Notes under the pieces: generated by a model | What the model was told of the DNA's origin: nothing | The model's input: the letters and a program-made list of their open reading frames with translations, nothing else | Database searches by the model: none | DNA from: an uncultured Dehalococcoidales bacterium | GTDB taxonomy: Bacteria > Chloroflexota > Dehalococcoidia > E44-bin15 | NCBI GenBank assembly: GCA_964443325.1 | Contig: CAYUCL010000006.1 | Coordinates: forward strand, 14,644-78,643 | Direction of reading: 5' to 3' | DNA length: 64,000 bases | Shown: positions 1 through 64,000 of the stretch, one piece after another | Layout of the letters: the number at the start of each line of letters is the position of its first letter | How positions within the stretch are numbered: position 1 is the first letter of the stretch | Made by a program: the position numbers and the translations under genes

Positions 1-313
1 CGCTCGAGGCTTTGTCTTCTGGGTGGTGCGAGAGCTGCTGATGAATGTGGTCAAGCACGCTGAGGCGCAAGCGGTCACGGTATCGGTTTGTAGAGATGAC
101 GGCGAGCTACGGGTGGTGGTTGAGGACAATGGGGTCGGATTCGACACGTCGGAAATGGAACAGAGGACCCGCGGCTTCGGCCTGTTCAGCATACGGGAGC
201 GATTGACCGAGTTCGGGGGGCAGTTTGAAGTGGAATCGGAGCCGGGCAGGGGAACGTGGGTGACTCTTGTTGCGCCACTGGAAAGCGGTGGCGAGAGCAC
301 AGGAGGAAACTGA
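1..313 (+). CDS. Histidine kinase, C-terminal HATPase_c fragment (5'-truncated by window start); HisKA_3/NarX-like family
   Basis: Translation VVRELLMNVVKHAEA...DNGVGFDTSE...GFGLFSIRERL...GRGTWVTLVAPL shows the N-, G1- and G2-boxes of an HATPase domain. It is about 80% identical to the C-terminus of the kinase at 2272-3840. The stop is separated from the next start by one base (TGA 311-313, ATG 315-317). Confidence 0.75.
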   Translation, partial: ARGFVFWVVRELLMNVVKHAEAQAVTVSVCRDDGELRVVVEDNGVGFDTSEMEQRTRGFGLFSIRERLTEFGGQFEVESEPGRGTWVTLVAPLESGGESTGGN

Positions 314-314
314 C

Positions 315-968
315 ATGAGCATTAGGGTTATCCTTGCCGACGACCACATGATCATGCGCCAAGGGGTGCGCGCCATGCTGGAGAAGGAGCCCGACATGGA
401 GGTGGTTGCCGAGGCGGATAACGGACGGACAGCGGTAGAGCTGACACGCAAGCTGCAGCCAGATGTGATCGTCATGGACCTCACCATGCCCGATTTAAAT
501 GGTGTTGAAGCTACCCGGCAGGTCGTCGCTGAATACCCTGGCGTCAAAGTACTCGCCCTATCTATGCATTCCGACAAGCGTTATGTCGCTGGAGTGCTTG
601 GCGCAGGTGCATCGGGCTACCTGTTGAAGGACTGCGCGCTGGAGGAACTGGTGCGGGCGATCCATGCAGTGGTGGCCAACCAGACCTATCTGAGTCCGGG
701 GATAGCTGGCATTGTGGTGGAAGGTTACATAGCTCACCTGCCAGCGACTGAGTCCGCCCTCATGTCCAACTTGACGGCGAGGGAGCGAGAGGTGCTGCAG
801 CTTATAGCCGAGGGCAAGACGATAAAGGAGATTGCCTCCACCCTGCACGTGAGCGTTAAGACGGTTGAAACGCACCGCCAGCAAATCATGAACAAGCTGG
901 ATATCTACAGTGTGGCCGAGCTAACCAAATATGCCATCCGTGAAGGATTGACCGCCCTCGAAGGCTAG
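315..968 (+). CDS. NarL/LuxR-family response regulator (REC + HTH_LuxR)
   Basis: MSIRVILADDH...VIVMDLTMPDLNG (receiver Asp) and a C-terminal TAREREVLQLIAEGKTIKEIASTLHVSVKTVETHRQQIMNKL LuxR-type HTH. The ORF-track start at 267 is an upstream extension. ATG at 315 is separated from the kinase stop by one base (stop 311-313; CTGACATGAGC). Confidence 0.88.
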   Translation: MSIRVILADDHMIMRQGVRAMLEKEPDMEVVAEADNGRTAVELTRKLQPDVIVMDLTMPDLNGVEATRQVVAEYPGVKVLALSMHSDKRYVAGVLGAGASGYLLKDCALEELVRAIHAVVANQTYLSPGIAGIVVEGYIAHLPATESALMSNLTAREREVLQLIAEGKTIKEIASTLHVSVKTVETHRQQIMNKLDIYSVAELTKYAIREGLTALEG

Positions 969-1264
969 CCATACCGCCGCTAACACTGCCACTGCCTCAC
1001 CTGGATTGCTTCGTCGAGTTCCCTCACTTAGTTCGAGACAGGCCTCGCAATGACATTTTTATTTTCGCACTATTGTTGAGACATATATCTTGGGGGAGCA
1101 CCACCTATTCCTGTAGTTGCCTGATTTATCAGGCACACTAGCCCAATAAATCGCGCCCAATCCTTCAAAGAAGGATGGGCAACTACATTTTTATACCCCC
1201 CCTCCCTTGAAGGGAGAGGGTGAGGGTGATGGCCTATCCTGAATTTTATATAAGGCCCGTTCAT

Positions 1265-1480
1265 GGTTCGACAGGCCTGTCCTGAGCCGAGTCGAAGGGC
1301 TCACCACGAACGGATTTACTAGCATGTCCTTAGCGTATTCGAAGGGCTCACCACGAACGGTGCGTGGCTTCAGCCAGATGCATAAGTAGGGTGGGTGTAG
1401 CCCTTCAGCGGAAGGGCGAAACCCACCATTTCCATCTCCATTTGGGAAGGTGGGTTCCATTTCATTTCACCCACCCTACT
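1265..1480. repeat. GC-rich palindromic interspersed repeat (CCGTTCGTGGTGAGCCCTTCGA family plus GGGTGGGTG/CCCACC hairpins)
   Basis: Near-identical to 4690-4930. The core motif recurs at 16730-16810 and 20225-20400. Several inverted sub-repeats are present. Confidence 0.7.
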
Positions 1481-1539
1481 TCTGGTTCGTCGCCACAGAG
1501 AGGCGACGCTGCCGGTCCTTGGGGAGGGGGGACTTCTGC

Positions 1540-1640
1540 CTCAGGTTTTTCGAAGGGCGAAATCAGGTTTTTCGAAGGGCAAACTCAGTAATTCCCTGAT
1601 TGTGTGCTCAGCCATAACCGTTTAGTTTAGGCATGTGTGC
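1540..1640 (+). repeat. Upstream repeat element (URE) copy A: three 22-bp direct repeats CTCAGGTTTTTCGAAGGGC followed by the CTGATTGTGTGCTCAGCCATAACCGTTTAGTTTAGG box
   Basis: Member of a family with at least 10 copies; other copies are at 4961, 14825, 17022, 18300, 20460, 26885, 32329, 63366 (- strand) and 63800. Confidence 0.8.
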
Positions 1641-1980
1641 AACTGGGCTGGAGCAAAACAAGTCGCCAGTGCCACAAAAGACGCTGAAATGACGGGCAAA
1701 GCACAGGGAAATACCGCGATTGTGGCAGTGCTGGACCACATCTGGCTGCTGGAGATTTTCAAAATCAGAGATAGTTCGTCGTGGCGTCCCTCCTTTTCGG
1801 TAGGTCCGATCCGTACGCCCCCGCACGGATCGGACCTACACAAGTTCGGGGATAGCTGGCACCACGAGAAGGCAAATTGCTTGACCAACTGCGCATTAGA
1901 TCGCTAGACGAATTTAACAGGGAGTAAGCATAAGTAGATATGAAACCAAAGCCTCTTTGAGGTTTGAGGAGTAAGGCAGG

Positions 1981-2121
1981 ATGAAAGATGGAAATTGGAC
2001 CGAAGAGCAAATCGCTAATGAAATGCTGCGATTGCTGCGGCGAATTAGCGAGTTGGAAGCAGCAGAAATCGAGCGCAAACGGGCCGAGGAGACGCTGGCA
2101 GAATCGGTGGCCACGTGCTGA
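1981..2121 (+). pseudogene. Orphan 46-codon remnant of the shared sensor-protein N-terminal leader (MKDGNWTEEQIANEMLRLLRRISELEAAEIERKRAEETLAESVATC*)
   Basis: Matches the coiled-coil leader of the genes at 5189, 15171, 18548 and 20892 (..ELEAAE.ERKRAEE..) but stops where the first PAS domain would begin. It lies in a decayed 630-bp region between URE copy A and the kinase at 2272. Confidence 0.5.
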
Positions 2122-2271
2122 AGGGCTGCCGCTGGGAAATGGCTGGTCCGATGTAGCGGACGGTGAACAGTTGGACCTGTGCGTGCACCTACAAACCCCG
2201 TGATATGACAATGGTGCCCCGCTTACGGGACGAGTTCATTCAAGGAAGATGGAAGTTGGAGTGGACTAAGA

Positions 2272-3840
2272 ATGGCGAAATATGAGAAAGGGCGTATTCT
2301 CATCGTTGACAGTATCGAGAGCACCGGCGAAACCATGTCGCTCATGTTAACGAAGAGCGGTTATGCGACGAAGGTGGCCGTAACAGGGCAAGAGGCGATG
2401 GAGAAGGCGCGAAGCCAACTCTTCAGCATGGCTCTTGTGGATATCGAGTTGCCTGATATGAATGGAGTGGAGCTAGTGGCATCTTTGAAGGAAATAAATC
2501 CAGATATAACGATGGTTGTCACCGGCTGTCCTTCTTCGGAAACCGTAGTGCAGGCCCTGAATAACGGAGCAGCGGCGTACATCACCAAGCCGTTGAACAT
2601 GGGTGACATACTGGCTACAGTTGAGGGGGCTGTTGAAAAGCAGCATCTGGCTATGGAGAGCAGGAAGCTGTACCAGAAGGCTCAGCGTGAGCTTGCCGAG
2701 AGCAGGCGGGCAGAGCAGGCGCTCAGGGAGTACACGGAGCGGCTGGAAGAGATGCTGGAACGGCGCACCAAGGGGCTTCGAGATGCACGTGAATACGCGG
2801 AGAGCATTGTGGCCGCGATTCGTGAGCCCCTGCTGGTGCTTGATGAGGAGCTGCGTGTAGTCTCGGCCAATCGGTCCTTCTACCGGACTTTCAAGGTGAC
2901 ACCAAAAGAGACTGAGGGACAGCCATTATACGAACTGGGCAACGGTCAGTGGGACATCCCCAGGCTGCGGGAGCTTCTGGCGGAGGTTCTACCCAATAAC
3001 GCAGCCTTTGACGACTTCGAGGTGGAGCATGACTACCCCACCATCGGGCAACGGACGATGCTACTGAGTGCTCGGAGGGAGAGAGAGGCGAGCGAGACAC
3101 GGATGATCCTTCTTACCATTGAAGACATCACCGAGCGCAAGCGGGCAGAGGAAAAAGTCCATATGTTTCAGCGGCGGCTTCGGTCTCTGGCGTCCCAGCT
3201 ATCATTGGCCGAGGAGCGGGAACGCAAGCGTATGGCGTCGGGTCTGCATGACCAGGTTGGCCAGCCGCTGGCTGCGGTTAAGATGAAGTTAGGCGCATTG
3301 CGAGGGCTGTTATCTGATGGCCTTGTTGACCAGGTGGACGAAATCCGGGAGCTTATCGACCAGGCGATTCACGAGATGCGGTCGCTGACTTTTGAGCTCA
3401 GCCCCCCTATTCTCTATGACCTGGGCCTTGAGCCAGCGCTAGAGTGGTTAGTCGAACAGGTGCAAGCAGAGCACGGCATCCTGGGCCGGTTCGAGGACGA
3501 CGGCCAGAACAAGCCACTGGGAGATGACTCTCGGGGGCTGCTCTTCTGGGTGGTGCGCGAGTTGCTGCTGAATGTCGTCAAGCACGCCAAGGCGCGAACC
3601 GCTACAGTATCCATTTGGAGAGATGACGACGAACTACGGGTGAGCGTTGAAGACGACGGGGTGGGATTCGACACCTCGGAGATTGAAAAGATGACCCGCG
3701 GCTTCGGCCTGTTCAGCATCCGGCAGCGATTGACCGAGTTTGGTGGGCAGGTTGAAGTCGAATCTAAGCCCGGCCAGGGAACGCGGGTTATTCTGGTGGC
3801 GCCACTTGATTGCAGTGATGAAAGCGAGCAAGGACACTGA
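2272..3840 (+). CDS. Sensor histidine kinase with N-terminal receiver: REC-PAS-HisKA_3-HATPase_c
   Basis: REC: ILIVDS...ALVDIELPDMNG...ITKP. PAS with the DITERKRAEE linker. H-box SGLHDQVGQPL (HisKA_3). HATPase N/G1/G2 boxes (VVRELLLNVVKHA, DDGVGFD, GFGLFSIRQRL). 522 aa. Confidence 0.85.
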   Translation: MAKYEKGRILIVDSIESTGETMSLMLTKSGYATKVAVTGQEAMEKARSQLFSMALVDIELPDMNGVELVASLKEINPDITMVVTGCPSSETVVQALNNGAAAYITKPLNMGDILATVEGAVEKQHLAMESRKLYQKAQRELAESRRAEQALREYTERLEEMLERRTKGLRDAREYAESIVAAIREPLLVLDEELRVVSANRSFYRTFKVTPKETEGQPLYELGNGQWDIPRLRELLAEVLPNNAAFDDFEVEHDYPTIGQRTMLLSARREREASETRMILLTIEDITERKRAEEKVHMFQRRLRSLASQLSLAEERERKRMASGLHDQVGQPLAAVKMKLGALRGLLSDGLVDQVDEIRELIDQAIHEMRSLTFELSPPILYDLGLEPALEWLVEQVQAEHGILGRFEDDGQNKPLGDDSRGLLFWVVRELLLNVVKHAKARTATVSIWRDDDELRVSVEDDGVGFDTSEIEKMTRGFGLFSIRQRLTEFGGQVEVESKPGQGTRVILVAPLDCSDESEQGH

Positions 3841-3842
3841 GG

Positions 3843-4495
3843 TGAGCGTCAAGGTTATACTGGCTGATGACCACAGGATCGTGCGCCAGGGGCTGCACTC
3901 CTTGCTGGAGAAGGAGCTCGATATGGAGGTGGTTGGCGAGGCGGACAACGGGCGAGCAACTGTAGAGATGGCGCGGGATTTAAAGCCCGACGTTATCGTC
4001 ATGGACATCACCATGCCTGAATTGAACGGAATTGAAGCCACCAGACAGGTCCTCGCCGATGACTCCGCCGTCAGGGTACTCGCCCTGTCGATGCATTCTG
4101 ACAAGCGTTTTGTCTCTGGAGTGCTCGGTGCTGGTGCAACGGGCTATTTATTGAAGGACTGCGTACTGGAGGAACTGGTGCGGGCCATCCGCGTTGTGGT
4201 CGCCGATCAGACCTACCTGAGTCCAGGGATAGCTGGCATAGTGGTAGAAGGATACATGCGTTATCTGCCAGAGGCCGAGAATTCGATTTTGTCTGCTTTG
4301 ACGGCGAGGGAGCGCGAGGTTCTACAGCTCTTAGCCGAAGGGAAAACCGTCAAGGAGATCGGGTACACCCTCCACTTGAGCGTTAAGACCGTTGAAACCC
4401 ACCGCCAGCAAATCACGAAGAAGCTGGATATCCGCACTCTAGCTGAACTCACCAAATATGCCATCCGCGAAGGATTGACCTCCCTCGAGCGCTAA
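3843..4495 (+). CDS. NarL/LuxR-family response regulator (paralog of 315-968 and 17616-18269)
   Basis: VSVKVILADDHRIVRQG...VIVMDITMPELNG...TAREREVLQLLAEGKTVKEIGYTLHLSVKTVETHRQQI. GTG at 3843 follows the kinase stop directly. An alternative ATG lies at 3818. Roughly 80% identical to the other two LuxR regulators. Confidence 0.85.
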
Positions 4496-4689
4496 CTCTG
4501 CAGGTTCTCTTGGAACACAATTGATATGAATTGATGAAGTTTCCCCCTCCCTCTCCTTCCCTAGAAGGATCCCTCCCGCCAGGTCGAAGACTCTTCGTGG
4601 GAGGGAGAACATGTTCCCACCCACCCGCCCCTTGTGTCATTTTTAGGTAGCGTCCCCAGACCCCCGGCAGATTTAAAACCCATTCACCC

Positions 4690-4930
4690 TGAGCCTGTCG
4701 AAGGGCCTGTCCTGAGCTGGTTCGAAGGGCTCACCACGAACGGTGTTTGGCTTCGGCCAGATGGAGCAGCAGGGTGGGTGCAGCCCCTGAGCGGAAGGGC
4801 GAAACCCACCATTTCCATCTCCATTTGGGAAGGTGGGTTCCATTTCATTTCACCCACCCTACTTCTGGTTGGAGCCCTTCCGCTGAAGGGCTCCAACCTA
4901 CTCCGATCCTTTTTCCCCCTCCCTCTAACT
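4690..4930. repeat. GC-rich palindromic interspersed repeat (second copy of the 1265-1480 block)
   Basis: GGTTCGAAGGGCTCACCACGAACGGTG...GGGTGGGTG...GAAACCCACCATTTCCATCTCCATTTGGGAAGGTGGGTTCCATTTCATTTCACCCACCCTACTTCTGGTT is nearly identical to 1330-1500. Confidence 0.75.
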
Positions 4931-4960
4931 CCCTCCCACCAAGGAAGGGGGGACTTCTGC

Positions 4961-5060
4961 CTCAGGTATTTCGAAGGTCAAATTCAGGGATTATAAACCA
5001 AAACTCAGGGATTTCCCGATTGTGCGCTGAACCGTGACCATTTAGTGTAGGAATGTTCTT
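4961..5060 (+). repeat. URE copy B (three TCAGG(G/T)ATT direct repeats at 22-bp spacing plus the CCCGATTGTGCGCTGAACCGTGACCATTTAGTGTAGGAATG box)
   Basis: Sequence family member. It lies 129 nt upstream of the ATG at 5189. Confidence 0.8.
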
Positions 5061-5188
5061 TAGGGCATGTGAGCAAGTCATCGGGGCGAAACAAGTTTAG
5101 GTGACGACACGTGCCGTACACAGTGCCCACTTATAAATGGCTGGCAGCAGTTGGCCAAAATGTCGCTCGTATTGAGGAGAGATATGAG

Positions 5189-6061
5189 ATGAAAGTCAAG
5201 GATAGGACAACAGAGCAGCAACTCATAAGTGAATTGGTGGAGACTCACCAACAGGTCGCCGAATTGGAGATATCAGAGGCCGAGCACAAGCAACGGGAGG
5301 AGGAACTGAGGGAGCATTTGGAGCGATTGGGAACGATGGTGGAGCGGCGCACCAAAGAGCTCCGGGATGCCCACGAAAAGCTCATTCGCCAGGAGAAGCT
5401 GGTCGTGCTGGGAAAACTGGCTGGCGGCGTGGGCCAAGAACTGCGCAACCCGCTGGAAGCTATCAAGAACGCCGCTTGCTTCCTCAACATGTTCCTGAAA
5501 GAGCCGGAACAGGAGGTAAAGAAGACACTGCATATCCTGGAGAAGGAAGTGGCGGCGTCCCAGAGAATCGTCAGCAGCTTACTCGAATTCGCCCGTCCCA
5601 GGCCCCCTGTTTGGCGAAAGGTGGATATCAACCATGTCATTGAGGAAGCACTGTCTCGCGCTGTGTTGCCGCCGAACATCCAGGTGGTAAGGCAACTGGA
5701 CGAGGCGTTGCCGCCCATCCTGGCTGATCCCTATCAGTTATGCCAGGTCTTCGACAACCTCATTCTCAACGCTATCCAGGCTATGCCCGAGGGCGGGCAG
5801 TTGCTGGTCAAATCGGAAATGCAAAGTCCGGAGCGGGTGTGCGTCTCCATCGCCGATACAGGGGAGGGCATAGCGGAGGAGGACATAGGCGAAATCTTCG
5901 AGCCACTCTTCAGCACCAGGGCTGGAGGTATTGGCCTTGGCTTGACCACTGTCAGGACCATTGTAGAGGGTTATGGAGGCACAATCGGAGCCGAAAGTGA
6001 ACAGGGGCAAGGCAGCACTTTCAGGGTAAACCTGCACAAGGACGGGGTTGGTGCAAAGTAG
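5189..6061 (+). CDS. HisKA-type histidine-kinase-like protein (coiled-coil leader-HisKA-HATPase_c) whose H-box reads GQELRNPL, Gln in place of the phospho-acceptor His
   Basis: The H-box region KLAGGVGQELRNPLEAI has CAA at 5435-5437 where HisKA proteins have His. The N-box (QVFDNLILNAIQA), G1 (DTGEGI) and G2 (GGIGLGL) are intact. No transmembrane segment. ATG at 5189 has an upstream GGAGAG RBS; the ORF-track GTG at 5111 is an alternative. Confidence 0.75.
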   Translation: MKVKDRTTEQQLISELVETHQQVAELEISEAEHKQREEELREHLERLGTMVERRTKELRDAHEKLIRQEKLVVLGKLAGGVGQELRNPLEAIKNAACFLNMFLKEPEQEVKKTLHILEKEVAASQRIVSSLLEFARPRPPVWRKVDINHVIEEALSRAVLPPNIQVVRQLDEALPPILADPYQLCQVFDNLILNAIQAMPEGGQLLVKSEMQSPERVCVSIADTGEGIAEEDIGEIFEPLFSTRAGGIGLGLTTVRTIVEGYGGTIGAESEQGQGSTFRVNLHKDGVGAK

Positions 6062-6126
6062 CATGGAGGAGAAGGAGAGCATCCTCATAGTTGTGGAAGT
6101 GCCAGCAATCAATTGAGAACTACAGG

Positions 6127-8970
6127 ATGAAAAAGGGACTGGAAGATAGCAACGGCACAGGTAGAACAGCGACGCCTCCCAAAATCCTGGTGATTGAAGA
6201 CGACCAGGCTCTGTCGCACTTAATCCAGACAAACCTTCGGCGTCTTGATTTTCATACAGAAGGCGTGTCGGATGGCGCTCAAGCTATTGATTGGATAGTC
6301 AACAATGCGGTCACACTGGCGCTGCTGGACTACCGTCTGCCAGACATGAGCGGCGAGCAAGTGATGAAAGCTCTTGCCAAGCGGCAGCGCACCGTTCCCT
6401 TCATCGTTATCACAGGATATGGTGACGAAAAGGTAGCGGTGGAAATGATGAAGCTTGGTGCACGAGACTACCTGGTGAAGGACACGGCATTTCTTGACCG
6501 GCTGTCTCAAGCAGTTGAACGAACGGTTGAACAGCTAGCTATTGAGGACAAACTGGCTGAAGCGGAAAGGGCGCTGAGGGAAAGCGAGGGCAAATACAGG
6601 ACATTGTTGGAGACCAGCGCAACTCCTGTTTACTGGGTTGAGGTGCCGGGTGGGGAGATAACATTTATCAACAAGAAAGCAGAGGACTTGTTCGGAAGGG
6701 GGAAAAAAGACCTGCTGGGCCACAAGCTTTTTGAATTTGTCCCTGAAGATGAGGTAGCGCTTCACCAGGAGAAAATGAAAGAAGCCGCCAGGGAGATGAA
6801 AATCAAAGAGCAGCCAATACCTCAAGTCATAATAAGGCCTGGCGGCGAGCTTAGATACACCGAAGTATACCCGACCATGTTTGAATCGGAGGGGAAGATA
6901 ATAGCACAGGTTATATGCCCAGACATCACCGAGCGCAAGCGGGCGGAGGAGGAGTTGCGGGCTTCGGAAGAAAAACTCCGCCTTATGTTTGAGTCAATAA
7001 GGGAGGGGATCACCGTCACTGATTTGCAAGGCAGCATGACAGATGTAAACGAGTCAGTGCTTCGGATGCATGGGTTCAGAGATAAGGAAGAAATTATAGG
7101 ACGAAGCGCCTTTGAATTCATCTCGGCCAAAGACCGTGCTAGAGCTGAGCAGAACCTGATGAGGACATTTGAGGAGGGGGTAAGCGGGACAATAGAGTAT
7201 ACATTGCTAACCAGGGATGGAGAGCAATTCGATGCTGAGTTAAATGCTGCTTTGATTAGGGATAGCTCTGGAAATCCCGCCGGATTCATTGCAGTTACCA
7301 GGGACATCACCGAACGCAAGCGGGCGGAGGAGGAGATAAAGCGCCATGCTAAGCGCGCTGAGGCGCTCCATGCTGTTGTCCAGGCGGTGAGCCAGACCCT
7401 GGACCTGGATGATATGCTAAGCAATGCGATGGATACAGTAAAAGGGATCATGGAGGTTGATGTTGTTAACGTATACCTTCTCGATGAAGGAACTGGAGAA
7501 CTGACTCTCATTACTCATACAGGGGTGTCCAACGAATTCATTGTCAGCATGAGCATTTTGAAGCTGGATCAAGAGGAAATCGAGAAGCTGCGTCAGTGGA
7601 AAGAGCCGATCATTGTGCTGGAGAGGGCGTTAAATCAGCCTAATCTAGCCAGGATAGCACAAGCGGTACAAAATGAGGGACTACAATCACGTATTGTCGT
7701 GCCGTTGTGGTTGAAAGGCGTCGTTTCGGGCGCAATTGCGCTTGCCTGCCGCCATCCCCGCCAGTATAGCACTGAGGAGATAGCCCTGCTCAAGGCTGTA
7801 AGTAACGAGATAGGAGTGGGTATAGAGAATGCCCAACTTCTGGAGAGGACAAGAGAGCTATCGGTAACCGATGAGCTGACGGAGCTATACAATCGACGTC
7901 ACTTCTACCAGGCGCTTGAGGCAGAGATAGACCGCGCGCAGCGCTATGGTCACTCTTTCTGTTTGGCAATGCTCGATCTTGACGAGTTCAAGGAATACAA
8001 TGACCGGTTTGGACACACCAATGGCGATGCTGTCCTCAAATCCCTTGCCCGTACGCTCAAGTCAGCACTGAGGAAGAGCGATATGGCTTTCCGCTACGGC
8101 GGCGACGAGTTCACTATCATCCTGCCGGTAACAGAGGCTTATAGAGCCAGGAAGATTGTAGACCGCATCAGATCAAAGTGGCTAGAAACGCCTAAGTCAG
8201 ACAAACTCATTCTGGAAGCTCCTCTGGGTTTTAGCGCTGGAATCGCTCAATTCCCTCAGGATGCTGGAACGGCTGATGGCCTGGTATTCCTCGCCGACAC
8301 TGCCCTGTACCATTCAAAGAGGCAGGGAGGATACAAATCTTCACTGGTGTCCGATCTGGGGGCAGTGACACTGGGCGTCCTGGACAGTGCAATGCTGGAC
8401 CACGTCTATGCCCTGGCGGCTACGGTAGATGCCAGAGACCCCTACACCTATGGTCATTCGGAGAGGGTCGCATACATATCGGAAACAATAGGCAGAGCTA
8501 TCGGGCTATCTATGGATGAACTAGTGAACTTACATGCTGCTGCCCTCCTTCACGACATCGGTAAGGTGGGCGTCCCTGACTCAATCTTAACCAAGCCCGG
8601 TAGGCTAACTAAGGATGAATGGCGAGTGATGGAAAGGCACCCTGTTGAAGGGGCAAGGATAGTGGGCCATGTAACGGAACTGGCGGCGCTGGTGCCGATG
8701 ATACGGCACCACCACGAGTGGTATAACGGCACGGGATACCCGGATAGACTCAAGGGTGAAGATATACCCCTTGGCGCCAGAATTATAAGCATAGCTGATG
8801 CCTACGACACCATGACCACACAGCGTCCTTACAGGGATACCGTGTCTGAGGAGGAAGCGCTTGAGGAGCTCAGGCGGTGTTCGGGCACTCAGTTTGACCT
8901 CGGGCTTGTGGAGGCGTTCTGCGGGATCGTCGAGGAACATAATAAGAGAAAAATAAGGGTTGGCGGTTAG
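6127..8970 (+). CDS. Response regulator REC-PAS(x3)-GAF-GGDEF-HD-GYP (c-di-GMP cyclase/phosphodiesterase-type output)
   Basis: REC: KILVIEDDQ...LALLDYRLPDMSG. Three DITERKRAEEE PAS linkers, a GAF region, the GGDEF motif (AFRYGGDEFTIILP) and HD-GYP (HSERVAY...LHDIGKVGVPD...HHHEWYNGTGYPDRLKGEDIP). The ORF-track start is 6091; ATG at 6127 is more likely. Confidence 0.85.
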   Translation: MKKGLEDSNGTGRTATPPKILVIEDDQALSHLIQTNLRRLDFHTEGVSDGAQAIDWIVNNAVTLALLDYRLPDMSGEQVMKALAKRQRTVPFIVITGYGDEKVAVEMMKLGARDYLVKDTAFLDRLSQAVERTVEQLAIEDKLAEAERALRESEGKYRTLLETSATPVYWVEVPGGEITFINKKAEDLFGRGKKDLLGHKLFEFVPEDEVALHQEKMKEAAREMKIKEQPIPQVIIRPGGELRYTEVYPTMFESEGKIIAQVICPDITERKRAEEELRASEEKLRLMFESIREGITVTDLQGSMTDVNESVLRMHGFRDKEEIIGRSAFEFISAKDRARAEQNLMRTFEEGVSGTIEYTLLTRDGEQFDAELNAALIRDSSGNPAGFIAVTRDITERKRAEEEIKRHAKRAEALHAVVQAVSQTLDLDDMLSNAMDTVKGIMEVDVVNVYLLDEGTGELTLITHTGVSNEFIVSMSILKLDQEEIEKLRQWKEPIIVLERALNQPNLARIAQAVQNEGLQSRIVVPLWLKGVVSGAIALACRHPRQYSTEEIALLKAVSNEIGVGIENAQLLERTRELSVTDELTELYNRRHFYQALEAEIDRAQRYGHSFCLAMLDLDEFKEYNDRFGHTNGDAVLKSLARTLKSALRKSDMAFRYGGDEFTIILPVTEAYRARKIVDRIRSKWLETPKSDKLILEAPLGFSAGIAQFPQDAGTADGLVFLADTALYHSKRQGGYKSSLVSDLGAVTLGVLDSAMLDHVYALAATVDARDPYTYGHSERVAYISETIGRAIGLSMDELVNLHAAALLHDIGKVGVPDSILTKPGRLTKDEWRVMERHPVEGARIVGHVTELAALVPMIRHHHEWYNGTGYPDRLKGEDIPLGARIISIADAYDTMTTQRPYRDTVSEEEALEELRRCSGTQFDLGLVEAFCGIVEEHNKRKIRVGG

Positions 8971-8975
8971 GAGCG

Positions 8976-10340
8976 ATGCAGAATACGAGGCTATTTGGAA
9001 CCAGTGGCATCAGGGGTGTGGTCAATCAAGACCTGACGCCAGAGTTGTGCCAGGCAGTGGGCCAGGCGATTGGTGCAACACTGCCTACACATTCAAGGGT
9101 ATGTATCGCCACTGATACGCGGGTGAGCCGAGAAATGGTCAAGAACGCCGTCACTTTAAGCTTGCTTTCTTCAGGCGTAGATGTGACCAGCTTTGGAATT
9201 CTCCCCACCCCGGCACTGGCGCTACTGACCCGCGAGATGGGATTTGATACTGGTATCATGATCACTGCTTCGCATAATCCCCCCGAGTACAATGGCATCA
9301 AACTTTTCAATGGGAACTCAATGGGATATAGCGGGGCTCAGGAAGCCGAGATAGAGCAATTGATGAGCAAAAAGACAGTGAAGATAAGCTTCCCGGGCAC
9401 GCTCAGTCCAGGTCAGCAGTTGAAGGAAACCTACTTCCAGTTCATACAGGACAGGTTCTCCGGCAAGGGCTTCGACCGTCACATGAGGATCGTTGTTGAC
9501 CCGGGAAACGGTGCCGCTGCGGGATTTGCCAGCGAGCTTTTCTCCACCATGGGCTTCAAGGTGTTGCCCTTGAACGATAAGCCAGACGGGCTTTTCCCGG
9601 GAAGAGACCCCGAGCCCATGGAGGATACGCTGCGGGGCACGGTGGAGTTCCTCAGACAGGAGAAGGCTGACCTCGCCGTCTGTTTCGATGGCGATGCCGA
9701 CCGGGTTGTGTTCTGCGACAGGGAGGGGTTCCTCGGATTCAATGAGATGGTCGCCTATATCTCCAGGATTATTGCCATGCAGACGGGGAGGAAGAAAATC
9801 GCCACCACCGTCGAAACGGGCAGACTTCTCGATCTATCGGTGGCGGATCTAGGAGTGGAGGTGGTGCGAGGGATGGTTGGGGATACGGATGTCGCCTATC
9901 TGGCAAGGGAGCTCGATGCTGCCATCGGGGTGGAGGGAGTGGGGGTGTATATAATCCCGGAGGCGGGATACTATCCCGACAGTATTTTCGCTGTACTTAC
10001 ACTCCTAAGCCATCTGAACGATACGCGTGAGATCAGAGGATTCTTCGATGGGATTCCCAGGCTTTTTTTCGAGAAGAGTAAAATACAATGCCCCAATAGG
10101 CTCAAAGAAGATGTCATGGTGGAGATAAGGAAAAGGGTCCATCTCTTTGAAGCCAGTGAGATGAATATCCTGGATGGGCTGAGGCTTGAATACGATGATG
10201 CCTGGATGCTTATCAGGGCTAGCGGCACCGAGCCAGCCATCAGGGTCATTGCGGAGGCTCCATCGCGATCGAGAACCGTAGAGCTCCTGGCCGAGGGGGC
10301 CGAGGCAGTTCACTCATGCCTTGCGAGGTGCGAGCTATGA
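8976..10340 (+). CDS. glmM: Phosphohexomutase of the alpha-D-phosphohexomutase superfamily, probably phosphoglucosamine mutase (archaeal-type GlmM)
   Basis: Phospho-Ser loop TASHNPPEYNGIK and N-terminal LFGTSGIRGVVN. 454 aa. It lies directly upstream of nucleotidyltransferase/acetyltransferase and glmS genes. The stop overlaps the next ATG (ATGA at 10337-10340). Confidence 0.65.
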   Translation: MQNTRLFGTSGIRGVVNQDLTPELCQAVGQAIGATLPTHSRVCIATDTRVSREMVKNAVTLSLLSSGVDVTSFGILPTPALALLTREMGFDTGIMITASHNPPEYNGIKLFNGNSMGYSGAQEAEIEQLMSKKTVKISFPGTLSPGQQLKETYFQFIQDRFSGKGFDRHMRIVVDPGNGAAAGFASELFSTMGFKVLPLNDKPDGLFPGRDPEPMEDTLRGTVEFLRQEKADLAVCFDGDADRVVFCDREGFLGFNEMVAYISRIIAMQTGRKKIATTVETGRLLDLSVADLGVEVVRGMVGDTDVAYLARELDAAIGVEGVGVYIIPEAGYYPDSIFAVLTLLSHLNDTREIRGFFDGIPRLFFEKSKIQCPNRLKEDVMVEIRKRVHLFEASEMNILDGLRLEYDDAWMLIRASGTEPAIRVIAEAPSRSRTVELLAEGAEAVHSCLARCEL

Positions 10341-11656
10341 AGGTGGTCTTTCTCTGTGGGGGCATCGGGAAGAGGATGTTCCCTATTACCGAGGATAAGT
10401 TCCTGCTCAAGTTTCTGGGGAAAACCCTGCTAGAACACCAGATCGAGAGGGCAAAGGAGGCTGGGCTGACGGACTTCGTTTTCATCGCAAGTCCGAGCAA
10501 TATCGACAGAGTGGGGGAGATCACAAAGAGCCTTACTGGTGTCAAGGCCGAGCTGGCCCTCCAGATTCGGCCGATGGGAATTGCTGATGCACTCAGGAGT
10601 GCTGAGCGCTTTTTCGACGGTGAAATCATCGTGCTCAACCCGAACGACATCTTCGAAAGATCAGCCTATAGCAGCCTTATTGAAGCCGTCAGTGACAACT
10701 CTGCCATTTCATACCTGCTTGGCTACGAAGTGAAAAGCTATTTCCCCGGGGGCTACCTTGTGGTGAACGAGAACAACGAGTTGCAAATCATCATTGAAAA
10801 GCCAGGCAAGGGTGTGGAGCCGAGTAATCTGGTAAACGTCATGGTTCACCTCCATACCGATCCAAAGAGGCTTATCAAATACGCTGATGGCGTCGAGAGC
10901 CGTAGAGATGATATTTATGAGTGCGCCTTAGATGCTATGGTGAGGGACAAGCATAAGATCAAGGTCGTTCCCTATTCCGGCTTCTGGACGGCGATAAAGT
11001 ACCCGTGGCATATATTCAATGTGGTGAGGCGATTCCTCGACGAGAGCGAAGGATACATATCACCATCGGCAAATATCTCTGACAAGGCGGTAATCGAGGG
11101 CAAGGTTATTATAAGTGACAACGTAAGGATTTTCGAGAATGCGGTCATACGTGGGCCTGTGTACATCGGACCGAACTCGGTGATCGGCAATGGTAGCCTG
11201 GTTCGGGAATACAGCCACATCGGGGCAAATTGCGTTGTGGGATATTCGACCGAGGTAAAGAACTCCTATATTGGGGATAATTGCTGGTTTCACATGAGCT
11301 ACATCGGTGATTCCATAATAGCTGAGCGATGCTCCTTTGGCGCTGGGACCACACTGGCCAACTTCCGTTTTGACGAAGGAAATATCTCGGTCAGAATAGG
11401 GGATGAGTTGGTAGATACTGGGCTCGATAAGCTGGGGGCCATAATCGGGAACAACTCCAGGACGGGGATAAACGCCAGCGTTCTGCCCGGTATTAGAATC
11501 GGTCCCAATTCTGTTGTCGGCCCACACGTATGCCTTGCCGAGGATCTTGAACAAGGCAAGTTTGCCGTAGTTGAGCCGAGGTATAGGGTAATGTCAAACA
11601 AGATCAGGGTGAATAATCAAGAGAATGCAAGGGGAGGAGGGAGTTTCGAAAAATAG
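10337..11656 (+). CDS. Bifunctional sugar-1-phosphate nucleotidylyltransferase / acetyltransferase (N-terminal NTP_transferase, C-terminal left-handed beta-helix), GlmU-like archaeal type
   Basis: N-terminal MKVVFLCGGIGKRMFP matches the G-G-x-G-x-R nucleotidyltransferase motif. The C-terminal half is rich in hexapeptide repeats (IGPNSVIGNGSLV, IGANCVVGYSTEV, IGDNCWF). It lies between glmM-like and glmS genes. Confidence 0.7.
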   Translation: MKVVFLCGGIGKRMFPITEDKFLLKFLGKTLLEHQIERAKEAGLTDFVFIASPSNIDRVGEITKSLTGVKAELALQIRPMGIADALRSAERFFDGEIIVLNPNDIFERSAYSSLIEAVSDNSAISYLLGYEVKSYFPGGYLVVNENNELQIIIEKPGKGVEPSNLVNVMVHLHTDPKRLIKYADGVESRRDDIYECALDAMVRDKHKIKVVPYSGFWTAIKYPWHIFNVVRRFLDESEGYISPSANISDKAVIEGKVIISDNVRIFENAVIRGPVYIGPNSVIGNGSLVREYSHIGANCVVGYSTEVKNSYIGDNCWFHMSYIGDSIIAERCSFGAGTTLANFRFDEGNISVRIGDELVDTGLDKLGAIIGNNSRTGINASVLPGIRIGPNSVVGPHVCLAEDLEQGKFAVVEPRYRVMSNKIRVNNQENARGGGSFEK

Positions 11657-12167
11657 AAGCGGTGGAAGAATCTCCACCACACCGAGATTCTTCCCCTTCA
11701 CTCTGTTCAGGGTCAGAATGACAGTAAGGGCTGGTGGGTGGGAAGACACGGCTGTCATTGCGAGGAGCATTAGCGACGAAGCAATCCAAGGGAGGCATTC
11801 CAGGCCCACGTATCATTCTGTGGGTCTCTATGGGGAGCGGCAGCACACATGTCATTCTGAGAGTCCTCGAGTAAAACGAAGGGCCATGGAGAGCCCCCCA
11901 CCGAGATTGCTTCCCCTTCACTTTGTGAAGGGTCGCAATGACAATAACGGACCGGGGTTTAGATGTGTACACATAGAGATTCTTCGCTGCGCTCAGAATG
12001 ACAGTTAAAGCGATGGGGTAGGCTACCCTGTTTAGGTATGCGCCCCAGGGTGGGCGGGTGGGTGGGAATTTAAGGATATCGTTGCCAGGTCTCCGAAGGC
12101 GACTCGCCTTTGGCGAGGGCATCAGAGGCGAATAAATATTCGGGGGAGGAAATGGAAGGAAAGAATA
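11657..12167. repeat. Repeat-rich 510-bp intergenic spacer (CCACCGAGATTCTTCCCCTTCAC..GTCAGAATGACAG family plus GGCGACTCGCC hairpins)
   Basis: Three degenerate copies of a roughly 45-bp unit ending in (T/C)CAGAATGACA (11673-11745, 11894-11950, 11975-12002). Related copies occur at 26300 and 26760-26810. The GGCGACTCGCCTTTGGCGAG hairpin also occurs at 16925-16960 and 26395-26415. Confidence 0.6.
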
Positions 12168-13940
12168 ATGTGCGGAATAGTCGGTTTTGTAGGCAAAAGC
12201 GATGCTGCGCCCAGTGTGCTTAGAGCGCTGAGGAAGCTGGAGTACCGCGGTTATGATTCTGCCGGTATGGCCACCATCAGCAATGGCCACATTTCGTACG
12301 GTAAAGACGTAGGCATGCTCGCAGAGGTGGAGCAAAAACAGGGCCTCGATAAGCTTTCGGGACGGGTTGGGATTGGGCATGTCCGCTGGGCAACTCATGG
12401 TGGCGTTACTCCAATAAATGCGCACCCTCATTTCGACTGCAAGCAGCAGATCGCAGTGGTCCATAACGGGATCGTAGAGAATCACGAGCAACTGCGGCGC
12501 AGACTCAAGAGCGGGCACAATTTCGTCTCCGAAACCGACACCGAGGTGATTCCCCATCTTATTGAAGAGTATATGGAAACGGGCGCCTCTCTTGAGCAGG
12601 CCATGTGCCAGACGGTGAAAGAGCTCAGGGGCTCCTATGCTATCCTTGCCATCTCAGCTAGTGAACCGCAGAAGATAGTTGCTGCCCGCAAGGATAGCCC
12701 TATGGTGGTTGGGGTCGGGGAGGGTGGAAACTACATTGCCAGCGATGCTCTTTGTTTCCTCGATACTACCAATCGAGTTCTGTTCGTTGAAGACGGCGAT
12801 ATCGTCAGTGTGACCAGGGAGAAAGTCACCTTTCTCGATAGCGGCGGTATGGAATTACAGAGAGAGCCGCAGGAAATAGACTGGAAATGGGACGAAGCCA
12901 CAAAGCAGGGTTATGACTTCTTCATGCACAAGGAGATAATGGAGCAACCGCAGGCAGTGCGCTCTGCCCTGATGCAGGACAGGCATTTAATAATGGGAAT
13001 GGCCATGGACATTCTGAGGGCAAGATCGGTGGTGTTTACCGGCTGCGGCACTTCCAGGCATGCCGCCCTCATCGGCAGGTATCTTTTTTCAAAGGTTGGC
13101 GGCAAGCTGAGCGATGTCATAATAGGCTCTGAATTCCATCATTTCTCCGATTCGATTGACAGGAACACCGTGGTGGTAGCCATCTCCCAGAGCGGTGAGA
13201 CCGCCGATGTTCTGGAAGGGGTGAAGAGAGCCAAGGAGAACGGAGCTGCCATATTCTCCGTGGTCAACGTGGTGGGGTCTTCACTGGCCAGGATGAGTGA
13301 CAAGGTCATCTATCTAAACTGCGGTCCTGAGATAGGCGTAGCCGCCAGCAAGACGTTCGTGAGCCAACTGGTAATCTTGTATCTACTGGCTTTTGCTATG
13401 GTAAATAGACTTCGCGAAGGGGTTCGCACCATCAGGGCCATTTCTCCGTTGATAGAGAAGAATTGCAATCACAACGGAGACTCCTTAGAAAAATTGTCTG
13501 TGATACTCAGGGAAAAGAACCAGTTCTATTACATAGCTCGGGGGATAAACTTCGCTATAGCTGCTGAAGCGGCACTGAAGCTCAAGGAGATCGCCTACGT
13601 ATATGCCGAGGGCATGCCCGCCGGGGAGCTGAAGCATGGCAGTTTGGCCTTAATAGAGGAAGGAACTCCAGTAGTGGCGATATGCCCGGCGGATTATACA
13701 TTTGAAGAGACCATGTCCAATGTCGCTGAGGCCAAGGCACGGGGGGCATTTGTCATCGGGGTTTCCGACCGCGACGAAGAGCTCTTTGACAGGTGGATCA
13801 GGATTCCTTCTGTTGGGGAGGTATTGTACCCCTTGGTGAGCATCGTGCCGCTTCAGCTTTTTGCCTATCACTCGGCGGTGGCACGGGGCCTGGACCCCGA
13901 TAAGCCTCGCAACCTGGCGAAGTCGGTGACTGTTAAATAG
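12168..13940 (+). CDS. glmS: Glutamine--fructose-6-phosphate aminotransferase (isomerizing)
   Basis: N-terminal MCGIVGFVG class-II glutamine amidotransferase with Cys2, followed by two SIS domains. 590 aa. The C-terminus ends ...NLAKSVTVK as in GlmS. An RBS GGAGGAAATGGAAGG lies upstream. Confidence 0.9.
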   Translation: MCGIVGFVGKSDAAPSVLRALRKLEYRGYDSAGMATISNGHISYGKDVGMLAEVEQKQGLDKLSGRVGIGHVRWATHGGVTPINAHPHFDCKQQIAVVHNGIVENHEQLRRRLKSGHNFVSETDTEVIPHLIEEYMETGASLEQAMCQTVKELRGSYAILAISASEPQKIVAARKDSPMVVGVGEGGNYIASDALCFLDTTNRVLFVEDGDIVSVTREKVTFLDSGGMELQREPQEIDWKWDEATKQGYDFFMHKEIMEQPQAVRSALMQDRHLIMGMAMDILRARSVVFTGCGTSRHAALIGRYLFSKVGGKLSDVIIGSEFHHFSDSIDRNTVVVAISQSGETADVLEGVKRAKENGAAIFSVVNVVGSSLARMSDKVIYLNCGPEIGVAASKTFVSQLVILYLLAFAMVNRLREGVRTIRAISPLIEKNCNHNGDSLEKLSVILREKNQFYYIARGINFAIAAEAALKLKEIAYVYAEGMPAGELKHGSLALIEEGTPVVAICPADYTFEETMSNVAEAKARGAFVIGVSDRDEELFDRWIRIPSVGEVLYPLVSIVPLQLFAYHSAVARGLDPDKPRNLAKSVTVK

Positions 13941-14062
13941 GGCATAGAAATGTCCAGGCTGTATTTTAATAGATTTAAACGGCGATGTAGAAGTATTCTC
14001 CGGAAGTGATAGGAACACGAGGCCTGTTATATATAACCGCCATCCTGGCGGCAATGAATATC

Positions 14063-14100
14063 GGCTACGTTTAGGTTACTGGACGTAGCCTTCGTTTTTG
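14063..14100 (+). terminator. Candidate rho-independent terminator after glmS
   Basis: GGCTACGT-TTAGGTTACTGG-ACGTAGCC is an 8-bp stem followed by TTCGTTTTTGTGG. Confidence 0.5.
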
Positions 14101-14209
14101 TGGCATGTATCCTCTTCGCCTTGGTAGCAAAAAAGATAGGCTCACTCATAGGAGTGACCCTATCTTAAGGCATGGCTATTATAGTGAGGTGTCTAATGGT
14201 CCTCTTCTT

Positions 14210-14512
14210 CTAAGTGAGGACTTCAATGACCTTCATCACTACAATCATGCCAAAGACCATTAGCAAGGGGGCGATGCCCACACTGAGACGATTCCCCAGC
14301 ATTTGAAATCGCCGCCCCACGCTGGCGCCGGCAAGCTCCTTCGTTGCCAAGAAAGCGATTAGAAGGATGACTGCCACAGCGCCTAACGTAGCCATGGATG
14401 CGACAGAGGCTGTGGTGGTAGTGGTAGTGGTCACCGCACTTGTTACTGCACTTGTTACTGTCGAAATCATTTGTTCACCGCCCTTGTTACTGTTGAAATC
14501 ATTTGCGTTCAT
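14210..14512 (-). CDS. Small hypothetical 2-TM membrane protein with a tandemly repeated Thr-rich N-terminus
   Basis: The ORF reads MNANDFNSNKGGEQMISTVTSAVTSAVTTTTTTTASVAS, then two hydrophobic segments (MATLGAVAVILLIAFLA; VGIAPLLMVFGMIVVMKVI). The 5' end holds nucleotide direct repeats (AAATGATTTC(A/G)ACAGTAACAAG x2; AGTAACAAGTGC x2). The start may be the second ATG at 14470, which has an upstream GGGCGGTG. Confidence 0.4.
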   Translation of the reverse strand: MNANDFNSNKGGEQMISTVTSAVTSAVTTTTTTTASVASMATLGAVAVILLIAFLATKELAGASVGRRFQMLGNRLSVGIAPLLMVFGMIVVMKVIEVLT

Positions 14513-14630
14513 GATAAGGCATGCTTTTAAATTGTGCAATCGGGGAATCCCTGAATTTGTACTTCTAAATACCTGAGTTTGCAGGTAGCTGAAAACATGT
14601 TCGAAGGCTGCATGTGTTACCTGCCGCTGA

Positions 14631-14834
14631 CCGGTCTCCTCGACTTGGTACGCCCAGAAGGCCGACAAGTGCGAGGCGCTCCAGCTTGTAGCTGAAGGCA
14701 AAGCCACAGAGGCGATTATGTACACTCGCTGCGTAGGCGCTATTGGCGTCGAAACGAGCCGTCAACAAACTGCGAACAGGATGAGTATTCGCGGTGTAGG
14801 TGAGCTAACCGAATATGTCATCCTCCACTGTTGA
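14631..14834 (+). pseudogene. Decayed remnant of a LuxR-type HTH (response-regulator C-terminus)
   Basis: The frame translates ...YAQKADKCEALQLVAEGKATEAIMYTRCVGAIGVETSRQQTANRMSIRGVGELTEYVILHC*. This is collinear with [56 protein letters not shown] of the intact regulators. There is no receiver domain and no start. It runs directly into URE copy C. Confidence 0.55.
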
Positions 14835-14940
14835 CCTGTCCTATTGGCGTTATTGCGTGACAGATTCAGGTATTTCGAAGCCCAAAATCAGGGATTTCCT
14901 GATTGTAGACTGAGGTATAACGATGTAGTTTAAGGATGTT
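14825..14940 (+). repeat. URE copy C (CCACTGTTGACCTGTCCTATTGGCGTTATTGCGTGACAG plus two TCAGG(K)ATTTC repeats plus the GATTGTAGACTGAGGTATAACGATGTAGTTTAAGG box)
   Basis: Family member. It lies 230 nt upstream of the ATG at 15171. Confidence 0.8.
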
Positions 14941-15170
14941 AACTACTAGCTTGGGTAGGATTGAATACGATTTGTAGGGTTACGTCATACGGTAAGTCAG
15001 ATCCAGCTAGAAGGTTGTGCTCAGGACTCTTGGTGAGGATTGCGGCATTAGGCACAGCGGAGCTCGATGGCTGAATGTAGATAACCGGTAAGTTACAGTC
15101 GGAGGCGTTATTCAAGGGCCAACCGATTGAGACCTAGCGGCATCGTCCTCTACTGTAGGGAGCGCACAGG

Positions 15171-16253
15171 ATGTTAAAACAGGATGAGATGAAAACGCAA
15201 CTCCTAGATAAGCTGCCAGCATTGTTGCAGCCAACTGCTGAGTTGGAAGCATCAGAAACCGAGCGCAAGCGGGCGGAGGAGGCACTGGAGAAATCCGAAG
15301 GACTGTCCCGAGGCCTGATAGAGGCTGCGACAGTCGGCATATACATTGTCCAAAATGGGAAGTTCCAGTATGTCACCCCAGAATACGCACAGATTTCGGG
15401 TTACACAGTTGATGAGCTTTTAGGGACTTATTCTCTCAATTATATCCACCCGGACGATAAAGAGACGGTCAGAAAGAAAGCAGTAGAGCACCTGAAGGGT
15501 AAGAATGGGATACCCTACAAGTTTAGGCTTGTATGTAAGGACGGCAGGATATTGTGGGGTTTGGAGAAGGTTGCTTCCATCCGGTACAAAGGGAGGCCAG
15601 CAACGGTAGGAAGCTTTAGGGATATCACCGAGCGCAAACAGGCTGAGGAGACGTTCAGACAGAGTTTGGAAAAACTGGAAAGAATATTGGGGCAAACGGT
15701 CAATGCGCTGGCATCGGTGGTCGAATTAAGGGATCCCACAATGGCTGGTCACCAGAGGCGGGTAGCCCACCTGGCGAGCGCTATAGCCAGTGAGATGGGG
15801 CTCCTAGAGGATCAGATTAGTGGAATCTATATGGCCGGGCTTGTTCACGATGTGGGCACGGTATATGTGGCTGAAGAAATCCTCAGAAAGCCCGGTCGGT
15901 TAGATGAGGTTGAATTCAGCATGGTGAAAGTTCAGCCTCAAGCCTCTTACGACATATTGAAGACGATAGAGTTCCCATGGCCGGTTGCCGAGATGGTGCT
16001 TCAGCATCGCGAAAGGATGGATGGGTCTGGCTATCCTGCCGGTTTATCGGGTGAAGATATTCTCCTGGAAGCGAGGATTTTGGGGGTAGCTGAAGTTGTC
16101 GAGGCTATGACCTCCGACCGATCTTACCGACCAGCTCCGGGCATAGATGCAGCCCTGGCTGAGATTTTAAACAACCGGGGCATCCTATATGACCCGGTGG
16201 TGGTAGATACCTACTTGAGGCTCTTCAACGAGAATAGGTTTAAGTTCGAGTAG
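15171..16253 (+). CDS. PAS-HD-GYP domain protein (c-di-GMP phosphodiesterase type) with coiled-coil N-terminal leader
   Basis: Leader MLKQDEMKTQLLDKLPALLQPTAELEASETERKRAEEALEKSE. PAS: GIYIVQNGKFQYVTPEYAQISGY...DITERKQAEE. HD-GYP: HQRRVAHLASAIA...GLVHDVG...HRERMDGSGYPAGLSGEDI. 360 aa. About 85% identical to 18548-19630. Confidence 0.85.
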   Translation: MLKQDEMKTQLLDKLPALLQPTAELEASETERKRAEEALEKSEGLSRGLIEAATVGIYIVQNGKFQYVTPEYAQISGYTVDELLGTYSLNYIHPDDKETVRKKAVEHLKGKNGIPYKFRLVCKDGRILWGLEKVASIRYKGRPATVGSFRDITERKQAEETFRQSLEKLERILGQTVNALASVVELRDPTMAGHQRRVAHLASAIASEMGLLEDQISGIYMAGLVHDVGTVYVAEEILRKPGRLDEVEFSMVKVQPQASYDILKTIEFPWPVAEMVLQHRERMDGSGYPAGLSGEDILLEARILGVAEVVEAMTSDRSYRPAPGIDAALAEILNNRGILYDPVVVDTYLRLFNENRFKFE

Positions 16254-16294
16254 GGGTGGTACGTTCCTGATCGAGTCGCAGGGTTGCACCAGCT

Positions 16295-16603
16295 ATGGTT
16301 GAGCATGTCAACGATTTTCAGACGCTTCCGAAAAACAACTTCAAGAGCAAATATTCTGCTAAGATCATAGATATCTTGGAAAACCCTCAACTGGCCGAGG
16401 CGGACGGCATCTTTGCCACGCCGACAGTGATCAGAACTTGTCTAGTACCAATCAGGAGAATAGTGGGGAGCCTCGGCGAGCAAGAGAAGGTACTGGCGAT
16501 GTTGTATTTGGAGGAGACAAAGCTAGGGTTGGCCGTGTCCGCCTTTGTCGGGCCAGCAGGAAGTCTTCTCTCCTCTTCTGGAGTGAATGTGTCAGCAGCT
16601 TAA
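16295..16603 (+). CDS. KaiB-like protein (lacks the usual first beta-strand; has a roughly 35-aa Gly/Ser-rich C-terminal tail)
   Basis: Residues 20-75 are SAKIIDILENPQLAEADGIFATPTVIRTCLVPIRRIVGSLGEQEKVLAMLYLEE. They align with the KaiB core ([22 protein letters not shown]...PVRRIIGDLS..EKVLIGLDLL); the KaiB sequence is quoted from memory. An in-frame stop at 16268-16270 prevents N-terminal extension. Confidence 0.6.
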   Translation: MVEHVNDFQTLPKNNFKSKYSAKIIDILENPQLAEADGIFATPTVIRTCLVPIRRIVGSLGEQEKVLAMLYLEETKLGLAVSAFVGPAGSLLSSSGVNVSAA

Positions 16604-16700
16604 CTACTATGGGGTAGGTTGGAGCATCCGCTCCAACCACACCTTGAGCCCTTCCGCTGAAGGGCTCAAGGCTACCCTATTTTGGTAGTTGCTTCTGGTG
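16604..16700 (+). repeat. 3'-end hairpin-cluster repeat (TATGGGGTAGGTTGGAGCATCCGCTCCAACCACACCTTGAGCCCTTCCGCTGAAGGGCTCAAGGCTACCCTATTTTGGTA)
   Basis: Two consecutive perfect hairpins (GGTTGGAG/CTCCAACC; GAGCCCTT/AAGGGCTC). The same element follows the KaiB-like remnant at 20040-20140 and the giant gene at 26240-26620 (variant GGTCGGTCGCC-TAA-GGCGACCGACC). Confidence 0.7.
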
Positions 16701-16729
16701 GCTAGCGGTAACAGGCAACAAAAAGGATT

Positions 16730-16900
16730 GAATCGCAGACCGTTCGTGGTGAGCCTGTCGAACCATGAACGGCCCTTCGACAAGCTCAGGACAGGCCCTT
16801 CGACAAGCTCAGGGCAAGCGGATTAAACGCCACCCACCTGCCGGGGGACCGGGGGTGGGCATATGTCATTATGAGTAGGGGCGGGTTTGAAACCCGCCCC
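16730..16900. repeat. GC-rich palindromic repeat (CCGTTCGTGGTGAGCCTGTCGAACCATGAACGG...GGGCGGGTTTGAAACCCGCCCC)
   Basis: Same family as 1265-1480 and 20225-20440. The GGGCGGGTTT(G/C)AAACCCGCCCC hairpin also occurs at 26700-26730. Confidence 0.7.
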
Positions 16901-17021
16901 TCGCCAGAGTCGACGCCAAGGTCTCCATAGGCGACTCGCCGTGGCGAGCGCCTGCCTTTGGCAGAGTCTTCGACTACTGTTGGTTTCACTGGAATCGAAA
17001 TAATCTAGATGACCAAGACCC

Positions 17022-17195
17022 TATCGACTTCACTTTTCCTCCGACTTATGCCTAAACTCCCACTGTTGATCTGTCCTATTGGCGTTCTTGCGTGACAAAC
17101 TCAGGTGTTTCGAAGCCCAAATTCAGGTATTACAGGCCATAAATCAGGGGTTTCCCGATTGTTCAGTTAAGCATCACGATGTAATGTAGGAATGT
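17022..17195 (+). repeat. URE copy D (extended form with the 5' TTTTCCTCCGACTTATGCC...CCACTGTTGATCTGTCCTATTGGCG arm, three direct repeats and the ATGTAATGTAGGAATG box)
   Basis: Family member. A kinase remnant and then the orphan LuxR regulator lie downstream. Confidence 0.8.
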
Positions 17196-17199
17196 GGGC

Positions 17200-17615
17200 A
17201 ATTAACTTGGGTAAAAAAAGGCGACAATGCTGGAGGAGATACCAAGAACGAAAGGCAAAGCAAGCGAAAATGATACCGTTCTTGAAGGACTGGACCGCGG
17301 GTTACTACTGGATGCCATCAACCTCAAAGGACATACAAGATGGCGTCCTTGTTTTCCTTTGGGTCCGATCTGCTCCATACTTGCGGATCGGACCCACTTG
17401 AACAAGGGGACAGCCGGCACCGCGTGGAGGCAGACTGCGTTGGGAGTTGCACATGGGCTTGGTGCATAGGGTATGCAAAGATGAAGTGAGAAGACCGCGA
17501 CGAGCGCTGGAGCTGTACATGCGTTGTGAACTCGAATCCAAGCTCGCCCATACAACGCGGGTCACCCGTGTCGTGCCGATCGGGCATGTTGAAGAGAACA
17601 TAGGGGGCAACTAAG
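17200..17615 (+). pseudogene. Decayed histidine-kinase C-terminal remnant immediately upstream of the orphan LuxR regulator
   Basis: The frame ending at 17613-17615 (TAA) reads ...RVTRVVPIGHVEENIGGN*, collinear with ...GTWVTLVAPLESGGESTGGN* and ...GTRVILVAPLDCSDESEQGH* of the intact kinases. Further upstream DRGLLLDAINLKGH resembles the N-box region RGLLFWVVRELLLNVVKH. There is no intact ORF or start. Confidence 0.5.
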
Positions 17616-18269
17616 TTGAGTGTGAGAGTTATACTTGCAGACGACCACAGGATCATTCGCGAGGGGCTCCGCGCCATGCTTGAGAAGGAGCCCGACATGG
17701 AGGTGGTTGCCGAAGCGGATAATGGGCGAGCAGCGGTAGAGCTGGCGCGGGAGCTAAAGCCCGACATCATCGTCATGGACCTTACCATGCCTGAATTGAA
17801 CGGTATTGAGGCCACTCGACAGATCCTCGCCAGTGACCCCGGTGTCAAGGTACTTGCCCTGTCAATGCATTCAGACAAACGTTTTGTCACCGGAGTGCTC
17901 AGTGCGGGTGCATCGGGCTATCTATTAAAGGACTGTGCATTGGAGGAGCTGGTGCGGGCGATCCGCGCCGTGGTCGCAGACCAGACCTATCTGAGTCCGG
18001 GAATAGCTGGCATTGTGGTCGACGACTACATGCATCGCCTGCCACCGACCGACGACTGCACTTTGTCCGCCCTGACGGCAAGGGAGCGCGAGGTGCTACA
18101 GCTTATAGCTGAAGGCAAGGCCCTAAAGGAGATTGCATCCACTCTCAACTTGAGTGTTAAGACTATTGAAACACACCGCCAGCAAATCATGAAGCGGTTG
18201 GACATACACAGTGTAGCTGAACTCACCAAATATGCCATCCGCGAAGGACTGACCTCCCTCGAAAGCTGA
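17616..18269 (+). CDS. NarL/LuxR-family response regulator (orphan; third paralog)
   Basis: TTG start with AGGGGG 9 nt upstream. MSVRVILADDHRIIREG...IIVMDLTMPELNG...TAREREVLQLIAEGKALKEIASTLNLSVKTIETHRQQIMKRL. 217 aa. Confidence 0.85.
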   Translation: MSVRVILADDHRIIREGLRAMLEKEPDMEVVAEADNGRAAVELARELKPDIIVMDLTMPELNGIEATRQILASDPGVKVLALSMHSDKRFVTGVLSAGASGYLLKDCALEELVRAIRAVVADQTYLSPGIAGIVVDDYMHRLPPTDDCTLSALTAREREVLQLIAEGKALKEIASTLNLSVKTIETHRQQIMKRLDIHSVAELTKYAIREGLTSLES

Positions 18270-18299
18270 CCTCCCATCTGTGGGGGACTCCACCACCAC

Positions 18300-18420
18300 C
18301 GTTGCCCTTTCCTAATCATGTCCCTGAGTTACCATCTCAGGTATTTCGAAGCCCAAAATCAGGGATTCCCCGCCCAAACTCAGGCGTTTCCCGATTGTGC
18401 ACTGGGTCGTAAGGGTGTAT
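18300..18420 (+). repeat. URE copy E (three direct repeats plus CCCGATTGTGCACTGGGTCGTAAGGGTGTATTTTACAC)
   Basis: Family member. It lies 128 nt upstream of the ATG at 18548. Confidence 0.75.
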
Positions 18421-18547
18421 TTTACACATATCACATATAATAGAGACGAGCCTGAGCGAACAGGTTGAAATGGCGGCGGCGGCCACGTACCGACCGGTGA
18501 GTTGGGAGGATACGTGTCCGTAATTATGTTTTTTGGTGGGACAAGAG

Positions 18548-19630
18548 ATGGTAAAGCAACATACGGCGAAAGAGCAAGTCACAAACGAGTTGGCGGCGTT
18601 GCAGCAGCGAATCAGTGAACTGGAAGCAGCGGAAGCCGAGCACAAGCGAGTGGAGGAGGCACTCAGGGAATCTGAAGAACTGTCGCGAGGCCTGATCGAG
18701 GCGGCCACAGTCGGCACATACATTGTCCAGGATGGAAAATTCCAGTATATCAACCCGGAGTACGCACAGATTTCAGGTTACACCGCGGATGAGCTTCTGA
18801 TGACATATTCCCTCGATTACGTCCACCCTGACGACAGAGAGGCAGTCAGGACGAAGGCGATAGAGCACCTGAAGGGCCGCGATAGGAGATCCTACGAGTT
18901 CAGGCTTGTGCGCAAGGATGGGGAGATACGGTGGATTCTGGAGAGGGTCGCTTCCATCCCTTACAAAGGGCAGCGAGCAACGATAGGAAGCTTTATGGAT
19001 ATCAGCGAGCGCAAGCGGGCGGAGGAAGCGCTCAGATACAATGTTGAAAGACTGCAAAGAATGCTGGGGCAGACGGTTGGTGTGCTGGCATCAGTTGTTG
19101 AAGTGAGGGACCCCACCACCGCTGGTCACCAGCGGCGAGTGGCCCACCTGGCGAGTGCCATAGCCAGCGAGATGGGCCTAATAGCGGATCAGATCACTGG
19201 AATCTATATGGCCGGGCTTGTTCACGATGTGGGAGCGATATATACCCCCAGCGATATCCTCACTAAGCCGGGCCGGCTGGACGATGCTGAATTCAGCATG
19301 GTGAAAGACCAGCCGCGGGTCTCCTATGACATATTGAAGATGATAGAGTTCCCGTGGCCGGTGGCCGAAGTGGTCCTCCAGCACCGAGAAAGGATGGACG
19401 GGTCTGGCTATCCTGCTGGTCTATCGGGCGAAGATATCCTGCTTGAGGCGAGGATTCTGGGCGTGGCCGACGTGGTGGAGGCCATGACCTCCGACCGCCC
19501 CTACCGTCCGGCTCCGGGCATAGATGTAGCCCTGGAGGAGATCTCAAAGAACCGGGGCATCCTGTATGACCCGGTGGTGGTAGATACCTGCTTGAGTCTC
19601 TTCAACGAGAAGAAGTTCAAGTTTGAGTAG
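18548..19630 (+). CDS. PAS-HD-GYP domain protein (paralog of 15171-16253)
   Basis: Leader MVKQHTAKEQVTNELAALQQRISELEAAEAEHKRVEEALRESEE, then a PAS domain and an HD-GYP domain (HQRRVAHLASAIASEMGL...HRERMDGSGYPAGLSGEDI). ATG at 18548 has GGTGGG upstream; the ORF-track TTG at 18533 is an alternative. Confidence 0.85.
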   Translation: MVKQHTAKEQVTNELAALQQRISELEAAEAEHKRVEEALRESEELSRGLIEAATVGTYIVQDGKFQYINPEYAQISGYTADELLMTYSLDYVHPDDREAVRTKAIEHLKGRDRRSYEFRLVRKDGEIRWILERVASIPYKGQRATIGSFMDISERKRAEEALRYNVERLQRMLGQTVGVLASVVEVRDPTTAGHQRRVAHLASAIASEMGLIADQITGIYMAGLVHDVGAIYTPSDILTKPGRLDDAEFSMVKDQPRVSYDILKMIEFPWPVAEVVLQHRERMDGSGYPAGLSGEDILLEARILGVADVVEAMTSDRPYRPAPGIDVALEEISKNRGILYDPVVVDTCLSLFNEKKFKFE

Positions 19631-19639
19631 GGGGGTGGA

Positions 19640-19870
19640 GGTGTAAATCCCGATCGAGTCGCAGGGTTACGCCGCCCATAGTTGAGTATGTCAGCGGTCA
19701 CCTCGAGACGAGCGTGGCATTTCACCAAGGCCTAGGGAACTTGGTGCTCAAGGTCAGTGCCGCCGACGGTGGTCAGGACCCGCCCGGCTCCAGTCAGGAG
19801 AATAGTGGGGAGCCTCGGCGAACCAGAGAAGGTAATGGCGATATTGTGTTCGGAGGAGACGAGCTAGTAC
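19640..19870 (+). pseudogene. Frameshifted, decayed KaiB-like remnant (paralog of 16295-16603)
   Basis: The nucleotide stretch CCAGTCAGGAGAATAGTGGGGAGCCTCGGCGAACCAGAGAAGGTAATGGCGATATTGTGTTCGGAGGAGAC matches 16445-16515 of the KaiB-like gene. It reads VRRIVGSLGEPEKVMAIL only in a frame different from the surrounding ORF, and no intact ORF remains. Confidence 0.45.
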
Positions 19871-20224
19871 TAGAGCGCCCAGATATGATCGTGGCAATTA
19901 CAAGGATCGGGTCAGTTGAAAAATGTAGTTGCCCAATTCATTGGGTTGGTCGATATATGTCATTTGTTGATCTGTCCTATCCGCCTTTGTCGGCACAGGA
20001 GGAGGTCTTATCTCCTCTTTATGGAGTGAATATGGCAGCCGCTTAACCTATATGGGGTAGGTTGGAGCATCCGCTCCAACCACACCTTGAGCAAATGCCC
20101 GACAGGGTCGGATCATTCGACTCAAGGCTACCCTATTTGGGTAAGCGCCCCGATATGATCGGGGCAACTACAGTTACTGCTGGTGGCTAGCGGTAATAGG
20201 CAACAAAAAGGAATGAGTCGCAGA

Positions 20225-20344
20225 CCGTTCGTGGTCAGCTTTACACCGTTCGTGGTCAACTGTATACCATTCGTGGTGAACTGTACACCGTTCGTGGTGA
20301 ACTGTACACCGTTCGTGGTGAACTGTACACCGTTCGTGGTGAGC
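20225..20344 (+). repeat. 21-bp tandem repeat, about 5.5 copies of CCGTTCGTGGTGAACTGTACA
   Basis: Units at 20225, 20246, 20267, 20288, 20309 and 20330 with 0-4 mismatches. The same 21-mer is single-copy in the paralogous spacer at 16750. Confidence 0.85.
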
Positions 20345-20459
20345 TTGTCGAACCATGAACGGCCCTTCGGTGAACTCAGGACAGGCCCTTCGACAAGCTC
20401 AGGGCAAACGGACTAAACGCCACCCACTTTCCGGGTGTCTGGGGGTAGGCATATGTCAA

Positions 20460-20590
20460 TCGTTGACCTGTCCTATTCGCCTTCTTGATTGACAGACTCA
20501 GGTGTTTCGAAGGTAAAAATCAGGGATTCCACGACCGAACTCAGGGATTTCCCGATTGTGGGCTGAGCCATAACAATGTAGTGTAGGCAT
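20460..20590 (+). repeat. URE copy F (TTGACCTGTCCTATTCGCCTTCTTGATTGACAG plus three TCAGG(K)ATT(T/C)C repeats at 22/21-bp spacing plus the CCCGATTGTGGGCTGAGCCATAACAATGTAGTGTAGGCATG box)
   Basis: This is the best-preserved full-length copy. The giant sensor gene lies downstream. Confidence 0.8.
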
Positions 20591-20658
20591 GAGTGTAACT
20601 AACTAGAAAAAACCATCTACGGTTAGGAAGATTCCAGTACGATGGCGGGGGCTGCTAT

Positions 20659-20895
20659 ATGAAGAGCTGGTTATCTATGGGCCTTTCTCATAGGGGAGAG
20701 GCTTTATATTTTTTAGGTGGTATCGGTGGTGTTGTGCTTCAGACTATGGAGCGTCGCTATTCCGCGACACCCAAACAGGCTGAAAGCGTGTCGGCAGCGA
20801 ATCTATTGGATGAGGTGATATATCGTCACATCAAAACGGGTGACGGGCTGTGGTTGCCTGAAATTGCCGCTCTTTTTAGGAGGCACACGAAATGA
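20659..20895 (+). CDS. Hypothetical 78-aa protein in the leader of the giant sensor gene (stop overlaps its ATG as ATGA)
   Basis: ORF MKSWLSMGLSHRGEALYFLGGIGGVVLQTMERRYSATPKQAESVSAANLLDEVIYRHIKTGDGLWLPEIAALFRRHTK. I recognise no known domain. A weak GGCGGGGG lies upstream. It could be non-coding 5'-UTR. Confidence 0.25.
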   Translation: MKSWLSMGLSHRGEALYFLGGIGGVVLQTMERRYSATPKQAESVSAANLLDEVIYRHIKTGDGLWLPEIAALFRRHTK

Positions 20896-23800
20896 AAGAT
20901 CAACACAAGACAAAAGAGCAACTCATTAAGGAATTGGCGCAGATGCGCCAGCGACTCGCTGAATGTAAAGTATCAGAAGCCGAGCGAAAGCGGGTGGAGG
21001 AGGAAGTAAAGCAACTGAGTTCTGCTGTTGATCAGTCCATTGACGGCATAGCCATAGGTGACCTTGAACCGAAGATGACGTATGTCAACGATGCCTTTGC
21101 CCAGATGCACGGCTACTCGCCCGAGGAAATGATGGGGATGAAAGTTGCGAACCTGCACAACGAGGAACAGATGGACGAGTTCAAAACGGGTATCGATCAG
21201 ATAATGACGCAGGGTTCATGGATGGGTGAAATAGGGCATGTTAGAAAGGATGGAGCGCCTTTTCCCACATACATGTCGGTTACTTTGTTGAAGGATAGCG
21301 ACGGCAATCCGACAGGAATTGTGGCAGTTGCAAGAGACATCACCGAGCGCAAGCGGGCGGAGGGGGCGCTGCGGGAGTCGGAGGAGAAGTTCTCCAAGGC
21401 CTTTCGTTCCAGCCCTATCCCGATGGTTATTGCGGTGCTTGAAGATGGACGCGCTATCGATGTAAACGAAAGTCTTTTACATATGACCGGCTATTGTCGC
21501 GAAGAGTTCAGAGGTCGGAAGAGGGGCGAACTGGGTTTCTGGGTAAATCCAGAGAACCATGCCAGAATAGTGCAGATATTGCGTGACCAGGGGCAGATTC
21601 GCGATAGAGAGGAGGAGTATCGCATAAAGTCGGGCGAGATCCGTACCGCGCTGACTTCAGCAGAGATAGTTCACATTGGCGATGAACTGTGCGCGCTCTA
21701 CGTACTCAATGACATCACCGAGCGAAAGCGGGCGGAGGAGGCGCTGCGTGAGACTGAGAACCGCTACAAGGCCATCTTTGATAACCGGCTGCAGATGGTC
21801 TACATCAATGATGGCAAGGGGCTTTTTCTTGACGCCAACGATTACGCTCTGGAGCGGCTAGGATACACTCGCGATGATCTTGGAAAGGTCTCGTTCCAGG
21901 ACATGATCCATCCAGACGACCTTCCAGCGATACTACAAGTTTTTTCAGAGATCTTGACCAAGGGCTCCATGGAACGCTCTATTGAAATTCGCCTCGTTAC
22001 CAAATCCGGAGAGATAATCTGGGTTGAGACTTTCGGCATTCCCCTTGAGCGCGATGTTGACCATTATATGGCTCTGGGTATTGCAAATGACATCACCGAG
22101 CGCAAGAAGGCAGAGGAGGCGCTGCGGGAGAGCGAGGAAAAATATCGCCATGTGGTCGAGCGGGCAAATGACGGCATTCTGATTATTCAGGATGGGACAA
22201 TCAAGTATGCCAATCGGCGTGCGGAGGAATTAAGCGGGTACATTTTTGCACAGACCACTGAGGCGCAGTTTATTAATTATCTCCATCCCGATGAAATTCC
22301 CAAAGTGGTTGAGCGATACCAGCGACGTATGGCAGGGGAGGATGTCGAACCGGTATATGAGACGATTATGAGGCGCGAAGACGGCAGTGATATATATGTC
22401 GAGATCAATGCAGGAACAATTTCATATCGGGGAGAACCGGCGGATCTTGTTTTCATCCACGACATCACCGAGCGCAAGCAGGCAGAGCAGGCGTTGAGGC
22501 AGTCCGAGTACAAATTTAGAACTGCCCTTGAGTCGGCAAGGGATGGCATCCTCATAACTAGTAACGATGGCTCAGTGGTGGACATCAACAGGACGTTGCT
22601 GAACGCTTTGGGATACGATTCTAAGGAGCAAGTCATCGGTAGAAACTCTCTTGAGCTTCTTGCGGTCGAGCGATCCCAAAAGCAACTGGATGGCGTGCGA
22701 CGGGAGATGGCTCAAAAAGGCCACATTAGCAACGTGGAGTTAATGGGACTCACCCGCGATGGTAGAAAGGTGCCGGTTGAGGTAACCGTCTCCAACATGA
22801 CTGACGACGAAGGGCAGCCTGCAGGGTCTATTGTTGTAATAAGGGATATCACCCAACGCAAGAGGGCTGAGGAGGCGCTGAAGGAGTCGGAGGAGTTGTC
22901 CCGGGGAATGCTGGAGGCCGCAACGATCGGTATATACATCGTCCAGGATGGGAAATTCCAGTATGTCAACCCGCAGTTCGAGCACATAGGGGGCTACACT
23001 GCGGATGACTTTTTAGGGAAAGATTCTCTCGAGCATGTCCACTCTGAAGATAGAGAGATGGTCAGGAAGAAAGCGATAGAGCAATTAAAGGGACAGAGTA
23101 CCCAGCCATATGAGTACAGGTTTATATGTAAGGGCGGAGGGGAATTGTGGATACTGGAGAAGGTCAGTTCCATCCAGTATAAAGGGAAACCGGCGGCGAT
23201 CGGGAGCTTTATAGACATCACCGAGCGCAAGCAGGCGGAGGGGAAGCTAGAACGTTTGAACCTCGTGCTTCGCACCATCGGCGACGTCAACCAGCTCATC
23301 GCTAAAGAAAAGGACCGCGACAAGCTGATTAAAGCGACCTGCGACGCCTTCCTCGAGCATAGCAGTTACTATAATGCCTGGATGGCCCTGTTTGATGAGT
23401 CAGGAGAGCTTGTTGCCACTGCCGAAGCTGGCCTGGGCAATAATTTCCTGCCAATGGTAGACCAGCTCAAGCGTGGTCAGTTGACCAAATGCGGGCGCAG
23501 GGCGCTGAGGCAATCGGGCGTTGTGGTAACCAAAGACCCGTCTTCAACATGTCGTGATTGCTCATTAGCGGACAAGTACCCAGGCAGAGCGGCCATCACC
23601 ACCCGGATAGAATACGAAGGAAGGGTCTACGGCCTGCTGTCCGCCTCGATGCCACGAGCTTTCATCACGGAGGAACAAGAGCTATCCCTGTTCAAAGAGG
23701 TTGCCGCCGACATCGCTTTCGCCCTCTACACCATAGAACTGGAGGTGGAGCGCAAGCGGATGGAGGAGGCACTTCGGGAGAGCGAGGAGAGGCTCAGGGC

Positions 23801-26186
23801 GCTCATACAGAACGCCCCTGACGCCATCTATACCAACGACCTTGAGGGCAATTTCACCAGTGGGAACAAAAAAGCAGAGGAATTGGTCGGCTATTCCCGG
23901 CAGGAGCTCACCGGTGAGAACTTCTTCGATAAAGGGATTCTACCTGGGGAGTATGTCCCCAAAGCGATAGAGCTTCTGGAAAGGAACAGGAGAGGTGAAC
24001 CGACGGGGCCTGATGAATTTGAATTGGTCAGGAAGGACGGCACCAGTGTGGTCGTGGAGATATCGACCTTCCCGGTGAACAGAGGAGGGGAGGTTGAGAT
24101 TATGGGCATAGCCCGCGACATTACCGAGCGCAAGAAAGCAGATGAGGCGCTACGGGAGAGCGAGGAAAAACTGCGTGCCACATTTGGGACCATGTCTGAT
24201 GCGATAGCTGTTACCGATGTATCCGGCAATCTCGTAGACATAAACGAGGCAACAGTGCGCCTGCTTGGTTACAGGCAGAAGGAAGAGCTTATCGGGAGAA
24301 ACGCTCTTGATCTTATCGCTGAAAGAGACAGGGCTAAGGCTGCGGAAGATATTGGAAAGGCATTGGTAGAGGGGGACACTTCGCTCACAGAGTATGCGTT
24401 GCTGACCGAAAACGGTGGAGAAGTAGAGATCGAGGCGAGCGCTGCCCTCCTGCGTGACGGATCCGGGAATCCGGCAGGGGTAATCGCGGTAATGAGGGAT
24501 ATCACCGAGCGCAAGCGGGCGGAGGAGGAGATTCATCGCTACAACAAGCGGCTTGAAGCGCTCCACGCCATCAGCGCCGCGGTGAGCCAGACCATGGACC
24601 TGGATGAGATGCTAAACAGCGCCCTGGAGAAGGTGCTTGAGGTTACTGAGACACAGGCAGGCTATATACATCTCTATGACTGGGAAAGAAAGGAACTTGC
24701 TCTAAGGGCCCATCGGGGGATATCCGAGAAGTATGCTGCAACTCTGGAAAGATTGCCGGTGAGTGAGAAAGTCATACGGCGCTGGCAGAACAAGCCGGAG
24801 CCCAGTTTCAGGGCGCGTGGAATTGTAAGCGAGCTCGCTGATAGTGAAGCAACCGCCGCCGAGCTGGAAGACGGCATAGCAGTGCTGGCGACACTGCCCC
24901 TGGCGTCCAAATCGGGGATGCATGGAGGTTTGACCCTTGTCGGCGGCACACGCCGCTGGTTCTCCCCCGAGGAGCTGGAGCTTCTCAAGGCTATATGCAA
25001 CGAAATAGCGGTGGGCATAGAGAACGCCGAGCTACTCGAGAGAACGAGAGAGCTATCGGTGACTGATGAGCTGACCGAGCTGTACAATCGCCGCCACTTC
25101 TACGAGGTGCTTGAGAACGAGATGGCCCGCACGCAGCGCTATGGTGGCTGCTTCACTCTGGCAATGCTCGACCTTGATGAATTCAAGCAATACAACGATA
25201 GATTTGGGCACACCAATGGCGATGCCATCCTGAGGTCCGTTGGCCAAACGCTCAGGTCGCAATTGAGGAATGCCGACATGGTCTTTCGCTACGGGGGCGA
25301 TGAGTTCACCCTCGTCCTGCCGGCAACTGATGCGGCAAAAGCCAGGAAGATTGTGGACCGCATCAGGGTAAAAAGGTTACAAGGGCTTAAGGCCGATAAT
25401 GAAGGTTTGGAACACTGTCTCGGGTTCAGCGCTGGAATCGCTCAGTTCCCTGAGAATGCTGAAACGGCGGATGCCCTGGTATTCCTGGCCGACGCTGCCC
25501 TGTACCGTTCCAAGAGAGGGGGAGGAGGTAAATCTACGCTGGTCTCCGAGCTGGGGGGACTTGCAGCGGGCGCCCTGGACAGTGCAACCATGGACCAGGT
25601 CTATGCCCTGGCGGCTATGGTAGATGCCAAGGACCCGCATACCTATGGTCACTCGAAGAGGGTCGCCACAATATCGGAAATGATAGGCAAAGAAATCGCT
25701 CTACAGCCAAAAGAGCTAGCCGACTTACGCGCCGCTGCCCTGCTGCATGATATTGGCAAAGTGGGCGTACCCGACTCGATCCTGACCAAATCTGGCAAGC
25801 CGACAGAGCATGAATGGAAAATCCTAAAGAAGCACCCTGTTGAAGGGGCTAGGATCATAGGCTATGTGAAGGAACTCGAAGGGTTGGTGCCCTTAGTGCG
25901 GCACCACCACGAGTGGTGTAACGGCACCGGCTATCCAGATGGGCTAAGGGGAGAAGACATACCCCTTGGCGCCAGGATCATAAGCATAGCTGATGCCTAT
26001 GACACCATGACCACGCAGCGTCCCTACCGGGATGTCGTGTCTCAGGAAGAGGCACTTGAGGAACTGAGGCGGTGTTCTGGGACGCAGTTCGACTCTGAGC
26101 TTGTTGAGGCGTTTGGCCGCGCTCTGAATAGGACTATTCAGCAAGATGCTGGCAAAATGAAGTCCCCCTCTTTAGTCACGAAATAG
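20892..26186 (+). CDS. Giant multidomain signalling protein: coiled-coil leader - PAS x6 - GAF-like - PAS x2 - GAF - GGDEF - HD-GYP (1764 aa)
   Basis: Strong RBS AGGAGG 8 nt before the ATG. Eight DITERK(R/K)AEEALRESEE PAS linkers. GGDEF motif VFRYGGDEFTLVLP. HD-GYP: HSKRVATISE...LHDIGKVGVPD...HHHEWCNGTGYPDGLRGEDIP. The C-terminal roughly 550 aa is about 85% identical to the C-terminus of 6127-8970. Confidence 0.9.
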   Translation: MKDQHKTKEQLIKELAQMRQRLAECKVSEAERKRVEEEVKQLSSAVDQSIDGIAIGDLEPKMTYVNDAFAQMHGYSPEEMMGMKVANLHNEEQMDEFKTGIDQIMTQGSWMGEIGHVRKDGAPFPTYMSVTLLKDSDGNPTGIVAVARDITERKRAEGALRESEEKFSKAFRSSPIPMVIAVLEDGRAIDVNESLLHMTGYCREEFRGRKRGELGFWVNPENHARIVQILRDQGQIRDREEEYRIKSGEIRTALTSAEIVHIGDELCALYVLNDITERKRAEEALRETENRYKAIFDNRLQMVYINDGKGLFLDANDYALERLGYTRDDLGKVSFQDMIHPDDLPAILQVFSEILTKGSMERSIEIRLVTKSGEIIWVETFGIPLERDVDHYMALGIANDITERKKAEEALRESEEKYRHVVERANDGILIIQDGTIKYANRRAEELSGYIFAQTTEAQFINYLHPDEIPKVVERYQRRMAGEDVEPVYETIMRREDGSDIYVEINAGTISYRGEPADLVFIHDITERKQAEQALRQSEYKFRTALESARDGILITSNDGSVVDINRTLLNALGYDSKEQVIGRNSLELLAVERSQKQLDGVRREMAQKGHISNVELMGLTRDGRKVPVEVTVSNMTDDEGQPAGSIVVIRDITQRKRAEEALKESEELSRGMLEAATIGIYIVQDGKFQYVNPQFEHIGGYTADDFLGKDSLEHVHSEDREMVRKKAIEQLKGQSTQPYEYRFICKGGGELWILEKVSSIQYKGKPAAIGSFIDITERKQAEGKLERLNLVLRTIGDVNQLIAKEKDRDKLIKATCDAFLEHSSYYNAWMALFDESGELVATAEAGLGNNFLPMVDQLKRGQLTKCGRRALRQSGVVVTKDPSSTCRDCSLADKYPGRAAITTRIEYEGRVYGLLSASMPRAFITEEQELSLFKEVAADIAFALYTIELEVERKRMEEALRESEERLRALIQNAPDAIYTNDLEGNFTSGNKKAEELVGYSRQELTGENFFDKGILPGEYVPKAIELLERNRRGEPTGPDEFELVRKDGTSVVVEISTFPVNRGGEVEIMGIARDITERKKADEALRESEEKLRATFGTMSDAIAVTDVSGNLVDINEATVRLLGYRQKEELIGRNALDLIAERDRAKAAEDIGKALVEGDTSLTEYALLTENGGEVEIEASAALLRDGSGNPAGVIAVMRDITERKRAEEEIHRYNKRLEALHAISAAVSQTMDLDEMLNSALEKVLEVTETQAGYIHLYDWERKELALRAHRGISEKYAATLERLPVSEKVIRRWQNKPEPSFRARGIVSELADSEATAAELEDGIAVLATLPLASKSGMHGGLTLVGGTRRWFSPEELELLKAICNEIAVGIENAELLERTRELSVTDELTELYNRRHFYEVLENEMARTQRYGGCFTLAMLDLDEFKQYNDRFGHTNGDAILRSVGQTLRSQLRNADMVFRYGGDEFTLVLPATDAAKARKIVDRIRVKRLQGLKADNEGLEHCLGFSAGIAQFPENAETADALVFLADAALYRSKRGGGGKSTLVSELGGLAAGALDSATMDQVYALAAMVDAKDPHTYGHSKRVATISEMIGKEIALQPKELADLRAAALLHDIGKVGVPDSILTKSGKPTEHEWKILKKHPVEGARIIGYVKELEGLVPLVRHHHEWCNGTGYPDGLRGEDIPLGARIISIADAYDTMTTQRPYRDVVSQEEALEELRRCSGTQFDSELVEAFGRALNRTIQQDAGKMKSPSLVTK

Positions 26187-26884
26187 TCCCTTGGAAGTCC
26201 TCCCCACCATAGCGGGAGTAGCGTCGCCATTTAATCTCTCTGTGGGGTAGGTCGGTCGCCTAAGGCGACCGACCACACCTTGAGCACCCCGATTTGTCAA
26301 CGATATGTCATTCTGAGGGAGGCCGAGGAAAGCGGGGGCGACCGAAGAATCTTAGGAAAGGCGGGCGGGAATAGATCCTCCCTCCCCTGGCGGGAGGCGA
26401 GTCGCCTTTGGAGACTGGCGGGAGGGTCCTTCCCTGGAAGGAGAGGGAGGGGGAACTTCACCCTCACCCTCGCCCTCTCCTCGCCAGAGTTCGCATCAGG
26501 CGACCCTTCAAGGGAGAGGGGATAGAAGAGAGCATCCGCTCCAACCACGCCTTGAGCCCTTCAGCGGAAGGGCTCAAGGCTATCCTGTTTTGGTAAGCGC
26601 CCCGATATGGTCGGGGCAACTATTAAAGAAAGGGGGGGTGAAAAATGTAGTTGCCCATCCTTCTTTGAAGGATTGGGCGTGCGGGCATATATCATTATGA
26701 GTAGGGGCGGGTTTCAAACCCGCCCCTACAATTAGTTACACGAGGCCCGAAGAACCTCCACCCCACCGAGACTCTTCCCCTTCACAAAGAGAAGGGACTC
26801 AGAATAACAGTGATGATGGGCGGGCAACCAGCAATATATCTCCAAGGTATTGGACGACAACACCTATAAAATCCTATCACACTG

Positions 26885-27030
26885 ATTTTTCCTACCACTT
26901 ATGCCACAGCTTCCACTGTTGACCTGTCCTATTCGACTTCTTGATTGACAAGACTCAGGTGTTTCGAAGGCACAAATCAGGGATTTCCCGATTGTGCACT
27001 GAGCTATCATGTTGTAGTTTGGGCATATTA
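26885..27030 (+). repeat. URE copy G (extended 5' arm, two direct repeats, CCCGATTGTGCACTGAGCTATCATGTTGTAGTTTGGG box)
   Basis: Family member. It lies 85 nt upstream of 27116. Confidence 0.8.
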
Positions 27031-27115
27031 GCAGAAGACATGGGGCAGAATAAGTTAGGGATCCAAAATCCCGTTTTGGGATAGGAAATTTCAGATTATA
27101 CGACGGAGGTGAAAC

Positions 27116-27580
27116 ATGCTAGCGGCGGCGATGGTTTTCGCACTTATGGGTGGAGTGGCGTATCTCTTAGCAGGTCTTGTCGTCACTATTGTAGGCGTAC
27201 CTGTGGGCGACGCTTGGACCACCGCTACTCTGACAAGTGCACCCTGGTGGATAGTAATGATGATACCAATCGGATTAGCTGGCATTATCGGCGGCGGTTG
27301 GGTACGCTGGAACCGCAATGCAGGGGGAATTCTATTGTGGCTGGCTAGCGCCGCTTTTATTGTGATCGGCCTGGTTTCGATACGTGAAGTGCTGGCGTTA
27401 ATTGCTGATAGTCCTCTCTCCGTGCAAGGCTGGCAATGGATCATTTTGCTAGCTTTGGTTTCCTATTTTATAGGGGCACTGCTGGCACTGATGCTGGGGG
27501 GCACTTTATCTTTGGTTGGGGGGATGAGGGAAACTCAAGCCAAGGGTTCGCTAAGAACGGCAAAGGCGAAGAGCATGTGA
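27116..27580 (+). CDS. Hypothetical integral membrane protein (4 predicted TM helices)
   Basis: MLAAAMVFALMGGVAYLLAGLVVTIVG..., WWIVMMIPIGLAGIIGGGWV..., ILLWLASAAFIVIGLV..., WIILLALVSYFIGALLALMLGG. I recognise no known domain. First gene after URE copy G. Confidence 0.55.
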   Translation: MLAAAMVFALMGGVAYLLAGLVVTIVGVPVGDAWTTATLTSAPWWIVMMIPIGLAGIIGGGWVRWNRNAGGILLWLASAAFIVIGLVSIREVLALIADSPLSVQGWQWIILLALVSYFIGALLALMLGGTLSLVGGMRETQAKGSLRTAKAKSM

Positions 27581-27965
27581 AGGGTGCCCACGGCCGTGTA
27601 GTCGCTTTTCGGACTGCCAAGATTCTTCGACTTCACAGTGAAGTGATAAAGGCGATGATCTAAATCAAGGGACCGCTGGACAAGAAGAGTTGAGAAGAGG
27701 AATGTGCCCTCGGTGCTAAGAAAGATACGAAACAGGAAAGCTGTTCTTGGCTTAGGTTTCTCCGTCGGTGAAGTAAGCCCGTGTTCCATCATCCATTAGC
27801 GCGATTACCGGTAAAGTTGCTACCGCTAGACCGGGCATCTTCTCAACCGGTTTTGTTTCTACCTTTTTCCTTGTAGCAATCCGGTAAAACATGAGGTGGT
27901 CTGTGTCAGAAGCTGGGGTATATCGATATAGAAGCAAAGATATCCAGAGAGAACGAGAGGTGGCC

Positions 27966-30029
27966 ATGTCTATCAACAAAGAGGGCCAGGAAAGCGCATC
28001 TTTCGGATATGCGGTAGAGCGTAGGCGGGCGAGAGAAGGGAGGAGGGTTACGGATGGTGCCATAGCCGCATCGATAAATGCTATTGCCATCGCTGACCTG
28101 GACGGCAATTTGACATATGTAAATAGGTCTTTTCTGCAAATGTGGGGATATGCTTCGGAGAAAGACGTTCTCGGAAGGCCTGCTGTAGAATTATGCCAGG
28201 CGGCAGATAAAGCTGGGGCGGTAGTGGCGGCACTATTCGAAAGAGGGGGCTGGCAAGGAGAGTTAGTCGCCTTAAGAAGGGATGACTCAACGTTTGATGT
28301 CCAGCTATCAGCAAGCATGATTACCGATGTGGCTGGCAAGCCAGTACGCATGGTGGCCTCACTTATCGACGTTACCGAGCGTAAGCAGGCAGAACGCATG
28401 CTTCGGGAAAAGAACGAGCAACTGGATGCTCAGAATGAAGAGCTTCACTTGCAGCGGGAAGAACTGGTAGGACAGCAAGAAGAGCTTAAAGAAAAAACGG
28501 CGCAACTAGAAGAGGCTAGCAAGCTGAAATCCGAGTTTTTGGCTAGAATGTCGCATGAACTCCGTACGCCACTTAATGCCATTATTGGCTTCTCTGAGTT
28601 AATGCTGGATGGTATCCCCGGTGGAGTCAATGATGAGCAGAAACAGTGCCTTGCCGACATATTAGATAGTGGTCGACACCTACTGAGCCTCATTAACGAC
28701 GTCCTGGACCTGTCTAAAGTAGAGGCGGGAAAGATGGAGTTCAGACTGGAAGACGTGGATATGGCTGACGTTATCGGTAGCGTAGTTCAAAGTGTCAGAC
28801 CCATGCTCCACGAAAGCAGACATAGGTTGACGGTAAGCATTCAAGAAGGGCTGCCACAAGTTCGCGCCGATGAAGGCAGATTAAGGCAGATATTTCTTAA
28901 TCTGCTGAGCAACGCTATCAAATTCACACCATCTGGTGGTAAGCTCGATATCCAGGCCAGTGGGGATGGCGATTGGTGCCAAGTTAGTGTGGTTGATAAT
29001 GGCATAGGCCTCAGGGAGGAGGATCAGACACGGATATTCGACGCTTTTATGCAGGCAGAGGCTGTACTTGAGGGAAGGAAAGAAGGTACTGGGTTGGGTC
29101 TAGCACTTACCAGGCAAATCGTCGAGACCATGGGCGGCACGATATGGGTAGAGAGCACATACGGGAAGGGGAGCAAATTCAGTTTTGCCCTTCCACTGGC
29201 AAGAGAGGGCGAGCCTTATATATTGGGGGAAGCACCGTTCGCAATTCCGGGGAAAAAACTCCCTGAGGCAAAGGAAATGCCTCTTAAGCCAGGACAGAAG
29301 CGAATCTTGGTAGTGGATGACGACCGCATGGCACGAAGTCTGTTAAGGGCTTGGCTGGAAAGAGAAGGCTATGCCGTCGTTGAAGTATCGAGCGGTGATG
29401 ATGGGATTGAGGAGGCCAATAAGCTGATGCCAGAAGCGGTTGTACTAGATATATTGATGCCTAGAAAGGATGGCTGGCAGGTGCTCCGGGAGCTTAAGTC
29501 AACGCCGAGGACAAGAGAAATCCCAGTGGTGATTACTTCAATTGTTGAAAGAAAAGGGTATGGTTTTAGCTTGGGAGCGGTGGACTACTTCGTCAAGCCT
29601 GTTGATAGGCAAGAGTTTCTGGAAAGGATAGCCGAGGTTGGTCTTCAGCCTCGAGAGAAAGTCTTGGTGATGGACGATAATCCTGCTGATGTTCGCCTGG
29701 TGGCTTCTATCCTTGAATCGGAAGGCATCGCGGTACTCCGTGCTTACGGGGGTGAGGAGGGACTGCGAGTAGCAAAGGAGGATAGGCCGGCACTAATACT
29801 GCTGGATATATTAATGCCTGACTTGAGCGGATTCGAAGTGATAGAGAAGTTACGTGCCGACGAAGAAACCAGAAATATCCCGATAATTGTGCTAACCGTA
29901 AAGGACTTGAGTGCTGAGGAATTAAAAGTACTCAGCAGACAGACAACGGCGATTATGAGGAAGGCAATCTTAAGACGCGGAGCCTTCTTATCGGAAGTGA
30001 AGAATGCTCTCGGGCTGGGTAAAAATTAG
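27966..30029 (+). CDS. Hybrid sensor histidine kinase: PAS-HisKA-HATPase_c-REC-REC
   Basis: H-box MSHELRTPLNAIIGFSELM. N/G boxes (LLSNAIKFT, DNGIGL, GTGLGLAL). Two receivers (RILVVDDD...VLDILMPRKDG; KVLVMDDN...LLDILMPDLSG). ATG at 27966 has GAGAGGTGG upstream; the ORF-track start 27891 is an extension. Confidence 0.85.
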   Translation: MSINKEGQESASFGYAVERRRAREGRRVTDGAIAASINAIAIADLDGNLTYVNRSFLQMWGYASEKDVLGRPAVELCQAADKAGAVVAALFERGGWQGELVALRRDDSTFDVQLSASMITDVAGKPVRMVASLIDVTERKQAERMLREKNEQLDAQNEELHLQREELVGQQEELKEKTAQLEEASKLKSEFLARMSHELRTPLNAIIGFSELMLDGIPGGVNDEQKQCLADILDSGRHLLSLINDVLDLSKVEAGKMEFRLEDVDMADVIGSVVQSVRPMLHESRHRLTVSIQEGLPQVRADEGRLRQIFLNLLSNAIKFTPSGGKLDIQASGDGDWCQVSVVDNGIGLREEDQTRIFDAFMQAEAVLEGRKEGTGLGLALTRQIVETMGGTIWVESTYGKGSKFSFALPLAREGEPYILGEAPFAIPGKKLPEAKEMPLKPGQKRILVVDDDRMARSLLRAWLEREGYAVVEVSSGDDGIEEANKLMPEAVVLDILMPRKDGWQVLRELKSTPRTREIPVVITSIVERKGYGFSLGAVDYFVKPVDRQEFLERIAEVGLQPREKVLVMDDNPADVRLVASILESEGIAVLRAYGGEEGLRVAKEDRPALILLDILMPDLSGFEVIEKLRADEETRNIPIIVLTVKDLSAEELKVLSRQTTAIMRKAILRRGAFLSEVKNALGLGKN

Positions 30030-30062
30030 GTTGGTCGATTTAGACTGTGGGGTTAACAGACA

Positions 30063-30449
30063 ATGCCGGAGAAAATACTGATCGTAGAAGATAACCCCCA
30101 GAGTATGAGGGTAGCTCTAATGACGCTCAGGCCACACGGTTATAGCTTGCTTCAGGCAACGGATGGGGAAGAGGCCCTCGCAGTTGCTACCGGGGACAAA
30201 CCAGACCTCATCATAATGGATTTACAGCTTCCCAAAGTGCATGGACTTGAGGCAACAAGAAGGCTCAGGCAGATGCCAGACTTTGGAGGTATTCCTATAA
30301 TTGCAGTCACTGCGCATGCCATGAAGGGAGATGAGGAGAAGGTTTTTGAAGCTGGGTGCGATGCCTATTTGCCAAAGCCGATCAATACTCGCGAGTTGGC
30401 TAGAGTGGTTGCCGAAATGCTGCTTAAGCGCAAGAAAGCTAATGCTTAG
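30063..30449 (+). CDS. CheY-like single-domain response regulator
   Basis: 128 aa. ILIVEDNPQSM...LIIMDLQLPKVHG...IIAVTAHAMKGDEEKVFEAGCDAYLPKPI. Confidence 0.85.
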   Translation: MPEKILIVEDNPQSMRVALMTLRPHGYSLLQATDGEEALAVATGDKPDLIIMDLQLPKVHGLEATRRLRQMPDFGGIPIIAVTAHAMKGDEEKVFEAGCDAYLPKPINTRELARVVAEMLLKRKKANA

Positions 30450-30460
30450 CTTTAAAGTGG

Positions 30461-31171
30461 GTGTCAATGGAGAAGACAATCCTTGTAGTGGACGACGACC
30501 CCGCCTTTGTCAGGCTAGTTAGCAAGGCTCTTACCCACGAAGGGTACGAGGTGCTCACTGCCGGTGATGGCCAGGAAGCCTTGCGGCTTCTGTTTGCACA
30601 CAAGCCAGGCTTGGTGCTTCTGGATGTTGTGATGCCAAGGATGGATGGCTGGCAAACCTGTAGCCGTATCCGCGAACTCTCTGACGCACCCATAATTATG
30701 CTTACCGGTGAGCAGAAGTCTGAGGAGGATGTGGTGCGCGGGCTCAACTACGGCGCTGATGAATACGTTATCAAACCCGTAGGGAATAAAGAGTTATTAG
30801 CAAGGGTGCGAACGGTGCTGAGACGCGCTGATTTGTCGACTTCACCGGGTACTGAGAAGGAGATTGCCTATAACGATGACTACCTTACTGTTGATGTCGC
30901 CAAGCGTATGGTTATGGTAAATGGAGAGCGAGTGAAGTTGACCCCAACGGAGTTTCGCTTATGTGCACTCCTGGTGGAGAATGCTGGACGCGTTCTCACT
31001 CACAAGCAAGTACTGGAAAAAGTGTGGGGCTGGGAATATGCTGATGATTTGGATTACGTACGTATCTATGTGTGGCACCTGCGCCAGAAGATAGAGCCAG
31101 ACCCGGCTCAGCCCAGATACATTATAACCGAACCTGGAGTGGGATATTACTTCCAGAAAGCTAAGTTGTGA
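30461..31171 (+). CDS. OmpR/PhoB-family response regulator (REC + winged-helix Trans_reg_C)
   Basis: ILVVDDDPAFV...LVLLDVVMPRMDG. The C-terminus LTPTEFRLCALLVENAGRVLTHKQVLEKVWGWEY...VRIYVWHLRQKIE is a typical OmpR wing. Confidence 0.85.
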   Translation: MSMEKTILVVDDDPAFVRLVSKALTHEGYEVLTAGDGQEALRLLFAHKPGLVLLDVVMPRMDGWQTCSRIRELSDAPIIMLTGEQKSEEDVVRGLNYGADEYVIKPVGNKELLARVRTVLRRADLSTSPGTEKEIAYNDDYLTVDVAKRMVMVNGERVKLTPTEFRLCALLVENAGRVLTHKQVLEKVWGWEYADDLDYVRIYVWHLRQKIEPDPAQPRYIITEPGVGYYFQKAKL

Positions 31172-31302
31172 TGAAGTACGCATCCTTGCCGCAGATCTCT
31201 CCAGAAGGAGCGGCTCGGATCTCCCGCCAGGAGACGTAGAAATACACATGTGATTTCTTGCAACTTTGCTTTTATTATCAGGGTGGCTGGATACAGAGTG
31301 GC

Positions 31303-31338
31303 GGCCTCACGGTCCAAAATTCCATTGTGAGGCTTTTT
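31303..31338 (+). terminator. Candidate rho-independent terminator after the OmpR-family regulator
   Basis: GGCCTCAC-(16-nt loop)-GTGAGGC followed by TTTTT. Confidence 0.4.
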
Positions 31339-31474
31339 AATAATGCAGTTGCCCAATCTGTTGGGTAAATTGTGTATGATAATAAGGCGATTACAAAGAT
31401 TGGATCGACGGATTCCAAATATCTTCCATGTACTTGTTACTTAGGTCTGCCTACCGGAGTATAAGGAACTTGAA

Positions 31475-32089
31475 ATGATGCCGCTAGCCCATATGGGAAT
31501 CACCGTTGGTGCTGCCTGGGGGTTGCAGAAGGCGGCAATCGTGGCGATGGGCCTTGCCCCAGAGGTGGCGCTGGAGAGCGATAGCGCTGGCAATCCATCG
31601 GGGCCAACTACCAGAGCCTCACGAATCGATTCGGCGCTCAGTCGGATCGATTTCAGGCTGATCCTGCTGGGCTCAATGCTGCCAGACATCATTGATAAAC
31701 CTCTGGGGTTCTTGTTCTTGGACAACGGGCGGGCATTTGGCCATACTCTGTTGTTTACCGTGCTTCTGGCGGCTGTTGGCTTCTATCTATATACCAGGCG
31801 CCGGAGTATAGTACTGCTCTGCCTTTCCTTTGGCACTATGATGCACATCATACTGGATGAGATGTGGCTCAACCCCAGGACGCTTCTGTGGCCGCTCTAT
31901 GGCTGGAGCTTCGGGCGTTTCGATGTGGAAGGCCTTGGTTACTATCTAAAACAGTGGCTCTTGGCGTATACAATACCTAGGGCATATGTGCCGGAGATCG
32001 TTGGTACAGTGATATTAGTTACCTTCGTTTTCTATCTAATTGGGCACGGCACCCTGCGCAACTTTAGCAGGGACGGGAGGCTGGAATGA
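31475..32089 (+). CDS. Membrane-bound metal-dependent hydrolase-like protein (YdjM/DUF457-like); assignment tentative
   Basis: N-terminal MMPLAHMGITVGAAWGL with a conserved His, several hydrophobic segments and dispersed His/Asp residues (DIIDKP, GHTLLF, HIILDEMW). The family call is from pattern memory only. Confidence 0.4.
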   Translation: MMPLAHMGITVGAAWGLQKAAIVAMGLAPEVALESDSAGNPSGPTTRASRIDSALSRIDFRLILLGSMLPDIIDKPLGFLFLDNGRAFGHTLLFTVLLAAVGFYLYTRRRSIVLLCLSFGTMMHIILDEMWLNPRTLLWPLYGWSFGRFDVEGLGYYLKQWLLAYTIPRAYVPEIVGTVILVTFVFYLIGHGTLRNFSRDGRLE

Positions 32090-32328
32090 GGTGCAGGGGC
32101 TGGCCTAGAGTACACAAGGCGACAACTCATAGCTAAAGGCCAGTCCCCAAAGGATACCACAGACGATCATAGCACGAGCGCTGAGACTAATGATACTTAT
32201 CGCCAGCACATCATGGACAGGTTTAACATTCTTGGCGTAGCCTATCTCCCCAAATATATCTTCTCAGAAGTATTGCTTTCCCTAGGAGACTAACCCCGCA
32301 TTAGTTTAGAACGCCGCATCCACCGTAG

Positions 32329-32450
32329 ACCTATCCTGTTCGCCTTCATAGATGATGCCCTCAGGTATTTCGAAGTCTAAACTCAGGGATTTCACCCCCG
32401 AACTCAGGGATTTCCCGATTGTAGGCTTGGCCATAAGCGTATAGTTTAGG
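32329..32450 (+). repeat. URE copy H (GACCTATCCTGTTCGCCTTC arm plus three TCAGG(G/T)ATTTC repeats at 22/21-bp spacing plus CCCGATTGTAGGCTTGGCCATAAGCGTATAGTTTAGGAGG)
   Basis: It ends 5 nt before ATG 32455, the first gene of the + arm of the glycan cluster. Confidence 0.8.
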
Positions 32451-32454
32451 AGGT

Positions 32455-33279
32455 ATGCGAGCAGTTAACTTGGACAAGACATGGCTTGATAGCGACGTGG
32501 GTAGCCTAATACTTTCTGATTCGACATCTCACTTCGTGAGCGTTATTGTTCCAGCAAAAAACGAGGCGAAAAACATCGGCAGTCTTATCCCAGAAATCAG
32601 ACAGAGTCTTTATGAATATGACAATGAGATAATCTTGGTTGACGATGGGTCGGATGATGGAACAAGTAAGGTCGCACATACCAATGATACAATTGTTGTT
32701 TCTCACGAAAAGAATCTAGGTAAGGGCGCTGCCATGAAGACCGGTGTGAAGAATGCCAGAGGTGATCTATTTGTATTCATTGATGCCGATGGCGCCCATG
32801 ACCCGTGGGACATACCAGCGATAATCGCACCAATCTTGGAAGGAAAAGCCGACCTCGTTATCGGTTCAAGGATTCTTCCAGACTCAAAAGTGGATGTTTC
32901 TCCCCTTTTTAGGAGGCTGAGTAATAGCTTGGCGTCCTTCGTTATTTCGTTTGTAATTTCGTTCTTGTTGCCCTTGGCGACTCTGCTCAAGTGCCCTGTA
33001 AAGTACATCAGGATAACCGACTGCACCAGCGGCTTCAGGGCAATCAGGAAAGATGTTTGGCAACAGCTTGATCTTAGATCGAGAGGATTCGAGGCAGAGA
33101 CTGAGATGATCTATGAGGCAGCGAGGAATAGGTTCGTTATATCTGAGGTTCCGATAACCTGTAACTGGGATAGCCAGTTTTCGCATCTCTCCATTTGGGG
33201 GGATGGTTTGAGAACTCTGGTATTACTTTTGAAGAAGCTCATTGGTGACCTTGGCAAAGGGCAGGGCAGACATGCTTGA
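32455..33279 (+). CDS. Family-2 glycosyltransferase (dolichyl/polyprenyl-phosphate sugar synthase-like)
   Basis: VSVIVPAKNEAKNI...ILVDDGSDDGT...FIDADGAHDP are GT2 DxD-type motifs. The C-terminal region is hydrophobic. Confidence 0.8.
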   Translation: MRAVNLDKTWLDSDVGSLILSDSTSHFVSVIVPAKNEAKNIGSLIPEIRQSLYEYDNEIILVDDGSDDGTSKVAHTNDTIVVSHEKNLGKGAAMKTGVKNARGDLFVFIDADGAHDPWDIPAIIAPILEGKADLVIGSRILPDSKVDVSPLFRRLSNSLASFVISFVISFLLPLATLLKCPVKYIRITDCTSGFRAIRKDVWQQLDLRSRGFEAETEMIYEAARNRFVISEVPITCNWDSQFSHLSIWGDGLRTLVLLLKKLIGDLGKGQGRHA

Positions 33280-33568
33280 GATTGAAGTTAGAGAGGTCAG
33301 GGGCAAGTGCCCTGTTTATGAGGTTGGGGACAAGATAGTGGTAGACGACCCCAGGATATTACTGGATAGGACGGATGAACTCTGCACACACGCACTATCA
33401 ACCTTGCTCCATTACGTTACCATATTGGAGCACCACTGGTGTCCAGTGGAACTTGGATTGACCACCCCCGATGAGCCCGGGCATGCCTACATGCAGTGTG
33501 TTGATCCTGGTAGGCCCTACACTGAAGGTGGAACAGTGCTCTTTGAATGCCGTAGGATAGAAAAGTGA
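33272..33568 (+). CDS. Small Cys/His-rich protein (TIGR04076-like?), overlapping the GT2 stop
   Basis: MLEIEVREVRGKCPVYEVGDKIVVDDP...CTHALSTLLHYVTILEHHWCP...MQCVDPG...VLFECRRIEK. The ATG at 33272 overlaps the upstream TGA at 33277-33279. Family assignment is from memory and uncertain. Confidence 0.4.
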   Translation: MLEIEVREVRGKCPVYEVGDKIVVDDPRILLDRTDELCTHALSTLLHYVTILEHHWCPVELGLTTPDEPGHAYMQCVDPGRPYTEGGTVLFECRRIEK

Positions 33569-34647
33569 AAGTAGCAGTAATCCTTGGAACTCGCCCCGAA
33601 ATAATCAAGATGGCACCTGTGGTAAAGGAACTAGAACGGAGACACGTTGACTTCTTCATCCTTCATACCGGTCAACACTACTTCTATGACTTGGACAAGG
33701 TTTTTTTTGAGCAGTTGAAGCTACCGCAGGCCAAATACAACCTGGAGGTGGGCTCCGGTTCTCATGCTGAGCAGACAGCAGGAGTACTTATTGGCGTTGA
33801 GAAGGTCTTGCAAAAGGAAAACCCCGACATCGTTTTGGTAGAGGGCGATACCAACTCTGTTCTTGCTGGTGCCCTTTCCGCAGCGAAGCTCCACCTGGAA
33901 GTTGGCCATGTCGAGGCAGGTTTACGAAGTTACGACAGAAACATGCCAGAGGAAATCAACCGCACTCTGACTGACCATTGCTCCGATTATTTGTTTGCAC
34001 CAACTGATAATGCGAAGGCAATTCTCCTGGGTGAGGGTATCTCTGAAAAGAAGGTTTTTGTCACTGGTAATACTATTGTCGATGCAATCTTCCAGAACTT
34101 AGAAATTGCTAAAGGACGAATGGAAACCCTGAGTAAATTAAGTCTTAGGTCCAAGGAGTATTGCCTAGTCACCGTTCATCGTCAGGAGAATGTGGATGAC
34201 CAGGTAAGATTCGCCTCCATTCTAGAGGGACTGGAGAAGGTGGTAGACGAGTTTCATCTACCGGCAATCTATCCTATGCACCCCCATTCTTTGAGGAGAA
34301 TGAATGAGTTTCACCTAGCGCTGCAGAACCTCACGCTTATCGACCCCATCGATTTTCTGGGATTTACCCAGCTTGAGAGCAATGCAAAGCTTATCCTTAC
34401 CGACTCAGGGGGTGTACAGGAGGAAGCCTGCATCCTTGGCGTGCCTTGTGTCACCTTAAGGGACAATACCGAAAGATCTGAAACGGTCGAGGTTGGCGCC
34501 AACATGGTGGCTGGGACTTCGGCGGTTAAAATACTCGAATGTACCAGGGTGATGCTGACAGAGGGAAAGGGTTGGCAGAACCCCTTTGGTGATGGGAAAG
34601 CCGCCGAAAGGATAGTTAGCATAATTATGGAAGGAAGTGATGGCTAA
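33565..34647 (+). CDS. wecB: UDP-N-acetylglucosamine 2-epimerase (non-hydrolysing)
   Basis: MKVAVILGTRPEIIKMAPVV...HTGQHY...LVEGDTNSVLAGALSAAKLHLEVGHVEAGLRS...DSGGVQEEA. 360 aa. Canonical WecB/MnaA motifs. Confidence 0.88.
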   Translation: MKVAVILGTRPEIIKMAPVVKELERRHVDFFILHTGQHYFYDLDKVFFEQLKLPQAKYNLEVGSGSHAEQTAGVLIGVEKVLQKENPDIVLVEGDTNSVLAGALSAAKLHLEVGHVEAGLRSYDRNMPEEINRTLTDHCSDYLFAPTDNAKAILLGEGISEKKVFVTGNTIVDAIFQNLEIAKGRMETLSKLSLRSKEYCLVTVHRQENVDDQVRFASILEGLEKVVDEFHLPAIYPMHPHSLRRMNEFHLALQNLTLIDPIDFLGFTQLESNAKLILTDSGGVQEEACILGVPCVTLRDNTERSETVEVGANMVAGTSAVKILECTRVMLTEGKGWQNPFGDGKAAERIVSIIMEGSDG

Positions 34648-35563
34648 GATACTGGTTACCGGCGGGCTGGGCTTTATCGGCTCGAACCTTGTGCCTGAAC
34701 TGAAGAAGCGTGGTCATGATGTCTGGGTGTGTGACCTGGGGCAGTCAGAAAGCCCTAATTACATACGCTGCGACGTTACCAAATACCGCCAGCTTGAGAA
34801 GATATTTGAGGAGGATGACCTCGACTACGTCTATCACCTTGCCGCGGAATATGGCCGCTGGAACGGCGAGGACTACTATGAAAACCTGTGGCTCACCAAC
34901 GTGGTAGGTACGAAGCACATGCTCCGGCTTCAGGAAAAGAAAAGGTTCAGGCTGATATTCTTCAGCAGTGCCGAGGTCTATGGTGACTACGAGGGGGTGA
35001 TGAGCGAGGATGTAATGGATCGGATACCAATCAAGCAGATGAACGACTATGCCATGACCAAGTGGGTAGGGGAGCTGCAGGTGCTGAATTCGCAGGCCAT
35101 GTTCGGCACTGAGACGGTGAGGGTGCGGCCGGTGAACGCCTACGGGCCGCATGAGCACTACAGCCCTTATCGGGGGGTGATTCCTGCGTTTATCTATAAG
35201 GCGTTAAACAATGAGTCCTACACTGTATATCTGGGGCACAATCGCATCTTCGACTACGTTGAGGATACCTGTCGCACCTTTGCTAACATCGCCGACAACT
35301 TCAAGCCTGGCGAGGTGTACAACACTGGCGGCAAAGAGGAATGGGAGCACGAGATAAAGTACGTTTCCGACCTCATCCTCAGGAATCTGGGCAAAGACGA
35401 TTCAAGGATCACGTACAAGGAAGCTGAGCCCTTTACTACGAAGGTCAAGCACATGGACTTCTCCAAGGCGAGGAGAGACCTGAACCATGACCCTAAGGTC
35501 CCTTTGGAAGAGGGAATACCAAGGACTATTGAGTGGATGAAGAAGGTGTATTGCAGCAAATGA
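34637..35563 (+). CDS. NAD-dependent epimerase/dehydratase (extended SDR)
   Basis: ILVTGGLGFIGSNLV Rossmann motif and a Y-x3-K catalytic motif. 308 aa. Confidence 0.75.
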   Translation: MMAKILVTGGLGFIGSNLVPELKKRGHDVWVCDLGQSESPNYIRCDVTKYRQLEKIFEEDDLDYVYHLAAEYGRWNGEDYYENLWLTNVVGTKHMLRLQEKKRFRLIFFSSAEVYGDYEGVMSEDVMDRIPIKQMNDYAMTKWVGELQVLNSQAMFGTETVRVRPVNAYGPHEHYSPYRGVIPAFIYKALNNESYTVYLGHNRIFDYVEDTCRTFANIADNFKPGEVYNTGGKEEWEHEIKYVSDLILRNLGKDDSRITYKEAEPFTTKVKHMDFSKARRDLNHDPKVPLEEGIPRTIEWMKKVYCSK

Positions 35564-36783
35564 GAATCCTAATCACTCAAGAGACCGATTGGCTTAAACG
35601 AAACCCTGCACAGCAGCATCATCTGGCAGAGATGCTGTCGCTAAGGGGTCACGAAATACGCGTTATCGATTACGAGTTTCTATGGAGAATAGAAGCTAGA
35701 AAAAGGCTATATTCGATGCGGGGAATCTTTGAAAATGTGTCCAAGATTCACCAAGGTGCAAATATCACTTTAATTCGCCCTGGTATTGTCAAGATACTCC
35801 CTTGGTTGGATTATGTTTCTCTGATATTTTCCCACAGAAGAGAAATCAAGCGCCAGATAAAGGAATTCTCTCCCGATGTGATTATTGGCCTGGGCATCCT
35901 GAATAGTTATCTGTCTGCAATGGCGACGAAAAATAGTAATATACCCTTCATTTATTATTGGATAGATGTATTGCACTTGCTCATACCATCTAAGCCATTG
36001 CGTTTTCTAGGAAAGCTTGTAGAGAGGGCGGTTCTGAAAAGGGCTGATCGAGTTCTGGTAATAAATGAAGAGCTCAAAGACTATGTAGTGGCATTGGGGG
36101 CTTTGCCTGAGCGATCTCAGGTATTGAGAGCTGGCATCGATATCGGGCGATTTAACCCCAATAGTGATGGCGATGCTATTAGAAAAGAATATGGGTATAG
36201 TGAACAAGATGTGATCCTCTTCTTCATGGGCTGGCTTTACAGCTTTTCTGGCTTAAAAGAAGTCTGCTCACAACTGGCGCAGATCGAGAACCATAACCTC
36301 AAGCTATTTATCGTTGGTGATGGCGATGCCTACAACGAACTCTGTGCAATACGGGACAGGCAAGGCCTGCAAGACAGGCTTATTCTGGCCGGCAAGAAGG
36401 CCTATCAGGAGATCCCCGCCTTCATAAGTGCATCCGACATTTGTCTTTTGCCAGCCTATCCTGCGGAGAAGATAATGCAGCACATTGTCCCCATAAAGAT
36501 GTACGAGTATATGGCGATGAGAAAGCCAGTGATCGCAACCAAGCTCCCTGGATTAATCAAAGAGTTCGGCGAGGATAACGGGATAGTCTATGTGGATAGA
36601 CCAGAGGATGTTGTCGAAAAGGCTATCGAACTGATTGATAGTGCTAGCGTAGAGGTACTAGGTACAAAGGCGAGGAGCTTCGCTGAGAAGTACGATTGGG
36701 ACAGAATCACCGATCAATTTGAGCGAATCTTGGAAGAAGCTACTAAGGAGAAGGCAGGAACAAATGAAACAATACATAGATAA
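35533..36783 (+). CDS. Family-4 glycosyltransferase (GT-B)
   Basis: C-terminal Glycos_transf_1 region (LKLFIVGDGDAY...LLPAYPAEKIMQHIVPIKMYEYMAMRKPVIATKLPG). Confidence 0.75.
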   Translation: MDEEGVLQQMRILITQETDWLKRNPAQQHHLAEMLSLRGHEIRVIDYEFLWRIEARKRLYSMRGIFENVSKIHQGANITLIRPGIVKILPWLDYVSLIFSHRREIKRQIKEFSPDVIIGLGILNSYLSAMATKNSNIPFIYYWIDVLHLLIPSKPLRFLGKLVERAVLKRADRVLVINEELKDYVVALGALPERSQVLRAGIDIGRFNPNSDGDAIRKEYGYSEQDVILFFMGWLYSFSGLKEVCSQLAQIENHNLKLFIVGDGDAYNELCAIRDRQGLQDRLILAGKKAYQEIPAFISASDICLLPAYPAEKIMQHIVPIKMYEYMAMRKPVIATKLPGLIKEFGEDNGIVYVDRPEDVVEKAIELIDSASVEVLGTKARSFAEKYDWDRITDQFERILEEATKEKAGTNETIHR

Positions 36784-37762
36784 GTACAAGGGCAAGAACA
36801 TCCTCATTACCGGAGGGGCGGGATGCATCGGCAGCAATCTCACCAAAGCCTTAATCAAGGCGGAGGCTGCCAGTATCATTGTCCTTGATGACCTGTCTGC
36901 CGCTGAGAGGTGGAATGTCCCCGATGACCCCAACGTGGTCTTCATCCAAGGGAGCGTCTGCGACGACGAAGTCTTGAAGCGAGCGTTTTCAAACAGGCTC
37001 GACTTTGTCTTCCATCTGGCGGCGCACTTCGCCAACCAGAATTCGGTGGACAATCCGGAGACCGACCTTAAAGTCAATGGACTTGGCACACTCAAGATGC
37101 TGGAGTACTCCCACCTGGCGGGCGTCGGCAGGCTTGTCTTTGCCTCCTCTGGCTGCTCGGTCTATGGCAGCCAGGCACCCCTGCCGCTGAAGGAGGACTT
37201 CGTTTCCGTTCACCTGGATACCCCCTATCAAATCACCAAGCTCCTGGGAGAACTATATTGTAATTTCTTTCATGACTACTACGGCTTGCCAATAGCCATA
37301 GCGCGCTACTTCAACGTCTATGGCCCTGGAGAAATACCCGGTGCCTATCGCAACGTAATTCCCAATTTCATCTGGTGGGGGCTTCATGGCCAACCTCTGA
37401 CAATCACCGGTACCGGTGAAGAGACCAGGGACTTCACCTTTGTGGATGACATCGTTGACGGCACTCTGCGATTGGGCGTTATGCCTGAAGCACTAGGGCA
37501 AGCCTTCAACCTTGCTTCCGAAATTGAGACCAAGGTCATCGATATTGCCACCACGGTGAATGAACTGACCGGCAACGACGGAGCAGTGCAGTACGTCGGC
37601 AGAAGGGATTGGGACAAGATCACAAGGAGAAGAGCCTCTATTGAAAGAGCAAGGGGAGTATTGGGTTACGAACCCAAGACGCAATTGAAGGACGGGGTCA
37701 AGAAAGCCTATGAATGGATAGCTGGGAATCGCGAGAGAATAGAGGAAAGCACAAGGTTCTAG
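36764..37762 (+). CDS. NAD-dependent epimerase/dehydratase (extended SDR; UDP-glucuronate decarboxylase / 4,6-dehydratase-like)
   Basis: ILITGGAGCIGSNL, YQITKLLGE (Y-x3-K), ARYFNVYGP. ATG at 36764; the ORF-track start at 36719 overlaps the previous gene. Confidence 0.75.
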   Translation: MKQYIDKYKGKNILITGGAGCIGSNLTKALIKAEAASIIVLDDLSAAERWNVPDDPNVVFIQGSVCDDEVLKRAFSNRLDFVFHLAAHFANQNSVDNPETDLKVNGLGTLKMLEYSHLAGVGRLVFASSGCSVYGSQAPLPLKEDFVSVHLDTPYQITKLLGELYCNFFHDYYGLPIAIARYFNVYGPGEIPGAYRNVIPNFIWWGLHGQPLTITGTGEETRDFTFVDDIVDGTLRLGVMPEALGQAFNLASEIETKVIDIATTVNELTGNDGAVQYVGRRDWDKITRRRASIERARGVLGYEPKTQLKDGVKKAYEWIAGNRERIEESTRF

Positions 37763-37778
37763 AATAGCAGAAGATGCT

Positions 37779-38744
37779 GTGAAAAGAGGCCATATGAATC
37801 ACAATTACGTCGTGGCTGAACCACTAATAGAGACATTCAGAGGCAGCAATATCGATCTAAGCAATCTGCCAAGAGTTTCGTTCTGCATACCCACCAGGAA
37901 CAGGGAAAGGAGTCTCAGATATTGCCTCCAGAGCATCGTTACACAGGATTACCCCGATATTGAAACCGTGGTGGTAGACAATGGGTCCACCGATGCGTCT
38001 GTGGAGGTAGCAAGGGAGTTCACCGACAACGTCTTCACTTGCGATGGGCCGCTGGGTAAGGTGCGGCAATTCTCGATCGAGAGGAGCAGTGGTGCAATTC
38101 TTGCGCTGCTGGATGATGATGTTACACTTCCGCACCAGAAATGGCTGATCAATGCCATCAGATATTTCAACTACAGTGACCGCGTCAGCACCGTGTGGCC
38201 TCGAAACGTAGCTCCTCCCAGCGCATCGCGCTTCACCAGGCTGTATCTCAATTTCTGGAAGGTCACTATGGAGGACCGCGTTGCCAAAGGACGGGGTCTT
38301 TGCGGTGGTGGCAACGCGTTGTTCCTGAGGAAAGCAATCAAGGAAATCGGAGGTATCAACACCTCGCTACACTGGGGAGAGGACTACGACTGGGCGGGAA
38401 AGCTCAGAGATAGAGGATACCAGGTGGTGTACATCAAGGACCCTATCTGGCATGACACCATGATGTCTCTCCGAGAGTTCACCCGAAAGCAGTTCACCGG
38501 CGCAGCCACATTCACCACGTCGCAGGGCTTCCGTCTGGTGCAACTGTCGCTCCGTGACGTATTCTACGAACAGGTCATACTGGGCACAAAGGGAATGATA
38601 CTCGGGCTCCTCAGGGAGAGGGACATGTCGTGGTTTCTCTACCCCGCGTTCGTAGGTGCTAGAACTCTGGCGTTTGGATATACCTATATTTCTTGCCACG
38701 CAAGGCAATTATTGAACGACAGAAGATTCAGGATATCTGGATAG
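37779..38744 (+). CDS. Family-2 glycosyltransferase
   Basis: VSFCIPTRNRERSLRYCLQSIVTQDYPDIETVVVDNGSTDAS...LDDDVT. Confidence 0.75.
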   Translation: MKRGHMNHNYVVAEPLIETFRGSNIDLSNLPRVSFCIPTRNRERSLRYCLQSIVTQDYPDIETVVVDNGSTDASVEVAREFTDNVFTCDGPLGKVRQFSIERSSGAILALLDDDVTLPHQKWLINAIRYFNYSDRVSTVWPRNVAPPSASRFTRLYLNFWKVTMEDRVAKGRGLCGGGNALFLRKAIKEIGGINTSLHWGEDYDWAGKLRDRGYQVVYIKDPIWHDTMMSLREFTRKQFTGAATFTTSQGFRLVQLSLRDVFYEQVILGTKGMILGLLRERDMSWFLYPAFVGARTLAFGYTYISCHARQLLNDRRFRISG

Positions 38745-38828
38745 AATGATAGATCGTAAACCAGACTGTACTACACCAAGGTATGAAAATATCGTTTTGC
38801 CAAGCAACAAAGAAGAGGAGAGTAAGCG

Positions 38829-39755
38829 ATGCTAAAGACACTGATGACAAAGTTGATTTATCGGGCTCATACATCACGATATTTTCCTTTTAGAAATGGA
38901 GTGACCCAAGTAGTCCTCATACTGTTCTACAGAGGATTGAAATTGATTAGAAAAAAAATGACCTTCATAACTACAGTCGGCGAAATAACGTATGAAGTGG
39001 ACCTTCACGAAAAAATGGATTTTCAGTTGTACTTTTTGGGTATTTATGAGCAAGAGGTCACTTGGGCTACCGATTTGTTGTGTCGAGAAGGCATGACTGT
39101 CCTGGATATTGGGGCAAATGCCGGATTTCACACATTTCGTTTTGCCAGATTGGTGGGTTCAGAAGGAAAAGTAATAGCATTTGAACCAATGGCAAACGCT
39201 TTTGCAAGACTTAACAGAAACATGGTACTGAATAGTTACAACAATATCATCCTTGAAAAGCTAGCAATCTCAAATGAGAGCAAGCGCAATCAAGTCGTTG
39301 ATTTTAGAACAAGTTGGCTGCTGGATCAACCTAGCTTTCCTCAGGCTGACAATGTTGCCCGAGAAAAGGATGTCGTTGATTTCATTACTTTGGACGAGTA
39401 CCTGAGGGAAAAGCAATATAACAAGGTTGATCTCATTAAGATTGATGTTGATGGCTATGAGCTTAAAGTTATTCAAGGTGCAATTGAAACACTGAAATTA
39501 CACAAGCCTTTCCTCCTGCTCGAAATCGGACCAAAATCCATGGAGACAGTAGAGGACAAAGCAACGGATCTGGTATCTCAACTTTCAGATTTAGGCTATG
39601 AATTCTATTGGTATTCTCCTTCGAAACGTAAGATTAAGAAATATCCAAGCTTAGATTACTTCATAGAGTCAATACTCTATGAAGGAGAATCAACTAACTA
39701 TGTTTTGAGTGTAAAGGATTTGTCGGCAGTGCATGAAAGCAAGTGCATTAGTTGA
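38829..39755 (+). CDS. FkbM-family SAM-dependent methyltransferase
   Basis: TVLDIGANAGFHTFRFARLVGSEGKVIAFEP...VDLIKIDVDGYELKVIQGA is the FkbM signature. Roughly 40% GC. Confidence 0.75.
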   Translation: MLKTLMTKLIYRAHTSRYFPFRNGVTQVVLILFYRGLKLIRKKMTFITTVGEITYEVDLHEKMDFQLYFLGIYEQEVTWATDLLCREGMTVLDIGANAGFHTFRFARLVGSEGKVIAFEPMANAFARLNRNMVLNSYNNIILEKLAISNESKRNQVVDFRTSWLLDQPSFPQADNVAREKDVVDFITLDEYLREKQYNKVDLIKIDVDGYELKVIQGAIETLKLHKPFLLLEIGPKSMETVEDKATDLVSQLSDLGYEFYWYSPSKRKIKKYPSLDYFIESILYEGESTNYVLSVKDLSAVHESKCIS

Positions 39756-39873
39756 GAAAAATATTAGCGTGAACTATGTGAGTAGTATTACGATTTGTGT
39801 TGCGAAATTTTATTTATCCGGCAACAGCTAGTTTGATTGTAGCGGAGAAGTGCAAATCAGAGGTCGAAAACCA

Positions 39874-41049
39874 ATGAAAATCCTTCAGGTGATATCTTCT
39901 TTCCCGCCGGCATATGCATATGGTGGTCCTCTCAAGATGGCTTACGGTATTTCGAAGGAGCTGGCAAGAAGAGGGCATGAAGTCACTGTTTATACGACCG
40001 ATGTCTACGATGCCCAGTGCCGCTTCAAACAAATCCAAAATCCGAGCTATATGGACGGTGTAAAGGTTCACCGCTTTAGAAATGTTAATAACAAGCTTGC
40101 CCATGGAAACCTTGCTATCGCTCCAATGATGGCACGCGCATTAGACAGGAACATCGCCAATTTCGATATAGCTCACGTGCATGAAACTCGTACCTTTCAG
40201 GCGATGATTGTACGCCACTATGCGAACAAACACGGCATTCCTTACGTATTACAGGCTCGCGGCTCTCTTCCTAGGATAATGGCCAAACGGAGACTGAAGA
40301 TGGTGCTTGACGTTGTGTGGGGCTACAAGTTGCTAAGGGATGCTGCAAAGGTGATTGCTCTCACAGAAGCCGAAGCTCAGCAATACAGAAGCATGGATTT
40401 AACCAAGGACAGAATTGAGATCGTTCCCAATGGAATCGACCTCTCGGAATTTAATGCTTTGCCGCAAAAGGGCGAATTCAGAAGGAAATATGGCATCGGT
40501 GATGACCAAAAGCTACTTCTTTATCTGGCTAGGATCCATAAGATAAAGGGGCCAGACCTCCTAGCGAAAGCATTTGCTGGACTTCGGGGAGAAATTGGAG
40601 ATGCCAAGCTGGTGGTAGTCGGCCCAGACGATGGATATCTGTCAACGCTAAGACGACTGATAAAGGAACTGGGCATTGAACAAAGGGTCATGTTCACTGG
40701 TCCACTCTATGGACAAGATAAGCTATCAGCCTATGTTGATGCTGATGTATATATCTTGCCCTCATTCTACGAGGTTTTTGGTAATACAGCACTTGAAGCA
40801 TGTGCCTGTGGCACACCAGTGATGGTAACCGACCGTTGTGGTGTAGCAGACTTTGTCGGAAGGGTTGGATGCGTCGTGGGATATGACGAAGACCAGTTGC
40901 GAGATGGGCTCTTGAGAATGTTGTGCAATGGGATTTCAAGGAGGAGGTTGGGGGACGAAACTAAGCGGCTGGTGGGGGAAGAGTTTGGGTGGGACGTGAT
41001 TGCAGGGAAACTGGAGGATCTTTATGAGCGTATTCAGAATAGAGGATAA
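39874..41049 (+). CDS. Family-4 glycosyltransferase
   Basis: MKILQVISSFPPAYAYGGP N-terminus and C-terminal EVFGNTALEACACGTPVMVTDRCG. The ORF-track start 39850 is an extension. Confidence 0.8.
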   Translation: MKILQVISSFPPAYAYGGPLKMAYGISKELARRGHEVTVYTTDVYDAQCRFKQIQNPSYMDGVKVHRFRNVNNKLAHGNLAIAPMMARALDRNIANFDIAHVHETRTFQAMIVRHYANKHGIPYVLQARGSLPRIMAKRRLKMVLDVVWGYKLLRDAAKVIALTEAEAQQYRSMDLTKDRIEIVPNGIDLSEFNALPQKGEFRRKYGIGDDQKLLLYLARIHKIKGPDLLAKAFAGLRGEIGDAKLVVVGPDDGYLSTLRRLIKELGIEQRVMFTGPLYGQDKLSAYVDADVYILPSFYEVFGNTALEACACGTPVMVTDRCGVADFVGRVGCVVGYDEDQLRDGLLRMLCNGISRRRLGDETKRLVGEEFGWDVIAGKLEDLYERIQNRG

Positions 41050-41076
41050 CTACTGTCAGGGATATGGAATGGCGAG

Positions 41077-42963
41077 ATGAGTGGTATATGCGGCATAGTG
41101 CAAAGGGAACATGATATCCTACCCCAGAATCTGGAGCCTATGGTTAAGGCCATGGAGCATCGTGGTCCAGACGGTGCTGGCACAAGGTACTTTCCGGGAG
41201 TGGGTTTAGGCAATACTAGACTTGCCGTTATTGATCTCACCTCCGCTGGCAATCAACCAATGACCAATGAGGACGGCACTGTTTGGATTACTTATGATGG
41301 TGAAATTTATAACTATGGCGAACTCCGGGACAAGCTAATCAGCAAGGGGCACAGATTCAGCTCTGCAACCGATACCGAGGTCATCATTCACTTGTATGAG
41401 GAATACGGCAAGGATTGCCTTGGCTATCTGCGGGGAATGTTTGCTTTTGCTATCTGGGATGAGAGAAACAAGAGTCTTTTTCTAGCAAGAGATAGACTGG
41501 GTGTCAAGCCTCTGTACTATGTATATTATGGAGACAGGCTTATCTTTGCTTCAGAGATTAAGGCTATCCTCTCTGCCAAGCTTTTACCTAAGAAACTCAA
41601 TACCCAAGCAGTATTGGCCTATTTCTTGTTTGGCTCAATCCCGCCTCCACTTACCATCTTCGAAGGCGTAAACGTTCTCCCCCCAGGGCACCATATGGAG
41701 CTTCAAAATGGGCGTATGAATCCCCAAAGCTACTGGGAGCTTTCTTTCCAACCAAAAGAGAATATTGGGAAGGAGCAAGCCACCACCGAGCTCAGATCGC
41801 TACTGGAACAGGCTATGAATTCTCATATTATGAGTGATGCTCCATTAGGTGCCTTTATCAGCGGTGGTATTGACTCTTCAATTATAGTCGCAATTGTGAG
41901 TAGGCTGATTAGCAGTCCTCTAAGGACTTTCAGCATCACCTTTCCTGAAATATCCTTCAGCGAGTCTCATTTTGCTAGGCTCGTGGCTGCGAGGTTTGAA
42001 ACTAATCATACCGAATACGAGGTTACCAGCGACAATGTCAAGGACCAACTTACCGCCATAATCCGCGCTATGGACCAGCCAACGGTAGACGGGGTCAATA
42101 CCTACTTCGTTTCCAAAGCCGCCAGGGAGGCTGGAATCGTAGTAGCCCTATCTGGGCTTGGAGGTGATGAGCTCTTTCATGGCTACTCAAGCTTCACGGC
42201 GATTCCCAGGATGCACCGAAGACTGACCCCGTTGCGATATATGCCTGTCAGCATGCGGAAGCCGTTCTGCTGGCCCCTTTCCCGGGGTGCCCTTGGAGGA
42301 CATGGTAAGAAGTTAGCTTATCTGATATCTAGCGCTCTCTCCATAGAAGACATCTACTTCGCGTGGAGGTCTTGCTTTGTGGATAGTGATCTAGCTTGCC
42401 TGATTAACCCAGATGTCTGGCGTCAGGAGGACCTATCTGTGGGATCAGAGTATGTAAAAAGCATGGGTAGGAGGTGTAATGCTCGTGATCCTGTGGACAG
42501 AATATCCTTCTTGGAATTGATGACATATATGAGTAATCAGTTACTTTGGGATACCGATGTGATGAGCATGGCACATTCCCTAGAAGTGAGGACTCCTTAC
42601 TTGGACGATGTTCTGGTGGAATTCGCCTCCAAATTGCCCGCCAACCTTAGGAAGGCTGAGGGACGGCCAAAAGGACTGTTGCTAGAGTCAGTAGATGGTC
42701 TTCTGCCTCCGGAGGTCGTTGAGCGAAAGAAAATGGGGTTTGAGTTCCCATTTTATCTATGGCTTAGGGAAGGTCTAAGACCTTTAGTGTCAGAGGTTTT
42801 GTCTCCAAAGAACATTGAACAGCTCGGTCTACTTCAACCCAGAGCGGTTAGTTCCTTATGGCAGAATTTTCTCCATAGTAAGAAAGGTATTGGATGGTCA
42901 AGAGTTTGGGCAATACTTATCTTTCAGCTCTGGTGCAATGAGGTGCTAAGATCTCAGTCTTAG
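41077..42963 (+). CDS. Asparagine-synthetase-family glutamine amidotransferase (AsnB/WbpS-like)
   Basis: N-terminal ...ICGIVQ GATase-II domain with Cys at position 5 (MSGICGI). SGGIDSS PP-loop. About 628 aa. It sits inside the glycan cluster. Confidence 0.8.
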   Translation: MSGICGIVQREHDILPQNLEPMVKAMEHRGPDGAGTRYFPGVGLGNTRLAVIDLTSAGNQPMTNEDGTVWITYDGEIYNYGELRDKLISKGHRFSSATDTEVIIHLYEEYGKDCLGYLRGMFAFAIWDERNKSLFLARDRLGVKPLYYVYYGDRLIFASEIKAILSAKLLPKKLNTQAVLAYFLFGSIPPPLTIFEGVNVLPPGHHMELQNGRMNPQSYWELSFQPKENIGKEQATTELRSLLEQAMNSHIMSDAPLGAFISGGIDSSIIVAIVSRLISSPLRTFSITFPEISFSESHFARLVAARFETNHTEYEVTSDNVKDQLTAIIRAMDQPTVDGVNTYFVSKAAREAGIVVALSGLGGDELFHGYSSFTAIPRMHRRLTPLRYMPVSMRKPFCWPLSRGALGGHGKKLAYLISSALSIEDIYFAWRSCFVDSDLACLINPDVWRQEDLSVGSEYVKSMGRRCNARDPVDRISFLELMTYMSNQLLWDTDVMSMAHSLEVRTPYLDDVLVEFASKLPANLRKAEGRPKGLLLESVDGLLPPEVVERKKMGFEFPFYLWLREGLRPLVSEVLSPKNIEQLGLLQPRAVSSLWQNFLHSKKGIGWSRVWAILIFQLWCNEVLRSQS

Positions 42964-43251
42964 CTTGGCTGCAAAAGCTGGGACAGAGTAAGAAACCTAT
43001 TTAGAGGATAGTTAACATATGGATTTGAATATGAATGCCTACGCGTAGAACTAGCATGACGTCTGGTTTCACTGTGCTTTCTGAGTAGGCGGTTTGAGAT
43101 TGAAGATAGCGTAGGTAAAGCGACCCACGCTGGGGAGTACCTCAGCAATGGTGAAGAAAATAGAAAGCGATATGTCCTGCGTTTTATGGAAAGGCCTAGA
43201 TAATTGGTATCAGCACTGGTGATAACCATGCAAAAAGAGGAGTCATAGGAA

Positions 43252-44418
43252 ATGCCGAAGCTTAGCCTGAATCTTCTCTATTATGCCCCCGTTGGGCTGC
43301 ATCAAGGCATGGGTGGGGGAGGGCGGTTTATAAATATGGTAGATATTCTTGAGCGACTGGAAGTAACTACCCAACTGATATCTTATCGACCAGATGCAAG
43401 ATTTAAAATCACGCATGAGCGAGAGAGCGATATTCTGAGGAAAACAACAATTCATGTTCCAGAGTCTCTTCCCAAGTTCTTGAAAGCGTTTTCAATCCCC
43501 CTAATGCTCATGTATGGGCTGAGATATGCTAATAGAAGTGACATCGTATTTGCCCATGGACCTACTGTTGTATCTGGGTTTCCGGCTATGATCCTGGCGA
43601 AAATGTTCAGGAAACCATTGGTCGTTGATCACATGGATATCAATGATGCCCCTTCCTTCATTTACAACTTTGTATTAAAAAACTCAACTTTTATTCTTGC
43701 AATAAGCCATTACCTGGAAAACGAAGCTAAAGAAAAGGGTTGTAGAAATGTAGTATACATTCCAAATTCCGTAGATACAGACTACTTCATAAGAGATGTC
43801 TCGGTAGGTAGAAGAATCAGGAAGGAACTAGGAATCGGTGATAACGAGATTGTAGTTGGGTATACAGGCTCTTTCTGGAACGTTCACGGTGTCTCGATTC
43901 TCCTGAAAACGTTCAGTAGGCTAGTAAAAAGACATGCTAATATCAGACTCATGGTAGTCGGTGGGGAGATTTCAGCAGCGTCTGACAATGTACCACTCCT
44001 GATAGAGAAATTGGCTTTGGAAGAGAAAGTGTCTGTTATCCCGCCACAGCCATATGAATCGGTGCCGGGATATCTCTCCGCGTGTGATATTGCCTGTGCG
44101 CCAATAATCGATTGCGAAGAGACCAGGGCGGCGATGCCGATAAAGATTTACGAGTATATGTCAATGGGTCTACCAGTGGTTGCATCCGCTGTAGGTGGAA
44201 TCTCGAATCTTATTAAAAACGGTGTCAACGGCTTTCTGGTTATGCCTGCGGATGAAATCGATTTAGAAAAAACTCTGGAATACGTTGCACAAAACCTTGA
44301 GTCAGCAAAGGAAGTAGGAAAAAGAGCAAGGAAGGAAGTAGTTAGTAATTACAGCCAAAGGGCAGCTATGGAGAAGGTTGGGGAGATATTTGAACGTGCG
44401 CTCGCTAGGTCGGTCTAG
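43252..44418 (+). CDS. Family-4 glycosyltransferase
   Basis: GT-B C-terminal motif (IYEYMSMGLPVVASAVGGISNLIKNGVNGFLV). Confidence 0.75.
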   Translation: MPKLSLNLLYYAPVGLHQGMGGGGRFINMVDILERLEVTTQLISYRPDARFKITHERESDILRKTTIHVPESLPKFLKAFSIPLMLMYGLRYANRSDIVFAHGPTVVSGFPAMILAKMFRKPLVVDHMDINDAPSFIYNFVLKNSTFILAISHYLENEAKEKGCRNVVYIPNSVDTDYFIRDVSVGRRIRKELGIGDNEIVVGYTGSFWNVHGVSILLKTFSRLVKRHANIRLMVVGGEISAASDNVPLLIEKLALEEKVSVIPPQPYESVPGYLSACDIACAPIIDCEETRAAMPIKIYEYMSMGLPVVASAVGGISNLIKNGVNGFLVMPADEIDLEKTLEYVAQNLESAKEVGKRARKEVVSNYSQRAAMEKVGEIFERALARSV

Positions 44419-44492
44419 CAGATGCATGAAGCGCCGTTCGGCCTATATGGTCCTGAGCCGAGCCTTAAAAGAAATCGAACGGAGGTAAACAT

Positions 44493-45455
44493 ATGGCAGA
44501 GGTCGTGCTTACCCCTTTCCTCATGGAGAATTTGGCATGTCCTATATGCAAGGCGAACCCATTGGTGGTTGAAGAAGGCTGCTTGATTTGCCCTGTTTGC
44601 GCCAGGCGGTTTGCCAACAAAGATGGCATTTGGTATATGGCACCCGATTACTTACATGGTGATACTTTGTTCTTAAAAGAAGACGTGGATAAAAAGTATG
44701 TGAAGAATCTAGCCGAGGTGATAGACAGGTCAGATAAACATATAGGAGAGCGCTATGATATGAAGGCGATGATGCCAGGGACATTACGGGAGCTCATCGA
44801 GAGAGTGACGGCTTTTGAGTTGCTGGGTCTAAAGGGAGGGGAGTATGTCCTAGATGTAGGTGCTGGCACCCTGCGAAATGGCATATATGCTCTACAAAAG
44901 GGTGCGGAGGTAGTATGTGCAATTGATTTGATTCCCGGCATGCTTGAGTGGGGAAAAGCAAAGGCTGATGAAAGAGGTTTTGACGGTAAAGTGAGCGCTA
45001 TTGTGGCTGATGCGCGCTTCATACCATTCCGAGACGGCGCGTTTCACAGCATAATTTCTCTGGAGCTGGTGGAGCATATTCCCATAGGAGCAGACATGGT
45101 TTTTAGGGAGATATTCAGGGTTTTGAAACCTGGGGGAACAGCTGTAGTTAATGTTTGGAGTATAGCTACCCATACCACCAATAGACATCAAAAGAATATG
45201 GGATACTTTTATAATAATGCGTTTTACAAGTTCTACTTCCGCAGGGAATTCCTAGACCTCTTTTCTGACATAGATTTCACTAGGAAGGAGCTATATGGGC
45301 ACTATTTAGTGCCATTCATAGGTTATTTGCTGTGCAAAATGAAGATTCCCCGTTCCGTGGGCTTCAGTCTAGCAATTGAGCGAATTGTAAGGCGTTGTTG
45401 CCCACGGCTATCCATATTGCTGGGCCGATTCCTCGTAGTGAAGTTAGAGAAGTGA
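44493..45455 (+). CDS. Class I SAM-dependent methyltransferase with an N-terminal Trm112-like zinc ribbon
   Basis: LACPICKANPLVVEEGCLICPVCARRF (CxxC...CxxC). Then VLDVGAGTLRNG (motif I) ...IISLELVEHI (Methyltransf_11-like). Confidence 0.7.
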   Translation: MAEVVLTPFLMENLACPICKANPLVVEEGCLICPVCARRFANKDGIWYMAPDYLHGDTLFLKEDVDKKYVKNLAEVIDRSDKHIGERYDMKAMMPGTLRELIERVTAFELLGLKGGEYVLDVGAGTLRNGIYALQKGAEVVCAIDLIPGMLEWGKAKADERGFDGKVSAIVADARFIPFRDGAFHSIISLELVEHIPIGADMVFREIFRVLKPGGTAVVNVWSIATHTTNRHQKNMGYFYNNAFYKFYFRREFLDLFSDIDFTRKELYGHYLVPFIGYLLCKMKIPRSVGFSLAIERIVRRCCPRLSILLGRFLVVKLEK

Positions 45456-45638
45456 TTGACAGCATATCGGGTGACCAATGGTGTCCAGTGCGCTTACGAT
45501 TGGAAAATCAAGCTTTGATGACGTTATCTGGGCTCCGGGAAGGTGAGAGCCCGAGGTAACAGAATGGTAGAACGAGAGATGAAAATGTTATCCAGATAGA
45601 AGGGGAGACGAAGTTTATGGAGTATGTGACAAGTAGTT

Positions 45639-46490
45639 ATGAAACGCGGTCGTGAAGGTTATCCTCAGCAAATGCGAGATGTGAAGCGTATCCTGGACAG
45701 GGTCTTTGTGTACTCTGGGTCAAAAGCATTGTATTTTGGCGTCAAAAAGAAGGATGAGCATTCAATAAAGTGCCCAATACTGCTGTACCACACGATAGGC
45801 GATGGCGCTCTTTCGCCACGTCTACTGACTGAGCACATTGACTTCCTTTCTTCCCGTTTTCAGTTAATAACTCTAAGAGGTCTGTACCAAGGAGTAACCA
45901 GCGGTAATCTCCCCCAAAACCCCCTTGTTATAACCTTTGATGATGGGTATAGAGATAATTATGAGCTTGCTCTGCCAACACTTGAGAAATATCAAGTTGT
46001 CGCCACTGTATTTGTAGCCACAGGATATGTGGGCAGTCAATTTCAAGGGAAACCAACCATGACTCCAGGACAGATTAGAGCACTGGCAGACTATGGTATC
46101 GAGATAGGAGGCCATAGCGTGACACACCCTGACCTAAGGCAGCTAAACCGATGCGATCTGAGAAAGGAACTGGCGGCAAGCAAAGCCAGACTTGAGGACA
46201 TCACGGGTGTTGAACTGGTTTCATTTGCATATCCAAGCGGACTCTATAACTCCGAGGTCGTAGAAATGGTTGAAGAGGTCGGGTTCAAAATAGCTGTAAC
46301 CACGGTTCATGATTTCCTGGTGAACCCGGACAGGCTATTTGTGTGTCCACGCCTTCTGGTATATTCGTATGACTCTTGTAAGGATTTAGAAGCAAAACTA
46401 AATGGCGACCAACACTGGCTGAAGATGGCTCACATAGTCTCCCTACCGATGCTAAGTAGGCTGGAGGCTAAATCTGTTATTGGGGGGTGA
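45639..46490 (+). CDS. Polysaccharide deacetylase (NodB-homology, CE4)
   Basis: LITFDDGYRDNYELALPTLEKY...GGHSVTHPDL. The TFDDG and H-x-x-H-P motifs are present. Confidence 0.8.
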   Translation: MKRGREGYPQQMRDVKRILDRVFVYSGSKALYFGVKKKDEHSIKCPILLYHTIGDGALSPRLLTEHIDFLSSRFQLITLRGLYQGVTSGNLPQNPLVITFDDGYRDNYELALPTLEKYQVVATVFVATGYVGSQFQGKPTMTPGQIRALADYGIEIGGHSVTHPDLRQLNRCDLRKELAASKARLEDITGVELVSFAYPSGLYNSEVVEMVEEVGFKIAVTTVHDFLVNPDRLFVCPRLLVYSYDSCKDLEAKLNGDQHWLKMAHIVSLPMLSRLEAKSVIGG

Positions 46491-46567
46491 AGACCATGAC
46501 TACCGATGGGGAGAGAGAAAGATACTAACTTTGCAAGCTGGATGTGACTCAATAGGAGGTAATCATC

Positions 46568-47341
46568 ATGTTGAGCGTGGAGAAGAGCGTGCTTTTATTC
46601 AAAGTCAAGGAAATACATTTCTCAGAGCATCCGTATGATGTCGAGGGATGCCATGTTGTAAGCTTTCCCTTATGCAGGGACAAGGTAGAAGCCGATGGTT
46701 TTACCAGAGTTGAGTCGCTGACTTCGGTTATCGACTTGACCCAGGATTTGGATGAAATATGGCGCAAATTGGACAAGAAATCTTCTCGATATTCGATAAG
46801 GCGGGCACAACAAGATGGAATCAATTTGAGGATAAATAGGGATTACGACGAATTCTATCAGATGAACAAGAACCTGCTGAAGAATAAGGGCTTCAGTACG
46901 ATATATGTTGTGGGGGTTCCAAAGGCCGATGTAATGGAAAAGTATGGCACCCTGTTTACTGCCGAACATAAAGGAGAGACCCTCGGAGGACATCTTTATT
47001 TGGAAGATGGGGCCAATATAAAGCTTTGGTACAGCGCTTCAAAGCGGTTAGGCGTGGATAGAGATAAGGCGACATTGATAGGCAATGCCAACCGCCTACT
47101 CCACTGGGAGGCAATAAAATACGCCAAAGACAAGGGCATAAAGGAGTTCGATTGGGGAGGGTTGTGCTCACAAGAGGAAGCCGATAAAGACGAGAGGCTG
47201 AAGGCGATAAATTCATTTAAGTTGAGTTTCGGCGGCGAAATAGTAACTTATTATTCCTATCAAAAAGTCTATTCCAAAGCCTATGAGCTAGCACAATTCC
47301 TGTATGGTTTGGCAAGTGGCGGAATAAGGCCGGTGAAATAG
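46568..47341 (+). CDS. FemAB-like / GNAT-type acyltransferase (Acetyltransf_6-like); tentative
   Basis: 257 aa. The family is assigned from overall pattern and EPS-cluster context only. Confidence 0.4.
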   Translation: MLSVEKSVLLFKVKEIHFSEHPYDVEGCHVVSFPLCRDKVEADGFTRVESLTSVIDLTQDLDEIWRKLDKKSSRYSIRRAQQDGINLRINRDYDEFYQMNKNLLKNKGFSTIYVVGVPKADVMEKYGTLFTAEHKGETLGGHLYLEDGANIKLWYSASKRLGVDRDKATLIGNANRLLHWEAIKYAKDKGIKEFDWGGLCSQEEADKDERLKAINSFKLSFGGEIVTYYSYQKVYSKAYELAQFLYGLASGGIRPVK

Positions 47342-47519
47342 AGCAATAGGGAAGCCACGCTCATCCTTTGATGTCAAAAATTTGGAGGGGACTGAATACG
47401 CTCTCATTGTATCACTGAGGGAAAACAAAAAGGCGCTAAGGAAAGCGTTGCCGGACGAATGATATGCAGGAAGTGATAACGACCGAGTCTGAGACAACTT
47501 CATCTGTTGGGGATCGAAA

Positions 47520-48713
47520 ATGAGAATCTGCCAGATAACCAATGTGTTCCCACCGGTGGGAGCAGGGGGAGCACAAACGCACAATCATTCGCTGGTCAGA
47601 TACCTCATCCAAAGAGGCTATGATGTGGATGTAATAGTTGTTAGGTCTCCCCTTCTATCAGAAAGGGAAGCTGCTGAGGCAGCAAATAACGTTAATAAAG
47701 GAATCAAGGTTCATAACATCTGGTATAACGGATTTCCCTTCTGGGTTTTTCGGGTGAGAAACAAGATCAAGGAAATTGAAAAGGAAGGGGAAATAGATAT
47801 CTTTGACATTCATTCGATTTATGACGTTTTCATTTTTCTTTTCCAAAGGAGAACAATTCTCTACTCCTTGCATTTTTTTGAGCTCAGTTGCCCTGGTCCG
47901 CAGCCGAATCGTACTCCACGGCCTTGCCTGCCTTCCTTTAGAAAATGCTGGCGATGCTGCGGGGTTAGGAATTATTTTCTGTGGAGATCTGTAAGATGGC
48001 TTGCTACAAAAAAGGTAACAAGATTCATGGTCAAATATGAGTATATGAAGAGACTGGCGGTTGAAAGTGGAATAGCAGAGGACAAAATTGAGGTAGTTCC
48101 ATTCTGGCTAGATGTGGATAGATTTTGGGAGAGAGCGAACAATACCGGATTCAGAATGAACGTGATAGATGAGGGGGATAAGCTGATTGTCCATGTAGGG
48201 AGACTATCTCCAGAAAACGGAGTCCTAGAATTGCTAAAGGCTTTTACCATTTTGGGCAAGAAGATCAGCAATGCCAAGCTGGTGTTGGTGGGGGACGGCA
48301 TTTTGAAAAAACATATGGATGCTTTTTGCAGCGAGAATCATATCGAGAACAAGGTTGTTTTTGTTGGAGCCGTACAGCGTGAAGATGTCTTCAAATATTT
48401 GTCTATAGCTGATTGTGCCGTTTCTTGCCAGCTTACTCATAACTATAACTGGGCCTTACTGGAGTATATGTGCGCACAAAAGCCGATTGTGGCAACGAAT
48501 GTCGGAGGAACATCGGAGATACTAACGGATGGATATAGCGCCATACTCGCCGAGCCGACACCCGAATCACTAAGTTCGAAAATGCAACTAATGCTGGAGA
48601 ATCCACAGTTGGGCAAGAAATTGGCGCAGAATGCTCTAACAATAGTGAAAGAAAAGCACACGCTTGAGAATCTAAAGAAATATGAGGAGCTGGTCCATAG
48701 GTTGAAAGAATGA
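47520..48713 (+). CDS. Family-4 glycosyltransferase
   Basis: MRICQITNVFPPVGAGGAQTH N-terminus and C-terminal ALLEYMCAQKPIVATNVGGTSEIL. Confidence 0.8.
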   Translation: MRICQITNVFPPVGAGGAQTHNHSLVRYLIQRGYDVDVIVVRSPLLSEREAAEAANNVNKGIKVHNIWYNGFPFWVFRVRNKIKEIEKEGEIDIFDIHSIYDVFIFLFQRRTILYSLHFFELSCPGPQPNRTPRPCLPSFRKCWRCCGVRNYFLWRSVRWLATKKVTRFMVKYEYMKRLAVESGIAEDKIEVVPFWLDVDRFWERANNTGFRMNVIDEGDKLIVHVGRLSPENGVLELLKAFTILGKKISNAKLVLVGDGILKKHMDAFCSENHIENKVVFVGAVQREDVFKYLSIADCAVSCQLTHNYNWALLEYMCAQKPIVATNVGGTSEILTDGYSAILAEPTPESLSSKMQLMLENPQLGKKLAQNALTIVKEKHTLENLKKYEELVHRLKE

Positions 48714-49882
48714 ACGTATGTATGATCGCTTCGGGATATCCGTCTAACGATATGCCAGTTCGAGATATTTTTATCCACGAACAGGCAAAAGAAATTGTAA
48801 GACAAGGGGTGAATGTTCATGTAATTACTCCAGGCGATGATGATAGCCTAAGACAGGAAACCATTGAAGGAGTGCGTGTTTATCGGGTGATGAATACTAA
48901 GTTCAAGCCCGAACGTCTGTTCCCTTTTGTTTTTGCTATGAAAGCTATGAGAAAAGCGGCACAGCTTGATAGAAAAGAGGAATTTGACGTCATCCATTCG
49001 CATTTCGCCGACCATGCTGGCTTTGCCGGTGCAATAATATCTAAGGTCTTGGGGAGGCCTTTCGTGATAACCGCGCATGGTTATGATGTATTTTATAGCA
49101 AAGAGCTAGGCTATGGTATAGGCACAACTTGGCTGGGGCGAGTTTACGTGTTCTTCATCCTTAGATGTGCTGATAGGATTTTCCCAGTCAGTAACACTTT
49201 AAAGAGGCACTGTATCACCAAGTGGCACATTAAGCCCAAAAAGCTGGAGGTGATCCACAATGGCATTTATATTCAACAACTGCCGGAGGAAGACGAACTG
49301 AATAGGTTTAGGTCGACCTTGAACATAGATAATAAGAAAGTAATTTTTAGCGTTTCCTCACTGATAAAGAGAAAAGGACAGCAGCATATTATTAAGGCGT
49401 TACCCGCCGTTGTCGAGGAAGTCCCGGATGCTGTCTTTGTCTTAGTGGGGGAAGGACCATACTTGACTGAATTGGAACAGCTAGTAAGGGAGTTAAACCT
49501 AGAAAGCTATGTAAAAATAATCAATAGGTTTGCCGATAGAAGTGAATTGCCGATGTTCTTCAGCATTTGTGATGTCTTCACATTAGTGAGCGTTCTGGAG
49601 AGCTTTGGCATAGTGTATATTGAGGCTTTGGCTTTGGGTAAGCCGGTAATAGGCAGTCGCGGGGAGGGCGATGAGGACTTTATCGTAGATGGTGAAAATG
49701 GCTTCCTGGTAGACCCTAATGATACAGATGGGTTGGCAAGAAAAATAGTGACCCTACTAAAAGATGAGAGTTTAAGAGAAAGCATGGGTAAGAAAGGCCA
49801 AAGAGCTGTGATGGAAGGCTATCTATGGAAACATAGTGTGCAAAGTCTCATAAGGAGCTATAAGGAGCTTATCAATCGATGA
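48710..49882 (+). CDS. Family-4 glycosyltransferase
   Basis: Overlaps the previous gene (ATGA). C-terminal FGIVYIEALALGKPVIGSRGEGDEDFIVDGENGFLV. Confidence 0.8.
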   Translation: MNVCMIASGYPSNDMPVRDIFIHEQAKEIVRQGVNVHVITPGDDDSLRQETIEGVRVYRVMNTKFKPERLFPFVFAMKAMRKAAQLDRKEEFDVIHSHFADHAGFAGAIISKVLGRPFVITAHGYDVFYSKELGYGIGTTWLGRVYVFFILRCADRIFPVSNTLKRHCITKWHIKPKKLEVIHNGIYIQQLPEEDELNRFRSTLNIDNKKVIFSVSSLIKRKGQQHIIKALPAVVEEVPDAVFVLVGEGPYLTELEQLVRELNLESYVKIINRFADRSELPMFFSICDVFTLVSVLESFGIVYIEALALGKPVIGSRGEGDEDFIVDGENGFLVDPNDTDGLARKIVTLLKDESLRESMGKKGQRAVMEGYLWKHSVQSLIRSYKELINR

Positions 49883-50082
49883 ATGGACTGAAGGAAGCAC
49901 TGGGTACACTAAAGAATACTATATCGGTTGACATACGGGACGCCCGGGTTTCCCTTGGGACCAAGGATGTTCAGTTACCTGCCCCTATGCATTACCGAAC
50001 GACCCGAGAATACCGGCCTTGGGCTACGATACCTATGAATGCTTGCAAAATCTGACTGAGAAATAAGGACATATGAAAGGAT

Positions 50083-52041
50083 TTGTTGGTGACAAGAGAA
50101 GTGCAAGCGGGTCCTAGAGGCCCAGTGGCAAAGAAAAGAGAGCCATCCAAAATTCCTGCAGTCTTGGTCCTATGTGGAGGCATTCTATTAATATTTTGGG
50201 GTGTCGTTGGTGGTGAGCTTATCCCAGCGAAAGGCATTGCTTTGACTTTGGCAGGTCTGGGCTACTTGCTGATAAGGAAGCGAATTCCTGCCAAGTTAAA
50301 AATGGCAATTCCATCAAGCCTGCAACGAAAGCCCTCTATATCTCTCATACTAAATATCGTTTTCCTCATAGCGTTTTCTTATACCCTAATCACAGTAGCT
50401 ACGTATGACGTTTACTCTATTCCGGTGGGTTATTTTGTATCCACTGTGGTTATGTGCATTGTGATAGCTTTAGATGTGTTCCTCATGCCACGTGAAAAAA
50501 CAGCCTACACTTACATCATCCTTGTAAAAATAATCGTTCTATCATTGCTTCTGATATGGATTCCGCACAACCAATTCCCCAATATCGGGACTGACCCTTG
50601 GTATCATATGAGTTTTGTAGAAGCCATATTAAGAGGATCGCATATTCCTTCAATCGGTTATGACTATTATCGCGATTTTACCGCAATGCACTTTCTTGTA
50701 GCAGCAATTAAAGAGATGACTGGCTTGGGGATTATGAATTCCATGATGCTCGTAGGCTCGATTGTGGTTGCATGCTTGTCGGTTCTTTTTTGTCTGGGGA
50801 AGGTCCTTTTTAGTGAAAGGGTGGGTTTGCTTGGAGCCCTGCTGTTAGGTGTTACTAGTACCTTTGTTTTTTGGGGGTACTATATTATCCCAATGACGTT
50901 AGGCATAGGTCTAGCTGTAGTGCTGACCTACTTGATGATTAGAAGGACAACTGCGTCACGGAGACCGGCTTTTACGGCCCTCTTTTTGCTCGCAACGTTC
51001 GTAATAGTTTATACACATACCATCGTAGGAATTATTTGCCTAGTAGTGGCTATGTCGATGTATTTAGGCGAGAAGTTGCTCTCTGTTAGGTCAAGGGGAA
51101 AACTATCGGCCTATGTGTCCTTCGTAACTCCCCTTTTGTTTGGGGTTGTGATGATATCTTACTGGGCATATGTCTCGGGCTATTTCTTTTCCGAAGCAGT
51201 TCATGGTCTGGCGCATGTTTTTTCATTCCCGACCTCGGAATATGTATGGACTAAAATACCCAATGATATTACGCCAGCTATTCTGAAGAGCATTGGATTT
51301 ATGTGCCTAATAGGATTAGGGGCTGTGGCCATTCTATATAGCTGGGACCACAGGAAGGATTATCGAACGTCCCTGATGTTGATTGCGGCTGGCTTGGGAG
51401 TGGTAATTGTTCTATATGCGGGTTATCTGTCGGGCCTTGCTGAGATCTTGGTTTCCGATAGATGGGACGTCTTCATGTTCATGCTCTTCTCTATCTTGGC
51501 AGGCTTGGGGGTCTTCTTAGTCTACTGTAGTTTCCGAGGCAAGCTACTGAAGCTATTTAGCATCAGCTTGATAGTCCTGGTTTTCTCCTTCACTATGATA
51601 TCTACTTCACTACTTGGTCATAGCAATCCCCTGGTGGATAAAGACGCATCGCAAAGGGGTTTCTTTTTTGACAGTGAGATAGTGGCCGCAGATACAATTT
51701 CAAGCCTTTATGATGGGAAAATAATATCTGATTACTTTCATGACAACTACTTCGAGCTCGTTCTTGGCAGAGAAACTGGGGATATATATTATTCTTTCAT
51801 TGTCCCGGAGGAGGCCAAAGTCAAGGACGTTATAGTCATCAGGAGATATATCCTCAACTATATCTTTGCATCCACAAGACCTGTGGAGGAAATCAAGGTG
51901 TACGCAAACGTCGGTGTGCTTCTCAATGAAACACAGAAAGACAAGGTAAGAAGCCTGAATGAAGATCCGATTTACAGCAAGATATATTGCAATAGTGAAG
52001 TAGTTGCCTATATGCCCCAGCCAATGGAAGAGGGCGAATGA
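50083..52041 (+). CDS. Large polytopic membrane protein (12 or more TM helices plus a C-terminal soluble domain), putative glycan polymerase (Wzy-like / DUF2206-like)
   Basis: A long run of hydrophobic helices through about residue 520, then a 130-aa hydrophilic C-terminal domain. It lies next to the flippase. Roughly 40% GC. The start is uncertain. Confidence 0.5.
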   Translation: MLVTREVQAGPRGPVAKKREPSKIPAVLVLCGGILLIFWGVVGGELIPAKGIALTLAGLGYLLIRKRIPAKLKMAIPSSLQRKPSISLILNIVFLIAFSYTLITVATYDVYSIPVGYFVSTVVMCIVIALDVFLMPREKTAYTYIILVKIIVLSLLLIWIPHNQFPNIGTDPWYHMSFVEAILRGSHIPSIGYDYYRDFTAMHFLVAAIKEMTGLGIMNSMMLVGSIVVACLSVLFCLGKVLFSERVGLLGALLLGVTSTFVFWGYYIIPMTLGIGLAVVLTYLMIRRTTASRRPAFTALFLLATFVIVYTHTIVGIICLVVAMSMYLGEKLLSVRSRGKLSAYVSFVTPLLFGVVMISYWAYVSGYFFSEAVHGLAHVFSFPTSEYVWTKIPNDITPAILKSIGFMCLIGLGAVAILYSWDHRKDYRTSLMLIAAGLGVVIVLYAGYLSGLAEILVSDRWDVFMFMLFSILAGLGVFLVYCSFRGKLLKLFSISLIVLVFSFTMISTSLLGHSNPLVDKDASQRGFFFDSEIVAADTISSLYDGKIISDYFHDNYFELVLGRETGDIYYSFIVPEEAKVKDVIVIRRYILNYIFASTRPVEEIKVYANVGVLLNETQKDKVRSLNEDPIYSKIYCNSEVVAYMPQPMEEGE

Positions 52042-53350
52042 TTTGAATTTTACGAAGAATGTCACAAGCGTGCTTGTCACCAATATCTTGATTTTTCTTG
52101 TGAGCATACCCAATGCCATTATTGTCGCTAGAGTATTGGGACCAGAGGGTAAAGGAATATATGCCCTTGTAATGCTAGTTCCAGGTATGCTGTACATATT
52201 GGCCAACCTCGGACTCAGTGGAGCAAATATATATTTCATCGGTTCAAAGAAGTTTAGTCCTACAGATATAGCATCCAATTCCTTGGTGTTTGGATTTATG
52301 GTCAGCATTCTCCTCGGCATTCTTTTCGCGCTGGCTTATAGGTTTTTCCTTTATCCTTTTTTTGCCGATGTAGAGCCTCTACTCATTTATTTAATTATAT
52401 TGAGCCTGCCGTTTTCCCTCATTGCTGTCTATTTCAAAGGGATTCTGCTGGCGAAATTCAAAATCAAGGAATATAACCTGTTAAATACACTTGATCCTCT
52501 ATTGCTGCTAATTGGTGTCGCACTACTATTGATTCTGTTCAACAAGGGGATATTCTCACTTGTTTTACTATCTATCTTGGTTACGGTAATCACATTATGC
52601 GTTTCCTCCTTCTTGGTACATAAGATGACAAAGATCAGGTTTCTCCTAAGAGTAAATATGCTAAAGGAATCCCTGAAATATGGAGTTAGAGTATACCTCG
52701 CAAATATACTTACTTTCCTTTGCTATCGGTTGGACATGTTGCTGGTAGCCTATTATCTTGGCGCAACGCAGGTTGGATTCTACGCTCTCGCGGTGGGAAT
52801 GGCTGAAATGGTGTGGATCTTATCTCGTGCTGTGCAAACAATTTTGTTTCCACTGGTATCCTCTTCGGAGCAGAGCGAATCCAGGGTACTGTCGGCAGTG
52901 GTGGCTAGGCATACATTGTTTTTGAGCCTTTTGGGCTGTATTGGATTGGCAGTTGTTGGCAGGTGGGTGATAGAGATTTTCTATGGCTCACAGTTTCTTC
53001 CCAGCTTCGTGCCACTATTGATTCTCTTACCTGGGATTCTGTCATTTGCTTTCGTCGGCGCTCCAGTATCCTATTTATCTGGCATAGGGAGGCCCATATT
53101 TGCTACATGGGCCTCATTAATAGCCTTAGTTGTCAATATTGGATTGAATATGATACTTATTCCAAAATGGGGAATTGCAGGGGCAGCATTTGCCACCACG
53201 ATAGCATATTCATTAGCGACTTTGATAGTTTTGTTGTCGTATCTGAAGATGTCACAGAATATGTTAGCCAGTTGCATGATTATGAACTCAGATGATTTCA
53301 GAATCTACTTTAATCTAGTTGCAAAGGTATTACGTAGAAGGAAAAAGTAG
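52004..53350 (+). CDS. Polysaccharide biosynthesis protein / Wzx-type flippase (MOP superfamily)
   Basis: About 12-14 TM helices throughout, with Polysacc_synt-like topology. It is the last gene of the + arm. Confidence 0.7.
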   Translation: MPICPSQWKRANDLNFTKNVTSVLVTNILIFLVSIPNAIIVARVLGPEGKGIYALVMLVPGMLYILANLGLSGANIYFIGSKKFSPTDIASNSLVFGFMVSILLGILFALAYRFFLYPFFADVEPLLIYLIILSLPFSLIAVYFKGILLAKFKIKEYNLLNTLDPLLLLIGVALLLILFNKGIFSLVLLSILVTVITLCVSSFLVHKMTKIRFLLRVNMLKESLKYGVRVYLANILTFLCYRLDMLLVAYYLGATQVGFYALAVGMAEMVWILSRAVQTILFPLVSSSEQSESRVLSAVVARHTLFLSLLGCIGLAVVGRWVIEIFYGSQFLPSFVPLLILLPGILSFAFVGAPVSYLSGIGRPIFATWASLIALVVNIGLNMILIPKWGIAGAAFATTIAYSLATLIVLLSYLKMSQNMLASCMIMNSDDFRIYFNLVAKVLRRRKK

Positions 53351-54065
53351 TCAGGCCTGGTGCTGCAAAAATGGATCAGGCTTCTTTGAGGCAAGAATCA
53401 CGGTGTACAGTCCCGACTTGGTCATCCGGAGAATTGGCTCAACAATATGGTAGTATAGCCAGTAATGATTGCGAATCTTATAACATACCGGTTCGAAATA
53501 GCTGGTGTAGATCCTTTGAATTTTGAAATAGTCAGATAGCAGTTCTGTAAGTTCGTCGATTGCTAACCAGCTTTCGATTGGTTGATCCCCCTTTATATCT
53601 AGTGCATTAGCAACTCTCTTATTTGGCGTGGTCAATATCACATGGCCATCTTCAACCAAAAATTGATAAATCAATCTTATAAATTCTATTTGTTCGTCCT
53701 TGGCAAGATGCTCGATAACTTCAGATGATACAATCAGTTCATAGCCATTTTCCTCTATGGAGACATCAAAGAAAGGTGCGAAGATGAATAATGTGAGGAT
53801 ATCTCGCTTTAGCTATTGCAATAGCCGAATCCGAAATGTCTATCGCGGTTGTTTTGCCGTATTTTAACAAGTGACTGGTCAAATCACCGATGCCACAACC
53901 CAAATCCAAAATCCTAGCATTCTGCTTAAGTTTTACATATCGAAGAGCTGACATTACAGTATTGTGACGGCAGACGGCTTCCACCTTTAGTGCTACGCTT
54001 AGGCTTTCTTCTTTCCAAAACGCATTGTAGTATTCTATTATAGATTTTCGATTTGAACTTCCCAC
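53351..54065 (-). pseudogene. Class I SAM-dependent methyltransferase split by a frameshift (two ORFs: 53766-54065 N-terminal part, 53351-53674 C-terminal part)
   Basis: The N-terminal part carries motif I (ARILDLGCGIGDLTS) and ends ...HLRTFL*. Reading -1 across 53760-53775 continues FDVSIEENGYELIVSSEVIEHLAKDEQIEF and joins the downstream ORF (IRLIYQFLVEDGHVILTTPN). A single-base indel in TTTCTTT explains the split. Confidence 0.6.
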
Positions 54066-54110
54066 AAGAACTCACATTCTATCAAGTAGTTGGTGATATT
54101 GCAGCCTATA

Positions 54111-55016
54111 CTATTGCCTGTTAACCTTTGAACTTTGGCATAGAAGTGGAGTGCACCCCCATGGTTGGACAGGTAGGGTTAGTCCTTCCCAGGAAGGATG
54201 GCGGAGTAGCACGGTCTCTGGCTGAACAAGCAGAGACTCTTCAAACTCATTCGGTGGGCGATAACCCAGAGCCGAATGAAGCCTCTTCCGATTATAGACC
54301 TCCTCAATGAAGTAAGGAAGTCTTTCCAGTACATCTTTTAAAGTCTCATATTCACACAGGTAAACCTCCTCGTACTTAAGAGTCTTGAAAAAGCTCTCTA
54401 TCACGGCATTCTCATAGGGGTTACCCGCCCGGGCCATGCTGATTTGAAACCCATGCCCCCTGAGCTCGGCCGTGTACTCATCTGAGGCATACTGCACTCC
54501 CTGGTCAGAGTGATGAATGACCCCTATGCCAGGCTGTCTTTCACCTATCGCCATGCGCAATGCCCTCAGTGCCAACGCTGTATCCAAGCTGGTAGAGATT
54601 GCATACCCGATAACCCGCCTAGAAAAGGCATCCAGAATGGCTGCCAGGTAGACAAAGCCAGTCCGGATACGGATGTAAGTGATGTCGGGCAACCATACCT
54701 GACTCAGCCGGCTGACAGTCACCCCTTTGATAAGATTGGGATACCTGGGGAAGCGATGTCGGCTATCAGTGGTTTTCACCCACTTACGCCTCACCCGGCA
54801 CAGCAGATCACTTTCCCTCATTAACCGCAGTACCTTCTTGTGATTCACTACCCATCCCTCTCGCTGCAGTTGTTTGGTAACCCTGCGACATCCGTATCGG
54901 GGAAACTCAAGGCAAATAGCTTCAATACGGTCCACCAGGTCAGCCTCTGCTTCCATCCGGTCGGGGCTTTTGGTTTTGGGTTTGTAGTAGAAACTGCTCC
55001 TTGCAAGGTTCATCAA
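54111..55016 (-). CDS. IS3 transposase OrfB (DDE integrase core, rve)
   Basis: 301 aa. D...D...E region (VWLPDITYIRI...HHSDQGVQYAS...ENAVIESFFKTLKYE) typical of the IS3 rve domain. Expressed as an OrfAB fusion by -1 frameshift. Confidence 0.8.
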   Translation of the reverse strand: MMNLARSSFYYKPKTKSPDRMEAEADLVDRIEAICLEFPRYGCRRVTKQLQREGWVVNHKKVLRLMRESDLLCRVRRKWVKTTDSRHRFPRYPNLIKGVTVSRLSQVWLPDITYIRIRTGFVYLAAILDAFSRRVIGYAISTSLDTALALRALRMAIGERQPGIGVIHHSDQGVQYASDEYTAELRGHGFQISMARAGNPYENAVIESFFKTLKYEEVYLCEYETLKDVLERLPYFIEEVYNRKRLHSALGYRPPNEFEESLLVQPETVLLRHPSWEGLTLPVQPWGCTPLLCQSSKVNRQ

Positions 55017-55454
55017 TCGACACCCCCGCCGGATATTGCTGACGAGGCATCCCCACCGTGCAATGACTTCGCGTTTCTTCTCGACTGGCTGAGGCTGTTC
55101 TGTAACCCCTTTTTTAGGAATTCGTTCTCCAGGGTCAGCCTACCCACCAATCGCTCCAATTGCTCGATCCTGTCCCTAAGACCACCTTCTTCAGTGGGCT
55201 CATTATCAAACTTGCCCCGGCTATATTGCTTCCTCCAGTGGTGAATTAAGCTTGATTGGATATTGTATCTACGGCAGATCTGAGCAGGGCGACTTTCGCC
55301 ACTGAGCAACTCCTCGACTATCTGGCGCTTAAACTCTACACTGAAACTCCTCTGGTTCCTCATGGCAAGATCCTTTCTATCCCTTATTATAACGTTACTC
55401 CGACCCTGCCAAACAGTCCTAACCCAAAGTGTCCAGTTTCAGGGGTTCACTCCA
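54147..55454 (-). mobile_element. IS3-family insertion sequence (1308 bp) with terminal inverted repeats and a 3-bp target-site duplication AAG
   Basis: IRL TGGAGTGCACCCCCATGGTTGGACAGGTAGGGTTAG matches IRR (reverse complement) TGGAGTGAACCCCTGAAACTGGACACTTTGGGTTAG, with TG...CA termini. AAG flanks both ends (54144-54146 and 55455-55457). OrfA and orfB have an A-AAA-AAG slippery site. Confidence 0.8.
55013..55363 (-). CDS. IS3 transposase OrfA (HTH)
   Basis: 116 aa. RRYNIQSSLIHHWRKQY HTH. It contains the CTA-AAA-AAG-GGG slippery heptamer (+ strand 55110-55120), after which the -1 frame stays open into orfB. Confidence 0.8.
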   Translation of the reverse strand: MRNQRSFSVEFKRQIVEELLSGESRPAQICRRYNIQSSLIHHWRKQYSRGKFDNEPTEEGGLRDRIEQLERLVGRLTLENEFLKKGLQNSLSQSRRNAKSLHGGDASSAISGGGVD

Positions 55455-55655
55455 AAGGTTTATCGATAAATACAGCGAAATTAGCTATAGCCTTTTAGAA
55501 GAGAGTGAAATCATTGAACATCATCACTGGATATACATTTCAAATGCAATAATGATGCAAACCAGAAGAGAAGCCCAAGGGCAACAACGAAGTATATGTT
55601 TATCACGCCTTGTTATCCTCACTTAATTAGCCGATATTTCACTCATTTATCTCTC

Positions 55656-56795
55656 TTAATCTATACCCCCTTTAGTTTCCTCTTTAAGCTCTTCATAAAT
55701 CTTCTCCACCCTACTCATCTCCTTTTCATAACTTGCTTTTTCCTCAACTAATTTCCGGTTAGCTTTTCTAGCATTTTCCCTTAGGTCTTCATCTCTCAGC
55801 AGGCAAACAATTCTTTCAGCCAATAACTCCGGGCTCTTTACGGGGATTACAAATCCATTCTCGCTATCGCTCACCCATCTTTTGGCATCACCTGCATCGG
55901 TAGTAACAATGGCAAGTCCACAAGCAAGTGCTTCTATCAAGCTAATAGAGGCACCGTCGGAGAGAGATGTCGAAACATAAATATCCGCTGATGCCAGATA
56001 TTTGGGGAGTTCATTATGAGGTATCCAGCCTACAAACCTTGTGCTCTCCCATATGCCAAGTGATTTTGCCAGTCCTTCAAGGTAACCTCTCTGTGACCCC
56101 TCGCCAGCAATTACAAATCTTGTGTCAGGAGCTTGAGATAAAACTGAAGGGATAGCTTTAATAAGCGTTTCGACATCGTATACTGGCTCAAAATTCCGAA
56201 TACTAATAACAGTGAATGAATCTGATACCTCCAAACTTGACCTAAGTTTCTCATCTTTCGGTTGGGGGTAAAATTTTCGCATGTCTATGCCTAAAGGGGC
56301 TGCCTTTACTTTTTCGGGCTCTATACCTAGTTTTATGACTCCTTCCCTGGGCTTTGCACCAAAACAAAGTATCACCTCTGCCTCTCCTAATGCCTTCTTC
56401 ATTAAATTGACATGCTTCTCGCCAAACCGTTTCGGAGCAAGTAAAACATCGCTACCCCAGATGGTTATAATAAAGGGATGGAATTGTAGACGTGAGGCAG
56501 GAATCCCATAGCTTGTGAGATAATGGGCATCCAATACATCTGGTTTAATCTCTTCGAGAAGCTTTCTCCTTTTCTTCGTTTCATAGCGCTCGTGCAAAAA
56601 ATGGAAAACACGCGCAATGATAGGGATCTTATAAGGAAAAGAGGATGTGGATGAGGAGATATCATAAACATGGGCACCCTCTATTTCAGCGGGTTCGGGG
56701 GTAATTACATGAACCTCGTGTCCTTTGTCTATGAAGTACTTCATCCATCTCTTTAGATGGATACTTTGGGGATTGCCGTAATAACAGATTCTCAT
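55656..56795 (-). CDS. Family-4 glycosyltransferase
   Basis: MRICYYGNPQSIH N-terminus and C-terminal RFVGWIPHNELPKYLASADIYVSTSLSDGASISLIEALACGLAIVTTDAGD. Confidence 0.8.
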   Translation of the reverse strand: MRICYYGNPQSIHLKRWMKYFIDKGHEVHVITPEPAEIEGAHVYDISSSTSSFPYKIPIIARVFHFLHERYETKKRRKLLEEIKPDVLDAHYLTSYGIPASRLQFHPFIITIWGSDVLLAPKRFGEKHVNLMKKALGEAEVILCFGAKPREGVIKLGIEPEKVKAAPLGIDMRKFYPQPKDEKLRSSLEVSDSFTVISIRNFEPVYDVETLIKAIPSVLSQAPDTRFVIAGEGSQRGYLEGLAKSLGIWESTRFVGWIPHNELPKYLASADIYVSTSLSDGASISLIEALACGLAIVTTDAGDAKRWVSDSENGFVIPVKSPELLAERIVCLLRDEDLRENARKANRKLVEEKASYEKEMSRVEKIYEELKEETKGGID

Positions 56796-57008
56796 GGTTT
56801 GTGTTGTTATTCCTTTGCAATTACAAAGATATCATTTGCCTAATTCTTAAACACCTTACATAGGAAAGGGTCAACGATCGGTGATAGCAGGCCCATTCCA
56901 GCCTCCATATTTATCTGAAAGCCCGATTGTCGGGGTAATTTACTTAAGCTCTCAAAGGTGAAGAACCTTACGTGTAGTGGCTGTTCAGGATATCCTATGC
57001 TTTCAAAG

Positions 57009-58151
57009 CTAAGTTCTGGCATATTCGTCTCCTTTCGTCTCGCTCACATGGGTCGATATGATGTCATGTAATGTATCCGCTCGTCTCTTCCAAGTATTAT
57101 CTTGCTTAAGCTCGTGCAGTTCTCTGCTTAATTTCATCCTTTCGCTGGGATTACTAAGTAGGTATTCCAGCTTCTCGTAAAAATCCTCCGCGGAATAATC
57201 GACCCATAAGAAACCTTTTCCATCGCTGATCATCTTCAAGCCCTCGCATCGCGTTGCTATGAAGGGAATCTCTGAACCGATATACTCAAAGAATTTGGTT
57301 GGCCTAGTAGTGTTATGGTAGGGGATATTGGGATTGGCGGGATAGGCAAATACATCTACATCAGAGAAACAGGATAATAGTTTTGTCCTCGGCACGGTCT
57401 TGTGTATGATAAACTGTGACTCCTCAATCTTTCTCTCCGTTTTTTCAACCAGAAGAGCCATTTTCCCAAAAAGGAGAAGCTTGACATATGGATACTTCTT
57501 GTGCAACGTAATGGCTGCGTTAACCACGAGGTTGATACCCTCATCCGGTACGATGGCTCCAGCATAAGCGATATTGAACCTGTCCTTGTAAATCTCATAT
57601 CTCAGGTTGGCAAATTCTTCTTCCTCAAGCCCTCCTGGCAAAACTGCTGTTTCATATTCAGGATACTTGCTGGACACAACAACCAGGATGTCGGACATCC
57701 CAACAAGCTCCTCCTCCAGCTTTCGCAGTGGCGCGACCTCCTCAGGGCTTCTGCCTCTTATCTCATATTGTTCCACCCAGTCATGTCCATACATTAGAAG
57801 CTTCACACCAATCTTCCTGGCAAACCTTAGCAGTGGAACGTTGAAGCTGTCGCTGAAGACTACATTTGGATATGAGAAATAGATAAAATCTGGACGCCAG
57901 AGAAGGATTATCAGGAATGATAAGGAGGGTATTGTGAAGTGATAGAATAGATCGATAAACCAATTGAGTCTAGAATAGCTATCTGAGTATTTCTGCTTAT
58001 ATTCGAAAGGGATGTAGATTAAACTGATGTCCTCTTTCTGTTTTAAGTACATCAAGATGTAGTGAATACGTATGAAAGTTCCACTCACCCTATCGCTGAG
58101 CCTATCGACGATCTTACCCTCAACTAAGGCAAAAATCTTGATCTTCTTCAT
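57009..58151 (-). CDS. Glycosyltransferase (GT-B, GT4-like)
   Basis: C-terminal TKFFEYIGSEIPFIATRCEGL is an E-x7-E-type motif. 380 aa. Confidence 0.6.
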   Translation of the reverse strand: MKKIKIFALVEGKIVDRLSDRVSGTFIRIHYILMYLKQKEDISLIYIPFEYKQKYSDSYSRLNWFIDLFYHFTIPSLSFLIILLWRPDFIYFSYPNVVFSDSFNVPLLRFARKIGVKLLMYGHDWVEQYEIRGRSPEEVAPLRKLEEELVGMSDILVVVSSKYPEYETAVLPGGLEEEEFANLRYEIYKDRFNIAYAGAIVPDEGINLVVNAAITLHKKYPYVKLLLFGKMALLVEKTERKIEESQFIIHKTVPRTKLLSCFSDVDVFAYPANPNIPYHNTTRPTKFFEYIGSEIPFIATRCEGLKMISDGKGFLWVDYSAEDFYEKLEYLLSNPSERMKLSRELHELKQDNTWKRRADTLHDIISTHVSETKGDEYART

Positions 58152-58170
58152 TATTCCACTCTATCCCTAA

Positions 58171-59337
58171 CTATTGTTGAAGTTTTGCCTTGGAAATAGT
58201 CGACTTGATTTCATCTGCTATTCTTTCTATCTGGCGACCGCTAAGTTCTGGATACATTGGAAGGGAAATAACCTCCTCCTGAGCGCGCTCGCTTTGTGGG
58301 AAATCGCCTGGTTTATGACCCAGATATCCATAGATCGGCTGAAGATGCAGGGAGAGCGGGTAATAGACGGCTGTGGTAATGCCACGGGAAGCCAGATACT
58401 CTCGTAATGCATCCCTATACCCACCAGAATTCCTTATGCGGATGGTGTAGTAGTTGAAAATGTGGTAACTGGCAGAGGCTACATAAGGCGGTTCGACACC
58501 TTCAACTTCGGTTAGAAACTGGGAATAGAGTCCGGCATTGCGCCGCCGCTGGCCAATCCACTCATCCAAGTACCTCAGCTTGACCCGAAGGACCGCGGCC
58601 TGCAACTCATCCAGGCGGCTATTGAATCCGGGAATGAGGTGGTAGTATTTCTCCTTGCAGCCGTGATTACGGAGCATTGCTATTTCCTCAGCGATAGCCG
58701 CATCGTTTGTAACCACCATTCCTCCGTCCCCGTAAGCACCGAGAATCTTGCTGGGGAAGAAACTCAGGCAGCCGGCGTCACCGAGAGAGCCGGCTCTGTT
58801 CCCCTCATATCTCGCTCCAAGAGCCTGGGCGCAGTCCTCGATGACTTTGAGGTTATGTTTCTTGGTGAGTGCCACTATAGGGCCCATATCTGCTGGTTGA
58901 CCGTAGAGATGAACGGGAAGGATGGCCCTGGTGTTTTCAGTTATTTTGGGCTCGATATTGGCAGGTTCGATATTAAGGGTTTTGGGGTCTATATCCACAA
59001 AAACCGGCGTAGCACCGCATTTGGCTATTGCCTCAGCAGTGGCGATGAAGGTGAATGGTGTGGTGATGACCTCGTCACCCGGTCTAACTCCACAGGCGAG
59101 AAGGACAAGCTGCAGCGCATCGGTTCCCGAGGCAACCCCTATTGCATATTTAACACCAAGGTAGGCAGCAACCTCTTCTTCAAAGGCTCTGACTTCGGGT
59201 CCAAGGATGAACTGCCCCTGCTGCATAGCCTGATGAATGGCAGCTTCAATCTCTTGTCCTATTGAGTTGAATTGTGCCTTGAGATCGACTAAGGGAATAA
59301 TCATTTTCCCTGTGATCTGCTTCCTAGTATTTATCAC
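58171..59337 (-). CDS. DegT/DnrJ/EryC1/StrS-family PLP-dependent sugar aminotransferase (WbpE-like)
   Basis: 388 aa. GVASGTDALQLVL..., active-site Lys region SFFPSKILGAYGDGG, AIAEEIAMLRNHG. Confidence 0.85.
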   Translation of the reverse strand: MINTRKQITGKMIIPLVDLKAQFNSIGQEIEAAIHQAMQQGQFILGPEVRAFEEEVAAYLGVKYAIGVASGTDALQLVLLACGVRPGDEVITTPFTFIATAEAIAKCGATPVFVDIDPKTLNIEPANIEPKITENTRAILPVHLYGQPADMGPIVALTKKHNLKVIEDCAQALGARYEGNRAGSLGDAGCLSFFPSKILGAYGDGGMVVTNDAAIAEEIAMLRNHGCKEKYYHLIPGFNSRLDELQAAVLRVKLRYLDEWIGQRRRNAGLYSQFLTEVEGVEPPYVASASYHIFNYYTIRIRNSGGYRDALREYLASRGITTAVYYPLSLHLQPIYGYLGHKPGDFPQSERAQEEVISLPMYPELSGRQIERIADEIKSTISKAKLQQ

Positions 59338-59519
59338 TTTGATGTCCTGCGCAACGAGTAATGCCTTCCCTATATTTTGTACAAACTAGGAAATAGAAAT
59401 CGCCGAACTGTCTTAACAACGATGCCTTGCATAGTGTTCTTTCCATTGTGCATTATTCTATGTAGATTCGTGTTTAGGTGTTTCTGCGGTCATTCAAATG
59501 CGATGCTTACTATTCGGGA

Positions 59520-60836
59520 CTATATTACGATGTAATCCAAGTACCTGATCATTTCTCTTCCATCTTGAATGCTAATCTCGCCAATCGGGTCGCCTAGCAT
59601 CAGCTTCATCATTAACAGGGGAATGTTCAGGCCAGCACTTGCAGCAAGTGGCATCCCACCAGACGCAAATCTCGGGTTCACCTCCAGAAACACCAATTCT
59701 TCGTCCCTTTTGATAACCTGGACGTTCGACGGACCTATGAGTCCTAGAAGCTCTACTATCCTCTTGCTCTCACATATAAGGGCCGGATCCATCTCCACTT
59801 GTGCCACGACAGCCAGTCCGCCTTTCACAACTACTCGTCGCAGAGGGACGAGGCCAACCACCTTGCCATCGAAATCCGAGACGATATTCACTGTGTATTC
59901 CGTTCCCTCGACGTATTGCTGGACAACAGGATCAGGGGTTCTATTCATGAAAAAGGCCAGTTCATCTTTGCTTTCGATTTTACGAACGTATGCCGAACCT
60001 GAGCCAAAGCGTGATTTGATAAGCAGGGGGTATTCGCTCTCAGGAATGTCTGCTGAATCATAGATCCTTGGATGAGTGGCCCCTTGTTTGTGAAAAAACT
60101 CTGCTATTGCCCGCTTGTCATCGCATATCCTGAGCTTGTCCAATGATGATATTGCGAGTTTCACTCCTATGTCCTGAAACAGCTTCTGGTTATAGCTGTA
60201 AAACGGCAGCTCGACTGAGTGAGTGGGCATTAAAATACTAACACCGAATTGCCTACAGATGTTTGATATGAAGTCTCGAAAAGACGGTTCGGATACCCTA
60301 GGAGCTATCTCATATTCATCGGCCAGATGCAGGCCTGCGGCGTGCGGACTAGAGTCAATTGCAATGATTCTTGTTTGGTATTCCTGTTGGCTGCGCAGAG
60401 CCTGTATAACATTAACGCCGTTGGTGGAACCGGCAGCCGAGACAAGCACAGTGACCGCTTTTCGCACATGAGTATTTTGCGACTGCACCAGTTTATTTGT
60501 TTTCTGCTCAATAGTGCTTAGGAGCGTATTCCAAATATCGGACCAGTCGGTCAACGAGATAGCTCTATCGTCCACGAAGATGTCAGCTACAGGTTTTCCC
60601 AGAACCAAATGATGGTACTTTATCCCGTACCGGCTGAGTTGAGTCAATGTAAGTTCCAACTCCCTGTAAGTTCTGGCTGTATATATGATAATTGTATGCC
60701 CCATTGCGTACAGAGCATTGACAGCGTCAACTGCTCCATCAATTGGAGCTGCTGTTGATCTTTTAGGCTCCTCCTTTTCTTGAAGTATCGTTCCATCCAG
60801 GTCGATTGCGATTCTCAAGTGGTCTCTGCTCTTCAT
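59520..60836 (-). CDS. Fusion protein: N-terminal HAD-like hydrolase domain plus C-terminal ATP-grasp ligase domain
   Basis: Start MKSRDHLRIAIDLDGTIL (HAD motif I DxDGT) ...IIIYTARTY...FVDDRAI. The second half has an ATP-grasp fold (ILMPTHSVELPF...LLIKSRFGSGSAYVRKIES...QQYVEGTEYTVNIVSDFDGKVVGL...LEVNPRFASG). ATG at 60836 overlaps the upstream stop as ATGA. Confidence 0.65.
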   Translation of the reverse strand: MKSRDHLRIAIDLDGTILQEKEEPKRSTAAPIDGAVDAVNALYAMGHTIIIYTARTYRELELTLTQLSRYGIKYHHLVLGKPVADIFVDDRAISLTDWSDIWNTLLSTIEQKTNKLVQSQNTHVRKAVTVLVSAAGSTNGVNVIQALRSQQEYQTRIIAIDSSPHAAGLHLADEYEIAPRVSEPSFRDFISNICRQFGVSILMPTHSVELPFYSYNQKLFQDIGVKLAISSLDKLRICDDKRAIAEFFHKQGATHPRIYDSADIPESEYPLLIKSRFGSGSAYVRKIESKDELAFFMNRTPDPVVQQYVEGTEYTVNIVSDFDGKVVGLVPLRRVVVKGGLAVVAQVEMDPALICESKRIVELLGLIGPSNVQVIKRDEELVFLEVNPRFASGGMPLAASAGLNIPLLMMKLMLGDPIGEISIQDGREMIRYLDYIVI

Positions 60837-61798
60837 TGCCGCCCTGCCTCCAGGAGATGTTGGAGAGCCTCCAGGGTTTGCACCACCTCGAGCCCCAGTT
60901 TGCCGTCTGATAGAGGTTTGCTGCGGTCTTCCATGCAGTGGACAAACTGCTGGCATTCAAGCAATAAGGGCTCACTATGGGCCAGCGGTGGTGAGGACTG
61001 CCCCGACGACCTTGTCAGAAGAGTGTCATTAGCTGCCCCTTTGTCATGTATTTGGAGTTTGAATTGCGGCTCCATATCATCGAAGATTGCCATCTTTTCG
61101 CTTCCTACTACGGTGAGTTGACGTGTTTTATGAGGATCGAGCCAACTGGCATGAATGTGAGCCAGAATACCACCCGGGAATTCTAGCGTAGCAAAAACAA
61201 CATCCTCCAGATGGGGCTGGAGGTAGCACGAGCCGTGCGCTGAGACAGGTACAGGCGAACTATCAAGCAGGTAGAGAAATACCGCGATGTCGTGGGGAAC
61301 GAGCCGCCAAAGCGCACTTTCGTCGCGGCGGATTTGTCCCAAATTAACCCTAGTGGAGTATAGATAGTAGATATCACCCAGCTCGCCGGATTGAATATAT
61401 TGTTTCAGCATTTGAACCGCTGGATGATAAAGTAGCAAATGACCGCTCATGAGAATCCGGTGGTCATCGTGGGCAAGTTGCACCAGTTCGCCGGCGTCCC
61501 GAGCGTTGGTCGTAAATGGTTTTTCCACAAAGACATCTTTGCCCGCTAACAGCGCTTCCTTTGCCATGGAGTAGTGCAATGCTGCTGGAGAGGCAATAAC
61601 TACGCCTTCTATTTCGTTGTTGGCAAGGACTTGCTGATAACTTCGCTCGGCGTTTGCTCCGGGATAGCGCAAAGCAAGCTCCTCCAGGGTGTCGGGGTCG
61701 GCATCACAAATGATATGCAGGGCGCCGAGTTCGGCGAAGTTGCGCACCAAGTTCCTACCCCAGTATCCACAGCCAATAACCGCTATGTTTCCTTCCAT
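60833..61798 (-). CDS. Gfo/Idh/MocA-family NAD(P)-dependent oxidoreductase (WbpB-like UDP-sugar 3-dehydrogenase candidate)
   Basis: MEGNIAVIGCGYWGRNLVRNF Rossmann motif, EKP motif (DVFVEKPFT). 321 aa. Confidence 0.8.
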   Translation of the reverse strand: MEGNIAVIGCGYWGRNLVRNFAELGALHIICDADPDTLEELALRYPGANAERSYQQVLANNEIEGVVIASPAALHYSMAKEALLAGKDVFVEKPFTTNARDAGELVQLAHDDHRILMSGHLLLYHPAVQMLKQYIQSGELGDIYYLYSTRVNLGQIRRDESALWRLVPHDIAVFLYLLDSSPVPVSAHGSCYLQPHLEDVVFATLEFPGGILAHIHASWLDPHKTRQLTVVGSEKMAIFDDMEPQFKLQIHDKGAANDTLLTRSSGQSSPPLAHSEPLLLECQQFVHCMEDRSKPLSDGKLGLEVVQTLEALQHLLEAGRQ

Positions 61799-61801
61799 AT
61801 T

Positions 61802-63109
61802 CTATTCACCTAGCCTGACAATGTTATCGCCGTTCAATCCTTTTGTGACTCCTCTGGTATCAAAGACCAATTTGGACGATGCAACTATCTTCTCGATGTC
61901 ATAGCAACTGTGGGCTGTCGCTATTACTACGCAGTCTAGGGACGACAAACATTTATCAGTGAGTTCTGTCGAGATTAGAACATCATGATCGTGTTGGACC
62001 GTGGGAATGTAGGGATCATTGTATCTCATGCTAGCTCCCCGTTCGCCAAGAAGTTGGATTATTTTCAGGGAAGGGGACTCCCTGATGTCTTCAACATCTT
62101 TCTTATAGGCGACCCCCAGCACCAAGACCTTTGCCCCACAAAGGCTCTTGCCATGGCTGTTGAAGACCTCCATTATGCGTGACACTACATGATAAGGCAT
62201 TTGCTCGTTAACCTCGGCGGCAACTTCAATGAACCTGGTATGGAAGTCATATTCCCTGGCCTTGTTACTCAGATAGTATGGGTCGAGGGGAATACAATGA
62301 CCTCCAAGTCCGGGTCCGGGGTAAAAAGGCATGTAGCCGAAAGGCTTGGTAGCGGCGGCATCAATGACTTCCCAGACGCTTATGCTCATTCTCTCACAAA
62401 GCTGGGCAAGCTCATTGACCAGGGCGATATTCACGCTACGAAAGACGTTCTCAAATAACTTGGTCATCTCGGCTACTTCGGGACAGGACACGGGAGCAAC
62501 GGCTTCGGCTACCTGACTATAAAGGAGTGCAGCAATTCTGGTCGATTGTGGATCTATCCCACCTACTATCTTGGGAATATTCTGGATGTTGTAAGTTTCG
62601 TTGGCGGGGTCAGCTCTTTCTGGTGAGAACGCAAGGTAGAAATCTGAGCCTGCCTTGAGTCCGGAACGTTCCAAGATAGGTAAAACCACCTCCCTCGTAG
62701 TGCCTGGATAAGTGGTGCTTTCAAGAACCACCAGTTGCCCTCTCTGGAGACGCTTTGAAATTTCCTCAGATTCGTGGATCACAGCCGACAGATCTGGTTC
62801 CTTTGTCTTGGTTAGTGGAGTGGGAACACATATGCAGATGGCATCTACTTCCCCAAGCCTGCTCTGGTCTACCGTTGCCTCGAGAACCCTGTCTACCACT
62901 ATGGCCGAAAGGCGATCACTTGTAACATCAGCGATATAGGACTTACCGCTATTGATTGAATTGACTCGTTTTTCCTGGATATCGAACCCAAGAACTTTGA
63001 AGCCTGCGTCCGTAAAAGCAGCGGCGAGAGGGAGGCCAACATAGCCAAGCCCTATTATGCCTAATTTGGCTGACCTATCTTTGATCTTTTCTTTCAATAA
63101 GCTTGGCAA
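61802..63109 (-). CDS. Nucleotide-sugar dehydrogenase (UDP-N-acetyl-D-glucosamine/mannosamine 6-dehydrogenase, WbpA/WecC-like)
   Basis: KLGIIGLGYVGLPLAAAF N-terminus and catalytic Cys region (GGHCIPLDPYYL). 435 aa. It is the first gene of the - arm. Confidence 0.85.
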   Translation of the reverse strand: MPSLLKEKIKDRSAKLGIIGLGYVGLPLAAAFTDAGFKVLGFDIQEKRVNSINSGKSYIADVTSDRLSAIVVDRVLEATVDQSRLGEVDAICICVPTPLTKTKEPDLSAVIHESEEISKRLQRGQLVVLESTTYPGTTREVVLPILERSGLKAGSDFYLAFSPERADPANETYNIQNIPKIVGGIDPQSTRIAALLYSQVAEAVAPVSCPEVAEMTKLFENVFRSVNIALVNELAQLCERMSISVWEVIDAAATKPFGYMPFYPGPGLGGHCIPLDPYYLSNKAREYDFHTRFIEVAAEVNEQMPYHVVSRIMEVFNSHGKSLCGAKVLVLGVAYKKDVEDIRESPSLKIIQLLGERGASMRYNDPYIPTVQHDHDVLISTELTDKCLSSLDCVVIATAHSCYDIEKIVASSKLVFDTRGVTKGLNGDNIVRLGE

Positions 63110-63365
63110 GACTCCCCCTAAAGATTTGGGTACCTCGAATTTCCAACAATTAAGTGCGTTTATTCCCGATGTGGCAGGTCATTTGTCTGGAGTTTTAACC
63201 CCGCCGGCGTAGCTATCACAACTCGACGGTAACACCAAAGCCACGTGACTTTGCCCTATGAGAATATGCGAATTTTGCCTTTCTGGAGCAGGATGTTACA
63301 TCTCTAGCTCTACTTGCCCGACTCAGTTGCTCACGTGCCTAAACTACTGCGTAATGGAGCGCCGC

Positions 63366-63410
63366 GCAATCGGGAAATACCTGAGTTAGGGCTTCGAAAT
63401 ACCTGAGTTG
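63366..63410 (-). repeat. URE copy J in reverse orientation (reverse complement reads CTCAGGTATTTCGAAGCCCTAACTCAGGTATTTCCCGATTGCGCGGCGCTCCATTACGCAGTAGTTTAGG)
   Basis: It is the only copy on the - strand. It lies about 230-260 bp upstream, in the - sense, of the first - strand glycan gene, whose start is at 63109. Confidence 0.75.
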
Positions 63411-63799
63411 GTCATGGAGGAATGCGGATGTAGGAAGTGGTTGGCTCCCTGAACCTTCTCCGGTGTGTGGTTGCCGTTAAGGCCTCATACGTCAGCATGT
63501 TAGTGTGGCTTTAAAAAGCCATATGTCGGTTCCTGGGGGTATTCCTTAATGAGACGAGTTAGTGATTTACGCACGCAGATTAGTAATGCTTTGCTATGAC
63601 GTTGCTTCGGATAGAAGCGGATTCTTTCCTGTTTCTTCCACGCTTTCTCTTCGTGTTACAGCTCTATCTGGGCCGATTCGTGCCCATTGCATATGAGGTG
63701 AAACAATCCCAGGTAATTTGATACTCAAAGTGTAGCCCTAGCTAACCAATCATATCATCCAGGAAGGATGGGATTACCCAGAAGACAAACTCCGTCTCT

Positions 63800-63915
63800 G
63801 CTATCAACATATCCTGTTTGTGTTCTTTGGAGATAAACTCAGGTTTTTCGAAGACCAAACTCAGGGATTTCCTGATTGTGCGCTGAGCCAATTACCGGGA
63901 TTATGGGATGCAAAG
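63800..63915 (+). repeat. URE copy K (two direct repeats plus CTGATTGTGCGCTGAGCCAATTACCGGGATTATGGGATG box)
   Basis: Oriented towards a + strand gene beyond the window end. It is divergent from copy J. Confidence 0.7.
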
Positions 63916-64000
63916 CAAAAACGTTCGGTCACCCTCGGAGTTTTCTTTGTTATCTACTCATTGCGGAGCGATATTTAGGTGGACCTTATTATCATAATTA

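Follow-up and report, generated by a model that had tools for sequence, protein, structure and literature searches.

In a 64-kb window from uncultured Dehalococcoidia, the whole stretch of DNA analysed here, we identified a gene, here called HK-Q (5189..6061), for a 290-amino-acid HisKA/HATPase_c protein (ORF list, Pfam, AF2) in which glutamine occupies the position of the phospho-acceptor histidine. This is a conserved replacement and not a private mutation or an error. HK-Q differs from its kinase-competent relatives essentially at this one residue, with the ATP site and the phosphatase motif still protected, and we regard it as a credible natural example of a known pseudo-histidine kinase type rather than a new kind of system. 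The features of this locus described below lie on the + strand.

RESULTS

HK-Q has the fold of a histidine kinase with glutamine at the acceptor position

The ATG of HK-Q at 5189 is preceded by a GAGGAG ribosome-binding site and gives the 290-amino-acid form chosen by most gene callers, the alternative start being a GTG at 5111. Pfam recognised a DHp domain (HisKA, 34.3 bits with a cutoff of 26.9) and HATPase_c (86.7 bits, E = 1.8e-24), and the AF2 model (mean pLDDT 86.7) consists of a helix spanning residues 6-102, a loop, a second helix (108-135) and an alpha/beta CA domain, so that a long coiled-coil stalk is followed by DHp and then CA. The modelled fold is that of a standard DHp-CA transmitter, with ZraS (9jfj) as the top fold match and HK853 and WalK among the others; ZraS is also the nearest solved structure, and ZraS and AtoS are the nearest NCBIfam models. 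Neither Pfam nor the AF2 model revealed a sensor domain in HK-Q, and a tblastn comparison of the ~700-bp upstream gap (4496-5188) with the PAS, GAF or HAMP regions of its relatives turned up no credible sign of a lost sensor. The DHp-CA core is 55-68% identical to that of hundreds of PAS-, GAF-, HAMP- or REC-linked kinases from related metagenomes. Within the CA domain the N, G1, F and G2 boxes are all intact and invariant among orthologues: the N box QVFDNLILNAIQAM (5744..5785), assigned to ATP/Mg binding, the G1 box DTGEGI (5855..5872), and the F box IFEPLFS and G2 box GGIGLGL (5894..5944) on either side of the ATP lid. The lid itself (residues 243-248) has low pLDDT in the model, which is usual for this flexible element.

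Translation and alignment place the H-box AGGVGQELRNPL at 5420..5455 in the frame of ORF 5189-6061, with Gln83 (CAA, 5435..5437) at the acceptor position. In four phmmer alignments with solved kinases, Gln83 falls on the acceptor His of ZraS ('LAAGVAHEIRNPL'), KinB ('SISHEIRNPL'), ThkA ('RVAHEIRNPI') and FixL ('ALAHELNQPL'), which is the register that the initial annotation had assumed for HisKA. Its description of the site also proved accurate in that the rest of the H-box is intact (G82 and E84-L89 are invariant in every orthologue and in the sister clade described below), as are the ATP-binding boxes, and in that no other His occurs within +/-20 residues of Gln83. The closest ones are His62 (CAC, 5372..5374; -21, in the same long helix) and His114 (+31), which is not conserved. 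We considered that a misregistered alignment might hide a nearby acceptor His and rejected this, since the four independent alignments agree and there is no His in the +/-20 interval. Because Gln83 cannot be phosphorylated, HK-Q is predicted not to autophosphorylate at the canonical site, as had been proposed, and we infer that its autokinase activity is lost. The protein thus combines, by Pfam, phmmer and AF2, a histidine kinase fold with a non-His acceptor. It also contains the E/D-x-x-T/N motif, defined in work on CrdS, where N375 is needed for HisKA phosphatase activity (PMC3510030): in Q83-E84-L85-R86-N87 the T/N position, acceptor +4, is the invariant Asn87 (AAC, 5447..5449), which sequence and alignment make the equivalent of CrdS N375.

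The glutamine is real. The 873-nt gene shows no difference across 8 retrieved loci from separate assemblies (NCBI, JGI and Logan; 11 contigs are on record), and codon 83 is CAA also in orthologues of 89-92% identity, which upholds the base call at 5435-5437 and led us to reject a sequencing error. Asked of other genomes, the conservation of Gln is complete: all nine distinct orthologues (89-100% identity, independent assemblies) carry Gln83, and all nine are full length with no frameshift or stop. Beyond this clade the acceptor column is uniformly His among the 257 nearest relatives and clusters surveyed, with a non-His residue in 0 of 118 other top matches and 0 of 139 further 50%-cluster representatives, which speaks against chance as the source of the Gln. 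A scan of genome contigs for more relatives yielded one close locus (L016), the other matches being 27-38% identical.

The histidine was lost in a young clade and the gene is constrained

A sister clade with a collinear locus encodes a kinase 73-75% identical to HK-Q in which the acceptor codon is CAC (His), and in an outgroup it is CAC as well. In the sister clade the regulator gene downstream has been deleted, as has the greater part of the HisKA_3 kinase upstream, and 3' remnants of both persist. By locus comparison the missing segment corresponds to 6083..8943 of the window: the 75-nt spacer between the sister-clade HK gene and PGM matches 6062-6082 plus at least the last 27 nt of the regulator ORF (8944-8970), and of the HisKA_3 kinase a decayed stretch of 72 codons from the 3' end is left. 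Because the His-keeping clade bears the remnants of a deleted regulator and a truncated kinase, the ancestor appears to have had both the His and the regulator, and therefore the His-to-Gln change is, on this sequence comparison and on the uniform His of the 257 other relatives, derived and fixed in a clade. Insertion of the regulator in the Gln clade is the less likely direction, since the sister clade keeps the end of the regulator ORF together with the kinase remnant. Outgroups did not polarise the presence of the regulator: its nearest REC-GAF-GGDEF-HD-GYP homologue (P0152) adjoins no kinase, and what follows the short kinase P0009 is a REC-REC protein that is unrelated (23% identical). 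The sister-clade HK copy carries G75V and G80V and has 18 non-synonymous against 4 synonymous differences, which we read as signs of relaxation.

Within the Gln clade, pairwise dN/dS of HK-Q is 0.22-0.42 and departs from neutrality in all six pairs (p = 4e-8 to 7e-3). These values lie in the range of the neighbouring signalling genes (0.32-0.41 for the intact HisKA_3 kinase, 0.22-0.38 for the regulator) and above the housekeeping PGM (0.12-0.14). Over the 41 codons that make up the H-box together with the N, G1, F and G2 boxes there is a single non-synonymous change where ~28 would be expected under neutrality, alongside 11 synonymous ones (P ~1e-11). The seven H-box codons (G82, E84-L89) show no amino-acid change across the clade against 4.4 expected, and the N box none against 10.2, with 4 synonymous variants. 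The clade is young, with pairwise dS of 0.10-0.21 and a synonymous tree length of ~0.30. These substitution patterns indicate that the gene is held by purifying selection after loss of the His and is still functional, and that its catalytic motifs are specifically constrained.

A c-di-GMP regulator with an intact receiver lies downstream

On the same strand, 65 nt downstream of HK-Q, begins the gene for a REC-PAS-PAS-GAF-GGDEF-HD-GYP response regulator (6127..8970; Pfam, synteny) of 947 amino acids from the ATG at 6127 or 959 from a TTG at 6091. That this regulator keeps its receiver Asp had been noted before, and the observation extends to the whole pocket: E24-D25-D26, the phospho-acceptor Asp68 (GAC, 6328..6330), T96 and K118 are all present and are conserved in the alignment of four orthologues. 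With a complete pocket in all four, phosphorylation control of the regulator would therefore still matter. An RKSD sequence (RxxD I-site) followed by the GGDEF active-site motif (8071..8112) marks a diguanylate cyclase domain (Pfam GGDEF E = 3.7e-42), and the HD (HDIGK) to GYP motifs (8551..8742) mark an HD-GYP phosphodiesterase domain (Pfam HD_5 E = 2.6e-39).

The regulator had been called the apparent cognate partner of HK-Q. What stands is the adjacency, as seen in the 65-nt gap, in synteny in four genomes (L001, L009, L014 and L016) and in a scan of 4400-6300, of weak power for this phylum, that found no terminator-like site between the two genes and no sigma-70-like promoter; from this adjacency we presume that the regulator is the partner and substrate of HK-Q. 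Across the whole window no Rfam family was recognised. In L016, a member of the Gln clade, the regulator gene contains an in-frame stop and HK-Q is intact.

The initial annotation had further suggested the nearby PAS kinases as phospho-donors for the regulator, which our domain assignments do not support. Upstream of HK-Q, at 2272..4495, Pfam identified a pair made up of a REC-PAS-HisKA_3-HATPase kinase (2272-3840) and a NarL-type regulator (~3842-4495). Since this kinase and one further upstream are of the HisKA_3 type and each is followed by its own NarL-type regulator, there is no obvious donor among the nearby PAS kinases. Besides HK-Q, the window encodes a single HisKA kinase, the hybrid kinase at 27891-30029, which is distant (phmmer E = 2e-19).

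DISCUSSION

Our tentative preference, which we place just short of an even chance, is that HK-Q is a kinase-dead, phosphatase-competent HisKA partner of the regulator at 6127-8970. The options listed in the initial annotation (pseudokinase, scaffold, phosphatase or partner phosphorylated in trans) were the right set, within which the evidence favours the phosphatase specifically, because E-x-x-N does not vary, nor does the rest of the H-box, and purifying selection on the ATP-binding motifs is strong. HK-Q would dimerise through its DHp helices and dock the receiver domain of the regulator, whereupon Asn87 would position a hydrolytic water and the phosphoryl group would leave Asp68. HK-Q would itself add no phosphoryl group and, Gln83 not being phosphorylatable, the regulator would be phosphorylated by another donor, either a different kinase or a small-molecule phosphodonor. 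HK-Q would then set the lifetime of the phosphorylated state and thereby tune synthesis of c-di-GMP (GGDEF) against its breakdown (HD-GYP). We infer a role for nucleotide binding as well, in that the CA domain may have been kept because nucleotide supports or regulates the phosphatase conformation.

The closest parallels are the CrdS H371A and NtrB H139N-type mutants, which belong to the NtrB/AtoS/ZraS class, have lost kinase but kept phosphatase activity, and share with HK-Q the H-box type x-E-[IL]-R-N-P-L and in which likewise only the acceptor His is replaced, with the +4 Asn and the CA domain intact. [quoted passage not shown] HK-Q retains the Asn equivalent to N375 and its flanking residues, and by analogy its phosphatase activity would be retained. 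The mutants were engineered, with Ala or Asn, whereas HK-Q is a natural Gln allele, fixed in a clade and apparently maintained by selection; CrdS H371A keeps most of its phosphatase activity by assay (PMC3510030), whereas HK-Q is known from sequence alone; and the neighbour of HK-Q is a c-di-GMP enzyme, where that of the CrdS/NtrB class is an NtrC-type activator. Control by a HisKA protein over the phosphorylation of a receiver-linked c-di-GMP enzyme, presumed here, is found in PleC/DivJ-PleD and in pairs of a kinase with a REC-GGDEF-(EAL/HD-GYP) protein such as Lpl0330-Lpl0329, and phosphorylation of Lpl0329 shifts its cyclase/phosphodiesterase balance. PleC is mainly a phosphatase that opposes a separate kinase. 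However, both PleC and Lpl0330 remain active kinases with a His open to phosphorylation, whereas the phosphatase-only state of HK-Q would be hard-wired.

Several points count against the phosphatase reading. The need of the His for phosphatase activity varies by kinase, PleC H610A having lost both activities according to the citation of that mutant in PMC3510030, and DivL has neither activity. Glu84, whose counterpart in CrdS has a kinase-only role, is still invariant, which a pure phosphatase would not need, but the clade is young. Conservation of the ATP motifs fits a CA domain that still transfers phosphate, in a heterodimer or to an alternative acceptor, equally well or better. Against partnership with this regulator, the nearest solved or named relatives, AtoS and ZraS, pair with NtrC-type regulators, and the in-frame stop in the L016 regulator beside an intact HK-Q also speaks against the reading.

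HK-Q might instead be a pseudokinase or sensor like DivL, neither kinase nor phosphatase, that binds the phosphorylated receiver of the neighbouring or another regulator and, as a phospho-state reader or scaffold, allosterically modulates that regulator or another kinase; we consider this unlikely. The initial annotation had fairly named DivL of Caulobacter crescentus as a precedent for the class, since its acceptor His is naturally replaced within a HisKA/HATPase_c fold, by a Tyr conserved among orthologues, and the receiver-docking surface is retained, as the docking DHp surface is in HK-Q; the matches of HK-Q by sequence and fold include the DivL structure 4q20, and HK-Q is under purifying selection. 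DivL uses the normal docking face to bind DivK~P and acts neither as a kinase nor as a phosphatase (PMC4211667). Yet DivL binds ATP analogues ~19 times more weakly than typical kinases, its ATPase domain and acceptor residue are dispensable, and it signals to CckA through PAS domains, whereas HK-Q is evolutionarily young, adjoins a presumed regulator, keeps every ATP-binding motif and E-x-x-N under strong constraint, and has no PAS or other output domain for such a reverse signal. PsmA, the Streptomyces polarisome pseudokinase, is another natural HisKA-type protein without the acceptor His, and its residue is Gln in S. avermitilis (PMC12963549). Its acceptor position is, however, variable (E, D, Q, V, Y), where the Gln and whole H-box of HK-Q are invariant; its H-box, XSLRGP, is without D/ExxT/N; and it shows no autokinase activity, combines a hybrid-kinase architecture with PAS domains, and scaffolds DivIVA. 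Also unlikely, in our view, is that HK-Q uses its DHp to pair with a His-containing paralogue from the same expanded kinase family, adding a sensor-less subunit to a sensor kinase, and that its CA domain either phosphorylates the partner His in trans or blocks the partner as RetS blocks GacS. Strong purifying selection on the ATP-binding motifs of a protein that has lost its own acceptor would be explained, as would a sensor-less protein whose core so closely resembles that of many sensor-linked kinases. His-minus and ATP-site-minus subunits of NtrB-type kinases complement each other in trans, and RetS-GacS is likewise a precedent. Kinase DHp domains are, however, normally insulated against heterodimerisation, which opposes mixed pairing, and the window contains no close paralogue, its sole other HisKA kinase (27891-30029) being distant. 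Heterodimerisation of ChrS and HrrS has been reported (PMC9491836). Both RetS of Pseudomonas aeruginosa and an evolved ChrS pseudokinase of Corynebacterium glutamicum signal via another kinase and without autophosphorylation of their own; RetS keeps its His, unlike HK-Q, and the ChrS pseudokinase lost its CA domain by frameshift, whereas that of HK-Q is intact.

Early decay, in which the His-to-Gln change is a loss of function that drifted to fixation in a dispensable kinase before disabling mutations had gathered, would suit the instability of a locus that in the sister clade has lost the regulator along with most of the HisKA_3 kinase and in one Gln-clade genome has a stop codon in the regulator, and also a dN/dS above that of PGM in so young a clade. 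The selection tests largely refute it and leave it improbable: dN/dS is significantly below 1 in six of six pairs and no higher than in the neighbouring intact signalling genes, the motif codons are almost unchanged at the amino-acid level, all nine sequences are full length, and the signs of relaxation lie in the sister-clade copy instead. The acceptor might also have relocated to His62, a speculative alternative from the alignment and the AF2 model that would leave HK-Q a kinase with a shifted H-box. His62 stands three heptads before Gln83, within one continuous helix and with a Glu directly after it, and the CA domain is intact and constrained. His62 is present in 9/9 Gln-clade proteins, even through a synonymous CAC-to-CAT change, where the sister clade has Tyr and most of the family Gln, so that residues 62/83 are reciprocal (His/Gln in the Gln clade, Tyr/His in the sister clade); proposals of a shifted or atypical acceptor His exist for CCNA_03265 and Lpl0330. 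However, a His at -21 occurs also in 4/111 and 11/139 canonical relatives with a normal His, which makes His62 a tolerated neutral variant, probably older than His83Gln. The model puts it in the stalk, ~30 A away from the canonical site and ~13 residues beyond the upper end of the four-helix bundle, and its context, DAHEKLIRQ, is without the R-N-P-L part of an H-box. We hold relocation to His62 highly improbable, and the broader proposition that HK-Q is not dead, whether because the acceptor moved to His62 or because its CA domain phosphorylates a partner kinase in trans, very improbable. Were it true, the clade pattern (His62/Gln83 with the regulator kept, Tyr62/His83 with the regulator lost) would be a natural record of a phospho-acceptor moved to a new position or outsourced. 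In a softer form, the pair of sister clades may have caught a hard-wired phosphatase-only 'kinase' as it arose, within a genus-level span of time.

Natural His-less histidine kinases are on record but, to our knowledge, few have been studied, and in the best-characterised cases, DivL and PsmA, ATP binding, the phosphatase motif or both are gone as well. The one-residue difference and the protected motifs therefore make HK-Q a clean natural test of whether a HisKA protein can persist purely as a receiver phosphatase or nucleotide-dependent reader, and of what purpose a CA domain serves when the histidine is absent. The His-bearing sister clade, at ~75% identity, serves as a natural revertant for comparison and dates the change. 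Should HK-Q act on its neighbour, it would give a bifunctional c-di-GMP enzyme a hard-wired negative input in the Dehalococcoidia, a group for which we know of almost no experimental signalling biology. For annotation, labels such as 'ATP-binding protein / histidine kinase' can mask dead members of the family, which a check of the acceptor column alone exposes.

Glutamine replaces the phospho-acceptor histidine in HK-Q

The HK-Q gene (5189-6061, forward strand) encodes a 290-aa protein and begins with an ATG just 3' of a GAGGAG, a GTG at 5111 being the alternative start. HisKA, at 34.3 bits (above the 26.9 cutoff), and HATPase_c, at 86.7 bits, were the only domains found by a Pfam search of the protein. 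By NCBIfam its transmitter is closest to AtoS and ZraS, and the ZraS cytoplasmic domain (9jfj) was the top match in both phmmer (E = 6.5e-41) and Foldseek (E = 1.8e-21). In the AlphaFold2 model (mean pLDDT 86.7), residues 6-102 form a single unbroken helix comprising a coiled-coil stalk and DHp alpha-1, followed after a short loop by alpha-2 (108-135) and then by the CA domain, which has an alpha/beta fold and a flexible ATP lid. The ~700-bp gap separating the NarL-type regulator from HK-Q (4496-5188) held no convincing ORF, Rfam match or sensor-domain remnant; its last 250 bp before the start codon are 87-91% conserved across the clade of Gln-bearing orthologues described below (the Gln clade), a coding-level conservation.

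The H-box, AGGVGQELRNPL (5420-5455, forward strand), has CAA at 5435-5437, which encodes Gln83. Since phmmer alignments place this residue against the acceptor histidines of ZraS (AAGVAHEIRNPL), KinB, ThkA and FixL, the substitution read by the initial annotation is confirmed. Its further claims that the ATP-binding N, G1 and G2 boxes are intact and that no other histidine lies nearby also held: these boxes and the F box are all there in the sequence and the orthologue alignment, and the closest histidines lie at -21 (His62) and at +31 (His114, which is not conserved). A sequencing error, which it had named as a refuting case, is contradicted by eight of eight retrieved loci, whose HK-Q genes show 0 nt differences from the window; NCBI, JGI and Logan assemblies together list 11 contigs that encode the exact protein. 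Eight more distinct orthologues from Dehalococcoidia MAGs and metagenomes (89-92% identical) all carry Gln, encoded by CAA in those loci whose DNA was retrieved, and all nine proteins are full length. Outside this Gln clade, every one of 118 other top matches and of 139 further representatives of 50%-identity clusters had His in the acceptor column. HK-Q lacks the acceptor histidine of a canonical histidine kinase and, judged by its sequence, qualifies as a pseudo-histidine kinase.

The adjoining regulator has a complete receiver

The presumed partner, a REC-PAS-PAS-GAF-GGDEF-HD-GYP regulator by Pfam (6127-8970, forward strand), starts 65 nt 3' of HK-Q on the same strand, and a sequence scan revealed no terminator-like site in the spacer. 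Its receiver pocket is complete (E24-D25-D26, D68, T96, K118), in agreement with the intact receiver Asp reported initially, and RxxD I-site, GGDEF, HD and GYP motifs are also present. The arrangement is kept in four Gln-clade genomes and, among the orthologues found, receiver-bearing regulators occur only in this clade. At the Gln-clade locus L016 (Dehalococcoidia MAG CSMAG_854), an in-frame stop at 6588-6590 (about window position 7330), 'SSGNPA*FIGVVRDITERK', lies in a PAS domain and splits the regulator into 524-aa and 684-aa ORFs beside an intact HK-Q; it may reflect either a genuine nonsense mutation or a fault in the assembly.

Close relatives keep the histidine and have lost the regulator

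Collinear loci of a sister clade carry kinases (P0003, P0128-P0130) that are 73-75% identical to HK-Q, 290-292 aa long and of the same architecture, with His (CAC) at the acceptor position. At one such locus, L011, segments 502-1356, 1495-2602 and 2629-3608 match window 3647-4501, 4962-6082 and 8944-9923 at 80, 82 and 92% identity, respectively; the gap 5' of the kinase is ~340 bp shorter in this clade. The regulator gene is absent (window 6083-8943, 2.86 kb), and the 75-nt spacer in its place still matches at least the final 27 nt of the regulator ORF, encoding ...KRKIRVGG*. Most of the upstream REC-PAS-HisKA_3 kinase is also missing, leaving a 72-codon 3' remnant (L011 and L012 477-692, L013 612-827; window 3622-3837) that is 56-60% identical with G1 and G2 broken. 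Two independent 3' remnants indicate that the deletions occurred in the sister clade; hence the ancestor had the His-bearing kinase and the regulator, and the change from His to Gln is derived, by a single CAC to CAA transversion. Two deletions have thus taken the signalling locus apart in these relatives, in whose kinase constraint seems to be relaxed: Val replaces the family-invariant Gly75 and Gly80, and the two sequenced copies differ by 18 non-synonymous versus 4 synonymous changes, albeit small numbers. The lineage that keeps the histidine dismantles the module, whereas the one that lost it retains the module whole.

At L013, the NarL-type regulator (832-1485) is split into a 147-aa REC ORF and a 69-aa GerE ORF by a frameshift or assembly error. 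The two clades have in common many deviations at positions 86-99% conserved in the wider family (E48G, Y97C, E112K, K244R, K246G, H262Y, P283H), pointing to sequence change that had already sped up in the lineage ancestral to both, ahead of the loss of the histidine.

The glutamine form is constrained and may be a phosphatase

Pairwise Nei-Gojobori dN/dS within the Gln clade was 0.22-0.42 for the whole HK-Q gene and 0.18-0.33 for its CA domain (binomial p against neutrality for HK-Q, 4e-8 to 7e-3), beside 0.32-0.41 for the neighbouring HisKA_3 kinase, 0.22-0.38 for the whole regulator gene, 0.28-0.59 for its receiver domain, 0.20-0.22 for the NarL-type regulator and 0.12-0.14 for PGM, the mutase gene downstream. 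The H-box and the N, G1, F and G2 boxes together span 41 codons, in which 1 non-synonymous change was observed against ~28 expected under neutrality (Poisson P ~1e-11), given a synonymous tree length of 0.30 over four Gln-clade genes; the same codons hold 11 synonymous variants, and the H-box alone has 0 non-synonymous changes against 4.4 expected. From this purifying selection, the motif constraint and the full-length proteins, we infer that HK-Q has a function for which the H-box and the nucleotide site are both needed and the histidine is not.

Because a His-to-Gln exchange at the acceptor position is a classic laboratory means of abolishing autophosphorylation, the canonical kinase activity of HK-Q has presumably been lost. 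[quoted passage not shown] Such His-independence is not general to every kinase, since PleC H610A loses both activities (noted in PMC3510030). On the strength of the retained motif and the CrdS precedent we tentatively favour, as a reading with a reasonable chance of being correct, that HK-Q is a hard-wired kinase-minus, phosphatase-plus protein. It would act on the receiver of the adjoining regulator in a phosphatase state backed by nucleotide binding, as in EnvZ and NtrB, and the phosphoryl group would come from a separate donor.

A DivL-like sensor of the phospho-receiver fits less well and seems unlikely, as DivL no longer has phosphatase activity or binds ATP strongly, and its signalling runs through PAS domains (PMC4211667), which HK-Q lacks. 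The constraint on the CA domain would be well accounted for if HK-Q paired with a paralogue as a heterodimer, phosphorylating it in trans or blocking it, but no close paralogue was found in the window and we consider this quite unlikely. Early decay is contradicted by the selection tests and is very improbable. Least probable of all is relocation of the acceptor to His62 (codon 5372-5374), 21 residues or three heptads N-terminal of Gln83 in the same helix. Position 62 is occupied by His throughout the Gln clade, by Tyr in the sister clade and by Gln in ~80-90% of the family, so that His62/Gln83 versus Tyr62/His83 makes a suggestive pattern, resembling a His/Gln 'swap' against the family consensus; however, 15 canonical relatives likewise have a His at -21, and in the AlphaFold2 model His62 belongs to the stalk and sits above the four-helix bundle.

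Kinases that naturally lack the histidine form an established class (DivL, PsmA, CCNA_03265), and the PsmA acceptor position is variable, with Gln in S. avermitilis (PMC12963549). Unlike DivL and PsmA, HK-Q keeps the phosphatase motif and ATP site under selection and is very young, its sister still bearing His; it may represent a less-documented 'phosphatase-only' type of pseudo-histidine kinase. The finding is, in our view, sound, open to experimental test and neatly set in its evolutionary context, but it is not a new principle.

Candidate phosphodonor and neighbouring genes

The nearby PAS kinases initially proposed as phosphodonors proved to be of HisKA_3 type, each with its own NarL-type partner. 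The sole other HisKA kinase within the window, at 27891-30029, is a candidate donor for the regulator; this 712-aa PAS-HisKA-HATPase_c-REC-REC hybrid is followed by an OmpR-type regulator (pair 27891-31171). Genes of c-di-GMP signalling are abundant in the window (15171-16253, 18533-19630, 20892-26186): two encode PAS-HD-GYP paralogues, and a third encodes a 1764-aa protein with ~8 PAS domains and GAF-GGDEF-HD-GYP, a relative of the HK-Q-adjoining regulator that itself lacks a receiver. Directly 3' of the signalling genes, UDP-GlcNAc precursor genes (8976-13940) encode a GlmM-like phosphoglucosamine/phosphohexose mutase, a GlmU-like nucleotidyltransferase/hexapeptide acetyltransferase and GlmS (GATase and SIS); the mutase start lies 5 nt past the regulator stop, so the two may be co-transcribed.

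Follow-up and report, generated by a model that had tools for sequence, protein, structure and literature searches.

The window analyzed here, a stretch of DNA of 64,000 nucleotides, contains exactly five in-frame copies of an N-terminal leader, beginning at positions 1981, 5189, 15171, 18548, and 20892:

1981..2121, + strand: free-standing leader ORF of 46 codons (57.1 bits, the best score in the window)
5189..5317, + strand: leader, codons 1-43, of the 290-aa HisKA/HATPase protein 5189-6061 (39.5 bits)
15171..15299, + strand: leader, codons 1-43, of the PAS-HD-GYP protein 15171-16253 (36.7 bits)
18548..18679, + strand: leader, codons 1-44, of the paralogous PAS-HD-GYP protein 18548-19630 (45.5 bits)
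20892..21014, + strand: leader, codons 1-41, of the 1764-aa protein 20892-26186 (48.0 bits)

These scores are from a profile of the N-terminal 28 residues, which produced exactly five matches of 36.7 to 57.1 bits against the whole window translated in six frames, with the next-best match at 5.1 bits. Every pairwise alignment of leader residues 1 to 29 scored z = 5.0–12.4 over composition-preserving shuffles, a test that was limited to these residues and leaves out the ERKRAEE part. The similarity is therefore positional, and not a generic, low-complexity richness in E and K. The start of ~45 residues common to these sensor proteins is real, and all five N-termini lie in frame as reported in a preliminary description of the sequence.

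The preliminary description spoke of five sensors. The five leaders stand, but the tally is of three architectures and one free-standing ORF. Its assignment of a HisKA kinase, PAS-HD-GYP proteins, and an 8-PAS GGDEF protein agrees with domain searches, which give HisKA and HATPase_c for the 5189 protein, PAS and HD_5 (HD-GYP type) for the 15171 and 18548 proteins, and eight PAS domains, GAF, GGDEF, and HD_5 for the 20892 protein. The 15171 and 18548 proteins are full-length paralogs (75% identical), and the leader-bearing genes are clustered, with several inside 26 kb. Sensors in the window that have no leader mostly start with a receiver domain (2272, 6091), while the sensor at 27891 starts with a PAS domain and is also leader-less.

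The 5189 protein has no sensor domain. In its translation the leader continues into an ERT-type segment, VERRTKEL, and then into the DHp helix. Alignment to ZraS and KinB places Gln83 at the position of the phospho-acceptor histidine, so that this 'kinase' lacks the residue that would carry the phosphate. A single-sequence AlphaFold2 model of the protein is poor overall (pLDDT 45.9), and only part of it, with an N-terminal helix at residues 2–81, was used.

The ORF at 1981, previously regarded as an orphan remnant, consists of both parts of the leader described below (a zipper and a linker helix) followed by a stop codon, and has a Shine-Dalgarno-like GGAG upstream. An ORF of identical length, 46 codons, occurs in the relative CSMAG_854 (L012), and homologs of 52 and 55 codons occur in GC-rich genomes. 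Among these ORFs from three lineages, pN is 0.13–0.23 compared with a pS of 0.57–0.89 over the first 37 codons, and 0.05–0.09 compared with 0.54–0.86 in the core. With pN well below pS, the ORF is under purifying selection across lineages, rather than a remnant, and its length is conserved as well. The stand-alone ORFs have a conserved subfamily signature of their own, LRLLRRISELEAAEIERKRAE, with extra hydrophobic residues at b and e positions (L16 and L19).

Upstream element and leader DNA

An element of ~110 bp occurs in 11 copies in the window:

1534..1645, + strand: ahead of the 1981 ORF
4955..5063, + strand: ahead of 5189
14537-14581, - strand: weak copy, no leader after it
14860..14948, + strand: ahead of 15171; two TCAGGnnTTTC repeats, one 22-nt unit missing
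17094..17203, + strand: ahead of the leader-less LuxR-type response regulator gene 17616-18269
18330..18438, + strand: ahead of 18548
20491..20600, + strand: ahead of 20892; three direct TCAGGnnTTTC repeats with 21-nt spacing
26952-27031: no leader after it
32359-32451: no leader after it
63324-63411, - strand: no leader after it
63833-63890: no leader after it

The preliminary description proposed that a promoter element, the 5′ UTR, and the leader codons behave as one transferable cassette, or else that the leaders may be homogenized by gene conversion. All five leader ORFs do lie behind a copy of the element, as it stated, yet at least six further transcription units are likewise preceded by one: 6 of the 11 copies precede genes that have no leader (encoding the LuxR-type regulator, a membrane protein, a glycosyltransferase, a UDP-glucose dehydrogenase, and others), and the same pattern is seen in CSMAG_854. 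LuxR-type regulators are encoded at three places in the window (267-968, 3740-4495, and 17616-18269). The element is conserved, but the spacers between it and the start codons vary in length from ~100 to 330 nt and cannot be aligned, and the leader DNA is only 49–70% identical among copies. Nucleotide alignment argues equally against gene conversion, since the longest exact runs common to the leaders are 7–13 nt and the leader is the least conserved block of the 15171/18548 paralog pair, with 64% identity over the first 90 nt compared with 76–89% over the remaining gene. The two components also differ in distribution, with the leader found in thousands of proteins from other phyla, where it occurs without the element, and the element found only in close relatives within the Dehalococcoidia. 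The evidence thus contradicts both forms of the model, which we regard as highly improbable.

A scan for the element in 185,579 species genomes, a set from which the source genome itself is absent, found 52 stretches, nearly all of them single matches in unrelated taxa; by our own estimate, ~10 or more matches are expected by chance (17 fixed bases, 1.2e12 positions). Just three strong matches of near-full length were confirmed by nhmmer, and these lie in contigs of the Dehalococcoidia MAG CSMAG_854. A scan of two element copies for the sigma-70 consensus gave no match, so the word 'promoter' can be applied to the element by inference only, and Rfam searches of the whole window and of positions 1500–2300 found nothing. 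In the explanation that we favor, the element is a separate, lineage-specific regulatory site common to many genes.

Predicted two-part helix of the leader and its distribution

The leader consists of a short putative leucine zipper (L11-L15-L18-I22-L25), spanning residues ~7–28, and a helix of the type that links PAS domains internally (DITERKRAEEALRESEE), spanning residues ~29–50. In the consensus of 104 proteins the heptad register is unbroken from L11 to position 50, with d positions at 11, 18, 25, 32, 39, and 46 and a positions at 15, 22, 29, 36, 43, and 50. The large hydrophobic residues L11, L15, L18, I22, and L25 thereby occupy d-a-d-a-d, and the whole comprises ~40 residues, or ~5 heptads, with a/d periodicity. 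The zipper pattern extends for three heptads (L11, L18, L25) before R32 breaks it ahead of L39. Complementary g-e′ pairs, E14-R19 and R21-E26, mark the consensus and are kept only in part in the copies from the window; their opposite charges favor a parallel, in-register homodimer. The zipper half of the 15171 leader, the lowest-scoring of the five, is degenerate and contains prolines at positions 16 and 21. Because the 15171 gene otherwise looks intact, the zipper appears to be dispensable at least there.

The AlphaFold2 model of the 18548 protein (alignment of 37 sequences, mean pLDDT 87.6) predicts a single helix at residues 2–52 (pLDDT 72–86) that lies directly ahead of the PAS core and runs continuously into it, with the first PAS strand at residue 56. 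The Pfam PAS model begins at residue ~44–47, so residues 1–43 lie outside any Pfam domain. The proposal that the leader is a dimerization or S-helix-like module fits this predicted long helix and its continuous heptad register, and is further supported by homology of the C-terminal half to internal PAS-PAS linkers. All 18 occurrences of the motif E[RH]K[RQK]xEx in the window fall in sensor genes, and 13 of them are internal and directly behind a PAS domain. The best alignment of the 15171 protein from residue 30 onward is to an internal linker and PAS domain of the 20892 protein (BLASTP, residues 30–173 against 654–793, 61% identity, linker included). One such internal linker is given here as an example; 13 further copies are found in the sensor genes of the window.

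22851..22895, + strand: internal PAS-PAS linker (TQRKRAEEALKESEE) in the 20892 protein, homologous to the C-terminal half of the leaders

Judged by this homology, leader residues ~29–50 are the same helix that trails the 'DIT' end of each internal PAS domain (ERKRAEEALRESEEKYR).

Searching 1.84 billion representative sequences with the leader profile yielded 21,351 clusters at E ≤ 0.001 and 3,929 at E ≤ 1e-10. Among the best 150 of the 21,351 clusters, whose matched proteins are 333–3100 aa long, the N-terminal half was matched in 109, and 107 of these 109 matches sit within 5 residues of residue 1. This distribution comes from an index-free search; an initial wide search of a word-indexed database returned only 17 short proteins (40–77 aa, many probably from short contigs), which were used to build the profile and not to assess distribution. 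The consensus, MKDxxKTKEQLIxELxxLRQRIAELEASExERKRAEEALRESEE, occurs in several phyla, and the most constant positions among the 104 proteins are M1 (97%), D3 (88%), K6 (89%), T7 (86%), L11 (95%), E14 (96%), and L25 (93%). Several homologs are annotated with spurious N-terminal extensions ahead of the leader.

Within Pfam and NCBIfam, no model covers the leader at E ≤ 10, where only sub-threshold coiled-coil noise was seen. A profile search of the PDB found it in no solved chain; weak matches there to ribosomal protein uL29, in its first helix (E = 0.004–0.01), were judged to be helix-like convergence. A tblastn search of 72,556 plasmids with the consensus leader found none, and literature searches with the peptide string and with N-terminal zipper and PAS subjects found no description of it among the papers covered. 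The leader is a common, uncatalogued helical cap that starts thousands of bacterial PAS-type sensors, and not a genome-specific cassette.

Possible roles of the leader

We consider it probable (roughly 0.6) that cytoplasmic PAS-type signaling proteins carry a very large, uncatalogued family of helical caps at their N-termini, to which the leader belongs, and infer that its most likely function is to act as a parallel dimerizing cap for the first sensor module. N-caps and helical extensions of PAS domains stabilize parallel PAS dimers and transmit signals (PMC3949515), and the DIT motif couples PAS domains to the coiled coil behind them (PMC3183031). In a soluble sensor with nothing upstream of its first domain, the zipper could replace the missing upstream dimer, whether PAS, receiver, or transmembrane helix, by holding the pair of N-terminal linker helices in register. 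Clamped in this way, they would promote correct assembly of the first PAS dimer or, in 5189, of the signaling-helix/DHp bundle, with the linker helix (residues ~29–50) serving the next PAS domain as its N-cap. The linker half has a polar core (E29, R32, E36, and E43 at a/d), which may be only marginally stable and able to switch. The five genes would share the leader because this lineage, as many others, fits the same cap to most sensors whose first module is PAS or DHp.

Several observations count against a dimerizing cap. The AlphaFold2 monomer model of the leader shows a helix only, Glu fills three a positions in a row and Arg the central d position, which is unfavorable for a stable coiled coil, and ~60% of the closest PAS-HD-GYP homologs, as well as the sensor at 27891, have no leader. 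Residues 2–8 (K-D-x-x-K-T-K), directly after the start codon, are near-invariant beyond what a zipper needs, hinting at an additional role, for example in partner binding, N-terminal processing, or translation initiation.

Other readings place the function elsewhere. The leaders of different sensors could pair with one another, with the free-standing 46-aa protein, and with the histidine-less 5189 protein, wiring several soluble sensors into a mixed assembly in which the mini-protein would act as a titrating 'microProtein'. The clustering of leader genes within 26 kb is suggestive of such pairing, but clusters of sensor genes are common without physical coupling. The stand-alone ORF, with its own signature and evidence of purifying selection in three lineages, also speaks for it, although its family is very small, with 3 clusters in 5.8 billion sequences. 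Similarly, with neither a sensor domain nor a phospho-acceptor histidine, the 5189 protein would have to receive its input through protein contact, and PMC8498467 offers a precedent in RetS-GacS, where histidine kinases can regulate one another through helical dimer interfaces. The consensus g-e′ charge pattern, however, is equally compatible with homodimers, and we regard hetero-association as unlikely overall. Its most specific form, with the leader as a shared association tag for mixed coiled-coil PAS-sensor assemblies, the 46-aa protein titrating or bridging them, and 5189 as a leader-fed regulatory partner, is more doubtful still.

Slightly less probable again is that the invariant MKDxxKTK serves as a docking or turnover signal read by another factor (a protease adaptor, a modifying enzyme, or a KaiB-like or receiver partner), with the helix behind it mainly a spacer. 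Residues 1–8 are conserved to the level of the zipper core, which a coiled coil does not require, and KaiB-family genes adjoin leader genes here (16295-16603) and an orphan homolog in L059. Against this reading, no known degron or modification motif in Pfam or NCBIfam was matched, and the leaders of the window are most variable at precisely residues 1–8 (MVKQHTAK, MLKQDEMK, MKVKDRTT). Finally, a composition rich in E, K, R, L, and A and weak profile matches to unrelated helices such as that of uL29 might suggest chance resemblance among generic helical sequences. That reading is refuted by the shuffle z-scores, by the five-match profile, and by the common register, anchored at residue 1, of more than 100 unrelated proteins, and it retains almost no probability.

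Specialists would hardly find the mechanism of a dimerizing cap surprising, since helical PAS extensions are already established in dimerization and signal transfer. What is new is a sharply conserved sequence of ~45 residues, anchored at Met1 in thousands of sensors from several phyla, for which Pfam and NCBIfam have no model. With a curated model, multi-PAS proteins would be better annotated and, given the spurious extensions in several homologs, the calling of start codons would be helped. The leader also offers a defined handle on how soluble sensors set their dimer register, and the stand-alone ORF and the histidine-less leader-kinase are small, testable entry points to sensor regulation through coiled-coil partners.

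Comparison with known systems

Plant and animal microProteins (Id-type inhibitors) are small proteins made only of a dimerization domain. The predicted 46-aa product of the 1981 ORF resembles them in comprising only a putative association helix, one common to larger multi-domain proteins encoded nearby, and in being under purifying selection. The likeness is offered as an analogy, and for this ORF alone.

A close likeness is to the PAS N-cap and post-DIT helical linker (Moglich et al., as cited in PMC3183031) and the PpsR Q-linker (PMC3949515). Leader residues ~30–50 are homologous to at least 13 internal DITERKRAEEALRESEE linkers of the same proteins, and the leader helix is predicted to enter the PAS core with its heptad pattern kept. 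In contrast to these linkers, the leader starts at Met1 with no PAS domain upstream, has 'SEA/SET' (A/S-S-E-A/T) in place of D-I-T, and adds, at the exact N-terminus, a zipper of 28 residues whose sequence is conserved in its own right.

The S-helix described by Anantharaman, Balaji and Aravind 2006 (PMC1592074) is likewise a helix of ~40 residues and five to six heptads with polar core residues in the central heptad, and the same protein families carry the leader. E31-R32-K33 of the leader fall on heptad positions c-d-e, as does the 'ERT' signature of the S-helix, but the leader signature is ERK or EHK (E in 62% at position 31, R in 63% or H in 20% at 32, and K in 63% at 33, where T is not among the three commonest residues). 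Whereas the S-helix joins an upstream to a downstream domain, the leader, near the protein start in 107 of 109 matches, has no upstream domain; in 5189, as read from the translation, the ERT-type segment is separate and lies behind the leader.

ArcB also has a leucine-zipper coiled coil immediately N-terminal to the PAS domain of a sensor kinase, and requires it for proper signaling (PMC3364231). The ArcB zipper follows, and is anchored by, transmembrane helices, whereas the leader is the free N-terminus of a soluble protein. The likeness is one of arrangement, and we claim no sequence relationship.

The leader and the proteins that carry it

Five open reading frames (ORFs), named here by their start positions, begin with a leader, a coiled-coil-like N-terminal helix of ~45 residues, and all five N-termini lie in frame exactly as the preliminary description gave them (domains from Pfam):

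1981-2121: free-standing leader ORF of 46 codons
5189-6061: HisKA and HATPase_c, no other domain
15171: PAS and HD_5 (HD-GYP type)
18548: PAS and HD_5 (HD-GYP type)
20892: eight PAS domains, GAF domains, GGDEF and HD_5, in a 1764-aa sensor

A profile of the N-terminal half, restricted to residues 1-28 so that the ERKRAEE part was excluded, was run on all six translated reading frames of the 64-kb window and gave exactly five matches, at 36.7-57.1 bits, with the runner-up at 5.1 bits. In pairwise local alignments of residues 1-29, all ten pairs scored z = 5.0-12.4 above composition-preserving shuffles. The shuffle scores and the five-only profile matches therefore make the similarity positional, and the generic low-complexity E/K-rich composition that the preliminary description had weighed against it does not account for the leader. 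Pfam also confirms that the proteins behind the leader differ in architecture, although there are three architectures rather than four, because 15171 and 18548 are full-length paralogs with 75% identity across all 360 residues. The 15171 leader carries prolines mid-helix, at positions 16 and 21. Window sensors that lack a leader mostly start with a receiver domain, behind which comes a similar linker (2272, 6091); 27891 is an exception, with a PAS domain first and no leader.

The C-terminal half of the leader is also found inside these proteins. There are 18 occurrences of E[RH]K[RQK]xEx in the window, every one in the frame of a plus-strand sensor gene; 13 are internal and take the form (D)I(T/S)ERK(R/Q)AEEALRESEE immediately behind a PAS domain. 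The top BLASTP match between the 15171 and 20892 proteins joins residues 30-173 to residues 654-793 (61% identity), a stretch of the latter that consists of an internal PAS domain plus the linker preceding it. By this census and this match, leader residues ~30-50 are the linker and N-cap helix that ordinarily stand between PAS domains. An established coupling element is formed by the 'DIT' end of a PAS domain together with the helix behind it (PMC3183031, citing Moglich et al.), and parallel PAS dimers are stabilised by N-caps and long helical extensions (PMC3949515).

The upstream element and the proposed cassette transfer or gene conversion

The preliminary description proposed that a promoter element, the 5' UTR and the leader codons move as one cassette, or that gene conversion maintains the shared unit. 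Alignment of the five loci from the element to codon ~45 shows a conserved element of ~110 bp, a spacer of about 100-330 nt that is unequal in length and unalignable, and then moderately similar leader codons. With an nhmmer profile, 11 copies of the element are recognised across the window, six of them with no leader downstream:

1534-1645, 4955-5063, 14860-14948, 18330-18438 and 20491-20600: leader downstream
17094-17203: upstream of a LuxR-type regulator, no leader
26952-27031: upstream of a 154-aa ORF read as a membrane protein, no leader
32359-32451: upstream of an ORF read as a glycosyltransferase, no leader
63324-63411, minus strand: upstream of a UDP-glucose-dehydrogenase-like gene, no leader
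63833-63890: downstream gene extends past the window end
14537, minus strand: weak copy, no leader

The same mix of copies with and without a leader is found in a relative, the Dehalococcoidia metagenome-assembled genome CSMAG_854, and the element is not tied to the leader. The leader occurs across phyla; convincing copies of the element were found only in close Dehalococcoidia relatives. About 45 of the 118 closest PAS-HD-GYP homologues carry the leader, the others having different N-termini, so that the leader tracks the identity of the first domain and not the gene body. The patchy near-identity sought as a mark of gene conversion is likewise absent from the alignment: leader DNA identity is 49-70% (33-55% in protein), and the longest exact runs common to the leader DNAs are 7-13 nt. 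In the 15171/18548 pair, the first 90 nt are the least similar block, at 64% identity versus 76-89% in every later block; conversion of the leader is not supported, because this pattern is opposite to that expected. We therefore reject both cassette and conversion on the spacers, the element census, the DNA divergence, the paralog blocks and the phyletic spread.

The element itself consists of two or three direct repeats of TCAGGnnTTTC at 21-22 nt spacing, followed by CCGATTGTG...ATAAC..TGTAGT.TAGG, and exactly one repeat unit is missing from the copy at 14860. A scan of two of its copies found no sigma-70 consensus. It lies upstream of sensors, regulators and polysaccharide-synthesis genes alike. 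Its appearance is that of a tandem site for regulator binding, and the window's three paralogous LuxR-type response regulators may be what binds there. Upstream of the 20491 copy, tandem units of ~21 nt (CACCGTTCGTGGTGAACTGTA) were noted on reading the sequence at 20230-20340. In the stretch that separates this copy from the start codon of the gene for the 1764-aa sensor, a terminator-like hairpin with a T-run (20679-20714; GGGCCTTTCTCATAGGGGAGAGGCTT TATATTTTTT) may be an attenuator within a long 5' UTR.

The small leader ORF and neighbouring genes

ORF 1981-2121 had been labelled an orphan remnant, a label at odds with its conservation in length and its purifying selection; it is probably a gene. 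It is the top scorer of the five leaders (57.1 bits) and has GGAG upstream. CSMAG_854 (L012) and a further metagenome contig (L058) have an ORF of the same length with the same stop codon, and GC-rich genomes (L066, L059-L061) have more distant homologues that are 55 and 52 codons long. Wherever the gene upstream of the ORF is visible (window, L066, L059-L061), it encodes a LuxR-type response regulator. The next gene in L059 is convergent, so the small ORF there is not the front end of a disrupted sensor gene. For codons 1-37, pN amounts to 0.13-0.23 and pS to 0.57-0.89, and over core codons 14-36 pN is 0.05-0.09 versus a pS of 0.54-0.86; such a low pN relative to pS shows purifying selection on a small zipper-plus-linker protein. 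This subfamily has the signature LRLLRRISELEAAEIERKRAE and is rare, with 3 clusters. The obvious hypothesis is that the product would act as a modulator pairing with other leaders.

The 5' region of the small ORF contains a perfect 15-bp hairpin at 1800-1840 (loop region CGCCCCCGC), found also at 423-463 of L012, with RNA fold z-scores of -4.5 and -5.5. Upstream of 674 in the distant, GC-rich L066, a hairpin with the same loop has compensatory stem changes (GGUCCGACCCGGU/ACCGGUCGGGCC). Rfam gave no match for this hairpin.

Several other features were noted alongside. The 5189 protein consists of the leader, an ERT-type helix, DHp and CA only, with no sensor domain, and its residue 83 (nt ~5435-5437) is Gln in place of the phospho-acceptor His of ZraS and KinB (LAGGVGQELRNPL vs LAAGVAHEIRNPL). 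The ortholog in CSMAG_854 (L012) shares this Gln, and the protein may be a pseudokinase or regulatory partner. KaiB-family genes (16295-16603) lie directly behind the leader-bearing gene 15171, and a receiver-KaiB fusion (3126-3794) lies in L059, a locus of a small-leader-ORF homologue; the KaiB family recurs beside these sensor clusters. Opposite each of three closely related response regulators of LuxR/NarL type (267-968, 3740-4495 and 17616-18269) runs an overlapping antisense ORF that is long and looks conserved (107-577, 3634-4104 and 17324-17890, respectively), most likely a mechanical by-product of paralogy. In a different organism (L062, 5001-5170; JGI 3300062553, 550-kb contig; and three other contigs), an in-frame TGA separates a leader from its multi-PAS protein. 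This stop, the same in four samples, falls exactly at a consensus Arg (ESEEKY*GLVEN; CGA would encode R) and is either a fixed nonsense mutation with downstream re-initiation or a recoded stop.

Distribution, helix anatomy and relation to known elements

A leader profile built from the five window leaders and 12 metagenomic matches (alignment A3) was searched without word indexing against 1.84 billion cluster representatives (50% identity) and matched 21,351 proteins at E ≤ 1e-3 and 3,929 at E ≤ 1e-10, some of these scores stemming from many internal linkers. Among the best 150 proteins, 109 match the N-half profile at at least 15 bits, 107 of these within 5 residues of the first residue of the protein, and those with an N-terminal leader span 333-3100 aa. 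Ten of them, taken as a sample, have behind the leader PAS (from residue ~44), GAF or a hydrophobic segment, possibly membrane-spanning in P0141, and the outputs include HisKA, HisKA_3 and HD-GYP. Sources include Dehalococcoidia-related Chloroflexi, Anaerolineae, Nitrospirota, Deltaproteobacteria and Aminicenantia, and homologues with named sources bear no annotation beyond 'PAS domain S-box protein'. Even at a permissive threshold the leader is matched by no Pfam or NCBIfam model, no solved structure contains it, and its sequence strings were not found in the literature searched.

The consensus of 104 stacked N-termini is M1 (97%), K2, D3 (88%), x4-x5, K6 (89%), T7 (86%), K8 E9 Q10, L11 (95%), I12, x13, E14 (96%), L15, x16-x17, L18 R19 Q20 R21 I22 A23 E24, L25 (93%), E26 A S E29 x E31 R32 K33 R34 A35 E36 E37 A38 L39 R40 E41 S42 E43 E44 K45 Y46 R47. 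Some homologues (P0226, P0234, P0235, P0243, P0247-P0251 and others) are annotated with 14-17 residues before an MKDKYKTKEQL leader; because Met1 is conserved, this suggests mis-called start codons.

Large hydrophobic residues occupy positions 11, 15, 18, 22, 25, then 39, 46 and 49/50, in a single unbroken heptad register (d = 11, 18, 25, 32, 39, 46; a = 15, 22, 29, 36, 43, 50). A short, canonical zipper (L-L-L-I/V-L) makes up the first part, and the opposite charges of its g-e' pairs (E14-R19, R21-E26) would, by coiled-coil rules, favour a parallel, in-register homodimer. In the second part, Glu fills the a position three times in succession and the central d is Arg32, which makes the core polar and marginally stable, of the kind described for signalling helices (PMC1592074). 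An AlphaFold2 model of the 18548 protein (37-sequence alignment, mean pLDDT 87.6) has residues 2-52 as one continuous helix (pLDDT 72-86) running directly into the PAS core, and a second long helix (153-187) linking PAS and HD-GYP. The single-sequence 5189 model is poor overall but makes residues 2-81 helical, the first 60 of them at pLDDT 67-87. The helix, its register, its homology and its distribution are thus shown; in our reading, with dimerisation and its functional role as inferences, the zipper would stand in for the missing upstream dimer and keep the first linker helices in register, while the linker half would remain switchable.

The genome-specific cassette that seemed unusual does not hold, and what stands is a strikingly conserved and widespread leader, a sequence family that is new and uncatalogued and belongs to a known kind of element. 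It resembles the S-helix (PMC1592074) in length, register and polar core, and its E31-R32-K33 sit at c-d-e of the heptad, where the S-helix has its 'ERT' signature, but it lacks two features that define the S-helix, namely the ERT signature itself and a domain upstream. The leader would work as a PAS N-cap or linker does, with a leucine zipper as its extension, and its nearest functional analogue is the zipper ahead of the PAS domain of ArcB (PMC3364231).

Follow-up and report, generated by a model that had tools for sequence, protein, structure and literature searches.

A KaiB-like open reading frame beside a PAS-HD-GYP gene in an uncultured Dehalococcoidales bacterium is very probably a kaiB pseudogene relic

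The N-terminal domain of SasA, a kinase, adopts a thioredoxin fold like that of KaiB and competes for KaiC. For KaiB itself, lengths of ~102 aa and ~250 aa are reported, with no mention of a short N-truncated class, and in the data set of the same survey it occurs only alongside full-length KaiC (Schmelling et al., 2017, PMC5520375). Of the five compared loci of KaiB relatives with enough flanking sequence, four (L087, L091, L092 and L093) have kaiC immediately after kaiB and a PAS histidine kinase gene after that. At L088, a full-length kaiB adjoins a gene pair for a kinase and a response regulator, the contig ending inside the gene. At L089 (6352-10187), an orphan full-length kaiB with no kaiC adjacent is flanked by one gene for a PAS histidine kinase and one for a PAS-kinase-GGDEF hybrid, and a response regulator gene comes next.

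Here we analyzed a stretch of 64,000 nucleotides (the window), in which a KaiB-like open reading frame (ORF) lies downstream of a gene for a PAS-HD-GYP protein. The ORF is homologous to the KaiB of kaiB-kaiC operons over the end of alpha1, beta2 and the C-terminal half, including the motifs ENPQLAE, ATPT and P-x-RRI-x-G. In contrast to these proteins it is without beta1 and the G-x-T loop, carries replacements of about nine nearly invariant residues and a frameshift-derived tail, and has no adjacent kaiC and a disabled paralogue and orthologue. With the N-terminal domain of SasA it shares only the general idea of an interaction module; the SasA domain is complete, with all strands, whereas the fold of the ORF is incomplete and an interaction is unsupported. 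As at L089, a kaiB sequence stands beside PAS sensor genes (at L089 one with a GGDEF domain) and no kaiC lies next door, but the protein at L089 is a full-length KaiB (Pfam positions 1-81 of 82, 67.9 bits) and its neighbors are histidine kinases rather than HD-GYP proteins. Like bacterial gene relics, the locus shows loss of the start codon, nonsense and frameshift lesions that differ by copy and strain, beside a gene under purifying selection; unlike them, in the window strain the sequence is an open frame, long enough for a gene call and for the Pfam threshold.

KaiB homology of the ORF and its missing N-terminus

The upstream gene and the ORF comprise the following features:

15171-16253, plus strand: PAS-HD-GYP gene, copy A, 360 aa, intact (Pfam HD_5 E 2e-36, HD, PAS_3)
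16254-16294, plus strand: junction between the HD-GYP stop codon and the kaiB-like sequence, with an in-frame TGA at 16268-16270
16295-16603, plus strand: KaiB-like ORF, 102 aa
16295-16297, plus strand: start codon ATG of the ORF, derived from ATA (ATA in L094 and in copy B)
16319-16504, plus strand: KaiB-homologous core, residues 9-70 (end of alpha1, beta2, C-terminal half; Pfam PF07689 positions 19-80 of 82)
16519-16526, plus strand: A-run AAA (16519-16521) with a derived additional A, and ancestral stop TAG (16524-16526), now out of frame, from a three-way alignment
16517-16603, plus strand: tail of 28 aa rich in Gly, Ser, Ala and Val, and TAA, read through by the frameshift
16604-17215, no strand: intergenic region with REP-like repeats, within the duplicated block (hairpins 16618-16639 and 16645-16666, upstream element 17040-17215)

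The earlier note on this DNA had recognized the ORF as KaiB-like, and the Pfam KaiB profile PF07689 bears this out (E 2.2e-14, 53.4 bits, cut-off 27). ORF residues 9-70 align to profile positions 19-80; a complete KaiB domain (positions 1-82) was not found in the ORF, which lacks the first ~18 profile positions, corresponding to beta1 and the beginning of alpha1. Solved KaiB structures are matched with E values of 1e-13 to 1e-15 over the PDB chains, the best being KaiB 5jwq_B (E 1.9e-15; query 10-74 against chain 30-94), and the core is 54% identical to P0002, the closest full-length relative. The beta1 and loop segment K-L-Y-V-x-G-x-T, present in 38 of 38 aligned relatives, is absent from the ORF, and no recognizable beta1-coding segment lies upstream in any frame, neither in copy A nor in the second copy (copy B, below). 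The claim that beta1 is absent and that a stop at 16268 blocks extension agrees with the TGA at 16268-16270 and with a profile match that starts at position 19. The gap from the HD-GYP stop codon to the ORF measures 41 nt. A fusion of HD-GYP and KaiB, or frameshifted translation across the junction, was considered and is ruled out: the frames differ, and both TAG 16251-16253 and TGA 16268-16270 lie between the two.

All 10 invariant KaiB columns are retained in the ORF, and about nine nearly invariant ones are substituted, including Pro to Leu at residue 50, GDL to GSL and GLD to MLY. Over its 62 positions the KaiB core of copy A scores ~0.86 bit per position, comparable to divergent full-length KaiBs, so that copy A has decayed only modestly. 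An extra Gly/Ser-rich tail had been described as 35 aa long. The tail is present, but its length is not 35: the part without KaiB homology comprises 28 aa (residues 75-102). No homolog covering the tail was found, the coverage by homologs reaching at most 84%.

Structure prediction of the ORF with AlphaFold2, from an alignment of 36 KaiB sequences, did not yield a confident KaiB or thioredoxin-like fold (mean pLDDT 49.4, pTM 0.27, no residue at 70 or above), whereas the full-length control P0002, predicted from the same alignment, reached a pLDDT of 70.5 (77-88 over beta1-alpha1-beta2) and a pTM of 0.57. As supporting evidence only, the low-confidence model agrees with the loss of a central strand. 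Upstream of the ORF the only purine-rich stretch is AGGG at about -15, compared with a GGAG-type site at -6 to -13 for most confident genes of the window. A simple scan of 16254-16700 found no promoter- or terminator-like feature, and searches of 13900-21000 against the RNA families of Rfam gave chance-level matches only.

A duplicated block and the lesions of its kaiB-like sequences

The second block and the gene between the two blocks comprise the following features:

17616-18269, plus strand: NarL/LuxR-type response regulator between the blocks (Pfam Response_reg and GerE)
18548-19630, plus strand: PAS-HD-GYP gene, copy B, 360 aa from ATG (Pfam HD_5 E 8e-38)
19648-19867, plus strand: kaiB relic, copy B, degraded (ATA 19678-19680; deletions of 18, 12 and 11 nt; TAG 19865-19867 in frame)
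19763-19861, plus strand: core remnant of the copy B relic, PPTVVRTRPAPVRRIVGSLGEPEKVMAILCSEE (tblastn with the ORF, E 3e-10)
19868-19979, no strand: insertion of repeat fragments in copy B, ~112 nt (hairpin motif 19874-19902, fragment of the upstream element 19955-19987)
19980-20046, plus strand: counterpart in copy B of the copy A tail region, from the homology between the blocks

A frameshifted second copy at about 19640-19870, and duplication of the PAS-HD-GYP and KaiB-like unit as a block, had both been proposed, and both proposals stand. In addition to the tblastn match to the core remnant, the junction at 19648-19696 is homologous to that of copy A at 16265-16313, with 82% identity. The homology extends from ~15171-17207 in block A to ~18548-20604 in block B, a duplicated block of roughly 2 kb, whose PAS-HD-GYP genes share 80% nucleotide and 75% amino-acid identity. 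The frame of the copy B relic is shifted by its 11-nt deletion, the deletions of 18 and 12 nt being present as well. The same junction between HD-GYP gene and kaiB sequence is common to copy A, copy B and the sister strain L094; since both copies share it, the N-terminal truncation is older than the duplication.

L094, the one orthologous locus available from another strain, is a 2.9-kb ENA contig with 2.8x coverage that encodes the second member of the upstream HD-GYP protein's cluster. Over 1396 nt, which cover the HD-GYP gene and the relic, it shares 95.3% identity with the window, the similarity stopping at ~16552. Its HD-GYP gene is intact and differs from copy A at 45 of 1080 nt (pS 0.093, pN 0.026). 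With a pN/pS of 0.28 against L094 and 0.21 against copy B, PAS-HD-GYP copy A is under purifying selection. In the L094 relic, by contrast, ATA stands in place of ATG, CAA has become TAA at codon 63, and a frameshift of +2 nt follows codon 66; 13 of 198 ungapped positions differ from the window (6.6%, vs. 4.2% in the HD-GYP gene). With paralogue B frameshifted as well, neither an intact ortholog of the relic nor purifying selection on it was found in this comparison. At 2.8x coverage single lesions in L094 could be sequencing errors, but this is unlikely because three lesions lie beside an intact 1083-nt ORF and because ATA is also found in copy B. The dN/dS between the relics of copies A and B is 0.41, over only 32 alignable codons and with one of the copies dead.

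The polarity of the lesions was determined from a three-way alignment of copy A, its L094 ortholog and paralogue B. As ATA is common to L094 and paralogue B, the ATG of the window is derived. The extra A at 16519-16521 is likewise unique to the window, L094 and copy B being one base shorter. Without this base, copy A reads ACA AGC TAG, an ending "…EETS" followed by a stop that is still present in copy B at 19865-19867, and this TAG and the stop in P0002 are equally distant from the conserved core. The Gly/Ser tail is thus read-through of formerly non-coding DNA, because the derived additional A skips the ancestral stop. The near-invariant Pro codon 50 reads CTA in the window, CAA in L094 and CCG in copy B, and has been altered independently in the window and in L094. 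Together with the ~9 replaced nearly invariant positions, this suggests from the sequence comparison that constraint on the ORF is relaxed. All indels within the KaiB-homologous part are in copy B or L094 and none is in copy A, a weak asymmetry of 3-4 events.

The ORF protein is encoded on seven contigs of one population (one NCBI MAG and sediment metagenomes) and the frame is open in all of them. They are identical in nucleotides here, and a comparison of six contigs over the region gave 100% identity save for one 21-nt repeat unit.

Parts of the two blocks resemble each other more than expected. Identity between copy A and copy B is 82% for 16265-16313 against 19648-19696 and 83-90% for the 3' part of the relic with the tail, of which 16457-16600 is about 87-90% identical to its counterpart within 19799-20046. 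In the adjoining HD-GYP genes, 54 of 123 four-fold sites differ (44%; pS 0.45), with a pS of 0.22 over the last 30 codons. The junction and the 3' part of the relic are therefore more alike between the blocks than the divergence of the adjoining genes predicts. A gene-conversion tract from ~16160 to 16760, or a constrained 3' UTR, would each account for this excess; the end of the L094 similarity at ~16552 argues against a conserved hairpin region downstream. The still fairly good core of copy A could reflect either slow decay or recent conversion.

Genomic surroundings and related loci

A dense signaling island, in which genes for kinases, response regulators and GGDEF/HD-GYP proteins are interrupted by glmM, glmU and glmS, occupies the first 31 kb of the window. 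Both PAS-HD-GYP genes match the HD_5/HD profile, and HD and GSGYP are present in their translations. The usual HD-GYP motif is HHExxDGxGYP. Relative to it, both small paralogues read QHRERMDGSGYP, with the second His replaced by Arg. Copy B is followed by a gene for a 1764-aa multi-PAS-GAF-GGDEF-HD-GYP protein, which has HHHEWCNGTGYP at this motif. The coiled-coil-like N-terminal leader of HD-GYP copy B (18529-18656) shows 72% nucleotide identity to the start of the 1764-aa gene (20873-21000), and an internal PAS domain of the large protein closely resembles that of the small paralogues. These resemblances suggest that domains may have been shuffled among the sensors of the island.

The spacers of this region are rich in repeats. 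The motif AGCGCCCnGATATGATCGnGGCAAyTACA, which forms a hairpin, occurs at 19874-19902 and 20144-20172 in block B and not in block A; as the first of these copies is part of the insertion that breaks up the kaiB relic of copy B, the motif may be a small mobile repeat. An intergenic element of ~100-175 nt is present in at least 10 copies, nearly all just upstream of the next gene and on the same strand. Its copies in the window lie at 1540-1644, 4961-5056, 14822-14957, 17040-17215, 18276-18450, 20437-20610, 26897-27026, 32320-32450, 63314-63425 (minus strand) and 63812-63890, and another is found at 2160-2311 of L017. The genes downstream encode sensor kinases, both HD-GYP proteins, the NarL regulator and a glycosyltransferase. 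The invariant cores of the element are TCAGGTnTTTCGAAG and AAnTCAG..TT.CC.GATTG, corresponding to 2-3 direct TCAGG-N-TTTC repeats. The copy in another Dehalococcoidia MAG is 91% identical over 152 nt, although the adjacent protein is only 64% identical, and Rfam returned no match for the element. It may represent a MITE, a repeat that carries a promoter, or a series of binding sites for a regulator.

A tandem array at 20203-20366, in the spacer that follows block B, comprises ~6-7 copies of a 21-nt unit, ACCGTTCGTGGTGAACTGTAC. The copy number varies, since exactly one such unit distinguishes the NCBI MAG contig L001 from the window. REP-like GC-rich hairpins, such as GGTTGGAGC-ATCC-GCTCCAACC, are located at 16618-16639, 16645-16666 and 16857-16901, with further copies at 4872-4901, 26530-26595 and 26683-26727 and, in a related MAG (L021), at 5085-5265. 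Translated repeats of the type SLSNHERPFDKLRTG, at 16729-16868 and 20319-20458, are part of the same repeat-rich spacers.

As the earlier note had stated, the window contains no kaiC: a tblastn search of the 64 kb with a KaiC gave a best E value of 0.25. Its suggestion of a c-di-GMP phosphodiesterase paired with a KaiB-like adaptor, to be sought as a co-occurring gene pair in related genomes, did not fare as well. A one-genome-per-species scan with both HD-GYP paralogues yielded 80 loci, mostly from MAGs of the Dehalococcoidia/Chloroflexota and of the Smithella type, about 14 of them with full-length PAS-HD-GYP matches. KaiB-like sequence was found at none of the 80 within 6-kb flanks, nor at any of three metagenome loci of the closest single-PAS HD-GYP relatives (56-61% identity) within 3-kb flanks. 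The pair is thus not syntenic at these 83 loci; in addition, the L094 counterpart is disabled, and the start codon and tail of the ORF are derived.

Among 5.8 billion clustered proteins the ORF product forms a singleton cluster, the next match being 54% identical and full length. A HMMER search of 1.84 billion cluster representatives retrieved 1398 KaiB-like proteins, of which only the ORF itself had an E value below 1e-30. Neither collection contains another intact ORF with the same truncation; the L094 sequence is truncated alike but disabled. A conserved family of N-truncated KaiBs is accordingly rejected, as the cluster is a singleton and no group shares the truncation or the tail. The few short KaiB matches among the representatives look like fragments cut at contig ends. 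Contig L090, which encodes P0002, carries a second kaiB 5' fragment at ~108-170 (MTMYELKLYVIGRTPKSVEVI, terminated by a stop) about 150 nt upstream of the kaiB at 312-584, and this is another kaiB duplication followed by decay. In the literature searched, KaiB and HD-GYP were linked in incidental co-mentions only.

Origin of the ORF and its implications

The reading that we consider very probable is that ORF 16295-16603 is a non-functional kaiB relic, carried along in the ~2-kb segmental duplication and decaying in each copy. The ancestral kaiB probably belonged to a two-component or kaiBC-type signaling cluster. Its 5' end, with beta1 and the following loop, would have been lost where the relic now abuts the 3' end of the PAS-HD-GYP gene; no kaiC now lies beside it. 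The relic was then duplicated, along with the HD-GYP gene before it and the repeat-rich spacer behind it, as the ~2-kb block described above, and the relics have since decayed separately, as copy B and L094 show. Copy B gained its deletions and an insertion built from fragments of repeats that occur elsewhere in the window, and the L094 ortholog of copy A gained its nonsense codon and frameshift. In copy A of the window, as the polarity of both changes shows, a chance ATG and the stop-skipping insertion of one base opened an accidental frame of 102 codons, which gene callers annotate as KaiB. The product of the ORF, if made at all, would be without function, and we propose that nothing at the locus works beyond the HD-GYP genes. 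Several observations weigh against this reading: the well-scoring core of copy A, the frame that is open and identical on seven contigs, the weak asymmetry of the indels, the low coverage of L094, and the close similarity between the 3' parts of the two relics, which calls for gene conversion or for some constraint on the nucleotides.

The truncated protein might instead be a working adaptor of the upstream PAS-HD-GYP phosphodiesterase, the pair having been duplicated as a functional unit. The order of HD-GYP gene and KaiB-like sequence does occur twice, the KaiB core is still recognizable, and L089 illustrates that a KaiB homolog may be surrounded by sensor kinase and GGDEF genes and need not have kaiC next to it. 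However, one of the two units, copy B, is plainly dead, and the L094 ortholog is dead despite a conserved HD-GYP gene, which already contradicts an adaptor. Moreover, the start codon is a strain-specific novelty, beta1 is missing from a predicted structure of low confidence, and the pairing is absent from the 83 related loci, so that we regard a working adaptor as very unlikely. It is just as improbable, in our estimate, that the gain of ATG and the additional base resurrected the relic in this strain as a newly translated small protein with a new role. The two derived mutations jointly open the 102-codon frame, and the ORF has reached fixation in the population sampled, but this population is without variation at the ORF, the ribosome-binding signal upstream is weak, the fold is of low confidence and the tail of low complexity, and two chance mutations in neutral DNA account for the ORF equally well. 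We likewise see very little prospect that the re-opened 102-aa fragment without beta1 is translated and binds the upstream PAS-HD-GYP protein, or a KaiC encoded elsewhere in the genome; if it did, a pseudogene would have been recycled into a new signaling adaptor.

A role at the level of RNA or DNA, with the 3' half of the relic and the hairpins acting as the 3' UTR of the HD-GYP transcript or as a terminator, is compatible with the pseudogene verdict and, although unlikely, somewhat easier to entertain. It would fit the conservation of 16457-16600 and 16265-16313 between the copies, against the pS of 0.45 in the adjoining genes, and the GC-rich hairpins at 16618-16639 and 16645-16666 that come next downstream. 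Yet the hairpin region is not conserved in L094, the hairpins are multi-copy REP-like repeats that also occur elsewhere in the window, neither an Rfam match nor a terminator-like site was found in the searches above, and a gene-conversion tract over ~16160-16760 gives the same pattern, including the lowered pS in the last 30 HD-GYP codons. Nothing specific favors the truncation of a full-length kaiB by misassembly or sequencing error, and the same junction in seven independently assembled contigs, in paralogue B and in L094 makes such an artifact extremely improbable.

With the pseudogene reading preferred, the ORF is a pseudogene fragment of a well-known family and not a member of a functional KaiB class, an ordinary finding. 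Should some residual function be real, it would be an example of a re-opened pseudogene. The locus matters mainly as a caution for annotation: the ORF passes the Pfam KaiB threshold and public assemblies list it as a gene, so that automated pipelines would record a KaiB lacking KaiC, which invites stories of a clock-like adaptor in c-di-GMP signaling. The orphan KaiB of L089, in a signaling cluster related to c-di-GMP, would be a better site for testing the adaptor idea.

Follow-up and report, generated by a model that had tools for sequence, protein, structure and literature searches.

The repeats at e6 belong to an intergenic module of about 100–150 bp that is present in 11 copies in the window, the whole 64-kb stretch of DNA analysed here (Table 1). 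A preliminary description had reported at least ten copies of this upstream element; all ten of its coordinates are right, and it missed one, e11, which is divergent from e3. Aligning the copies and searching with a profile built from them, as had been proposed there, returned 11 matches in the window and no more, with E-values from 9e-34 to 1.3e-14. Every copy lies between genes and is aimed at its downstream gene (11 of 11, in the 64 kb plus about 10 kb of genome), as previously stated, and the random scatter with respect to gene position and orientation that had been named as speaking against a regulatory role was not seen over the same range. In most copies the start codon follows the -10-like hexamer by roughly 0–300 nt, but the distance is about 420 nt in e4 and 570–640 nt in e1, both of which lie ahead of gene remnants. 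Pfam agrees with the earlier descriptions of the downstream genes, among which are several with no homology to one another (kinase, GGDEF/HD-GYP protein, membrane protein, GT2, UDP-glucose dehydrogenase). Homology among the copies is restricted to about -100 to +50 around the box, and the similarity ends before the genes. The same intergenic regions are crowded with other small repeats.

Table 1. Copies of the element (e1–e11), regulator genes and downstream genes in the window, in order of position
Feature	Position	Strand	Description
Gene 5' of RR1			PAS/HisKA_3 kinase, running off the left end of the window
RR1	267(315)-968	+	LuxR-type response regulator, paralog of RR3; e1 lies 554 nt downstream
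e1	1522-1642	+	3 units; remnant of a PAS gene next downstream
Kinase downstream of e1, past the remnant	2272-3840		REC-PAS-HisKA_3 kinase
RR2	3740(3842)-4495	+	LuxR-type regulator, paralog of RR3; shares an operon, 3' of e1, with the kinase at 2272-3840
e2	4943-5062	+	3 units; 450 nt past RR2
First gene downstream of e2	5111-6061		HisKA/HATPase protein
Second gene downstream of e2	6091-8970		REC-PAS-GAF-GGDEF-HD-GYP
Small ORF downstream of e11	~14210-14470		Without Pfam match
e11	14497-14595	-	2 units; divergent from e3; predicted -35/-10 TTGCAC-17-TATCAT
Regulator remnant	14643-14822	+	Decayed LuxR-type gene, residues 149-208, 45% identity; immediately 5' of e3
e3	14847-14945	+	2 units; directly 3' of the decayed regulator gene remnant
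Gene downstream of e3	15171-16253		PAS-HD-GYP
ORF downstream of e3			KaiB domain
e4	17082-17201	+	3 units; ~420 nt 5' of RR3
RR3	17616-18269	+	LuxR-type; response regulator of the NarL/FixJ family with REC + GerE/LuxR domains; candidate for binding the repeats
e5	18318-18437	+	3 units; 49 nt past the RR3 stop codon
Gene downstream of e5	18533-19630		Second PAS-HD-GYP gene
e6	20479-20598	+	3 units; TCAGG starts at 20498, 20520 and 20541
e6, predicted -35	20556-20561		-35-like TTGTGG, followed by a 17-bp spacer
e6, predicted -10	20579-20584		-10-like TAGTGT; predicted transcription start near 20591
Gene downstream of e6	20892-26186		1764-aa PAS/GAF/GGDEF/HD-GYP protein
e7	26935-27034	+	2 units
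Genes downstream of e7	27116-31171		154-aa membrane protein, hybrid kinase, CheY-like protein, OmpR-type regulator
e8	32342-32461	+	3 units; heads the + strand glycan cluster
Cluster downstream of e8	GT2 at 32455 to 52004-53350		GT2 through to flippase-like gene
Gene downstream of e9	61802-63109 and onward		UDP-glucose dehydrogenase
e9	63327-63425	-	2 units; heads the - strand glycan arm
e10	63820-63918	+	2 units; divergent from e9; downstream gene outside the window

Each unit begins with (C/A)TCAGGKATTTC, and the distance from one TCAGG to the next is 21–22 bp in all 11 window copies. With at most one mismatch, TCAGGKATTTC matches the window 27 times (2.25 expected), a count that none of 100 shuffles reached, and the pattern of the proximal unit, TCAGGNNTTNCCYGAT, matches 12 times (0.14 expected). 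Six copies have three units and five have two, the difference in the alignment being exactly one 21–22 bp unit, and Tandem Repeats Finder independently reported arrays of period 21–22 at 1541-1588, 18351-18392 and 32360-32414. The last unit, TCAGGGATTTCCCGATTG, leads into a -35-like TTGTGC, which is followed 17 bp later by a -10-like TAGTTT. The proximal unit is a near-palindrome (TCAGGGA-TT-TCCCGA, centred at about -42/-43), reading TCAGGGATTTCCCGA in the window and ATCAGGGATTCCCTGAT in metagenomes and other phyla; the distal unit, TCAGGTATTTCGAAG, is not palindromic, and the part conserved in every unit is the left half only. The alignments also contain the box CCCGATTGTGCGCTGAGCCATAAC..TGTAGTTTAGG and bear out the architecture proposed earlier, of tandem units, box and an optional 5' arm, with the arm limited to e3–e8 and e10.

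This arm is 64–86% identical among window copies (repeat family D17). We dropped the idea that it holds additional binding sites, because the orthologous copy from a close relative (L209) preserves it poorly, e1 and e2 lack it, and it runs continuously into the decayed flanks of regulator genes. We treat it as a duplication relic.

Outside the window, the two-unit core was found in 106 metagenome contigs and in MAGs labelled Dehalococcoidia, Chloroflexota, Acidobacteriota and Thermodesulfobacteriota. The metagenome search pattern fixed the distal unit together with 9 nt of the proximal one, so that conservation at those positions is ascertained and not observed. Among positions that were free in the pattern, CC(Y)GATTG after the proximal TCAGG is conserved, as are an A at +39 and a T at +43 (102 unique metagenome and window instances). 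Across these 102 instances the units are offset by 21–22 bp or 43–44 bp, that is, by whole-unit steps only. Counted from the proximal TCAGG, TTG lies at +15 to +17 and TAnnnT at +38 to +43, which we take as a predicted promoter. Since the window promoters are too weak for a consensus scan, we used positional enrichment instead: of 91 instances, 42 have a TAnnnT that begins exactly at +38, compared with a background of 1.8, as do 10 of the 11 window copies. The spacing from repeat to promoter is fixed among the window copies as well as among about 90 unrelated instances from metagenomes, most of which carry ordinary TTGnnn-17-TAnnnT pairs, with TTGACA and TATAAT-like hexamers among them. Beyond this lineage, conservation is limited to the repeats and their distance to the -35/-10 pair; the spacer between the hexamers is 49% identical among window copies versus 31% in unrelated instances, and the -10 hexamer 74% versus 39%.

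A scan of a genome collection with the pattern CAGGKRTTTCCYGATTG was too degenerate, and nearly all of its 120 loci are chance matches; the genuine ones are L084 (Dehalococcoidia, 93% identical and syntenic) and L045 (Thermodesulfobacteriota) only. Corresponding copies are present in all of the orthologous loci available (L084, L147, L209, L220 and L232). In the Chloroflexota MAG L235, the element stands before the gene for a 155-aa protein that is 55% identical to the 154-aa protein downstream of e7; an ortholog of the e7 target has retained the element there. In other bacteria the element also occurs in front of c-di-GMP riboswitches (c-di-GMP-I). A literature search for the motif strings returned unrelated papers only.

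The element is also associated with a particular kind of regulator. RR1, RR2, RR3 and the regulator remnant lie just 5' of e1, e2, e5 and e3, respectively, and the recognition helices of RR1, RR2 and RR3 are nearly identical (S-V-K-T-V/I-E-T-H-R-Q-Q-I). The region 5' of e8 (32119-32290) is 68% identical to that 5' of e5, including the 3' end of RR3. Among 75 informative loci, defined as instances whose upstream sequence spans 750 nt or more, 21 have an ortholog of the window REC-LuxR (NarL/FixJ) protein ending 15–572 nt 5' of the element on the same strand; an adjacent regulator gene is found in only about a third of instances. The linked orthologs are 52–64% identical, with a nearly invariant helix-turn-helix, and are usually preceded by a large signalling protein of the same two-component cluster, a PAS/HisKA_3 kinase beside the regulator being confirmed by Pfam at the regulator-seeded loci only. 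When loci were retrieved with the regulator protein as the seed, the element or a close variant was found at most 3 kb downstream in six of seven lineages (L227, L231, L235, L237, L239/L240 and L241), and the locus L229 had no element within 3 kb downstream of the regulator. Two-component proteins form the dominant cluster beside the element, with a LuxR-type regulator as the recurrent adjoining gene. Covariation of the recognition helix (HRQQ versus HRRQ) with the unit variant (TCAGG versus TAAGG) is suggestive, in a comparison of few sequences with exceptions (HRKR and YRKQ with TCAGG). The best-scoring solved homolog of the window regulator is VraR (E = 1.6e-40), VraR and NarL being its closest solved relatives.

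Based on the repeat structure, its phasing, its conservation and its gene linkage, we consider it probable that the element is a binding-site array with a weak promoter for the adjacently encoded NarL/LuxR-type regulator, resembling BvgA-dependent promoters, locally duplicated and serving a c-di-GMP/glycan regulon. The preliminary description had proposed a binding-site array on one helix face that marks a regulon, and this proposal gains support from the fixed distance to the -35/-10 pair, the whole-unit steps and the linkage to orthologous regulators across phyla. It had also left open whether the element was a promoter, an operator or a mobile cassette. On our best reading it is an operator array and a core promoter at once, the third option having found no support, and the likely binder is of the LuxR/NarL type (267-968, 3740-4495, 17616-18269).

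We propose that two or three units of 21–22 bp, each beginning TCAGGKATTTC, are presented on one face of the helix, and that the proximal unit directly adjoins a weak -35 (TTGTGC) separated by a 17-bp spacer from a weak -10 (TAGTTT). Phosphorylated RR1, RR2 or RR3 would bind the units as dimers two helical turns apart and recruit RNA polymerase to this poor core promoter, in the manner of BvgA at fha and ptx. A sigma-70 consensus scan flags e11 alone among the copies, and such weak core promoters fit activator dependence. The model of one dimer per unit is uncertain because the distal unit is not palindromic, and the 420–640 nt from e1 and e4 to the next intact gene count against the explanation as a whole, as do the locus L229, which lacks the element, and the roughly two thirds of instances that lack an adjacent regulator gene. 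The putative targets include genes of c-di-GMP turnover (PAS-HD-GYP and GGDEF/HD-GYP proteins), a second two-component operon (e7) and both arms of the polysaccharide cluster (e8, e9), while those of e1 (a kinase/regulator operon) and e4 (a regulator gene) would create feed-forward control or autoregulation. The ancestral order was presumably kinase, regulator, element and target gene, an order seen across phyla, with a single-domain CheY-like protein as a frequent target. In the Dehalococcoidia lineage the segment of regulator plus element would then have been duplicated repeatedly, and the regulator part would have decayed in some copies.

The closest parallel is BvgA at the Bordetella promoters Pfha and Pptx. 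Phosphorylated BvgA binds as head-to-head dimers at 22-bp intervals, the proximal dimer lying directly against -35, and the primary site of Pfha is TAAGAAATTTCCTA (PMC7250471). The two systems share a regulator family (REC + GerE/LuxR, NarL/FixJ), sites 21–22 bp apart (two helical turns) on one helix face, a most proximal site that abuts -35 (predicted here) and a number of sites that varies between promoters, and the Pfha primary site resembles the proximal unit of the window. They differ in that the half-site sequence is another one, the distal units here are not inverted heptads, the window regulator is only distantly related to BvgA, and the targets, by way of predicted binding, are c-di-GMP and glycan genes in uncultured Dehalococcoidia and not virulence genes. 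Promoters of the VraR/LiaR and RcsB type, often autoregulated, carry an inverted-repeat box immediately 5' of -35. The position of the proximal near-palindrome and the placement of e1 before a kinase/regulator operon and of e4 before a regulator gene correspond to these features; the motif sequences are different. A single site or a pair is typical of these systems, in place of phased arrays of three.

The array could instead serve another regulator, either the OmpR-type protein encoded at 30461-31171 or an activator of the LytTR or AraC/XylS type that is encoded elsewhere and binds each direct repeat as a monomer, which we regard as unlikely. Direct repeats with a period of about 21–22 bp, the proximal one just upstream of or overlapping -35, are the classic layout of LytTR (AgrA, ComE, VirR) and AraC/XylS operators; TCAGGTATT agrees at 7 of 9 positions with what we take to be the LytTR consensus, and the restriction of conservation across all units to the left half points the same way. 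However, none of the window ORFs scanned with Pfam has a LytTR or AraC domain, no such family is enriched beside the element, where the LuxR type recurs, and the proximal unit is palindromic. The OmpR-type gene is itself a downstream target of e7, and elsewhere it was noted beside the element, in an unsystematic comparison, only in the same target operon of L235. We rejected its product as the binder in favour of the LuxR type, as its gene is part of an operon that is itself a predicted target of the element.

Less probable still is a selfish nature of the module, as a MITE-like or mobile promoter cassette that is spread by transposition and whose repeats are no operator. The density of eleven copies per 64 kb, the other small repeats in the same regions and the likeness of window copies past any plausible binding site (5' arm, spacer and -10 hexamer) would suit such a cassette. 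However, no terminal inverted repeats occur consistently around any copy: three of the five flanks scanned had no inverted pairs, two short pairs around e7 recur nowhere else, and those at 14400-15000 are the divergent e11 and e3 copies themselves plus the proximal palindrome of e3. There were no matches in the viral contigs searched, all copies are co-oriented with a gene and none lies within one (64 kb plus about 10 kb), and outside the lineage nothing but the repeats and their distance to -35/-10 is kept. Furthermore, regulator gene remnants 5' of some copies suggest segmental duplication and not transposition. Promoter reuse and putative mobile promoters have been described by Nijveen, Matus-Garcia and van Passel (PMC3575422), and as there, highly similar upstream regions here precede unrelated genes in one genome. 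Unlike that case, these copies are clustered in 64 kb, some keep the remnants of a neighbouring regulator gene, and their conserved core is predicted to be a cross-phylum operator.

We also think it very improbable that the module is a promoter of an alternative sigma factor in which the repeats act, without an activator, as upstream or -35-like recognition elements. Such a promoter would account for a sequence block at a fixed position relative to -10 and for the poor match of the window hexamers to the sigma-70 consensus, but not for the mostly ordinary hexamer pairs of the metagenome instances or for identical units that number two or three, which is not a sigma feature; moreover, in an unsystematic screen no sigma factor gene was seen in the window ORFs covered by Pfam or in the genes called at the regulator-seeded loci. 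A structured RNA or 5' leader (riboswitch or sRNA), to which the weak similarity of the first ~30 nt past -10 among window copies and the long leaders of several copies might point, is close to refuted, as the predicted transcription start falls downstream of the conserved part, Rfam has no matches in the window, and RNAalifold on the 11 copies gives no consensus structure (-1.29 kcal/mol, no compensatory pairs).

Returning to the regulator-bound array, we suggest more tentatively that it may be the operator of a widespread system of PAS/HisKA_3 kinase and NarL-type regulator, found across at least Chloroflexota, Acidobacteriota and Thermodesulfobacteriota and governing c-di-GMP and surface polysaccharide, and that the window may represent a regulon under construction. 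If this is true, copying of the regulator together with its operator, followed by decay of the regulator half, would leave a ready-made inducible promoter before new genes. For the uncultured Dehalococcoidia it would provide a regulatory map in which one regulator family, one operator and eleven promoters link c-di-GMP turnover to exopolysaccharide synthesis. As the same operator lies beside the same regulator in several phyla, the motif could predict the regulon in many environmental genomes. The window would thereby offer a clear case of a regulon that grows through duplication of a promoter-operator module, rather than through the gain of sites by point mutation.

The motif TCAGGKATTTC, allowing at most one mismatch, matches the window 27 times against 2.25 expected, a number reached in none of 100 shuffles. 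A profile built from copies aligned on the GATTG-containing box recovered exactly 11 copies (e1-e11, E = 9e-34 to 1.3e-14), which confirms the repeated upstream element of the preliminary description: all ten copies listed there are present with correct coordinates, and one, e11, had been overlooked. Two divergent pairs are formed, e11 with e3 and e9 with e10. Tandem Repeats Finder independently detected arrays of period 21-22 within three copies. In pairwise comparisons of the 1.2-kb flanks, homology was limited to approximately -100 to +50 around the box and ended before the downstream genes. No consistent terminal inverted repeats were found around any copy, and the suggestion of a mobile MITE-like cassette is therefore not supported.

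Six copies carry three repeat units and five carry two, the difference being exactly one 21-22 bp unit. The first unit reads CTCAGGT(A/G/T)TTTCGAAG in 10 of the 11 copies and the last (C/A)TCAGGGATTTCC(C/T)GATTG. Counting from the start of the proximal TCAGG, TAnnnT lies at exactly +38 in 10 of 11 copies, as TAGTTT (five), TAGTGT (two), TAATGT, TATTTT and TATCAT. These hexamers are weak, and a generic sigma-70 consensus scan picks e11 only (TTGCAC-17-TATCAT). RNA signals were also sought: Rfam gave 0 matches in the window, and RNAalifold on the copies gave -1.29 kcal/mol with no compensatory pair.

Element copies with their downstream genes (profile search and Pfam, respectively) and other features of the window and of retrieved loci (L numbers)
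Feature	Position	Strand	Description
e1	1522-1642	+	REC-PAS-HisKA_3 kinase, REC-LuxR regulator
e2	4943-5062	+	HisKA/HATPase protein, REC-PAS-GAF-GGDEF-HD-GYP protein, then sugar-nucleotide enzymes
e3	14847-14945	+	PAS-HD-GYP paralog
e4	17082-17201	+	REC-LuxR regulator
e5	18318-18437	+	PAS-HD-GYP paralog
e6	20479-20598	+	1764-aa multi-PAS GGDEF/HD-GYP protein
e7	26935-27034	+	154-aa membrane protein, hybrid kinase, CheY-like protein, OmpR-type regulator
e8	32342-32461	+	arm of glycosyltransferase-rich polysaccharide cluster
e9	63425-63327	-	other arm of the same cluster
e10	63820-63918	+	
e11	14595-14497	-	
e6 TCAGG cores	starts 20498, 20520, 20541	+	
e6 TTGTGG	20556-20561	+	17-bp spacer follows
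e6 TAGTGT	20579-20584	+	
RR1	267-968		upstream of e1
RR2	3740-4495		upstream of e2
RR3	17616-18269		upstream of e5, gap 49 nt
Regulator C-terminus, decayed	14643-14822		directly ahead of e3
PAS-protein N-terminal coding remnant	2031-2109		between e1 and kinase gene at 2272
KaiB-domain ORF	16295-16603		E = 2e-14
Position matching KaiB ORF	19714-20046		after second HD-GYP gene; no Pfam match
~140-nt repeat	16729-16868; 20319-20458		upstream of e4 and e6; 88% identical
21-bp tandem array	20224-20342		ACCGTTCGTGGTGAACTGTAC x5.7, 92% matches
Hairpin (11 pairs) and T-run	20679-20714		terminator-like
IS3-family transposase (rve, HTH_21)	54111-55016; 55013-55363	-; -	between glycan-cluster arms
Tandem regulator genes, L241	6001-7883		two 217-aa paralogs
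c-di-GMP-I riboswitch, L225	173-293		RF01051
c-di-GMP-I riboswitch, L157	67-175	-	RF01051
c-di-GMP-I riboswitch, L166	1-51	-	RF01051

Pfam bore out the gene list drawn up earlier, and the scan of window ORFs turned up no gene for a LytTR, AraC or sigma-factor protein. The KaiB-domain ORF lies directly 3' of the e3-driven PAS-HD-GYP gene, and the PAS-protein remnant accounts for the long gap after e1. The hairpin in the ~300-nt leader between e6 and its gene could act as an attenuator; Rfam found no riboswitch there. The 21-bp array just upstream of e6 shares no sequence relationship with the TCAGG units. The ~140-nt repeat contains GAGCTTGTCGAACCATGAACGGCCCTTCGACAAGCTCAGG-type sequence and belongs to a repeat type common in Chloroflexota intergenic DNA.

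Three REC-LuxR (NarL/FixJ) response regulators of the window, RR1, RR2 and RR3, precede copies of the element, and tblastn places a decayed regulator C-terminus ahead of a fourth. Over 330 nt, the sequence preceding e8 has 68% identity to that preceding e5, a region that takes in the 3' end of RR3. Window copies share 49% identity in the -35/-10 spacer and 74% in the -10 hexamer, versus 31% and 39% among unrelated instances. Based on these similarities, we take the window copies to have arisen by local duplication, several times over, of a segment comprising regulator and element, whose regulator part would then have decayed. This fits the idea of 'promoter reuse' (PMC3575422), although spread here would be by segmental copying rather than transposition. 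The signalling genes of window 1-26200 show extensive paralogy, with segmental repeats at offsets 3527, 3377 and 17195 and 19 occurrences of a 51-nt coding repeat (the DITERKRAEE linker between PAS domains). In the close relative L209, the orthologous copy of e4 does not conserve the 5' arm that precedes the units in some window copies, so the arm is probably a relic. No element occurs within ~7.5 kb upstream of the kinase-RR1 operon (L233), which may be the input; if so, e1 (kinase-RR2) and e4 (RR3) would form feed-forward loops.

A Dehalococcoidia MAG contig (CSMAG_854) is 93% identical to and syntenic with window 1521-8313, and an NCBI contig (GCA_034430535.1) encodes an identical RR1 protein in the same gene order. 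Exact matches to the e1 region together with the flank upstream of it occur in two JGI metagenome contigs (L125, L150).

Further afield, the overly degenerate pattern scanned against the genome collection gave mainly chance matches. The metagenome pattern, TCAGGTDTTTCGAAG-N6-7-TCAGGKDTT, matched 106 contigs, most of which carry the repeats without the window's arm or box. The element was also found in a MAG labelled Thermodesulfobacteriota (L045) and in none of the viral contigs searched. We assessed conservation at positions left free by the pattern in 102 unique instances. The proximal TCAGGGATT is followed immediately by strongly conserved CC(Y)GAT(TG), which creates the palindrome ATCAGGGATTCCCTGAT; also strongly conserved are TTG at +15 to +17, A at +39 and T at +43. 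In 42 of 91 unique instances (background mean 1.8) TAnnnT begins at exactly +38, and a further 17 have it at +37 or +39. In many unrelated sequences, therefore, the spacing between the repeats and an ordinary -35/-10 pair is fixed, with the proximal palindrome centred at about -42/-43 and the next unit two helical turns upstream; a third unit is found at 43-44 bp in 15/102 instances.

When all ORFs of the metagenome loci were clustered, two-component proteins were the dominant neighbour family (44/106 loci). This cluster contains a tight group of ~217-aa orthologs of the window REC-LuxR regulators, 52-64% identical to them, with a nearly invariant helix-turn-helix (S-x-K-T-x-E-T-H-R-x-x-I-M-x-K-L...A-E-L-T-K-Y-A-I-R-E-G-L). 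Of the 75 metagenome instances whose upstream sequence extends for 750 nt or more, 21 have a same-strand ortholog gene that ends 15-572 nt before the element, usually preceded by a large signalling protein of the same cluster. Counting truncated contigs, there are 26 regulator-adjacent cases, and in 14 a single-domain CheY-like gene directly follows the element.

As a motif-independent test, loci were retrieved through regulator homologs at 65-71% identity. Element variants lie just after the regulator in a 4.8 Mb genome (L227) and in an Acidobacteriota locus, there ahead of a CheY-like gene (L231), and ~3 kb downstream in L237. The element follows the adjacent CheY-like gene in a Chloroflexota locus (L235), the regulator by ~60 nt in L239/L240, with a second copy, and the second of two tandem regulators by ~70 nt in L241, ahead of a STAS-domain gene; a Sedimentisphaerales locus (L229) has none. 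Variants such as AGGATTTTCGAACCC...TAAGGGTTTCCCCTATTG indicate that the distal-unit TTTCGAA is conserved even where the search pattern imposed no selection. The 155-aa protein behind the L235 element and the product of the first gene behind e7 share 55% identity; this orthologous target has retained the element. Regulators beside TAAGG-type variants have the recognition helix H-R-R-(R/Q) and those beside TCAGG mostly H-R-Q-Q, which may reflect specificity covariation, in few sequences and with exceptions. The regulator is likely of the LuxR/NarL type and not of the OmpR type. The fixed -35/-10 distance and the linked LuxR-type regulator support the regulon reading.

The closest solved homologs of the regulator are VraR and NarL. 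BvgA belongs to the same family. At Pfha and Pptx its head-to-head dimers sit 22 bp on centre, all along a single face, and the proximal one abuts the -35; the optimal BvgA site, TAAGAAATTTCCTA (PMC7250471), resembles the element sequences TCAGGGATTTCCCGA and TAAGGGATTCCCCTA. Given this precedent, from the same family and with like spacing, we propose that a phosphorylated regulator dimer would occupy each unit and that bound dimers would recruit polymerase to the weak promoter. The array geometry and the gene linkage are what the data show; regulator binding, activation and the transcription start are what we infer here. The weakest point of the proposal is that the distal unit is not palindromic, which makes the stoichiometry per unit uncertain.

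Response-regulator operator arrays are well known as a kind. In the literature that could be searched, this motif, its regulator family and its cross-phylum regulon appear not to have been described. In three metagenome loci from other organisms, the element is immediately followed by a c-di-GMP-I riboswitch (41-54 bits). Together with the HD-GYP and GGDEF targets of the window, this suggests a general link between the regulon and c-di-GMP signalling.
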